In this document: positions 1-35,505 of the stretch, one piece after another | Numbering within the stretch: the stretch's first letter is position 1 | How the letters are laid out: every line of letters begins with the position of its first letter | Program-made: the position numbers and the translations under genes | DNA from: a virus | Lineage: Duplodnaviria > Caudoviricetes | Length of the DNA stretch: 35,505 nucleotides | IMG/VR virus record: IMGVR_UViG_3300035394_000065 | Coordinates: 1-35,505 of that record | Strand: one strand, 5' to 3' | Notes under the pieces: model-generated | What the model saw: only the letters and a program-made list of their open reading frames with translations | Databases searched by the model: none | Told to the model about the DNA's origin: nothing

Positions 1-129
1 ACATCGGTTTTGTGCAAGTGGGGCTGAATTGCTAAATTCAACAGCAGTAATACTAATCGGCTTTTGTGCTAAATTGAAACTTTCGTGTTCCAAATCCCAA
101 CCTGCACAAAGCCGAGAAACGTTATAAGC
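1..129 (-). mobile_element. attC-like hairpin site, truncated by window start
   Basis: Minus strand: GCTTATAAC right after the stop of ORF 134-325, arm CGGCTTTGTGCAGGTTGGG pairs with CCCCACTTGCACAAAACCG, then ATGT| at the window edge (expected GTTA). Same architecture as the five other sites. Confidence 0.7.
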
Positions 130-133
130 AACT

Positions 134-325
134 TTACTGAACGATGTACGAACGGCTTTTTTTATCATAAGAAACATTCTCATTCGATATTATTTTAACA
201 TTGCTAATTAGAATTTTACAAGGTTCATCTAAATACCAAATATGTTCAGGGTCGCTTTCGTGTATTATACCAGCTTCACAATATTGTGGTTTAATTCCTT
301 TTGGTTGAAAATATATTGTTTCCAT
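134..325 (-). CDS. hypothetical protein, possibly the C-terminal part of a frameshifted gene 134-642
   Basis: 63-aa ORF whose N-terminus METIYFQPKGIKPQY recurs in the upstream ORF; ends directly before the attC-like site. Confidence 0.6.
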   Translation of the reverse strand: METIYFQPKGIKPQYCEAGIIHESDPEHIWYLDEPCKILISNVKIISNENVSYDKKSRSYIVQ

Positions 326-632
326 AAATACGTCATCATTTGTGCCTTTGTAATAGACAGTTAATATTACTTTTCGTGTATTATATCAACTTCACAATAT
401 CGCGGGTTAATTCTTTTTGGTTGAAAATATATTGTTTTTATAAATAATTCGTCATTTGTGCCTTTGCAATAGATAGTTAATCTTACTTTTTCGTGTATTA
501 TATCAGCTTTATAATATTGTGGTTTAATTCCTTTTGGTTGAAAATATATTGTTTCCATAAATACGTCGTCATTTGTGCCTTTGCTATAGACAGTTAATCT
601 TACTTTTTTGTGTATTATATCAGCTTTACAAT
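256..632. repeat. tandem repeat, about 3.2 copies of 117 bp (39 codons)
   Basis: Copies start at 256, 372, 489 and 606 (tttcgtgtattata...); periods 116, 117, 117. Confidence 0.95.
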
Positions 633-642
633 CTTTTGACAT
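367..642 (-). CDS. hypothetical repeat protein (39-aa repeat)
   Basis: 91-aa ORF built from repeats ADIIHEKVRLTxYxKGTNDxxFxxTIYFQPK; A-rich leader upstream. Confidence 0.55.
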   Translation of the reverse strand: MSKDCKADIIHKKVRLTVYSKGTNDDVFMETIYFQPKGIKPQYYKADIIHEKVRLTIYCKGTNDELFIKTIYFQPKRINPRYCEVDIIHEK

Positions 643-667
643 ATTATTTTAATTTTAGTTATTGTTA

Positions 668-835
668 TCAATCAATTATTTGCGATTTATCAAAAATTGC
701 TAAAGGTTCTAATTTTGGGTACTTTATTTTAAATAACAAAATAGCATCAATCATTTTTTTTGCTTCAAAATTCTCCCCAGTCGTTAACTGAGGTACTTTT
801 TGTATTTCCCAAATTATGTGAAATGTTTTTTTCAT
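668..835 (-). CDS. small hypothetical protein (55 aa, MKKTFHIIWEIQ...), not in ORF track
   Basis: Translated by hand; ATG preceded by the phage leader AAACAATTAAAAAAAACAATT. Confidence 0.65.
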   Translation of the reverse strand: MKKTFHIIWEIQKVPQLTTGENFEAKKMIDAILLFKIKYPKLEPLAIFDKSQIID

Positions 836-856
836 AATTGTTTTTTTTAATTGTTT

Positions 857-885
857 ACAATTAGGATTATAATAATCCTAATTGT
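857..885. terminator. perfect 14-1-14 palindrome at gene end
   Basis: ACAATTAGGATTAT-A-ATAATCCTAATTGT overlapping the stop of 867-1022. Confidence 0.5.
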
Positions 886-1022
886 TTTCTAAATACTTCT
901 ATAACTAACATTTTAGCGTCTTTCTCAGATAAACCAAATCTCATTGCTTTGTTTACCTTAGACATATAAAATTCTTTTAATTCTTGTTCTGTCATTCCGA
1001 TAATTTCTGCTAATCTTTTCAT
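867..1022 (-). CDS. small early protein (51 aa, MKRLAEIIGMTEQELKEF...), not in ORF track
   Basis: Translated by hand; directly downstream of a consensus promoter and the leader AAACAATTAAAAAAGGAATT. Confidence 0.7.
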   Translation of the reverse strand: MKRLAEIIGMTEQELKEFYMSKVNKAMRFGLSEKDAKMLVIEVFRKQLGLL

Positions 1023-1024
1023 AA

Positions 1025-1120
1025 TTCCTTTTTTAATTGTTTCAACAAATATAGTAATATTATTTAATTAAATACAAATAAAAATTAAAAATAAATGCAA
1101 TTTATAATCATTCTAAATAA
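1025..1120 (-). promoter_or_regulatory. early promoter copy 1 with upstream Fur/PerR-like palindrome
   Basis: -7 TATATTTG (1046-1053), -33 TTTG (1075-1078), 21-nt spacer; palindrome ATTTATAATCATTCTAAAT at 1100-1118; about 95-bp element repeated at 8966-9066 and 33939-34041. Confidence 0.8.
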
Positions 1121-1155
1121 GAAAGCCGTATAAATAATATATATATACGGCTTTC
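1121..1155 (-). terminator. intrinsic terminator-like hairpin
   Basis: GAAAGCCGTATA ... TATACGGCTTTC 12-bp stem followed by TTATTT on the minus strand. Confidence 0.6.
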
Positions 1156-1197
1156 AACCTAAAAACAATTAAAAAAAAATTCTATGGATAGAATCGA
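1121..1197 (-). ncRNA. candidate ~75-nt small RNA
   Basis: -7 element TATATTTG at 1200-1207 (minus), 5' hairpin 1179-1194, U-rich middle, terminator 1121-1155. No clear -33 element. Confidence 0.4.
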
Positions 1198-1263
1198 AAC
1201 AAATATATATTTTTTCTAATCAATAAAGCATATAAATAGTAAAATACAAAGATATTTATTGAA

Positions 1264-1577
1264 TCCGTGACGTAAAAACACGTTACGTCATATTACGTCA
1301 TGCGTTACGTCATGCGTTAACACGCTGTAAATTAGTACTTTATGCGTTTTCGTGACGTAATTCCACGTTTATACCTACTCATACTATATAAAAAAGTGTA
1401 TGCACACTCTCCCGAGCCAAAAAGTAGGCGAGAGAATTTTTTTAAAAAAAAAGTTTTGAAAAATGACAAAAAACGTGGAATTACGTCACGGAGGTAGTTA
1501 ACCTGCTTAAAACCAGCCAGTTAAGGCGTGACGTAAAACATGACGTAACATGACGTAACGTGTTTTTACGTCACGGA
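1264..1577. repeat. putative replication origin: 10 TGACGTAA octamers in a mirror-symmetric array
   Basis: Outer arms 1264-1312 and 1529-1577 (46/49), inner arms 1351-1370 and 1471-1490 (20/20), common centre 1420.5; non-coding, upstream of primase-helicase. Confidence 0.75.
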
Positions 1578-1621
1578 ATTGAAAAAATTTGTTAAAATGT
1601 ATTGTATTTGATTAATGTTTA

Positions 1622-1629
1622 TATATTTG
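1622..1629 (+). promoter_or_regulatory. Bacteroidota -7 promoter element for the replication operon
   Basis: TATATTTG 120 nt upstream of the primase ATG. Confidence 0.55.
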
Positions 1630-1748
1630 CAATGTAATAACGACCATAATCGAAAATATTTATATAGATTTTAAAACGTTGTTGAGTGAAAAATTCTTTG
1701 CCTCTTGGTCGTGGCTAGCTCAACAATGTTTTTAATAAATAGCGACCC

Positions 1749-4130
1749 ATGAGTAAAGTATCTAAGTTTAAAAAATTAACAGATGTAACCCCCGAAAGGT
1801 ATTCTTCAGGTGTTGAGCAAGTTCTGCAATCTATAAAAAATGGATTGTTTAAAAATGAAATTGAAGCTATTAGATTAACACAATCTAAAATTGAAAAGGA
1901 TGAACTTAAGAAAAAATTAACGTCAACAACCTTTGGGGGTACTTTTGAAAAACGTTCAAAGAATGGATTAATAAAAGCGTCTGGTTTCATGATTATAGAC
2001 TTTGATAAGTTGATTGAACCATCAATTTTTAGAGATGATTTACAATTAAATGATACTATTTACTCTGCTTGGATTTCGCCAACTGGCACAGGTGTTAAGG
2101 CTCTTGTTAAAATACCAATAGTAAAATCAAATGACCAATATGCAAGCTATTACAATGCTTTCGTTAATGCTTTGAATTGTGATGAGGTAGATAAAAGTGG
2201 TAAGGATATTTCAAGACTTTGCTTTGATAGTTACGACCCTAATTTATGGATAAATGATAATTCTAAAATATGGACTGATTTCGATGTTTTCGAACTTGAA
2301 AAGCCTATAATTAATCATGAAATAGTAACTGTACCATGCACCGATTCTGATGAAATTGTGCGTAGATTATTAAAGTGGTTTGAAAAGAAATACAACCCCT
2401 CTGAGAGGAATAATTCTATAAATACATTAGCGTTCACTTTCAATTTATTTGGCGTTGATATTACAATTTGTAAAAATATTTGTCTTAGATACGAGCAAAA
2501 GGATTTTCGAGCAAATGAAATAATAAAAACAGTTGAATCCGCTTATTCAAAAAAAGAGCTTTTTAATACTGAAAAATTTGAAGACAAAAAGAAACGTGAT
2601 TTCATTACATCCTTTTCAAGAGGTAAAGATATAAACGAGGTAAAAAAAAAATTTAAGGAAGTAGCTCCAGAAGTTATTGAAGAGCTTTGTAATAATTCAA
2701 AAGATATACATTTTTGGGAAGAAAAGGAAAACGGAACAATTAGAATAGTACACAATTATTATAGAGATTACTTACATCATTTGGGTTTTAATAAAATACT
2801 TTTTTCAAACGCTACAAAAGTAGTTTCATTCATTCGTAAAGAGGGAAAATTCGTAAAGGAATACCAACCCGAAGAGGTTAAAGATTTTGTACTTTCAGAC
2901 ATTGAAAATAGGGGGGAAATGGATGTGTGGAATATATTAGCAGGAAACACTAAGTATTTTTCTGATGGGTATTTATCTATGCTCGAATCTAAAATAGTTG
3001 ACGTAGAAAAGGATGGACAGGATTATGCTTTATTTTATTTTCAAAATACCGTTGTTAAGGTTACTGTAGATAATGTAGAATTGATTGATTATAATGAATT
3101 GCCTAAATCAGTTTGGGAGACACAAGTATTAAAGCGTGACTTTAAAAAAACAGACCACCATAATTCAGATTTCAGAACTTTTATTTGGAATGCGTGCGGA
3201 AAGAATGTAGACAATTACAACGCCTTTAAGTCTATTATAGGGCGTATGCTACACACTTATAAAACAACCGTAGAGAATAGAGCTATAATAGCAAACGATG
3301 ACGATATGAGTGAAACCCCCAACGGTGGAAGCGGAAAGTCTCTGTTATGGGTTGCAATTGGTAAATTTAGGAAAGTGTCGGAGATAGACGGCAAAAACTT
3401 TGATTTTTCAAAGTCATTCAATTACCAAACAGTTCCAATAGATACGCAAGTTTTGGTTTATGATGATATAGCTAAAAACTTTGATTTTGAAAAGCTGTTT
3501 TCGGTTATTACAGGAGGTCTGACAGTTGAATATAAATCACAGAATGCCATTAAATTAGATGTAACTGAGTCGCCTCAAATATACATTACAACTAATTATG
3601 CTTTAAAAGGTCTTGGCGGTTCTCATGATAGGCGAAAGCATGAGGTTGAATTTAGTTCACATTATAACGCTAATTTTTCACCTGAAGATGAATTTAATAA
3701 AAGATTCTTCGACCAGTGGAATGATGATGAATGGTCTGCATTTGACAATTATATGATTAATTGCTTACAATACTTTTTAGAAAATGGATTAGTAAAGCAG
3801 TCATTAACGTCAATAAAAGATAAGAAATTTAGAACAGAAACATCGAATGATTGGTTTAATTTCTGCAAAGAACAAAGGCTAACTATAAACAAAAGATATT
3901 ATAATACATCTTTAAAAGAAGCGTTTTTAGAAGAAAATGACCATTATAAAGATTTTACTAATAAAACTTATCAGAAATGGATGCAAGCATTTGCATTATG
4001 GAAGCATTGGAACTTGGTAGATGGTAGAGACCATTTAGGTAGGTACAAAGAATTTAATGATGGTGGCGAAAATATTTCATCGGTTGATGAAGTTACTTTG
4101 AATGACATATCAGATGAAATACCGTTTTGA
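1749..4130 (+). CDS. primase-helicase (BT4734/VirE_N-like primase domain, PriCT-like region, P-loop helicase)
   Basis: SGFMIIDFD, WISPTGTGVK and DKSGKDISRLCFDSYDP motifs; ERNNSI; Walker A GGSGKS; Walker B VLVYDD; YITTN. Confidence 0.85.
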   Translation: MSKVSKFKKLTDVTPERYSSGVEQVLQSIKNGLFKNEIEAIRLTQSKIEKDELKKKLTSTTFGGTFEKRSKNGLIKASGFMIIDFDKLIEPSIFRDDLQLNDTIYSAWISPTGTGVKALVKIPIVKSNDQYASYYNAFVNALNCDEVDKSGKDISRLCFDSYDPNLWINDNSKIWTDFDVFELEKPIINHEIVTVPCTDSDEIVRRLLKWFEKKYNPSERNNSINTLAFTFNLFGVDITICKNICLRYEQKDFRANEIIKTVESAYSKKELFNTEKFEDKKKRDFITSFSRGKDINEVKKKFKEVAPEVIEELCNNSKDIHFWEEKENGTIRIVHNYYRDYLHHLGFNKILFSNATKVVSFIRKEGKFVKEYQPEEVKDFVLSDIENRGEMDVWNILAGNTKYFSDGYLSMLESKIVDVEKDGQDYALFYFQNTVVKVTVDNVELIDYNELPKSVWETQVLKRDFKKTDHHNSDFRTFIWNACGKNVDNYNAFKSIIGRMLHTYKTTVENRAIIANDDDMSETPNGGSGKSLLWVAIGKFRKVSEIDGKNFDFSKSFNYQTVPIDTQVLVYDDIAKNFDFEKLFSVITGGLTVEYKSQNAIKLDVTESPQIYITTNYALKGLGGSHDRRKHEVEFSSHYNANFSPEDEFNKRFFDQWNDDEWSAFDNYMINCLQYFLENGLVKQSLTSIKDKKFRTETSNDWFNFCKEQRLTINKRYYNTSLKEAFLEENDHYKDFTNKTYQKWMQAFALWKHWNLVDGRDHLGRYKEFNDGGENISSVDEVTLNDISDEIPF

Positions 4131-4131
4131 C

Positions 4132-5367
4132 ATGAAGGAGTTACGAGATTATCAAAATGAATTATCATTAAAAGGAGCTTCCATTTTAAATAATTTAAAA
4201 ATACTTTATTTAATGATGGAGGTGCGAAGTGGTAAAACGGCAACGGCTTTAAATATATGTAAATTAAATAATTTTAAAGAAGTTGCATTTATAACAAAAA
4301 AGAAAGCTATTCAATCAATTGAAAACGATTACAAAGATTTTGGATTTAACAACTATTTCAATTTAACGGTTATAAATGACGAATCTTTACATAAATTAGT
4401 TGGAAATTTCGATGCTGTCATACACGATGAGCATCACCGTTTTGGAGCTTTTCCTAAACCTAATATGTCGGCAAAGTTATTCAAAAAGATGTTTGGTAAG
4501 TTGCCTCAAATTTATTTAAGCGGAACTCCTTTCCCCGAAAGTTATTCTCAGGTTTATCACCAATTTTGGACGAGTGAAAACACACCTTTTAAACATTACA
4601 CAACATTTTATAAATGGTCTTATGACTTTGTTAATGTAAAAGATAAGCATTTAGGCTTTGCAGTTGTTAAGGATTACTCGGAGGCTAATTATAACAAAAT
4701 TAAACCAATTATAGACCCTTATTGTATAACCTTTACACAAAAGCAAGCAGGATTTGAAACCTCAGTAATTGAAAAGGTACTTTATTGTGATATGAATCCA
4801 TCAACAAACATATTAATAAAATCTTTAATTAAAAACAAGGTAATCGAGGGAAAAGAAGAAGTCATTTTAGCGGATACGGGCGTAAAATTACAGAACAAAA
4901 TACATCAATTATCCAGCGGAACGGTTATCTTTGAAAGTGGAAATTCAAAAGTTTTAGACTACTCAAAAGCTGAATTTATAAAAGAACAATTCAAAGATAA
5001 AAAGATAGCAATATTTTATAAATTCAAAGAAGAATATAATGCTTTAAAATGTATATTTGGCGAATCACTTACAAACAATCTTGAGGATTTTAACAATACG
5101 AGTAAATCAATAGCCTTGCAAATAGTTTCAGGACGTGAGGGCATATCGTTAAAAAATGCCGAATTCCTGGTTTATTATAATATCGACTTTTCGGCAGTTA
5201 GTTACTTTCAAAGTAGAGACAGACTAACGACAATGGAACGGAAAACAAACTACATTTTTTGGATATTCTCAAAAGGTGGCATAGAAGAAAAAATATATAA
5301 ATCAGTTATGAATAAAAAGGATTATACATTAAACGTTTTTAAAAAGGATTTCAATGTCAAAATATAA
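4132..5367 (+). CDS. SF2 (SNF2/DEAH-like) helicase
   Basis: Q motif LRDYQ, Walker A VRSGKT, DEHH, LSGTP, REGISL, QSRDR; start taken at ATG 4132 just after the primase stop. Confidence 0.85.
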   Translation: MKELRDYQNELSLKGASILNNLKILYLMMEVRSGKTATALNICKLNNFKEVAFITKKKAIQSIENDYKDFGFNNYFNLTVINDESLHKLVGNFDAVIHDEHHRFGAFPKPNMSAKLFKKMFGKLPQIYLSGTPFPESYSQVYHQFWTSENTPFKHYTTFYKWSYDFVNVKDKHLGFAVVKDYSEANYNKIKPIIDPYCITFTQKQAGFETSVIEKVLYCDMNPSTNILIKSLIKNKVIEGKEEVILADTGVKLQNKIHQLSSGTVIFESGNSKVLDYSKAEFIKEQFKDKKIAIFYKFKEEYNALKCIFGESLTNNLEDFNNTSKSIALQIVSGREGISLKNAEFLVYYNIDFSAVSYFQSRDRLTTMERKTNYIFWIFSKGGIEEKIYKSVMNKKDYTLNVFKKDFNVKI

Positions 5368-5605
5368 ACAAAAAATAAGGAAAGAATATGAAGCAACAGG
5401 ACACCTCGTTATTGGACTTATTCGATGCAACTCAAACGGATTCGCTGACCTCATCGCCATTAAAGACGGAAAAGCAACGCTCATTGAATGTAAAGAAAAA
5501 AAAGATAGAATTACCTGGCTACAATTATTTAGAGGAAGACAAGTCAAAAAATATGGAGCAGATTTTGTCATCAAACAAGATGGAAATCCCGACAGGAGTG
5601 TTTAA
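5354..5605 (+). CDS. small PD-(D/E)XK nuclease (VRR-NUC/resolvase-like)
   Basis: NGFADLIAIKDGKATLIECK motif, adjacent to the helicase. Confidence 0.7.
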   Translation: MSKYKQKIRKEYEATGHLVIGLIRCNSNGFADLIAIKDGKATLIECKEKKDRITWLQLFRGRQVKKYGADFVIKQDGNPDRSV

Positions 5606-5783
5606 CGGCTCACTTCCAGAAAATATAATAATAAATAACGAGAAATGGATATGTACCGCCACAGGAACAGTTAATGAACTTACATACGATAGGATTAAAA
5701 ACACAATAACAAACGAAGTGAAAACAGTTGAAAGAAAAAAATTGTTAAATTTTTTGAATAATCAGTTGCTAATTAAAAAATAA
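5580..5783 (+). CDS. hypothetical protein
   Basis: Internal ATG of track ORF 5388-5783, which avoids a full overlap with the nuclease. Confidence 0.55.
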   Translation: MEIPTGVFNGSLPENIIINNEKWICTATGTVNELTYDRIKNTITNEVKTVERKKLLNFLNNQLLIKK

Positions 5784-5824
5784 TAATTATATTTGAGCAT
5801 TATTAACAATTAAAAAAAAAAGTT

Positions 5825-6484
5825 ATGAGTAGAAAATCAGAATTTCAGTCTAATTATGAAAAACCAGCATCAAAGTATTTAGACTGGTCAAGCGACGACA
5901 AATGTTTCAAGTATTGGGATGGTCAAGCAAAACAAAGTATTGAATTGCCTATTAAATTTTTAGTATTAAAAGAAGCACACACCGTAAAAGGATGGCATGA
6001 CAAATCAAAGTCTGGAATTTGGTCAAATGAGATTAAGAATATAGGTTCGGATATTTTAGAGGTTAAAGCTTTTAAAGGTGGTATTCTTGCAAAAGGTGTT
6101 TATAAAGAAATTAAAGAAATAATTAACAACGTAGGTGGACACTATTCAAAATCTATTTATGTTATGCTTCAAAACGGTGAAACTGTGAATATTCAACTTA
6201 AAGGTTCTGCAGTACAATCATGGGGCGATACTTTTCAAAAGTCAAGAGCGAGGATGTCTGACGAGTGGATAACTTGTTTTGGTAGCGAAGAACTACAAAA
6301 AGGAAAGGTTAAGTATTCAATACCTTTATTCAAATTTGAGGGCAGTTTAAACGCACAAGAGAACGATTTGGCAGATAAGTGTTATAACAACCTTGTGAGT
6401 GCATTAGAATCAAAAATAAGCGATAATAATGAAGAAATAGAAGATAATATCGAAGAGTTGTTAAATGATAATATTGATTTTTGA
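5825..6484 (+). CDS. hypothetical protein, possible ssDNA-binding protein
   Basis: 219 aa, aromatic-rich core, acidic tail ending NDNIDF; strong leader AACAATTAAAAAAAAAAG. Confidence 0.5.
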   Translation: MSRKSEFQSNYEKPASKYLDWSSDDKCFKYWDGQAKQSIELPIKFLVLKEAHTVKGWHDKSKSGIWSNEIKNIGSDILEVKAFKGGILAKGVYKEIKEIINNVGGHYSKSIYVMLQNGETVNIQLKGSAVQSWGDTFQKSRARMSDEWITCFGSEELQKGKVKYSIPLFKFEGSLNAQENDLADKCYNNLVSALESKISDNNEEIEDNIEELLNDNIDF

Positions 6485-6708
6485 TGGGAGCAAGTAGTAG
6501 AACATTTCTAAATTGTCGAATGGAGCAGGAGTATTATAACTCCCTCTCCATTGATATAAGAGATAACATAGAAATAAGATATGCAGAAGTTGATGGCATA
6601 GATTACTCAAAAGACGAACTTTGGCAATCACTTAAAAAAGAATCAAACAAAGCGTATTTAAACCTTAAAAATAGAGAATACGATATTAGACACAATTTTA
6701 AAAAATAA
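6484..6708 (+). CDS. hypothetical protein
   Basis: TGATG-coupled to the upstream gene. Confidence 0.65.
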   Translation: MGASSRTFLNCRMEQEYYNSLSIDIRDNIEIRYAEVDGIDYSKDELWQSLKKESNKAYLNLKNREYDIRHNFKK

Positions 6709-6712
6709 ATAT

Positions 6713-6922
6713 ATGAATATCAAACAATCACTTACAGAGTACGTAGTTAAAGAAATTATGAACTATTTTGAAAGAACTGGTAAACTTGAAACACAACTAG
6801 CTAAAGAATGTGGAATACAACCAAATCACTTGAAAATGTTTATGTTGGGTATAACATCAATAAAGCTCGTTACAGCAGATAAAATACTAAACGTAATACA
6901 TAAAGAAACACAGTCTATTTAA
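6713..6922 (+). CDS. Cro/XRE-like helix-turn-helix protein
   Basis: ETQLAKECGIQPNHLKMFMLG...IKLVTADKI pattern. Confidence 0.6.
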   Translation: MNIKQSLTEYVVKEIMNYFERTGKLETQLAKECGIQPNHLKMFMLGITSIKLVTADKILNVIHKETQSI

Positions 6923-6937
6923 TTAGATTAAAAAAAA

Positions 6938-6977
6938 GCAAAAAGATAGTTTTTAAATTATCTTTTTGCTAACTTTG
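6938..6977 (+). promoter_or_regulatory. inverted repeat plus -7 element before the packaging operon
   Basis: GCAAAAAGATA...TATCTTTTTGC (6938-6969) followed immediately by TAACTTTG (6970-6977). Confidence 0.5.
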
Positions 6978-6982
6978 CTTTT

Positions 6983-7183
6983 ATGAAAATATTTTTAGGA
7001 TTAATATATATTATATTGGTTTCATTTATCTATTATATAGATAGGGTAATAGTAGCTTTTTTATTTTGGCTAAAAACATACAACCTAAAAACATGGCTAA
7101 AAAATAGAAATAATATAGTATACTCAATTATTAGAATATTTTTTATAACATTATTATTTTTACTAATTAAATACTTAATATAA
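6983..7183 (+). CDS. small membrane protein
   Basis: Two hydrophobic segments; coupled to terS by TAATG. Confidence 0.55.
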   Translation: MKIFLGLIYIILVSFIYYIDRVIVAFLFWLKTYNLKTWLKNRNNIVYSIIRIFFITLLFLLIKYLI

Positions 7184-7581
7184 TGCCAGCAGGAAGACCC
7201 TTAGAAGATTTAAGTTCTTTGCCAGAAAATTGGTATGAAAAAATATTAGATTTATACGAAGAGGGAGGCTCAGACGTTGAAGTTAAAGCAATGATTTATA
7301 AATGGAGGGGCGCATTTTCTAACTCTTTATGGAATAGATGGCTTGAAGAATATGAAGAATTTTCGCAAACCGTTAAAGGCGGAAAGCTACTTTCAGAGGC
7401 TTGGTGGAATAGTAAAGGGCGCAAAAATCTTGAAAATAAAGAGTTTTCATTTAATGGTTGGTATATGCAAATGAAGAACCGTTTTGGATGGACAGACCGC
7501 ACCGACCACACCACAGATAGTAAACCTTTGAGTAATACGATTAAAGTTGAAATAATACAACCTATTGATGACGATGAATAA
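7183..7581 (+). CDS. terS: terminase small subunit
   Basis: MPAGRP start, MKNRFGWTD motif, coupled directly to terL. Confidence 0.75.
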   Translation: MPAGRPLEDLSSLPENWYEKILDLYEEGGSDVEVKAMIYKWRGAFSNSLWNRWLEEYEEFSQTVKGGKLLSEAWWNSKGRKNLENKEFSFNGWYMQMKNRFGWTDRTDHTTDSKPLSNTIKVEIIQPIDDDE

Positions 7582-8969
7582 TGAAAGCTACTATCGTATT
7601 TTCTAAAAATTGGAATGCTATAAATGAGCGCAATGAAGATGGTAGCAATAAATATAGATACATAATAAATAAAGGTTCATCAAGGTCATCAAAAACCATA
7701 TCGTTAACACAATTATACGACCTTTACGCAAGGAATAACAACGGAAAACGGTGTACTGTTTGGAGAGATACGAAAACAGATTGTAAGAAAACTGTATTGA
7801 ATGACTTTCTAAAAATGTTAAAACGTGAAAACCTTTATAGGGTAAATCAAGACTTTAATAAAACTGAATCGATATTCTTATATTCAACTGATTCAACAGT
7901 TGAAATACATGGTACGGACGATGAGGAGACAGTACATGGATTGACTCAAGATATGGCATGGTTAAATGAGCCATATAAAATAAGTAAAGAAACATTTAAC
8001 CAAATAGACCAGCGGACATCAGATTTTATTTTTATAGATTACAACCCAAAAAAAGGACATTGGATTGAGGATTTAATAAAAGACCCCCGTTCAATTGTAA
8101 TACAGTCAACATTTAGAGACAACCCGTTTTGTCCTATTGAACAGAAAACTAAAATACTTTCATACCAGCCCATATCTTATTCAGATGTAGTTTTAAGCGG
8201 TCTAATTTCAGCAGAAGAAGCAAAGACTTATGATTTATTGATTAATAGATTATCATTCACTACAAAGCAATTAAAAGAGTTGTTAAGATGCAGAGAAAAT
8301 CACGATAAGAATAGCGCAAGTAATTTCAATTGGCAGGTGTACGGGCTTGGAGTTAAATCAGAGCGTCCGAATAGAATACTACATTTCAAGGAAATTAGTT
8401 TAGAAAACTATTTAAAACTAGATTACGATATAATCGTAGGAGTTGACTGGGGAGCGGTAGACCCATTTGGAATAGTTGAAGCGAAATATAACGACGGCAA
8501 TTTATATTTAAGAGAATTAAATTATCATAGTGAGAATAAAATACGTGAAAAAATAAGCGCAACGGAGCGGATTCAAATAAATGCGGATTCAAGTGATGAG
8601 GTTGCAATTGAGGGAGGTATCGTAACCTGGTTATTTAAAAAATTAGGCATAAGCAAAAAAGTACCCATAATTTGTGATACGAATAGACCTTTAAAAATAG
8701 CTTCATTAAGGCGTGCTGGATATAACGCTTTGCAGGCTAACAAGCCAAAGGATAGTATCGTAGATGGAATTGATTTGTTAAGCAATTTAAACGTATATTA
8801 TACAAGTGATTCAGAAAATTTAAAAATCGAACAGGAAAACTATTCAAGAAAAGTAGATAGGTACGGTATTATAATGGAAGAACCTGAGGATAATAATAAC
8901 CATTTAATAGACCCTACAAGATATATCGCTTTGTACTTAAAAATAATAGGAAAAATTAAAATAGTTTAG
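7581..8969 (+). CDS. terL: terminase large subunit (PBSX-like)
   Basis: KGSSRSSKT Walker A, WLNE Walker B, DYNP, STFRDNPF, GVDWG, NHLIDPTRY nuclease motifs. Confidence 0.9.
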   Translation: MKATIVFSKNWNAINERNEDGSNKYRYIINKGSSRSSKTISLTQLYDLYARNNNGKRCTVWRDTKTDCKKTVLNDFLKMLKRENLYRVNQDFNKTESIFLYSTDSTVEIHGTDDEETVHGLTQDMAWLNEPYKISKETFNQIDQRTSDFIFIDYNPKKGHWIEDLIKDPRSIVIQSTFRDNPFCPIEQKTKILSYQPISYSDVVLSGLISAEEAKTYDLLINRLSFTTKQLKELLRCRENHDKNSASNFNWQVYGLGVKSERPNRILHFKEISLENYLKLDYDIIVGVDWGAVDPFGIVEAKYNDGNLYLRELNYHSENKIREKISATERIQINADSSDEVAIEGGIVTWLFKKLGISKKVPIICDTNRPLKIASLRRAGYNALQANKPKDSIVDGIDLLSNLNVYYTSDSENLKIEQENYSRKVDRYGIIMEEPEDNNNHLIDPTRYIALYLKIIGKIKIV

Positions 8970-9066
8970 CTTATTTAGAATCATTATAAATTACATTTAT
9001 TTTTATTTTTTATTTGTTTTTAATTAAATAATATTCTTATATTTGTATCACATAACAATTAAAAAA
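8966..9066 (+). promoter_or_regulatory. early promoter copy 2 with Fur/PerR-like palindrome; heads the cassette block
   Basis: ATTTAGAATCATTATAAAT 8973-8991, TTTG 9013-9016, TATATTTG 9038-9045 (21-nt spacer). Confidence 0.8.
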
Positions 9067-9075
9067 ATAGAAATT

Positions 9076-9237
9076 ATGAGAACTATCAAAGAAATAAAAG
9101 GATTTAAAATTGAGTTTAACGGTGGGAAAACTTATTTTGTAACAGATGAACACGGAGAAGTTTTGGCAATAACAGGAACTTTAAGAACAGCAACAAACAA
9201 ATTAAATAAAATATTAACTCAAAGCGGTTTAAACTAA
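9076..9237 (+). CDS. small hypothetical protein
   Basis: ATG after leader AACAATTAAAAAAATAGAAATT; followed by hairpin AAAGCGGTT/AACCGCTTT (9221-9244). Confidence 0.65.
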   Translation: MRTIKEIKGFKIEFNGGKTYFVTDEHGEVLAITGTLRTATNKLNKILTQSGLN

Positions 9238-9305
9238 CCGCTTTAAAGCCATCAATTCAAAAGGAATTGATTAAACGATAAACTTAAATTGAAACACGAA
9301 ACAAA

Positions 9306-9623
9306 ATGTTACATATATTCGAATGCACAAAAGAGGAACTATTAACCTTTGAAATTTTAAAGAATTACAAGGGTCATAGTGTAAGAATAAAACCAATTCT
9401 GGATAAGCCACAAAATAAATTATACAATTTTGGTAACTGTAAAATGTTAATTAATAATGACATTGATATAACAAGAGAGCTTCATGTTCTATTTCAAATG
9501 TTTAACGGTTTTGAAGTAGATTTGGGTATAATAACGCAAGAAATGGTAGAGGATAAAGAACATTTTGAATATTTTATTAATGAAAGATTAAAATATATCG
9601 GGGCGTTTTTAAATGGCATATAA
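9306..9623 (+). CDS. hypothetical protein
   Basis: 105-aa ORF ending just before the first attC-like site. Confidence 0.6.
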   Translation: MLHIFECTKEELLTFEILKNYKGHSVRIKPILDKPQNKLYNFGNCKMLINNDIDITRELHVLFQMFNGFEVDLGIITQEMVEDKEHFEYFINERLKYIGAFLNGI

Positions 9624-9637
9624 CGGTTTCGTTTTTT

Positions 9638-9766
9638 GCGCTAACATACGCTATACGAAGGCAAGGGTTAAGATGCACTCCCTTTCAGCCTTGCACAAAT
9701 GATAAATAGATGTACACCGCTTGGATTAGCAGTAAGGCCCCTGCTTTTGTATAGCGTATGTTATAG
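9638..9766 (+). mobile_element. attC-like site 1
   Basis: TAACATACGCTATACGAAGGCAAGGG ... CCCCTGCTTTTGTATAGCGTATGTTA inverted arms. Confidence 0.75.
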
Positions 9767-9784
9767 GGCGTTTATTTTAAGATT

Positions 9785-9988
9785 ATGCCAGATATTACAA
9801 TGTGCACAAATGAAGAATGTCCGCTTTCATATAGTTGTTGGCGGTTTAATTGTCCACCAAGTCAATACCAACAAAGCTATGCGAAGTTTGAACCGCAAAT
9901 CGATAAAGTGTTGGATGAAGTGGAATGTAAAATGTATTTAGAAACCCAAAATAGTGAAAAGTCGGACGTTGTGAGGTTGTTCGGTTAA
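9785..9988 (+). CDS. small Cys-rich phage protein (cassette 1 cargo)
   Basis: MPDITMC-x4-CP-x4-CWRF pattern; bounded by GTTATAGGGCGTTTA (9760) and TAAATGCCCTATAAC (9986-10000). Confidence 0.75.
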   Translation: MPDITMCTNEECPLSYSCWRFNCPPSQYQQSYAKFEPQIDKVLDEVECKMYLETQNSEKSDVVRLFG

Positions 9989-9993
9989 ATGCC

Positions 9994-10124
9994 CTATAAC
10001 GGTTTGGGGCTTTGCGAAGGCAGGGCTTCAAGGCACAAAAGTTCAAATTTAGCACAATGTTTAATAGTAGTACAAATGTTCAATAAACCACTAATGCCCT
10101 GCTTTTGCGAAACCCTTGTTATGG
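9994..10124 (+). mobile_element. attC-like site 2
   Basis: TAAC-GGTTT-GGGGCTTTGCGAAGGCAGGGC ... GCCCTGCTTTTGCGAAACCC-TT-GTTATGG. Confidence 0.75.
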
Positions 10125-10155
10125 GCAGTACGGTATTTAACACGAGATTTTTAAA

Positions 10156-11154
10156 ATGGAAGTAAATAAAATATATCATAGTGATTGGATGAATAATAAT
10201 CTTGCTGACAAATCGGTGCAGTTGATTATTGCAGACCCACCGTACTACAAAGTAAAAGGAGATTTTGACTTTGTTTGGAAAACCTTTGATGATTACCTGC
10301 AAGATGTAGAAAAATGGGCGATAGAATGTAAAAGAGTTTTAGCTGATAATGGAACGCTTTATTGGTATGGAGATGCTAAAAATATTGCCTACGCTCAAAT
10401 AATATTTGATAAGCATTTTAATTTATTGAATAGTTTGGTATGGGAAAACACAAACGACCATAAGCAACAAATACGCTTTAATACTGATTTGCGAACCTTT
10501 GCACCACTTACTGAAAGATTGCTGATGTATAGCAATGATTTTGATATTGATTTTACGGTAGAGATAAGAAGTAATAAAAATAATTTTTTGCCAATTAAGG
10601 AATATATGAGAGAAGAAAGAAAAAAATGTGGATTAAGTGCATCAAAATTAAAAGAGAAAACAGGGCTTCCTTGTAATTTAAAGTTAATAGGTATGTATTT
10701 TGGTGATGTACAATGGCAACTACCTACAAAAGAAAATTATGAAATGCTACAAAAGACAGGATATTGGCAAAAACCTTTTGAAGTACTAAGAGAAGAATTT
10801 GAAGTACTAAGAGAAGAATTTGAAGTACTAAGAGAAGAATTTGAAGTGCTACGCAGACCGTTTAACAATGAACGTTTTTATGGTGATGTGATTAGAATCC
10901 CAAACTATGAAACAGGAAACCACGAACACGACACGCCAAAACCTGAAAAACTAACAAGGGAAATAATACTAATAAGTAGCAGACCAAACGACCTTATTTT
11001 AGTTCCTTTTGCTGGAAGTGGAACAGAGTGTGCAATGGCTATAAAAGAAAATAGAAACTTTATAGGATTTGAAATAAACGAAAAATACGTAAATTATGGC
11101 AATAAACGAACCGACAATATTAAGGCACAACCGTCATTGTTTGCAGTGTCGTAG
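10156..11154 (+). CDS. DNA N6-adenine/N4-cytosine methyltransferase, beta class (cassette 2 cargo)
   Basis: IIADPPY catalytic motif near the N-terminus, HDTPKP and PFAGSGT SAM-binding motif near the C-terminus. Confidence 0.9.
   Translation: MEVNKIYHSDWMNNNLADKSVQLIIADPPYYKVKGDFDFVWKTFDDYLQDVEKWAIECKRVLADNGTLYWYGDAKNIAYAQIIFDKHFNLLNSLVWENTNDHKQQIRFNTDLRTFAPLTERLLMYSNDFDIDFTVEIRSNKNNFLPIKEYMREERKKCGLSASKLKEKTGLPCNLKLIGMYFGDVQWQLPTKENYEMLQKTGYWQKPFEVLREEFEVLREEFEVLREEFEVLRRPFNNERFYGDVIRIPNYETGNHEHDTPKPEKLTREIILISSRPNDLILVPFAGSGTECAMAIKENRNFIGFEINEKYVNYGNKRTDNIKAQPSLFAVS
10777..10851 (+). repeat. 21-bp tandem repeat x3.5 encoding heptad FEVLREE
   Basis: TTTGAAGTACTAAGAGAAGAA at 10777, 10798, 10819, partial at 10840. 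Confidence 0.95.
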
Positions 11155-11160
11155 TATTGC

Positions 11161-11346
11161 TTATAACTGTTTAGCGGTTGGCGCAGTGCGTATTATTAAC
11201 GAAAAACTTAAATAGAGACGATATGACAAAAGCAGAAGAAATTTACCACCGTTTTGTTCAATACGAATGGAACGAAATAGGAGAAGGGATGAAGAAAAGT
11301 ATCTTAGATGCGATTAACGAAGCATTGCGCCAACCGCCTGTTAGCG
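11161..11346 (+). mobile_element. attC-like site 3 with a long, coding loop
   Basis: TAAC-TGTTTA-GCGGTTGGCGCAGTGC ... GCATTGCGCCAACCGC-CT-GTTAGCG. Confidence 0.7.
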
Positions 11347-11447
11347 GTTCGTTGGGCTTTGATGAAGGTTATGAAAAGGGATGGACTGATGCCACATCTC
11401 AAGCCATTAATGAAATACAAAAGAACTATAAGCCCAATGACCACTAA
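11223..11447 (+). CDS. hypothetical protein spanning the attC-like site 3 / cassette 3 junction
   Basis: ATG at 11223 inside the hairpin loop; the right arm and GTTA are translated as ALRQPPVSGS. Confidence 0.6.
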   Translation: MTKAEEIYHRFVQYEWNEIGEGMKKSILDAINEALRQPPVSGSLGFDEGYEKGWTDATSQAINEIQKNYKPNDH

Positions 11448-11537
11448 TTTTGGGCTTTGTGTCAGTTTGCCCTTGCACAAATGCTCAAATTATAGACAAA
11501 TGTTAATAGGGCAAATTGCACAAAACCCGTGTTAGTA
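11442..11537 (+). mobile_element. attC-like site 4 (TAAT instead of TAAC)
   Basis: GGGCTTTGTGTCAGTTTGCCCT ... AGGGCAAATTGCACAAAACCC-GT-GTTAGTA, with one extra T in the left arm. Confidence 0.7.
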
Positions 11538-11596
11538 GCTGGCGGGATTTTCAGCACTAAAGCTCAATCGAAGCACTAAAGAAAAAAGTATTAAAA

Positions 11597-12679
11597 ATGT
11601 GTGATGGCAAATATGGTTTTGAAAAAACCAAACATAACTTCCCTTACAAATGGACTTTGAAGGATGCGGTATTTACAAAAGACAAGGGCAAAGTATTTAG
11701 TTGTTTTGCTTGTGGTGGCGGTTCAACAATGGGCTATAAATTAGCAGGATTTGACGTATTAGGATGCAATGAAATTGACCCTAAAATGATTGAAGCATAC
11801 AAAGCTAACCATAATCCAAAATATGCTTATTTAGAGCCAATACAGACCTTTAAATTAAGGACTGATTTGCCTGATGAACTTTACAATTTAGAGATTTTGG
11901 ATGGTTCACCGCCTTGCAGTAGCTTTTCAATGGCTGGAAATAGAGAAAAAGACTGGGGCAAAGAAAAGAAATTTAGAGAAGGACAAGCAGAACAAATACT
12001 TGATAACCTTTTCTTTGATTTTATAGACCTTGCAAAAAAGTTACAACCAAAAGTAGTAATAGCTGAAAATGTGAAAGGATTGCTTTTAGGAAATGCAAAG
12101 CAATATGTAAGGCAGATTTATAGGGAATTTGATTTGGCTGGTTATTACTGCCAACATTGGCTACTGGATGCAAGTAAAATGGGTGTGCCACAAAAAAGAG
12201 AAAGGGTTTTCTTTATAGCAATGAGAAAAGATTTAGCTGAACCATTTTTGTATAATGCTGATATGTTTACAATAGTGCCAAAGTTGGAATTGCAATTTAA
12301 AGAAGCTGAAATATTATTTAAAGATTTGCTATTTGAAGATGAAGGGAAAATTTGCGAGTGGGAAGGTAAATGGATGTGGGAAAAAATTTCATTCGGTTCT
12401 TATTCACAGGTGCATCCAAAGCAACAATATTTTGGAGCTATAAAAGTAAATCCTGATGATGTTTGCCCAACTGTTGTAAGTAATACTGGAAGTGAATTAT
12501 TTGATTACAGAGAAAATAGGCATTTAAGTAAAGAACAATTATCACAGGTTGGAACATATCCATTAGATTATAATTATGTAAATGTTCCTTTTAAGTATTT
12601 AATAGGAATGTCAGTTCCACCTGTAATGACTGCACAAATAGCAAAACAAGTATATGAACAATGGTTATCAAAAATTTAA
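11597..12679 (+). CDS. DNA cytosine-5 methyltransferase (cassette 4 cargo)
   Basis: FACGGG (motif I), GSPPCSSFS (motif IV), ENV, QKRERVF, GMSVPP (motif X). Confidence 0.92.
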   Translation: MCDGKYGFEKTKHNFPYKWTLKDAVFTKDKGKVFSCFACGGGSTMGYKLAGFDVLGCNEIDPKMIEAYKANHNPKYAYLEPIQTFKLRTDLPDELYNLEILDGSPPCSSFSMAGNREKDWGKEKKFREGQAEQILDNLFFDFIDLAKKLQPKVVIAENVKGLLLGNAKQYVRQIYREFDLAGYYCQHWLLDASKMGVPQKRERVFFIAMRKDLAEPFLYNADMFTIVPKLELQFKEAEILFKDLLFEDEGKICEWEGKWMWEKISFGSYSQVHPKQQYFGAIKVNPDDVCPTVVSNTGSELFDYRENRHLSKEQLSQVGTYPLDYNYVNVPFKYLIGMSVPPVMTAQIAKQVYEQWLSKI

Positions 12680-12769
12680 TGGCTGCGGAGCAGACAAAGA
12701 GGGAGGGAAAATTTTTAATACTTTTTTCTATCCTGAACTTCAATCGAAGCACGTCCGCCCGCTTGCTAC

Positions 12770-12855
12770 TAACTAATTACTAAAAGAACATTTAATACAC
12801 TTGAATCATGCGTATTTCCTTGAATTTCTCTTGCAAATATTGTTTAGATTTCGAT
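12770..12855 (+). repeat. 86-bp segment, inverted copy of 34502-34587
   Basis: 82/86 identity by manual alignment; starts at the terminal TAAC of the array and overlaps the portal stop codon. Confidence 0.92.
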
Positions 12856-14049
12856 TATATTTAAAGCTTCTTGCAATGTCATTCCCGAACCTACTAGCGT
12901 TGAAATTGATTCCGATTTGTTTTTATTAGCTATTGTTTTCTCTAATATATTTTCTTGCAAAACTGGAACATTTGAATAGTCTAATCGTAACCACTCATTT
13001 TTACCGTCCAAGCCGAAAAGTTTTGTTCTATTCATTGACAATTCTTCTGATAAAGGTATTATGGTTGTTTGGAAAACGTTTCGCAAAGATGAAATTTTAT
13101 TTTCATAAGTTGATGCAGTTGAAAAGATATTTTCATCAAGACCCAAAACGTCTATAATTTTTTTAAATCCTGCGTCAACTTCTTCAAAAAGTAGCATATC
13201 TTTTATAGGATATGCGGTGCTATTCCATTTTAGGTTAGCATCACTAATAAATATTTTGCTTTTACCGTCTTCAATGCCGTAATTTTTCACATAAGCATCC
13301 TCCATTCTTTTTCTATCTTCTGGTGCAACGGCAACCGCTCCGATTGCGTCTTTTGTATTATTAGAAATAAAACCAAGCGCACCCTCCTTTGTCATAATTA
13401 CGTTTCTAAATTTTTTGGATGCGCGTATGTTTGAAATATCCATATACAAAGATTTCAAAGGCGATTCCCCTAAAATAGGATTATTGCTATTATTTAACTT
13501 TGTATGGTTTATTTGTTCGATTGTTAATTTCTCGTTTTCATCACCATTTTTGTAAATATAGTATTCAATTATTTCATTAATATCTTGTTGTTTATACCAT
13601 TTACCTGTTATTTTAGCTTCGATTTTATTAGTTTCTAAGATGTTCAATATTTTAGGCGATGAATTTTTAAATGGTTTTAATACAAATTCGTAATTATTAC
13701 CGTATAAAATCATATTCATATCGTAAAGTCTTATTAATTCGTTTCCATTCATCAAAGGGTTTGGATTCTCTAATATATTCACAAAAGGCGATTTAATTAC
13801 TTCTTCGATAATTCCTTTACTATTCATTTTCTCATGCTTCCATTCGCCACACGAAAGCATCAAACCACGTCTAACTATTGGTGCATAAAGCTCCGATGTT
13901 GTTATCATTAAGTCATAAGCATTTTTATTGTTAATTTGTATAAATTCAGGTTCACCGCTTAAATCTGTAATATTATTGCCTATGTATCTAGTTTTATAAT
14001 ACTCGTTCGCTCCTGTAAAAAATGTCAAAAGTTTATCAATAAAATTCAT
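12844..14049 (-). CDS. portal protein (HK97-like), inverted relative to other structural genes
   Basis: LENPNPLM, YGNNY, GESPL, GALGFI, TIIPL patterns; 401 aa; between terminase and protease. Confidence 0.85.
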   Translation of the reverse strand: MNFIDKLLTFFTGANEYYKTRYIGNNITDLSGEPEFIQINNKNAYDLMITTSELYAPIVRRGLMLSCGEWKHEKMNSKGIIEEVIKSPFVNILENPNPLMNGNELIRLYDMNMILYGNNYEFVLKPFKNSSPKILNILETNKIEAKITGKWYKQQDINEIIEYYIYKNGDENEKLTIEQINHTKLNNSNNPILGESPLKSLYMDISNIRASKKFRNVIMTKEGALGFISNNTKDAIGAVAVAPEDRKRMEDAYVKNYGIEDGKSKIFISDANLKWNSTAYPIKDMLLFEEVDAGFKKIIDVLGLDENIFSTASTYENKISSLRNVFQTTIIPLSEELSMNRTKLFGLDGKNEWLRLDYSNVPVLQENILEKTIANKNKSESISTLVGSGMTLQEALNIIEI

Positions 14050-14065
14050 ATAAATATTTTTTTTT

Positions 14066-14130
14066 CAAATATAAGTCTATTTAACATAATAAATAGTATA
14101 TTTGAAAAATCTATTTAACATAATATTATT
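14066..14130. promoter_or_regulatory. divergent -7 promoters (portal / head operon) with two CTATTTAACATAAT boxes
   Basis: TATATTTG minus at 14066-14073 and plus at 14097-14104; boxes at 14077-14090 and 14111-14124. Confidence 0.7.
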
Positions 14131-14253
14131 ATGGGCAAAAATGAGGTTTTAAAAAACTTAAAAGAAAAGTTAGAAAAGTTAGAAAATAGCAATATAAAAA
14201 CGGCTATTAAAGAGGATATTAAAGTAAAGGGGGCGGATTACGTAAAGAAATGA
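14131..14253 (+). CDS. small hypothetical protein (40 aa), not in ORF track
   Basis: MGKNEVLKNLKEKLEKLENS...; ATGA overlap with the protease gene. Confidence 0.5.
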   Translation: MGKNEVLKNLKEKLEKLENSNIKTAIKEDIKVKGADYVKK

Positions 14254-15020
14254 TAAAGTCTATTGATTTTCCTTTAAAAGAATTTTCAACAAAAGAAGAG
14301 TTGTTTGCTGAATTAAAATCAAACAAAGACGATTTAATTAATCTTAAAAAGGCAAATTTAAAGAACTCAGATGAATTCTTTTTTAATAATGTTATAAAAG
14401 AAAGCACTATTAAATCAATTGATTTTGAGGATGAATATATTTATTCTGTAATAAATACAACTAAGATAATGGACAGTCATAACGATGTTCATTTAGACGG
14501 TATTTGGAACAAATCAATTAAGGAGCAAGCTGGCAAAATTTATTACGTTGCGGACCATAAATTAGAATTATGTTCAGTAATTGCATATCCAAAAGATGTT
14601 GAAATGCAATTAGAAAATATCGACTTTAAGGAATTAGGCATTGAAACAAATGGAACTACTCAGGCTTTAATTTTTAAGGTTAAAAAAGACAAAATTCGCC
14701 TTAATGCTTTTAAAGATATTATTAACGAAAATATACAAGTACAGCATTCTATTAGAATGAAGTACGATAAAATGTTTCTTTGTATAGATTCAGATTCAAA
14801 GGAATATAAAGAAGAGAAAACCAACTGGAATAACTATATAGAAAATGTAGTTAACAAGGAAAGAGCTGAAGAGGTTGGATATTTTTGGGCGGTTACCGAG
14901 GCGCAAATATTTAAAGAGGGGAGTTTTGTAACTGGTGGCGGTTCTAATCATGTAACTCCATTAATGCAAAAGTCTGAGATTAAACAAGCAAATAAATCAA
15001 ATTTTTACTTTACTATATGA
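14250..15020 (+). CDS. putative prohead protease
   Basis: MDSHNDVH, ADH, QHSI, EGSFV..GSN..TP motifs resembling HK97-type maturation proteases; position before the capsid gene. Confidence 0.7.
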   Translation: MIKSIDFPLKEFSTKEELFAELKSNKDDLINLKKANLKNSDEFFFNNVIKESTIKSIDFEDEYIYSVINTTKIMDSHNDVHLDGIWNKSIKEQAGKIYYVADHKLELCSVIAYPKDVEMQLENIDFKELGIETNGTTQALIFKVKKDKIRLNAFKDIINENIQVQHSIRMKYDKMFLCIDSDSKEYKEEKTNWNNYIENVVNKERAEEVGYFWAVTEAQIFKEGSFVTGGGSNHVTPLMQKSEIKQANKSNFYFTI

Positions 15021-15577
15021 TAACAATAGAACGAGTTAACGAGTATATATATTTAACTGATTTAACAACCAATAGAGTATACGAGGGTTTACGACATAAT
15101 GTTCAATTAAACGTTTTAGATACTGGATTAGCTGAATGGACTATTTCAGGGTTAAATCAATGGGACATAAGAAAGGTATTTTTAGCAACCGACACTAATT
15201 TGGGTAATGGCACCGCATTAAAAGCATGGGCGGAAGCTAATCTAGGAATACAGTCAAGTGGCGGTAGCATTGACATTTCAACACTTGCTACACAAGTGAC
15301 ATTGCAGGAGGTTAGCGACAAGTTAAGCAATTTAACGGGGTTACAGCCTTACATGGTACGAGAAAGCGTTGCTAATACCGCTCCTGACTGTTATTCGATT
15401 TCATTTTTTAACAACGGTAACACTGATATATTTATCAATGTAGGTGGTGTTCCTAATATATTGAAAACAGGTGAGCAAATTGAATTTAATGCAGGAAATT
15501 TAAGGTATTACCCGAATGGTATGTTTACATACGATGCAACTGGTTCTGAATTAATTTTAACGGCTAATTTAGTTTAA
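15017..15577 (+). CDS. hypothetical virion/decoration protein
   Basis: Beta-rich, G/N/T-rich, inside the head operon. Confidence 0.5.
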   Translation: MITIERVNEYIYLTDLTTNRVYEGLRHNVQLNVLDTGLAEWTISGLNQWDIRKVFLATDTNLGNGTALKAWAEANLGIQSSGGSIDISTLATQVTLQEVSDKLSNLTGLQPYMVRESVANTAPDCYSISFFNNGNTDIFINVGGVPNILKTGEQIEFNAGNLRYYPNGMFTYDATGSELILTANLV

Positions 15578-15579
15578 TA

Positions 15580-16377
15580 ATGGCAAAAAGTACATATAAT
15601 AAAACGCCTGAAAATACATTAGTTATTCCTAAACCTATTATAACTAATATATATCAAGGTTCTCAACAAGCTAGAACGGACGTAATACCTCCTACTGGAG
15701 TTTATAACACTTTGATTGGTATGCAGGTTGTTTATCCTGATGGATATGAAGAATTTCAAGAAAAGGTAGAAGCAGGATTAATAAGAATGCAATTAGTACA
15801 CTGGGACACTAAAACGAAATCAAGGAAATCCGCACCCGATGGTGCTGGTGGAATTTCTAGTCAAGCTTTAAAGCGAAATAACACTCCAAGGTTTATTATT
15901 AATCAAAACGCTGATTTAGATTATGGAGATTATTTCTTTGGAAGCAAGGTTTATGATATTAATGGTATTCAGATGCCAAACGTACTATCTGCCGTTTATT
16001 TGCCTATTAATTTAAAGTCTAGGCAACCAATAGATTTTCAATTAGATTGCCCATATTTTTATGGTAAAGATGCTGATACTGTGGGTAGGATAGTTGATTA
16101 CTTCCCATTTACTTATATAGATGCTATTAAAAAGGATTCAGTTATAACAATTAGAGGCGAGGGTTACAAGACTAATTTCATTGGTAGAGAAAAGCCTGTT
16201 GTTTTGAAATTAAGCAAGTATTTTAGTTTTGTATTTATGTACAAAAATGATTTAGGAAAATGGGAAATGGGCGATTATTCGCAACAATTTAGATTATCAA
16301 TTGATACGATTAACTACGACGATGGAATGGGTACTACCGAAAAGTATTATTATAGATTCGTTGTAAGGCTTGTTTAA
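15580..16377 (+). CDS. hypothetical protein in head operon
   Basis: 265-aa ORF, no recognised motif. Confidence 0.6.
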   Translation: MAKSTYNKTPENTLVIPKPIITNIYQGSQQARTDVIPPTGVYNTLIGMQVVYPDGYEEFQEKVEAGLIRMQLVHWDTKTKSRKSAPDGAGGISSQALKRNNTPRFIINQNADLDYGDYFFGSKVYDINGIQMPNVLSAVYLPINLKSRQPIDFQLDCPYFYGKDADTVGRIVDYFPFTYIDAIKKDSVITIRGEGYKTNFIGREKPVVLKLSKYFSFVFMYKNDLGKWEMGDYSQQFRLSIDTINYDDGMGTTEKYYYRFVVRLV

Positions 16378-16384
16378 GGCATTT

Positions 16385-16465
16385 GGGTAGCTTCGGCTAT
16401 GCAAAGTAAAGATGGGTAGCTTCGGCTATGTATCGAATTTAAAGGGGTAGCTTCGGCTATCCTTT
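16385..16465 (+). repeat. three GGGTAGCTTCGGCTAT hairpin repeats; the third is terminator-like
   Basis: Copies at 16385, 16414, 16445; each is TAGC-TTCG-GCTA; the third extends to AAAGG...CCTTT. Confidence 0.85.
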
Positions 16466-16576
16466 GTTTAGAAAATTAAGAAATTGAAGCCGTTTTAAAG
16501 ACACTTCAAAAGTGAGCCGTTTATAAAAGAACACTCAAAAAAAATATATAAGTAGTAATAATTAATTTTAAAAAAA

Positions 16577-17857
16577 ATGTTTGTAGAAAAAACAAAAAAC
16601 GAATTTGATTCTATGAATGAAGATGAGCAAAACAAATATCTAGTTGATAAAAAGGCTCATGATTCAATGATTAGACAAAAGGAAATTTTAGACGCAATTT
16701 CTGAACAAAAGAAAATTTCTGATTCAGAAAGCAAAGAAGTGATTGAAAGACTTGAAAATGAATTAAAATCTGTTAAAGATAATTTAGATGAATTTTCGTT
16801 AAAAGTTCAATCTATTACAGAACAAAAAAATTCAAAAAATATGGAAAAAACTATTTTAGATTCGATAGTTGAAAACATTGATAAAATCAAGTCAGTTTTC
16901 AAGCAAGGTAGTGGAGTTGTTGATATTTATACGGAGAAAGCCGTTGATATTATAGCAACCACAAACGCAACAAATCCAGACGGCATTCCTGAATTGGTGG
17001 GTGTTCAAATGGCGAACCCATCAAATGTTAACTTAAAAGCTCCTAGCGTTGTTGACATGATGAATACAGTGCCTACAAGTTTATCTGCATATCCTTATAC
17101 TGAGGTTGTGCCAAAAGATGGAGATTATGCTTTCGTTGCTGAAAAAGGTTTAAAACCTCAAATTGATTTCGCTATCGAGACGCGTTACGCAACTCCTGTA
17201 AAGATTGCAGCGTATGAGCATTTAACAACTGAGTCTACACAAGATATTCCTAATTTAATGAGTATTGCTCGTGATTTTCTTAGAAAGAAACACGATTTAT
17301 TCAAAGAAAAAGGTTTGTTAAACGGCGACGGTTTGGGAGTTAATGCAAAAGGTGTTACGAGTTACGGGCGTGCCTTTGTAGCTGGTTCAATGGCTAATAC
17401 TTTATCAGTTGTTAACTTCATGGACGTTGTTAATGCAGGTATAACTGACATTTTTACTACACATAATTATCAAGATGAAACGCCTTATAGAGCGAATGTA
17501 GTGTTGGTTAACCCTATTGACTTTTTCATAAAATTAGTTTCCGCAAAAGATGCAAACGGCTTGCCTTTGTATCCAACGGCTAGTTTATTTAATAAAGTTG
17601 TTTTAGGCGGTGTTACAATTATGCCTCATGAAGATATTGCAGTTGGCAAGATTTTCATTGGAGATTTAACTAAGTACAATATCACCAATTACGTTGGCTA
17701 TACTGTTCGCATTGGTTGGATTAACGATGATTTTATTCGCAATCAATTTGTGATGGTTGGTGAGTCAAGATTCCATGCTTTTGTTAAGAATTTAGACAAA
17801 CAGGCATTTATTTACGATGATATTGCAGTTATTGAAGCGGCTTTACAAATTCCTTAA
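16577..17857 (+). CDS. major capsid protein (HK97 fold) with N-terminal coiled-coil scaffold domain
   Basis: Charged N-terminal ~100 aa; AFVAEKGLKP, KIAAY, LNGDG, KDANGLPLY, FIGD motifs. Confidence 0.88.
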   Translation: MFVEKTKNEFDSMNEDEQNKYLVDKKAHDSMIRQKEILDAISEQKKISDSESKEVIERLENELKSVKDNLDEFSLKVQSITEQKNSKNMEKTILDSIVENIDKIKSVFKQGSGVVDIYTEKAVDIIATTNATNPDGIPELVGVQMANPSNVNLKAPSVVDMMNTVPTSLSAYPYTEVVPKDGDYAFVAEKGLKPQIDFAIETRYATPVKIAAYEHLTTESTQDIPNLMSIARDFLRKKHDLFKEKGLLNGDGLGVNAKGVTSYGRAFVAGSMANTLSVVNFMDVVNAGITDIFTTHNYQDETPYRANVVLVNPIDFFIKLVSAKDANGLPLYPTASLFNKVVLGGVTIMPHEDIAVGKIFIGDLTKYNITNYVGYTVRIGWINDDFIRNQFVMVGESRFHAFVKNLDKQAFIYDDIAVIEAALQIP

Positions 17858-17859
17858 TA

Positions 17860-18027
17860 ATGAAAAAAACTAAATTTATTTCAAGTGGAAAATCTAAATT
17901 TTTAAAGAAAGGTTTGGAATTAATGTTAACAGATGAAATGATTGAGATTTTCACGAAAAAAGGTTACGGGAGTGTAGCTGAAGAAGCGGTAAAAAAGAAA
18001 ACAAAACCAACTATTGACAATCAATAG
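17860..18027 (+). CDS. small basic protein after the capsid gene (55 aa), not in ORF track
   Basis: Translated by hand: MKKTKFISSGKSKFLKKG...; ends in a hairpin. Confidence 0.6.
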   Translation: MKKTKFISSGKSKFLKKGLELMLTDEMIEIFTKKGYGSVAEEAVKKKTKPTIDNQ

Positions 18028-18034
18028 TTGGTTT
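18004..18034 (+). terminator. hairpin terminator
   Basis: AAACCAACTATTGA-CAA-TCAATAGTTGGTTT. Confidence 0.65.
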
Positions 18035-18050
18035 ATAAAAGGATTTCAAA

Positions 18051-18536
18051 ATGGTTACAGTTGGAGATTTTATAGGAAAATACGAAAGTGCAGTAAACGA
18101 CTTTACTCAGGCAAAAATACTTTTGTATATACAAAAATACGAGAAACATTATGCTTTAAAGTTGTTGGGAGTTGATTTGTATAACCTTTGGGTTGTAAAC
18201 CCTTTAATACCTCCATTTGATGCTATTACCAATCCGTTTGTTTTTCAGTCAAGTTGTGGAACGATTCACGAATCAATCGGTATAAAAGACATGCTAACTG
18301 GATTCATTTACTTTCATTTAGTTAACGACATTCGAAGTCAACAAACTTTGGGAGGTTCGGTATCAAAGGCGAATGAAAACAGTATGCAAAACACATCAAT
18401 CCAATCTGGAGCATGGGAGCGTTTTAATAGTAGTGTTTACACTTATGAAGCTATACAAGCGTTTATTTGTGAACATTTAACTGATTATCCTACATTCAAA
18501 GGAGTTGAGCAGGATATTATAATACCTTATTTTTAA
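18051..18536 (+). CDS. putative head-tail connector/adaptor
   Basis: Size and position after the capsid gene; assignment by synteny only. Confidence 0.5.
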   Translation: MVTVGDFIGKYESAVNDFTQAKILLYIQKYEKHYALKLLGVDLYNLWVVNPLIPPFDAITNPFVFQSSCGTIHESIGIKDMLTGFIYFHLVNDIRSQQTLGGSVSKANENSMQNTSIQSGAWERFNSSVYTYEAIQAFICEHLTDYPTFKGVEQDIIIPYF

Positions 18537-18537
18537 C

Positions 18538-19209
18538 ATGGAGGACATTGTGTACATAGTAGAGCGTGAAATAATTGATAAACTAGATTTATCAATTAAT
18601 GTACTTAGCATTAATGCTAATACGATTCACGTATGCAATTTAAAGTGGGCACAAGTTGGCAAAGTGTTAACGGCGGAGGATGGACAAGAATACACTATTA
18701 TTAATATTGACTATGTTAACAACGATATAACGTTTTCAACTCCATTTGTTTCATCAATAGGTTTTGTATTTTTAGAGCGTCCAAAATATAAGTATGGAAC
18801 TCCGAAAACAACTAATGTAGAGTGGTCACCAAACGAGTTAGGTGTAACGCCTTGCATTTGGCTAGTAGAGCCTTTAAATGAAACGTTTTTAGGGAATGAG
18901 AGTAGTGTAGAGCGTGAAAGTCCTTTGAGGTTGTTGTTGTTAAACTCTAGGGATGCCGTAAATTGGTTGAATAAAGATATCCACGATATGAGAAGCAAGC
19001 AGTTATATTCATTACAAGATGAGATTATTGAAACAATTGAAGCGAATCCTATATTTAAAAAGTACAAGGATTTTGATTCTAGGAACTTAACGAAGTTAGG
19101 AACTGAGAGTGCTCAAGGTTTTGAGAAAAACATTATAGATAGTGATTTAACAGCATTAGATTTAAGGTTGACGTTACCTATTTACAAAACGTCGAATTGT
19201 ATATGTTAA
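18538..19209 (+). CDS. putative neck/tail-completion protein
   Basis: Acidic, directly before the major tail gene; synteny only. Confidence 0.45.
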   Translation: MEDIVYIVEREIIDKLDLSINVLSINANTIHVCNLKWAQVGKVLTAEDGQEYTIINIDYVNNDITFSTPFVSSIGFVFLERPKYKYGTPKTTNVEWSPNELGVTPCIWLVEPLNETFLGNESSVERESPLRLLLLNSRDAVNWLNKDIHDMRSKQLYSLQDEIIETIEANPIFKKYKDFDSRNLTKLGTESAQGFEKNIIDSDLTALDLRLTLPIYKTSNCIC

Positions 19210-19229
19210 ATTTTAAAAAAAAATAAATT

Positions 19230-20156
19230 ATGTCACAAAATTGTTCATGTGGGGGTAGATTAGGGGCGACTGGCGTAGATAACTGCGTTATTTTGTTCGG
19301 TACTACTCACAATTTTATTTTAGTACCTACCTATAAGGCTGACGGTACTAGAAACTTTATTGATATTTCTTCGCCAACTTTAGGTGCTGATATTCAATCA
19401 ATGGTTTCAATTAACACGCCTATGTTGGAGCGTTTATATCCTTTGTCATTTGCTGAAAACATTACACGTGCCAAAACTGATAGAGTTTTAGAAACGGCAC
19501 CTAGTGGGAATATTTATAACGTTCAAGACGGTTTGCGCCAGAATCATATGGAATTTTATGGTGATAGTGGAACGGTGAGAGGTTTAGAGCAGTTGCAAAA
19601 GTTTGGATGCACTCAAATGAGTTACTATTCAGTAGATATTAACGGCACTTTGGAAGGTGTTTTGGAGTCAGATGGTTCGAATGAGTTTTATCCTTTTCCA
19701 ATTATGGATAATAGCTACTTTGCACAATTTGAATATGCAACGGATACTACTATCAACAAATTAATGTTGGATTTCAATTTGCAACGTAATTTTGATGAGT
19801 CAACTATCTATTATTTAACAAAAGCGGATTTAGGATTTAGTGCAACTTCGTTAAAAGGTTTAATTCCTTGTACTATGACTGTTTCTAATATCACTACAAC
19901 TGGTGTAACTGTTAAGGTAGGAAAAAACAACGGTTCTGCGCTTGCGTTCAAACCTTTAAGCGGAATGTTAGGTGGCGATTTCGCTTTGTATGACAATACA
20001 GGTGTGGCAATCGTTCCAATTTTAGGAAGCACTGAGGTAAATCCAGGCGAGTACGCTTTGACTTATGCCGATGTACTTGGTGCGAATGAGTTTACATTAA
20101 GTGCGGTAGTAATGGGTCACGACATTCAAGACGTTACTTACCAAGACCCTGCATAA
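19230..20156 (+). CDS. putative major tail protein with C-terminal Ig-like extension
   Basis: 308 aa, G/T/S-rich, followed by a small gene and terminator, upstream of the tape measure. Confidence 0.6.
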   Translation: MSQNCSCGGRLGATGVDNCVILFGTTHNFILVPTYKADGTRNFIDISSPTLGADIQSMVSINTPMLERLYPLSFAENITRAKTDRVLETAPSGNIYNVQDGLRQNHMEFYGDSGTVRGLEQLQKFGCTQMSYYSVDINGTLEGVLESDGSNEFYPFPIMDNSYFAQFEYATDTTINKLMLDFNLQRNFDESTIYYLTKADLGFSATSLKGLIPCTMTVSNITTTGVTVKVGKNNGSALAFKPLSGMLGGDFALYDNTGVAIVPILGSTEVNPGEYALTYADVLGANEFTLSAVVMGHDIQDVTYQDPA

Positions 20157-20317
20157 TGTTGGACAAAAAAAAAGAATGGCTAATCATTGGCAATAGTTCT
20201 TTTCTTATATCGTATTTAAAGGACGTGAACATGACTGATGCGATAAAAAGATATAAAGGAACTTGTCACGAGGATAGGATTCGCAACGCTTGGAAACAAG
20301 CTAATAACAAAAAATAA
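20156..20317 (+). CDS. small hypothetical protein (53 aa), not in ORF track
   Basis: TAATG-coupled to the tail gene; followed by hairpin CGCCCGAA...TTCGGGCG. Confidence 0.55.
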   Translation: MLDKKKEWLIIGNSSFLISYLKDVNMTDAIKRYKGTCHEDRIRNAWKQANNKK

Positions 20318-20352
20318 AAGATGCGCCCGAATTATTTTTACTTCGGGCGTTT

Positions 20353-20430
20353 CTATTTAACATAATATTATTATATTTGCATTAATAGTATTTATTGGCA
20401 AACAAGGACGTTTTAAGGCGTCCTTTTTTT
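20353..20430 (+). promoter_or_regulatory. box + -7 promoter followed by a terminator-like hairpin
   Basis: CTATTTAACATAAT 20353-20366, TATATTTG 20372-20379, AAGGACG..CGTCCTT plus T tract 20404-20430. Confidence 0.6.
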
Positions 20431-20434
20431 ATAT

Positions 20435-20890
20435 ATGATAGACACAAGACCATTATATAAAATTTATAAAAGCCTTAGCAGGTTAACTGATGACAATCTT
20501 TGGATTAATTCAATTGACGGCAAGGTTAAGGCGTTTATTATACAGATGAATACAATAGACCAGTTATACAATAAAGGTATTGATAGTTTAGGTGAAAAGG
20601 TTGGAGGTGGTGAATATAGACATTTAACGATAGCTATAAAAAAACATAAAGGTCAAAGATATGACCATTTTACGTTAAAAGATACGGGGGCATTTTACGA
20701 CAGTTGGGTTGTAAAGGTTGATAGGGATGGTTTAATATTGGATGCAGACGACTCAAGCTTTTATGACAAACCACTATTTGAGGTTTATGGTGAGGATGTG
20801 TTGGGGTTAACTGATGAAAATAAATTGAAATTGTTTTATATTATTCGGGAAAATTACATTAATTACATTAAGAATGAATTATTACGTTAA
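20435..20890 (+). CDS. putative neck/virion morphogenesis protein
   Basis: TLKDTGAFYDSW resembles the (L/V)xDTGxLxxS motif of HK97 gp10-like proteins. Confidence 0.6.
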   Translation: MIDTRPLYKIYKSLSRLTDDNLWINSIDGKVKAFIIQMNTIDQLYNKGIDSLGEKVGGGEYRHLTIAIKKHKGQRYDHFTLKDTGAFYDSWVVKVDRDGLILDADDSSFYDKPLFEVYGEDVLGLTDENKLKLFYIIRENYINYIKNELLR

Positions 20891-21311
20891 TATTGAAGAA
20901 ATGCCGTTATATAATTGGGAGAAGTGCCAAGATGGTGATTTGACTTTTATTCGAAAGGATATTTTATTAGGTAGTGAAGAGCAGGATTTTAAGGCTTGGG
21001 AGCTATTGCAGTACGATTATATGGAGCGGTTTGGAGTTAGTACAAAACACGCTAGATTTTCTATTTTACAGCGTGATTTATTGGTGTTAAAATTGGAAAA
21101 AATAATAGGAGAGGATAGGTTTATTGATAGTAAAATTGACGATTTACAGGATGAAATAAAGTCTTTTTTCAGTTCAAATGTACAGGAGCGTAATATAATG
21201 GATAAAACTTTGATTCATTTGAATAAGGAATACAATTGCGGACTTGATAAGAAAAAAATTAGTGTATTTCATTTTTATTTAATGATTGAGGAATATGGCA
21301 AAAAGAATTAG
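20874..21311 (+). CDS. putative tail assembly chaperone
   Basis: Directly upstream of and overlapping the tape measure gene; synteny only. Confidence 0.45.
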   Translation: MNYYVNIEEMPLYNWEKCQDGDLTFIRKDILLGSEEQDFKAWELLQYDYMERFGVSTKHARFSILQRDLLVLKLEKIIGEDRFIDSKIDDLQDEIKSFFSSNVQERNIMDKTLIHLNKEYNCGLDKKKISVFHFYLMIEEYGKKN

Positions 21312-24300
21312 CAAAGCGGAGCTTGGAATAGATGATAATTTATTAAGCTCGTTAAATGAACAGTTAAATGAAGCTATAAGAAATACGAAACGTTATGAAG
21401 AAGCACAACGTAATTTAACGGCAATTAATAAAGTAGCAATAAGTGGCGCAAAAGATTATGTAAAGCTATTAAAAGAACAAAATTTGGCAACCGTTGAGGG
21501 TCAAAAGGAATACGCACAAAAAGCAAAAGAAGCGAATAGGCTAATATTAGAAGAGGAGAAAATAAAGCAATCGCAATTACGCACATCGAAGTTAATTGAG
21601 CAATCAAAACAAGCCGAATTGCGTACCCAAAAAATGATTAACACCGAGAAAGCGAAAACATTAACAGCGTACCAAAAAGAATCAAAGGCTTTAAATGAAA
21701 ATAGAGAGAAATGGAAGTCATTAGCTGTTCAACAGAAACAAAACACAAAGGAGGGGCGTGATTTATTAAGATTAATAAAACAGCAAGATGACAACCTAAA
21801 AAAAATAGATTCAACAGTAGGTCAGAATCAAAGAAGCGTTGGTAATTATTCAAAGGCTATTGGAGGTTTAAAAAGCGGATTAAGTCAATTAGGGTTAGCT
21901 TTTGGAGCGTTTCAATTAATTAGGTCGGCTGGAAGCACTATAATAGACTTTGAGGAGAACGCCGCTAATATGGCAAAGACTTTGGGTGTTTCAACATCTG
22001 AAGCTAAGAAATTAGCAAAAGAATTACTTTCAATCGACACGCGTACAAGTGTTGAGGAGTTGCAAAAGATAGCCACTATTGGAGGGCAATTAGGAATTGG
22101 AGCTAATGAAATTATAGGTTTTACAAAGGCTGTCGACACTTTAAATGTAGCACTTGGCGATGAGTTTACGGGCGGTGCTGAGGAGATTACAACCGTAATT
22201 GGTGGACTTAGAAACGTATTAACAGATATTAAAACGGACGATGTTTCCGCTGACTTGTTAAGCATAGGTAACGCCATAAATATATTAGGGGCAAATGGTA
22301 ATGCTACTGCTCCCGTTGTTTCTGATTTTGCTAATAGGATTGCAGGTATTGCCATACCTTTAGGGGTTTCAACTGACAAGATTTTAGGACTTTCGGCAAC
22401 CTTGCAAGAATTAGGGGTCAACCAGGAGCGAGGCGGAACGGCAGTTGGTAAGATTTTGCAAGAAATGGCAAAAAACGTAGGCGGGTTTGCTGAAATTGCT
22501 GGTGTTGACGTCACTAAGTTTGGGAAGTTAGTAAATGAGGATATATTTGAAGCGTTCAAAAAAGTTCTTGAGGGGTCTAAAAAATTCAAGGGTGACAATG
22601 TAGCGTTAACAAAAAGTTTGGATTCATTAGGTTTAAGCGGTTCGGGTGCAAGTGAGGTGTTTTTGAAATTAAGTGGCAATATGGAGCTACTAGATAAAAA
22701 GAACACTTTGGTAGCTGATGGATTAAAAAGTACAACTTCTCTTACAGATGAATTTAATGCTAAAAATAACACACTTGGAGCGTCAATTGAAAAGTTAGGT
22801 AAAGAATTTCAAAAGTATATTATTGGAATTGATGAAGCTGGCAATGTATCTGGTAAATTAGGCTCAGTTATAAATTTTTTAGTACATAATTTTGAAACTA
22901 TTGTAAATGTTATTGGTAAAGCGACCGTTGGGTTTTTATCTTTCAAGGCAATAACAAAATCTTTAGCTTTTGTTGACTTTGTAAAAATGAACGGAGGCAT
23001 TAAAGGAGTTGCAAAAGAAATGCTTAATCTAAGAACAAACACAGATATTGCGTCTTCATCAACTGGCAAAATGGGAGGTGTATTAAAAGGCATAGGATGG
23101 ACGGCATTAATTGGATTGGCTTTTGAGTTAGGTACTGAATTATATAGGATTGCAAGCGGTGCGGCGCAAGCTGAGGAGGATATGGCAAGACTTGAAAAAA
23201 CAACTGGAAATGCGTTGTCAAACACTGAAAAAAATATAAAAACAATAAAAGGTGTTTTATCTAATAAATTAGAGCAAATAGACTTAAAGGTTACGGATGG
23301 TAGCTTGAAAGATGAAAAGGAAATTTTAAGACTAAAAAATGAAGCTATCGCTACTGCGAAAATTGAATTAAGAAACAACATAGCAAGTGTAAGGGAGCGA
23401 AAAGATAAATATTTAGCTTTAAAAAAAGAAGCTGAATTATTAGCAAAAATACAATTTGCAGAAAGCAAAGGTGATGCTTTTAAGGTTCTAAAATCAAACG
23501 AACAACTAAAAGCTGAAAAACGTATTTTAGAAATTCAAAACGAATTAAAATTAAAGAAAAGCACAAATATATTTGGAGCTGAACAAACTATTTCGGCAGG
23601 TGATTTAATAGGGCAGTTGAGCGCAAATATTAATGCAACTAGCAAAAGTATTGAATTGTACAAAAATGAACTAGAAGACGTAAATATAGACCTTAATAGA
23701 AATATTGCAAAAACAAAAGGAGCTTCAAAAGAAACTGATAATTTTAGTGAGTCAACAAAAGGAGCTACAAAAGAAACAAAGGCTTTAAATACCGAGTTAA
23801 AAGAGCAAAACGAATATTTATCTAAGCAAGTTGAGTTATTAGAAGAATTGGATGAAATTAATAGAATTGAAGCCGAAACGAATATCCAATCTGAAATTGA
23901 TAGCGAGTTTAATAATTTACGAAAAATTGCAGAAGAAACGGGGCAACTAGATATTGATTTATTAGAAGAGTTATTAGCTAAAAAGAACGAGCTACAAAAA
24001 AAGCATATTGAAGAACGTGAAAGCTATGAGATTTCACAAATTAAAGAACGATATAGATTAGAAGCTGAATTAGCTAAAAATGAGTTAACAAATAATCGTG
24101 ATGAATTACTTTCACAAGATGGATTAACTCCAGAAGCTAAATTAAAAATAGAACAAAATTACCAAACTGAGTTGGCAAAACTAGATATGGATAATTTACA
24201 GCGGATTGCTGATATGGAGCTTGAAATTTTAATAATAAAAGGCAACTCAAAAAAGAAATTATTAGAATTGGATAAAAACTATGCTGATGAGGTTAATAAT

Positions 24301-25149
24301 GTAAATGATGAGCTTATTGAAAAGCAAATCGAATATACTGAAAAAAGTAACGAAATAAATGAAGAAAATTTAGACAAAGAAAAGAAAATTGCACTAGACA
24401 AAAAGGGGTATATAGATGCGGTAACAGACTATTTGCAAAAGAATATAGACAAACGTATTGAATTGCTTAATAAAGAGATTGAAGCGCAGGAAAAGCAATA
24501 CGATACACTCCAAGAATTGGCAAACAATGGAAACATACAAGCTAGTCAATCACTTGCTGAAAGTGCTGAGCTGAAAAGACAAGCTGAAGAAGAAAAGGCT
24601 AAACTAGAGAAACGAAAACAGCAACTACAAATCATGGCTTCATTTTTAACGTCTTATAACAACCATTTAGAGGGTGGTGCTCCTGCTGGCGAAGCGTTTA
24701 CAAAGGCATTAACCGAAAAGGCTACACTAGAGGCGTTATTGGCTTCGATACCCGCATTTTTGGAGGGTACGGAGAACACTGGCAAGGTATCGAACCCACT
24801 TGATTCGAACGGTGGTAGGTTGGCAATTTTGCACGATGAAGAAAGGGTATTGACAAAGGAGCAAAACAAGGCTATTGGAAACAAGTCAAATGCTGAGGTT
24901 GTGGCAATGATTCAAAAGTCGGAGCTAAGCGAAAAAATGGGAGATTTCACAAATACTGGATGGAAAGATTTAGCTATAATAAACGAGTTGAATGGTTTGA
25001 AATCTGAAATGAAAGCTGTTAAAAAAGCTATTGAAGATAAGCCTGAAACGAATTACAATGTAGAAAGTGTTGTCAATGGAATAATGACTTTGAACAAGAC
25101 TACAAAGAAAGGGAATAATTTAATTTATAATAGATTTAAAATAGGATGA
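21295..25149 (+). CDS. tail tape measure protein (TP901-like core)
   Basis: About 1284 aa helical A/L/K/E-rich; QRSVGNY motif, DFEENAANMAKT and ERGGTAV core, central hydrophobic segments, C-terminal LHDEERVL. Confidence 0.92.
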   Translation: MAKRISKAELGIDDNLLSSLNEQLNEAIRNTKRYEEAQRNLTAINKVAISGAKDYVKLLKEQNLATVEGQKEYAQKAKEANRLILEEEKIKQSQLRTSKLIEQSKQAELRTQKMINTEKAKTLTAYQKESKALNENREKWKSLAVQQKQNTKEGRDLLRLIKQQDDNLKKIDSTVGQNQRSVGNYSKAIGGLKSGLSQLGLAFGAFQLIRSAGSTIIDFEENAANMAKTLGVSTSEAKKLAKELLSIDTRTSVEELQKIATIGGQLGIGANEIIGFTKAVDTLNVALGDEFTGGAEEITTVIGGLRNVLTDIKTDDVSADLLSIGNAINILGANGNATAPVVSDFANRIAGIAIPLGVSTDKILGLSATLQELGVNQERGGTAVGKILQEMAKNVGGFAEIAGVDVTKFGKLVNEDIFEAFKKVLEGSKKFKGDNVALTKSLDSLGLSGSGASEVFLKLSGNMELLDKKNTLVADGLKSTTSLTDEFNAKNNTLGASIEKLGKEFQKYIIGIDEAGNVSGKLGSVINFLVHNFETIVNVIGKATVGFLSFKAITKSLAFVDFVKMNGGIKGVAKEMLNLRTNTDIASSSTGKMGGVLKGIGWTALIGLAFELGTELYRIASGAAQAEEDMARLEKTTGNALSNTEKNIKTIKGVLSNKLEQIDLKVTDGSLKDEKEILRLKNEAIATAKIELRNNIASVRERKDKYLALKKEAELLAKIQFAESKGDAFKVLKSNEQLKAEKRILEIQNELKLKKSTNIFGAEQTISAGDLIGQLSANINATSKSIELYKNELEDVNIDLNRNIAKTKGASKETDNFSESTKGATKETKALNTELKEQNEYLSKQVELLEELDEINRIEAETNIQSEIDSEFNNLRKIAEETGQLDIDLLEELLAKKNELQKKHIEERESYEISQIKERYRLEAELAKNELTNNRDELLSQDGLTPEAKLKIEQNYQTELAKLDMDNLQRIADMELEILIIKGNSKKKLLELDKNYADEVNNVNDELIEKQIEYTEKSNEINEENLDKEKKIALDKKGYIDAVTDYLQKNIDKRIELLNKEIEAQEKQYDTLQELANNGNIQASQSLAESAELKRQAEEEKAKLEKRKQQLQIMASFLTSYNNHLEGGAPAGEAFTKALTEKATLEALLASIPAFLEGTENTGKVSNPLDSNGGRLAILHDEERVLTKEQNKAIGNKSNAEVVAMIQKSELSEKMGDFTNTGWKDLAIINELNGLKSEMKAVKKAIEDKPETNYNVESVVNGIMTLNKTTKKGNNLIYNRFKIG

Positions 25150-26879
25150 AACATTTTATAGATGGTTTTGAGGTTTCGCCTAGAAATATTGGCGAAATTG
25201 GGTTGGTTTCAAATTTCACTAAACGCCCTGATGAATTGGAGCTAAATACTACTAGTATTATTTTGACTAGGGAGGCTTATAGTAAGGTTAAAGAACATAT
25301 TTCTGAAAAGGGTTTTTTTGAGGCTATACCATACACCGTTTATTCATCAACTGGCATATCAATAGACCTTTATATTGATTTACAAGAAAAGCCTATTTTT
25401 AGAGATTTTGAAGTCGAAATACAGGTTAAAAAACGAAAAGGAAACGATAATTTTTTAGATAAAATAAACGGTACAAGTTTTGAATTATTAGCAAAAAACG
25501 GTGTTCAATTTGATTCCTTTAATGTAGATTATATAATAGTCAAAGACAATTTGGCTGAATTAGCTTTGACCTTGGCAGTTTCTTTATATGTAATGACAAG
25601 GGAGTTAATAGAGCAAATAAAAACATTAGTAACGACTATAACAAATTTAGTCGATGCAGTTTCGCCCAATATTGGATTCGTATCTTTTGACTTAGGTGGC
25701 ATATTGTCTTTAGTTCTTCAAGTGGTAGCACAATTAGCGTTTATTGCTTTAATGGTTATGGCAATAATTAAACTTGGTGAGCAACTGTTTGAGCTTATTT
25801 TTCCTAAAATAAGACAACTACTCGGTGTTAAAATAAAGGAGCTATTAAAAAAATCATGTGCATATTTCGGCTATGGGTTTTCGTCCTCATTATTAGATAG
25901 CGTTTCGGGGTTGACTTTACTTCCTAAACCTTTGAAAAAACAAAGCAAAAGTTTCTTTAATTTCATGCAAAACGACCTTAACTTATCTTTTAATAAAGGT
26001 TACCCAACGGCTCAGGATACAACTTCAACGGTTGGAAGTTTATTCGATTCGATGTTGGACTATTTTAATGCAACTTTAAAAATAGTAAATAATACGGTAT
26101 ATTTAGAACTTGAGGAATATTGGCAGGAGCAATCTAGTTTAAGCGTTTTAACAGCTTTAAACATACAAGCGAATCGAGATGATGAATACACTGTAAATAC
26201 CGAGGAGGCTTGGAAGCGGTATTATATTACGTACCAACCTGATATATCTGACTTGCATACTTATGACCAATTCGAGGGAAACGATGCTGAATATTCAACT
26301 GAATGTATGAATGTTTCAAATGCAGATTTAGCTTTTGTAAAGGGTTTAAAACAGGTAAATATACCTTTTGCACTTGGAAAGCGAAAAGACCAATTAAACT
26401 GGCTAGAAGAGCGTGCAAAAGATGTGTTTCAAGTTATTGATGATGTTGTTTCGGCTTTTGGTGGTAACTCTACGCTGGTTTCTAAGATTGAAGCTAGAAA
26501 GGGCGTGTTAATGATTTCACAACAATATTTTTCGACTACAAAATTACTTTACACTATTGGAGGGAGGCAACCTCAAAACTATTTATCATTTATTCGAGCG
26601 TCAACGCTATGGGATAAGTATCACTACTTAAATCAAATACAAATAAGAAACGCAAAGATATACGAGAATAAGAGGTGTTTAATTAATACCGAAAATTTCT
26701 TAAATTTACTCGAAAATAATTACGCTGATATTAATGGTACAATTTGCGAAGTTTTAAAAGTGGAGTTTGTGGATGTTGACACTTCAAATTCAAACGGAAA
26801 TGCAAACGCTACCATTTCATACAAAGAGCCTTATAATTATGCTTTTGGTAAAGTTCAAACAATAACGATTAATAGTTAA
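25146..26879 (+). CDS. tail tip/baseplate protein with long hydrophobic segment
   Basis: ATGA-coupled to the tape measure; hydrophobic stretch around aa 135-220. Confidence 0.55.
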   Translation: MKHFIDGFEVSPRNIGEIGLVSNFTKRPDELELNTTSIILTREAYSKVKEHISEKGFFEAIPYTVYSSTGISIDLYIDLQEKPIFRDFEVEIQVKKRKGNDNFLDKINGTSFELLAKNGVQFDSFNVDYIIVKDNLAELALTLAVSLYVMTRELIEQIKTLVTTITNLVDAVSPNIGFVSFDLGGILSLVLQVVAQLAFIALMVMAIIKLGEQLFELIFPKIRQLLGVKIKELLKKSCAYFGYGFSSSLLDSVSGLTLLPKPLKKQSKSFFNFMQNDLNLSFNKGYPTAQDTTSTVGSLFDSMLDYFNATLKIVNNTVYLELEEYWQEQSSLSVLTALNIQANRDDEYTVNTEEAWKRYYITYQPDISDLHTYDQFEGNDAEYSTECMNVSNADLAFVKGLKQVNIPFALGKRKDQLNWLEERAKDVFQVIDDVVSAFGGNSTLVSKIEARKGVLMISQQYFSTTKLLYTIGGRQPQNYLSFIRASTLWDKYHYLNQIQIRNAKIYENKRCLINTENFLNLLENNYADINGTICEVLKVEFVDVDTSNSNGNANATISYKEPYNYAFGKVQTITINS

Positions 26880-26882
26880 AAA

Positions 26883-27089
26883 ATGAATGATTTAAAAGAA
26901 TTACAAGAAATAATAAACAAAACGCAATCAATTATTAATAAGACGTTAAACAATATACCTAGTGAATTTTTACCAAACTTTAAAGATGCTTCACTAGATT
27001 TGAATAATATTATTAAGGCGGTTAATAATAACGATATGGATGAATTAATTAAAATAAACAGCAAGTATGCCAATAAGAATAATAAGTAA
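26883..27089 (+). CDS. small hypothetical protein
   Basis: Fills the gap in the tail operon on the coding strand. Confidence 0.55.
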   Translation: MNDLKELQEIINKTQSIINKTLNNIPSEFLPNFKDASLDLNNIIKAVNNNDMDELIKINSKYANKNNK

Positions 27090-29352
27090 AGACTATACCG
27101 ATAATTTTGGTAATACAACGCCATTTTTGAAGTTTAATGCTGGTGACTTAGTTACTGCAGATATTGAAATTGAATCAAATATTTTTATTTCTTCATTAGC
27201 CTCACCAATATTTTATGATTATTCATTACAAGAAATGACACTTTCAAGTGGTTCATGGCTATCTGAGGGTTTTAGGGTTGGTGATACTATTGAGGTTACT
27301 AGGTTTACGCAATTTGGCGTTCCTATGGGTGGCGTTCCTGATGTTGTTACCATTACTTTTGTTTCCGACCAAGTTTTAAAACATAGCGGAACGCTTTTCA
27401 ATGCTTGGGCGGTTAACACTAATCAGGAATATATGCATATAGAGTGCATTAGTCATAATAGGCAATCGGTAGACTTTTATTTTAATTTAGTGAAAAACGG
27501 TGTTCAGGGCAATGATTTTTCTTTAATCGATGGTGAGGCGACTAGATTCACTTTTGATAATATAGATATATTACCAGTTTTTGCCAATACAAGTGCAACT
27601 ATTTTAGTAAATCAATCGGGGCAGGCGTTTAATGGTGCGCAATTACAAAGATTGGCAAACGTTGGCAATGCTTATAGGTTTCTTTTAAGCGTTTCTTTTA
27701 TAAGTACAGGATATTATGATAGCGAATGGTTTGAATCGAGCGGTTGTTTAAAAATGCGATTAAAGTCAGCATGGTCAACAATAAACGGTGAGCCATTTGC
27801 TCAAACGATTAACACTATTAGCGACGATGCGAATACGGGTTGGTACAACCAGCCTCATAATACGAGCGTTGTTGATTCTACGCTTGTACAAGGGGTTTCA
27901 GACATTGATTATTCAATACCTACTACTTTTGATATTATAGTTAACGGTTCTTTATTTCAAATGGGCATTGGTGGGTTGTATTTATCTCAAGATTCATTAT
28001 ACTATAAAAATAAAACATACTCTCAAAGAGAAATATCAATGATTAACTACACTAAATCAATTGGTATTCCTTTACATAACTCGTTTTCAAACAACTTGGG
28101 TGCTGGCTATTCTTTGACTATTAATAGCATAACTTCATTAGGTTCTTTGCATACTATAAATGTAACCTTTACACCAAACAACGCTTTTAATGCTTTTATA
28201 AACAGCAGAGAGGATGGAGATAGAACGTTTTATTTATGGCTAAAATGTGGAAATATAAATCATTTAGTTTTTTCAGACCAGTTAACAAAAGCGCCACCCG
28301 TTGGCGGTCCTTTAATTTTTGATGAAACAGTTGAATTTTTAGACCATTCGCAAAATGTATCTGACAATTCAGTGAATAGTTTTGAGCTTACAAATTTATT
28401 TGACACTGAGGACGATTTGGCGTTTTTCGGTACTTTTTTACTTGAAAAAAATGCTATTTATGAAACGTTAACTTGTAGAGTTGAAGCGTTTAATACTACT
28501 ACTCAGGATGACTTTACTTTACAGCAACATTCATTCAATTTCGCGTCAATACCTTTATCAAATGCAGGTATATATTTAGCGAATCAAACGTTAACAGTAA
28601 ATCCACTTTTGCCGAATACATCTGTTAAAAGGGATGCTAATTTTAATCGATTTGATGCAATTGACAATTTAACTCATTACGGAGTTTCAATTTACTATCC
28701 TATTGTATTGCGTTGGGAATATTGGTTAGAACAATTGAACGCAAATGTAGATTTTTATCCAAATAATAACAAGAACTGGCAACAGTTTAGCGACTTGGGG
28801 GATTGGATTGTAAGACTTGAAATAGAATTAATTAGGGATGGATTAAGTTACGTTTATAGCAAAGAAATAGACATTTTTGAGTATAACAATGCAAATGAAA
28901 TAACTAGCGAAATAGAGCTTGTAAGAATGGTTAATAATACTGTAACTACTATAATACCGCAAGGCGAAATTTTAAAGGTTGTGGCTACTCACGAATTAGT
29001 CATAGGTCAATGGAATCAAACAGAAACATGGGGACAAATAAGATGCTACCCAACTGAAAACGCACCCCCTTGGATTATATCAACTGAAATTGATTATGAT
29101 AATAATACTTCAAACCCATTAATACCTATTAGTGGAACGGTTGCAACTTTAAGTTTTCCAAACCCTGAGACGGCGGTTGTTGAATGTTTATTCGATTCAA
29201 ATTTAATTGACTTGAATAATGGGGTAACTTTTACTGCAAAAATCAAAGATAAAAAGAAAACTATATTGCCACCAGTTGACAAAACAACCGCACCAAATGA
29301 CTTGCCAAAAACAACTTCACCAAATAATGTACAAAAAACTTTGGCGCAATAA
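27067..29352 (+). CDS. large tail/baseplate structural protein
   Basis: 761 aa, beta-rich, N/S/T/F-rich, acidic; ends with short KTTxPN repeats. Confidence 0.6.
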   Translation: MPIRIISKDYTDNFGNTTPFLKFNAGDLVTADIEIESNIFISSLASPIFYDYSLQEMTLSSGSWLSEGFRVGDTIEVTRFTQFGVPMGGVPDVVTITFVSDQVLKHSGTLFNAWAVNTNQEYMHIECISHNRQSVDFYFNLVKNGVQGNDFSLIDGEATRFTFDNIDILPVFANTSATILVNQSGQAFNGAQLQRLANVGNAYRFLLSVSFISTGYYDSEWFESSGCLKMRLKSAWSTINGEPFAQTINTISDDANTGWYNQPHNTSVVDSTLVQGVSDIDYSIPTTFDIIVNGSLFQMGIGGLYLSQDSLYYKNKTYSQREISMINYTKSIGIPLHNSFSNNLGAGYSLTINSITSLGSLHTINVTFTPNNAFNAFINSREDGDRTFYLWLKCGNINHLVFSDQLTKAPPVGGPLIFDETVEFLDHSQNVSDNSVNSFELTNLFDTEDDLAFFGTFLLEKNAIYETLTCRVEAFNTTTQDDFTLQQHSFNFASIPLSNAGIYLANQTLTVNPLLPNTSVKRDANFNRFDAIDNLTHYGVSIYYPIVLRWEYWLEQLNANVDFYPNNNKNWQQFSDLGDWIVRLEIELIRDGLSYVYSKEIDIFEYNNANEITSEIELVRMVNNTVTTIIPQGEILKVVATHELVIGQWNQTETWGQIRCYPTENAPPWIISTEIDYDNNTSNPLIPISGTVATLSFPNPETAVVECLFDSNLIDLNNGVTFTAKIKDKKKTILPPVDKTTAPNDLPKTTSPNNVQKTLAQ

Positions 29353-29382
29353 AATAATATTATGTTAAATAGCTTATATTTG
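29353..29382 (+). promoter_or_regulatory. reversed CTATTTAACATAAT box plus -7 promoter
   Basis: AATAATATTATGTTAAATAG-CT-TATATTTG, 5 nt before ATG 29388. Confidence 0.65.
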
Positions 29383-29387
29383 TAAAC

Positions 29388-30239
29388 ATGGTACAGGAAA
29401 GGATAAAAAAGGATTACAAATCAATAAAATTGCCTAATATCTTCATAGAAGAGGACAGGGGGTTTTTTAGATGTTGTGAGCCTATTTTGGTACTTGCAAG
29501 TTCAACAAACGACACTTGGAAAAATGACATCACTCCAGTTTGGCAGAAGTTATCTAGTCCTTCGGATGTTTTTGAGGTTACGCTTTTGAAATGTGGCGAA
29601 GCGGTTAATTATACAGCTGAAATATTGAACTTTGTAAAGGATGAAAATGCCTATTATAGTGAAATACATTGGAAGGATGTTTTGGCAAGTGATGGCATAG
29701 GACATTATTCAATACAAATAACCTCATCAATTGCGGGTATAGAGTTCAATTATACATGGGGTGAATACGAATTAAAAGTATATTCAAATGAAACGGCAAA
29801 AGGAACAGCAAGGCTTAGAGCTGTTTTTAATTCGTTTCAAGAAATTGAGGGTATAGATTTTACAGATTCGGCGGTTAATGGTACTATAAGATTCAAAGGA
29901 ATGTTCGGTTTCAAAAATCCAAACAAACAGACTGATAATTTGATTTACAACAATAGACAAATGAAATCAGTAGTACGTGAAAATTTGAATACGTATGAGT
30001 TAAAAACAGACCCTTTAAAAGAATATTTTTTAAAAGAAATTACAGACCTTTATTTGCTTTCAGAAAATCAACTTTTTGCAAGCGACCACAACCCTCACAA
30101 CAATAGCTATAATTATTTTGACTTACCAGTTACTATTGAAGAAAGTGATAAAATAGATTATTACGAGCTGTCAAGATATGGCAAACTGTCGGCTGTTTTA
30201 ACAGATAGGAATAAGAATAAAAGAACATTTTTTAATTAA
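29388..30239 (+). CDS. putative structural protein
   Basis: 283-aa ORF in the tail region. Confidence 0.55.
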   Translation: MVQERIKKDYKSIKLPNIFIEEDRGFFRCCEPILVLASSTNDTWKNDITPVWQKLSSPSDVFEVTLLKCGEAVNYTAEILNFVKDENAYYSEIHWKDVLASDGIGHYSIQITSSIAGIEFNYTWGEYELKVYSNETAKGTARLRAVFNSFQEIEGIDFTDSAVNGTIRFKGMFGFKNPNKQTDNLIYNNRQMKSVVRENLNTYELKTDPLKEYFLKEITDLYLLSENQLFASDHNPHNNSYNYFDLPVTIEESDKIDYYELSRYGKLSAVLTDRNKNKRTFFN

Positions 30240-30245
30240 ATTTAT

Positions 30246-31289
30246 ATGCAAATAAATCAATACGCAAACTCAGCCGTAATAATCAAAAAAGAAGATTATA
30301 TAGATATAGACCAACAGCAACACGACCTCAGTTTTGTATCTACAAAGGTACTTTGGGATAACGTTATAAATAATATACCTTTTGAGAATATAGGAACTCA
30401 AGACCTATTAATTTCAGATAATACAAGAAAATTAAAGTTAGATGGCGGTACTCCAATGAATAGCTTTGGAGTTTATTCAACTGATGGAACTAGAGCATAT
30501 TTGAAAATTCAAGGAGACGGGTCGGTTTTCAATTCGGGCGGTGGCAACTTAATTTCAAACACAGCCTTTGGATTAAATGCCTTAATAAATAATACAATAG
30601 GATATTCGAACACAGCCTTTGGTTATAATGCCTTAATAAATAATACGACGGGTGCTTCAAACATAGCCTTTGGACATAATGCGCTATTTTACAATACAAC
30701 TGGAATGAGAAACACAGCCTTTGGATACCTTGCTTTGTTTAACAATACAACTGGACTTGATAATATAGGTATTGGTTTCACTACATTAATTAACAATATT
30801 AATGGGTACGACAATTTGGCGATGGGACGTTCTTCAATGGATGCTAATTTAAGCGGTCATTCAAACGTTGCACTTGGCTCATATTCATTATTTGGAAATT
30901 CAACAGGATACGGTAATACTTCGATTGGTGTGTCAGCTCTTCAATCTTTGAATGGAAATGGAAGCATTGGCATAGGTTATCAATCAGGACGTTATTATAC
31001 GGGTAACAATAATTTATCAGTAGCAAATAATAGTATTTTTATAGGCGCACTTTCAAAAGCTAAATTAAACAACTCTTCAAACGAAATTGTAATAGGGTCA
31101 AACGCAATAGGGAACGGAGATAATACCGTAACAATTGGTGATGATTTAATAATACAAACTATTTTAAAAGGTAAATTAACCTTGCCAAATTTATTAACAT
31201 TCGCAAACAATGCAGATGCAATTACTGGAGGACTTTTAGTTAATGACGTTTATAAAACAGCAACGGGGGAATTAAGAATCGTAATATAA
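30246..31289 (+). CDS. tail fibre/adhesin-like protein with 14-aa NTAFGxxALxxNTTG repeats
   Basis: About 10 repeats (42-bp period, roughly 30555-30990) of the trimeric beta-roll type; C-terminal FANNADAITGGL..VYKT. Confidence 0.75.
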   Translation: MQINQYANSAVIIKKEDYIDIDQQQHDLSFVSTKVLWDNVINNIPFENIGTQDLLISDNTRKLKLDGGTPMNSFGVYSTDGTRAYLKIQGDGSVFNSGGGNLISNTAFGLNALINNTIGYSNTAFGYNALINNTTGASNIAFGHNALFYNTTGMRNTAFGYLALFNNTTGLDNIGIGFTTLINNINGYDNLAMGRSSMDANLSGHSNVALGSYSLFGNSTGYGNTSIGVSALQSLNGNGSIGIGYQSGRYYTGNNNLSVANNSIFIGALSKAKLNNSSNEIVIGSNAIGNGDNTVTIGDDLIIQTILKGKLTLPNLLTFANNADAITGGLLVNDVYKTATGELRIVI

Positions 31290-31301
31290 TATAATATAAA
31301 A

Positions 31302-31661
31302 ATGAAAGTAATAAGAACAACAAAAAACGTAACTTTTAATTTACCGTTATGCGGTCAAATGACGACTATAATTCAAGGAGAGCTTGGAGGTCAATTTTTC
31401 AATGCTGAATGCAATCAGATGCAAGCTAATATACTCGTATCGTATTTAGATGAGAATAGTAATAAAACGCCAATAAGACATGGCGTTATTGTTTTTAATG
31501 AAGATGAAATAAATAGTTCTTTTATATTTAATGAAAACGAAAATGCGGTTGTTAATTTAATAAATTTCTTTATTTCTAGTTTAAAAAATGAAATGTTTAA
31601 TATTTTAACAGTTTCAAATCCTGAGCTTTTGTTAACTGACTTTGAAATAATTGAAATATGA
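31302..31661 (+). CDS. hypothetical protein, possible fibre chaperone
   Basis: Directly after the fibre gene; synteny only. Confidence 0.5.
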   Translation: MKVIRTTKNVTFNLPLCGQMTTIIQGELGGQFFNAECNQMQANILVSYLDENSNKTPIRHGVIVFNEDEINSSFIFNENENAVVNLINFFISSLKNEMFNILTVSNPELLLTDFEIIEI

Positions 31662-31927
31662 CAAATGAATATACAAGCGAAATCGTGGTCGGTGTTGTAG
31701 GTGTTGTTACTTCGACCGTTGCCTGGGTTTTGGGTGGAAAGCAAAATATTAAATTATCTGAACAAGACACTTTGACAAAGGGAGCGGACCAGATTGTTGA
31801 GACGTCTGGCAAACTTTTAACTACATTAGAAAAAATGCTAACTGAGGAGCGTACACACAGAGGGAATTGCGAATCTGAGTTGGCTGAGTTGAAAAGACGA
31901 ATTGAAGAACTTGAGTGCAAAATATGA
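31658..31927 (+). CDS. holin-like protein
   Basis: One N-terminal TM (IVVGVVGVVTSTVAWVLG) plus C-terminal coiled coil, first gene of the lysis cluster. Confidence 0.55.
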   Translation: MTNEYTSEIVVGVVGVVTSTVAWVLGGKQNIKLSEQDTLTKGADQIVETSGKLLTTLEKMLTEERTHRGNCESELAELKRRIEELECKI

Positions 31928-32373
31928 GAATTTTTATAGCGTATTTATTTGTTATTACGTTTTATTTATTAGTAGGGTGTTCGGCGCAGAAGCATTATAC
32001 TAAATTCCTAAAAAAAGGAGGTCAAATAAACTGCATTAAAGACACTTTGCTTGTAATTGATACGCTTGTATTGGATGGAGACACTTTGTACACGTTAAGA
32101 CGTGAAATAGTGGTAAAAGATAGCATAAGTTACAAGACACGTTGGCAAACACGTTTTGAATATAAAACAATAAAAGAACAAGGAAAAACAAAAAGGGTTT
32201 ATATTAGGCAAAACAATAAAAGTGAACGAAAACAAATAAAACAAGTTCAAAAAAATGAACGCTCAAAAAATAAATGGTGGTTATGGCTTTTAATTGGTTT
32301 TATTTTAGCTTATGTATTTAGATATTCCTTTATAATAATAAAGGCTTTTAATAATATACCTTTAAAAAAATAA
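31924..32373 (+). CDS. lipoprotein with C-terminal TM, u-spanin-like
   Basis: Signal peptide with lipobox LVGC and C-terminal WWLWLLIGFILAYVF. Confidence 0.6.
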   Translation: MRIFIAYLFVITFYLLVGCSAQKHYTKFLKKGGQINCIKDTLLVIDTLVLDGDTLYTLRREIVVKDSISYKTRWQTRFEYKTIKEQGKTKRVYIRQNNKSERKQIKQVQKNERSKNKWWLWLLIGFILAYVFRYSFIIIKAFNNIPLKK

Positions 32374-32375
32374 AT

Positions 32376-32939
32376 ATGACAAACGTTCGTAATTATACAA
32401 CTGATGAGCTTTTAAAAAAAGCAAAAGAAATTAACGGCTTTAAAAATTTTCCAAAAGGACATTGGATTTTAGCCATTCGTTCAAATGAGGACGACATGAC
32501 TTTTGACGATAAATTTTACCTATTTAAAGGCGAAAGTTTTATCATGGTAACCTCAGGAACTACAAACAAAGGCAAAAAAGGAACTGCGGTACTATGTTCT
32601 AATCAATGGACTTACGATTGTTATAAGGCAAGCGATGGCGTTAAGGTTCGCCACCATAAAGATAGGATGCCTTGTTTAAGACAAGTTAAAGGCATTCCAT
32701 ATAGTAGAGATTATTCAAATGATAGTAAAACGAACCCAACTAGCAAGGTGTTTACAGATATTATTTCGACTAACTTTCATGTAAATACTTACGATATGAA
32801 AACAACTGTAATAAAGACTTTTATTGAAGGTTGGAGTGAGGGGTGCTTAGTTGTTAACGACGTGCCAAAATATTTGAAAATTCTTGAATATTGTCGTGAA
32901 TCAGATTATGTTTCACTTTGTATAATTCAAGAATTTTAA
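32376..32939 (+). CDS. putative endolysin with L,D-transpeptidase-like His/Cys motif
   Basis: NFH-x17-SEGC motif; last gene of the lysis cluster. Confidence 0.65.
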   Translation: MTNVRNYTTDELLKKAKEINGFKNFPKGHWILAIRSNEDDMTFDDKFYLFKGESFIMVTSGTTNKGKKGTAVLCSNQWTYDCYKASDGVKVRHHKDRMPCLRQVKGIPYSRDYSNDSKTNPTSKVFTDIISTNFHVNTYDMKTTVIKTFIEGWSEGCLVVNDVPKYLKILEYCRESDYVSLCIIQEF

Positions 32940-32941
32940 AT

Positions 32942-33187
32942 TTATTTTTTTTTGTTTTTTTCATTCAACTTTTTTGAAGTAATAAAATCATTTTCTTCAA
33001 TCGAAGAAACCTTATCTACAAACATTATAATACAAAAAAAGACAGTACATAATGCAAGTACAATAATCAAAATAGCCTGGGTTTTAATTGGCAATGATTC
33101 AATTTTTAAAGATATGTAAATTAAAAAAAATGTAACTATAAAAATTGAAATCAAAAAAATGAGGGTTGTTGTTATTTTTTTTATCAT
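32942..33187 (-). CDS. small membrane protein (2 TM)
   Basis: Two hydrophobic helices and a charged tail. Confidence 0.55.
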   Translation of the reverse strand: MIKKITTTLIFLISIFIVTFFLIYISLKIESLPIKTQAILIIVLALCTVFFCIIMFVDKVSSIEENDFITSKKLNEKNKKK

Positions 33188-33225
33188 AATATAAATGTTT
33201 GAATTTATAAACTATTTAATATCCT

Positions 33226-33483
33226 TTAATTTTTAACAAATTTATAGAAATAAGACTCTCCAAAATATGCCGTTAAATCATTTGAATTTTCTTGGTATGC
33301 TGGCAGATAAATTAATTCACTTAAATTTTTTATAAAATTAGTTAAATCTTTTGATTTTAATTTAGTATAAAACATTTCGAAATTTACGTTTTTAACATAA
33401 ACTATTATATAACCGTTTAATATATCTTTTTTCAATTGCGCCTTACTCTTTGGAGCTTCGTATACTTTTATAAATTTTTCCAT
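33226..33483 (-). CDS. hypothetical protein
   Basis: 85-aa ORF in the leftward operon. Confidence 0.6.
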   Translation of the reverse strand: MEKFIKVYEAPKSKAQLKKDILNGYIIVYVKNVNFEMFYTKLKSKDLTNFIKNLSELIYLPAYQENSNDLTAYFGESYFYKFVKN

Positions 33484-33495
33484 TTTTAAATGTTT

Positions 33496-33936
33496 TTAAT
33501 AACCGTATTTTTCAAAATCTTCTCTTATTTCTTCTTGCCATAAAGATATTTCACAAAAATAATCGGATACAATTTCATTGAATTTTTCTTGTGATTCCAA
33601 AGGTTCAGATATTTCAATATAATCTACATTTTTTGACTCAAAACCAATACACTTAACTTCTAAATCATTATAATATATTTCATCATTATAATATACTTCT
33701 TTATGATGAATTATATCTAAATCAATTTCATAATCAATAAAAAATTCGCCCTCGTTTAGATTAACCTTTAATGAAATCTGCTTATTTTTAAAATCCTCTA
33801 AGCATATAATAAAATCAGAAGATTTTATAGACAAATTTTCACATCCAGTTTTTTGCTGAAATTCTTTTAATAAAGAATTTAATGCTTTTTCTTTTTTTAC
33901 TTCTTTTGCTTTTAAATAAAGTTCATAATTGTTCAT
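33496..33936 (-). CDS. hypothetical acidic protein
   Basis: ATG at 33936 after leader AAACAATTAAAAAAAGGAACA; first gene behind promoter copy 3. Confidence 0.65.
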   Translation of the reverse strand: MNNYELYLKAKEVKKEKALNSLLKEFQQKTGCENLSIKSSDFIICLEDFKNKQISLKVNLNEGEFFIDYEIDLDIIHHKEVYYNDEIYYNDLEVKCIGFESKNVDYIEISEPLESQEKFNEIVSDYFCEISLWQEEIREDFEKYGY

Positions 33937-33938
33937 TG

Positions 33939-34041
33939 TTCCTTTTTTTAATTGTTTCAACAAATATACAAATATTATTTAATTAAAATATAAATAAAAA
34001 TTAAAAATAAATGTAATTTATAATGATTCTAAATAAGCTAA
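33939..34041 (-). promoter_or_regulatory. early promoter copy 3 with Fur/PerR-like palindrome
   Basis: TATATTTG at 33961-33968; ATTTATAATGATTCTAAAT at 34016-34034, overlapping the end of ORF 34018-34302. Confidence 0.8.
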
Positions 34042-34302
34042 CTCATCGCCTTGTAAATCTTCTACTTTATATTCTTGGATCATCATTTCATCTTCATTTT
34101 CCCAGTATGCTTCTTTAAAGTCTATTGCATTTCTTCTTTTTTTATAGATAAAATGTGCAACTATTTTATTAACCATTGCATTTTTTAGATTCAAAGTTTT
34201 TTGAATATAGTCAATAGTGTATCCATTTATGAGTAATAGATTTACTTTGTTTATTTTCCAAAGTGGCACGTTTATTTTATTTGCAAATTCTCTTGTCGTC
34301 AT
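34018..34302 (-). CDS. hypothetical protein, possible HTH
   Basis: TTREFANKINVP and GYTIDYIQKTLNL helical patterns. Confidence 0.6.
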   Translation of the reverse strand: MTTREFANKINVPLWKINKVNLLLINGYTIDYIQKTLNLKNAMVNKIVAHFIYKKRRNAIDFKEAYWENEDEMMIQEYKVEDLQGDELAYLESL

Positions 34303-34324
34303 TTTTTAATTGTTTTAATTGTTT

Positions 34325-34549
34325 TTAAAATGGGCAATATGTTTTCTTAATTCTCGCTAAAGATTGCCTTAATTTAGTGAGCGAATAAAATTTTGAATTA
34401 ATTATATATCCTATCGACCCCCCTTTTGTTATTTGCTTTAAAATCCTTCCAGTTTTTAAATTTACTAAAAAATTATATTTTTCAATAAATACATAATTCA
34501 TATCAAAATCCAAACAATATTTGCAAGAGAAATTCAAGGAAATGCGCAT
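34325..34549 (-). CDS. hypothetical protein
   Basis: 74 aa ending YCPF; its 5' end lies in the 86-bp duplicated segment. Confidence 0.65.
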   Translation of the reverse strand: MRISLNFSCKYCLDFDMNYVFIEKYNFLVNLKTGRILKQITKGGSIGYIINSKFYSLTKLRQSLARIKKTYCPF

Positions 34550-34587
34550 GATTCAAGTGTATTAAATGTTCTTTTAGCAATTAGTTA
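34502..34587 (-). repeat. 86-bp segment, inverted copy of 12770-12855
   Basis: Begins at the TAAC closing the MT-A70 cassette. Confidence 0.92.
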
Positions 34588-34596
34588 TAAGAAATG

Positions 34597-35274
34597 CTAC
34601 GATACATCTCCGAATAAACTTTTTTGTGGAAAAGAATTATTAAAAATTTTACCTCCTTTTTCTTCTTCAAATTTATCCGTTTCGTTACCCCAAACATCCC
34701 ATCCTTCTGCTCTTGTTCGTGCAAACATTTCTAATCGTGGCATATCTCCGCATAATAAAACTATTTTATCTCTTACTTCATTTGGTTTTTTGCTGTGAAT
34801 ATCAATTTTAGTTTCTACAATAGAATGTATGTTTTTTGCTACTCTTTTAGGGTTTCCCTTAACTCCCAATAAACATAATTCTGCATTGCTTCGTGTCCAA
34901 CCACCCATTCCCCAAAACCAACTATCGGTTTTTTTATTCTTCTTAACCCAAGTAAAAGCAACTGTTTTATATTCAAATCCCCACGCCTCTAATGTTTCAA
35001 TTCCTTGTTTTAGCATATATGGCAATACCCATAAAAAAAGCAAACTGTTTTTATCTGTTATTTCTTTTATAGGCAACTCTTTTATGTCTGTAATACTCAT
35101 TGTTTTATAGTGCCTTGACGGGCTTCTTTTTTTATCAGAAGTTACACCTAAAAAATCTTCATTCAAATTCTGTTTTAAATTCCAATCAGGATAAGTCCAA
35201 GCAGGGTCAGCATAAATAACTGAATACTTTTTGCCACCGCACATTTTTAATAATTCTTTTCTTTCCGTTTCCAT
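34597..35274 (-). CDS. MT-A70 family adenine methyltransferase (cassette cargo)
   Basis: VIYADPAW, HYKTMS, LFLWV, WGFEYKT, TRSNAELCL, HSKKP, LEMFAR, GWDVWGNE; bounded by GTTATAAGAAGTGC / GCATTTCTTATAAC. Confidence 0.9.
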   Translation of the reverse strand: METERKELLKMCGGKKYSVIYADPAWTYPDWNLKQNLNEDFLGVTSDKKRSPSRHYKTMSITDIKELPIKEITDKNSLLFLWVLPYMLKQGIETLEAWGFEYKTVAFTWVKKNKKTDSWFWGMGGWTRSNAELCLLGVKGNPKRVAKNIHSIVETKIDIHSKKPNEVRDKIVLLCGDMPRLEMFARTRAEGWDVWGNETDKFEEEKGGKIFNNSFPQKSLFGDVS

Positions 35275-35305
35275 ATCAAGTTTATCGTTTAATTAACCGC
35301 ACTTC

Positions 35306-35372
35306 TTATAACACCACCTATACGCAAGTTTTGTGAAAAACAAAACCTGACGTATAGCTGTAACCGTTAGGC
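35306..35372 (-). mobile_element. short attC-like site
   Basis: Minus: GCCTAAC-GGTTA-CAGCTATACGTCAGGTTTTGT-TTTTC-ACAAAACTTGCGTATAGGTG-GT-GTTATAA, with one extra T in the left arm. Confidence 0.75.
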
Positions 35373-35411
35373 GATATGGCAGGAAACCCCACCATACCGA
35401 CAAACTTTTGA

Positions 35412-35504
35412 CTAAATACTTTCAATTTCATTTTTAGCCCATTTTTTAAACGCTTCAAACTTTTCTTTTATCAATGCTTTTTTCTCATTTTCAACATTAA
35501 TTTC
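35412..35504 (-). CDS. partial CDS (C-terminus EINVENEKKALIKEKFEAFKKWAKNEIESI), truncated by window end
   Basis: Open frame from the window edge to TAG at 35412, followed by an attC-like site. Confidence 0.6.
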   Translation of the reverse strand, partial: EINVENEKKALIKEKFEAFKKWAKNEIESI

Positions 35505-35505
35505 A

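What the first reader, a model, noticed from the sequence alone, without database searches (positions are those of the whole stretch)
12770..12855. Both arrays end in the same 86-bp sequence, and identity starts exactly at TAAC
Seen: 12770-12855 and 34587-34502 are 82/86 identical, yet the genes upstream differ (C5 MTase vs MT-A70) and similarity stops at the TAAC. Neither copy has a right arm. Established: IntI crosses over in the GTT (R') box, so a last cassette should keep its whole hairpin. Inference: here exchange also occurs at the TAAC side, so gene modules and hairpin linkers may be separately exchangeable, and this segment may be a fixed docking (attI-like) site at the array's 3' end.
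Basis: partly seen in the sequence, partly recalled or inferred. Interest (0 to 1): 0.78.

Follow-up and report, generated by a model that had tools for sequence, protein, structure and literature searches.

The report
Duplicated cassette docking site in phage
Near-identical copies of this bacterial virus carry different small genes joined at exactly the same base of a repeated 86-base segment, so the segment is likely a fixed docking site where an integron-like enzyme, probably borrowed from the host or another virus, plugs in gene cassettes facing the opposite way to those of bacterial integrons.

Summary
Confirmed: 12770-12855 and 34587-34502 match at 82 of 86 bases from TAAC, with no right arm. 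The segment is TAAC, a leader and the first 16 codons of a conserved 74-aa gene (whole at copy 2, cut at copy 1). Six different modules are joined at this TAAC in near-identical records and run contigs. In 60 homologue pairs with unlike upstream DNA, identity stops within 2 nt of TAAC in 57. So it behaves as an attI-like dock. The array is an integron read from the other strand, with ORFs facing the dock; Bacteroidota chromosomes use the same hairpins with ORFs the classical way. The window has no recombinase. Two other phages carry an IntI-related recombinase behind such a dock; the one tested lacks the IntI insertion. One record has the 21.8-kb block between the inverted copies flipped, switching within 9 nt of TAAC. 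The scan found this system before on other DNA; the inversion and the 74-aa partner gene were not among the notes I retrieved.

The parts
12770..12855 (+). Dock copy 1: TAAC core, 7-nt spacer, degenerate second box, leader, and a 16-codon stub of the 74-aa gene; the last 12 nt overlap the 3' end of the portal gene
34502..34587 (-). Dock copy 2 (likely the original), running on into the intact 74-aa gene
12770..12786 (+). Minimal attI-like site of copy 1: TAA, 7-nt spacer, CTA box; inferred crossover TAA|C
   Evidence: position table of 50 distinct docks; breakpoints
34325..34549 (-). Conserved 74-aa gene (P0001) in the position held by the recombinase in other phages; predicted fold resembles the N-terminal domain of I-HmuI, no Pfam family
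11445..12769 (+). Dock-proximal cassette of array A: hairpin 11445-11534 plus C5 methyltransferase 11597-12679
11164..11444 (+). Cassette: hairpin 11164-11343 plus short module
9997..11163 (+). Cassette: hairpin 9997-10121 plus N6/N4 methyltransferase 10156-11154; 9997-12769 is replaced by one other cassette in G001 and G004
9621..9996 (+). Dock-distal cassette: hairpin A1 (9642-9763, altered left arm) plus small gene
34588..35369 (-). Dock-proximal cassette of array B: hairpin 35369-35309 plus MT-A70 methyltransferase; G001 and G003 diverge right after this TAAC
1..124 (-). Hairpin of array B; the array continues through about 1006 bp missing between window positions 1 and 35505
   Evidence: G001, G003 and L311 bridge the gap
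12770..34587 (.). Block between the two inverted docks (portal, head, tail, lysis, small genes), in the opposite orientation in G003
12844..14049 (-). Portal gene; its stop codon lies inside dock copy 1
8966..9067 (+). Repeated AT-rich element (also 1016-1121 and 33932-34041 on the minus strand) at the far end of array A; candidate promoter
   Evidence: repeat; promoter motif count in the window only at chance level

Best explanation
The 86-bp segment holds a fixed docking site at whose TAAC different gene cassettes are joined in near-identical phage records, likely by an IntI-related tyrosine recombinase that this phage lacks and would borrow from its host or a co-infecting phage. Shown: breakpoints sit at TAAC; the exchanged unit is hairpin plus the gene after it; the site has a TAA, 7-nt spacer, (C/A)TA layout and no right arm; phage ORFs face the dock while host ORFs face away. 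Inferred: a cassette leaves as a circle whose two ends complete a long hairpin, the strand that reads TAAC first is cut at TAA|C and joined to the dock, and each new cassette lands next to the dock, at the end of the transcription unit farthest from the presumed promoter. Only about the first 17-58 bases would be the site. The rest is passenger DNA (leader and 16 codons) copied when a block of repeat, array and dock was inserted between the terminase and portal genes. Because the two docks are inverted, dock-by-dock recombination would flip the 21.8-kb structural block, as seen in G003 (about 55% for this step alone).
For: Six modules at this TAAC: C5 MTase, MT-A70, the G001/G004 copy-1 gene, the G004 copy-2 module, the G002 module and a loose end in run X4. 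Far breakpoints also at TAAC: identity ends at 10001 and 35365, one base past the core. 72 of 78 homologue loci have TAAC 28-60 nt before the ATG, 66 of them at 35-41 nt; in 60 pairs with a like leader and unlike upstream DNA, identity runs 0 nt left of TAAC in 40, at most 2 nt in 57, at most 8 in all (pairs not independent). 58 distinct upstream modules in 70 loci; 32 of 41 have a matching GTTA-plus-complement 5' end, against a permuted mean of 2.6 and maximum of 9. 71 of 114 divergence points lie on a core, none on a right arm; linkage 29 to 0. Polarity: hosts 59 antisense, 5 sense; viruses 19 sense, 5 antisense; Fisher p=1.4e-10. G002 and phage Leef_1 have array, dock and a recombinase ATG 56 and 58 nt after TAAC; six host loci have such a half-site beside a related recombinase. 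The TAAC-first strand folds more stably in 4 of 4 circularised cassettes. Terminase and portal are adjacent in L346 and L347. G003 has all four copy-2 alleles behind window 1-12769.
Against: No recombinase in G000, G001, G003 or G004, so enzyme and site are linked only by position in other genomes. No reaction was observed; raw reads were not available. 43 of 114 divergence points are not on a core. In run X1 a non-branching contig (9032-9773) forks 10 nt past the GTTA of hairpin A1 into another gene, and 98 of 167 same-hairpin, different-gene pairs lose identity right at GTTA, so genes can change behind a hairpin. 5 viral hairpins have antisense ORFs and 8 are unclear. In 2 of the 4 folded cassettes the strand difference is only 1-2 kcal/mol. 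The inversion rests on one record that shows one of the two junctions. Five of six host recombinases point toward the dock, not away from it. The promoter motif is at chance frequency.
Confidence: 0.8

Rival explanations
1. One reading: both cores are exchange points, so genes and hairpin linkers move as separate modules.
For: 167 pairs share a hairpin of 90% identity or more with different genes, 98 losing identity at GTTA; the fork behind hairpin A1 in run X1 and the same loose end in X4; L009 has an 88% identical hairpin with another gene.
Against: 0 pairs keep upstream gene and hairpin while changing the downstream gene, against 29 the other way; no right-arm breakpoint among 71; the X1 fork is 10 nt past the core; the right arm has a 3-nt spacer where dock and left arm have 7. 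Shared hairpin families also fit cassette birth or homologous recombination inside the hairpin (inference).
Confidence: 0.1
2. No dedicated site: the segment is a chance partial duplication of the start of a small gene, and upstream modules change by homologous or illegitimate recombination at short shared boxes.
For: The far end is ragged (86 bp here, 58 bp in G002), more than half of the segment is coding sequence, and the phage has no recombinase.
Against: Base-exact near end across many lineages; the same half-site stands before a recombinase gene in G002, Leef_1 and host loci; P12002L has a 69-nt duplicated array end that also starts at TAAC.
Confidence: 0.06
3. The dock is real, but G003 is an assembly chimera or a homologous crossover rather than dock-by-dock recombination.
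For: Single record; only one junction seen; k=31 graphs break at this repeat.
Against: The switch lies in the 9 nt between TAAC and the first variant base, about 11% of the marker intervals, while the longest identical stretches (33 and 32 nt) lie further in (inference).
Confidence: 0.4

Closest known systems
Classical integrons (IntI, attI, attC; class 1 and the Vibrio cholerae chromosomal integron; Nivina 2016 PMC5027507, passages read)
   Same: Fixed site with two boxes, hairpin-bounded single-gene cassettes, one crossover point in an AAC triplet, one strand folding more stably, new cassettes entering at the fixed site.
   Different: Phage ORFs face the dock (that paper says cassettes facing the promoter were never observed in mobile or chromosomal integrons); the associated recombinases lack the IntI insertion; the commonest hairpin family has a 6-versus-2 loop and mismatches instead of a single extrahelical base; a 74-aa gene stands where intI would.
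CALINs in virulent phages, above all Polaribacter phage P12002L (Qi 2023 PMC9892861; part 2 of 7 and passages read, supplements not read)
   Same: Methyltransferase-rich hairpin arrays in a Bacteroidota phage without integrase; P12002L also ends two arrays with an identical 69 nt starting at TAAC.
   Different: The passages read name no docking site, polarity rule or cognate recombinase; they call the P12002L sites divergent, and 'attI-like' occurs 0 times in the main text.
attI x attI recombination by IntI1 (Escudero 2016 PMC4792948, passages read)
   Same: Two double-stranded docking sites recombine, with a second strand exchange when inverted, moving arrays en bloc.
   Different: Shown for IntI1 in E. 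coli at 3-4 orders lower frequency; here it would invert a phage structural module and the enzyme is not an IntI.
Phage invertible segments (Mu gin, P1 cin) and plasmid shufflons (recalled)
   Same: Inverted sites flank a segment found in two orientations.
   Different: No invertase gene, no change of tail-fibre ends; the flip only changes which array precedes the 74-aa gene.
Treponema reverse integrons (search listing only; layout recalled)
   Same: Five host loci have the recombinase pointing toward the dock.
   Different: There the integrase is reversed; in the phage the cassette ORFs are reversed.

Membership tests
Integron | IntI integrase with the integron-specific insertion | tested here: not met
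   None in the window. Seven associated recombinases score 150-205 bits on TIGR02249, cut-off 265, in two stretches; against VchIntIA the gap is 21 versus 64 aa (L203) and 30 versus 78 aa (G002).
Integron | Fixed non-hairpin site with two boxes at which cassettes enter | tested here: met
Integron | That site lies next to the recombinase gene | tested here: not met
   A 74-aa gene or the portal follows it in the window; met only in G002, Leef_1 and host loci
Integron | Cassettes bounded by hairpins with complementary AAC/GTT cores and exchanged at one core only | tested here: met
Integron | Extrahelical bases near the L box of attC | tested here: inconclusive
   In 95 hairpins of one family the arms differ by a 4-nt longer spacer and mismatches, with no single unpaired base; other families not tabulated
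Integron | Cassette ORFs read away from attI, from a promoter at attI | tested here: not met
   Phage ORFs face the dock; host ORFs meet the rule
Integron | Recombination of a folded single strand with replicative resolution | not testable with these tools
   Only folding energies
CALIN | Two or more attC-type sites and no integrase | tested here: met
   Six hairpins, one cut by the window end, and no PF00589 match
CALIN | Sites recognised by the IntegronFinder or HattCI attC models | not testable with these tools
   Models not held; Rfam gave 0 matches
Invertase-driven invertible segment | Dedicated invertase gene near the sites | tested here: not met
   No recombinase family among 38 of the 62 listed ORFs scanned; six-frame PF00589 search negative
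NUMOD4/HNH homing endonuclease (74-aa gene) | NUMOD4-type DNA-binding domain | tested here: inconclusive
   Z 6.0, rmsd 2.3, 57 aligned to I-HmuI residues 1-63, next row 2.7; Foldseek E above 0.001; no Pfam match
NUMOD4/HNH homing endonuclease (74-aa gene) | HNH nuclease domain | tested here: not met
   The protein ends at 74-75 aa in nearly all homologues found; longer forms were not searched

The most novel reading that the evidence does not exclude
Bacteroidota phages run an inverted integron on a borrowed enzyme. Portable docks of about 60-90 bp are copied around and between phage genomes, seed new arrays, load cassettes with ORFs facing the dock, and, when two lie inverted, flip the whole virion module. 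The small I-HmuI-like protein encoded behind the dock binds it and helps recruit or gate the foreign recombinase.
Probability: 0.3. Interest if true: 0.88.

Novelty: new variant of a known kind. Interest (0 to 1): 0.72.

Why it matters
Integron surveys find very few integrons in Bacteroidetes (Neron 2022 PMC9024848, passages read), and phage hairpin arrays were reported without a docking site. This locus gives an exact dock, a base-exact crossover, six natural alternative cassettes in one phage population and a candidate enzyme from a phage that holds a copy of the same dock. That makes two questions directly testable: whether a recombinase without the IntI insertion can recombine folded hairpins, and how a phage swaps methyltransferase genes without owning an integrase. 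The opposite ORF polarity would also silence host cassettes taken up by the phage, and the reverse (inference).

Tried and rejected
Misassembly of a copy: rejected. A hidden right arm after the 74-aa gene: 1 of 68 docks reach the stem score. Portal inverted by the duplication: rejected, the orientation is shared with three relatives. A motif scan of loci L001-L180 for tyrosine recombinases found 0 (motif recalled, strict). A viral-contig scan with host recombinase L203 confirmed none of 16 candidates. P0001 and hairpin 9980-10140 had no match in the cultured-phage collection. Pfam on 49 members, Foldseek pdb and viral gave nothing at E 0.001. Rfam 0 matches. Sigma-70 and Bacteroidota promoter scans at chance level. 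PMC11054128 was irrelevant (passages). Rows dropped before counts: 3 of 86 loci not given to (two stubs, one fragment), 5 of 83 without a called ATG, 26 host hairpins with too little flank and 16 matches without a called hairpin. Literature searches without a description of this dock or polarity.

Full report
Setting. The window is a whole 35.5-kb virus record of a tailed phage: terminase, portal, capsid, tape measure and three DNA methyltransferases, no integrase. Related records show that about 1006 bp are missing between positions 1 and 35505, so array B is one continuous row. Its hairpin family occurs in 112 loci of bacterial genomes; nearly all of the 80 listed are Bacteroidota by title, which gives the likely host phylum.

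Observation. The two segments match at 82 of 86 bases from TAAC, far beyond chance, and neither can pair with a right arm. Bases 39-86 are the first 16 codons of a 74-aa gene, whole at copy 2 and cut at copy 1, where the last 12 bases overlap the portal gene's end. Both copies recur in other records.

Near-identical records carry other modules at the same base: G001 and G004 at copy 1, G004 at copy 2, the C5 cassette at copy 2 in G003, a further module before a 58-bp stub in the unrelated record G002, and a loose end in run X4. The 74-aa gene has 62 homologues. Of 78 loci with a called start, 72 have TAAC 28-60 nt upstream. In 60 pairs with a like leader and unlike upstream DNA, identity ends 0 nt left of TAAC in 40 and within 2 nt in 57 (the pairs share members). 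There are 58 distinct upstream modules in 70 loci, and 32 of 41 have the complementary 5' end expected of a cassette, against 2.6 in permutations. A docking site is supported.

Which core is used. Where G001 and G003 differ from the window, identity stops one base past the TAAC of the shared upstream gene and the hairpin changes with the downstream gene. Across all loci then held, 71 of 114 divergence points lie on a core. My patterns classed none as a right arm; five ambiguous ones share the 3' end of the C5 gene and are left arms by eye; 43 lie elsewhere, many inside genes. Among 122 hairpins, pairs of 90% identity or more keep the downstream gene in 29 cases and the upstream gene in 0. The unit is hairpin plus following gene. 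Against this: 167 pairs share a hairpin with both neighbours different, 98 losing identity at GTTA, and run X1 forks 10 nt past hairpin A1 into another gene. I read these as cassette birth or homologous exchange within hairpin families (inference).

Geometry. Fifty distinct docks give TAA, a 7-nt spacer, then (C/A)TA; the left arm of the hairpins has the same 7-nt spacing and the right arm only 3 nt. Nivina 2016 (PMC5027507, passages) places IntI cleavage between A and C of AAC on the bottom strand, which has the lower folding energy. Here the TAAC-first strand folds more stably in 4 of 4 circularised cassettes, by 1 to 8 kcal/mol. So the array is an integron-type row read from the other strand, and the segment is its attI-like start. 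With one hairpin pattern, host ORFs are antisense to that strand in 59, sense in 5, unclear in 5; viral ORFs are sense in 19, antisense in 5, unclear in 8. Hosts follow the classical polarity and these phages reverse the ORF.

Enzyme. G002, which holds the stub with copy-1 alleles at positions 10 and 44 and whose junction also stands in run X1, encodes a 266-aa tyrosine recombinase 56 nt after a dock of the same layout, behind cassettes facing it. Cultured phage Leef_1 shows the same. Eight recombinases were found in the 112 host loci, six beside such a half-site. The G002 enzyme is 41-45% identical to those six. All seven tested fall below the integron-integrase cut-off, and the two aligned lack 43-48 residues of VchIntIA at the insertion. 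In the window the 74-aa gene stands in the enzyme's place; its model matches I-HmuI residues 1-63 at Z 6.0, a lead only. That the enzyme acts in trans is inferred.

Origin of copy 1 and inversion. In L346 and L347 terminase and portal lie tail to tail with no array; L345 has about 1 kb between them. The block from the repeated element at 8966 to the dock was thus likely inserted between the two stop codons. Its far end is not site-specific (86, 58 and, in P12002L, 69 nt). G003 joins window 1-12769 to copy 2 with all four copy-2 alleles and the structural block reversed, so the switch lies within 9 nt of TAAC. Escudero 2016 (PMC4792948, passages) shows IntI1 can recombine inverted attI sites. 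One record and one junction make this about 55% likely.

Prior work. Qi 2023 (PMC9892861; part 2 of 7 and passages) reports hairpin clusters in P12002L and IntI1 activity on one of its two tested sites, but no dock in what I read; its supplementary annotation files were not read and could bear on that. Eight searches found no description of this dock or polarity. Earlier notes of this scan describe the same system on other DNA, including reversed polarity and a small Xer-type enzyme; they are leads, not support, and one was later marked as partly fallen. Look-ups for the inversion and for the 74-aa protein returned nothing.

Verdict. It works like the attI of an integron. It is not a member of the integron family, since the IntI insertion and the ORF polarity tests fail. 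New variant of a known kind; interest 0.72.

Noticed in passing
window 1254-1588: Large imperfect palindrome with ten TTACGTCA/TGACGTAA copies just before the primase-like gene; candidate replication origin, about 3 kb from dock copy 2 and 11 kb from copy 1.
   Followed up: no
window 256-638: Three and a bit tandem copies of a 116-117-nt unit, 88-94% alike, overlapping ORF 367-642.
   Followed up: no
window 11445-11448: The core before the C5 cassette reads TAAT; L310 and run X3 have three more bases that give TAAC, so the window's copy looks damaged.
   Followed up: partly
window 9621-9763: Hairpin A1 has two TAAC starts and a left arm that is a perfect complement of the right arm, unlike its relatives in L009 and runs X3, X4; possibly overwritten from the other arm.
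   Followed up: no
window 11164-11343: The hairpin loop holds a short ORF-like stretch with its own leader.
   Followed up: no
window 10777-10851: 21-nt tandem repeat inside the N6/N4 methyltransferase; related genes differ at this repeat.
   Followed up: no
window 12844-14250 and L345-L347: Portal is convergent with the terminase and divergent from the head genes in this whole phage group.
   Followed up: partly
L350 (P12002L) 37266 and 29240, minus strand: Both arrays of this cultured phage end in an identical 69 nt starting at TAAC; a ready experimental model.
   Followed up: partly
L349 (Leef_1), record 28078-28999: The gene annotated 'integrase' follows a cassette array and a dock; it may be the cassette recombinase rather than a prophage integrase. 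Several of its cores read CAAC.
   Followed up: partly
L233-L237, L250, L251: A Flavobacteriaceae genome with a long array of homogeneous hairpins, 6-9 per 12 kb, like a sedentary chromosomal integron.
   Followed up: no
L109, L111, L117: The same C5 cassette end is followed by other docks, leading to an unrelated gene or a tRNA-like stretch (by eye), so docks are not tied to the 74-aa gene.
   Followed up: partly
L070-L072: 68-aa relatives of the 74-aa gene lie between similar repeated spacers without any TAAC dock.
   Followed up: no
window 14062-14152, 20352-20416, 29348-29386: Short shared 23-30-nt motifs before structural gene blocks; possible late promoters.
   Followed up: no
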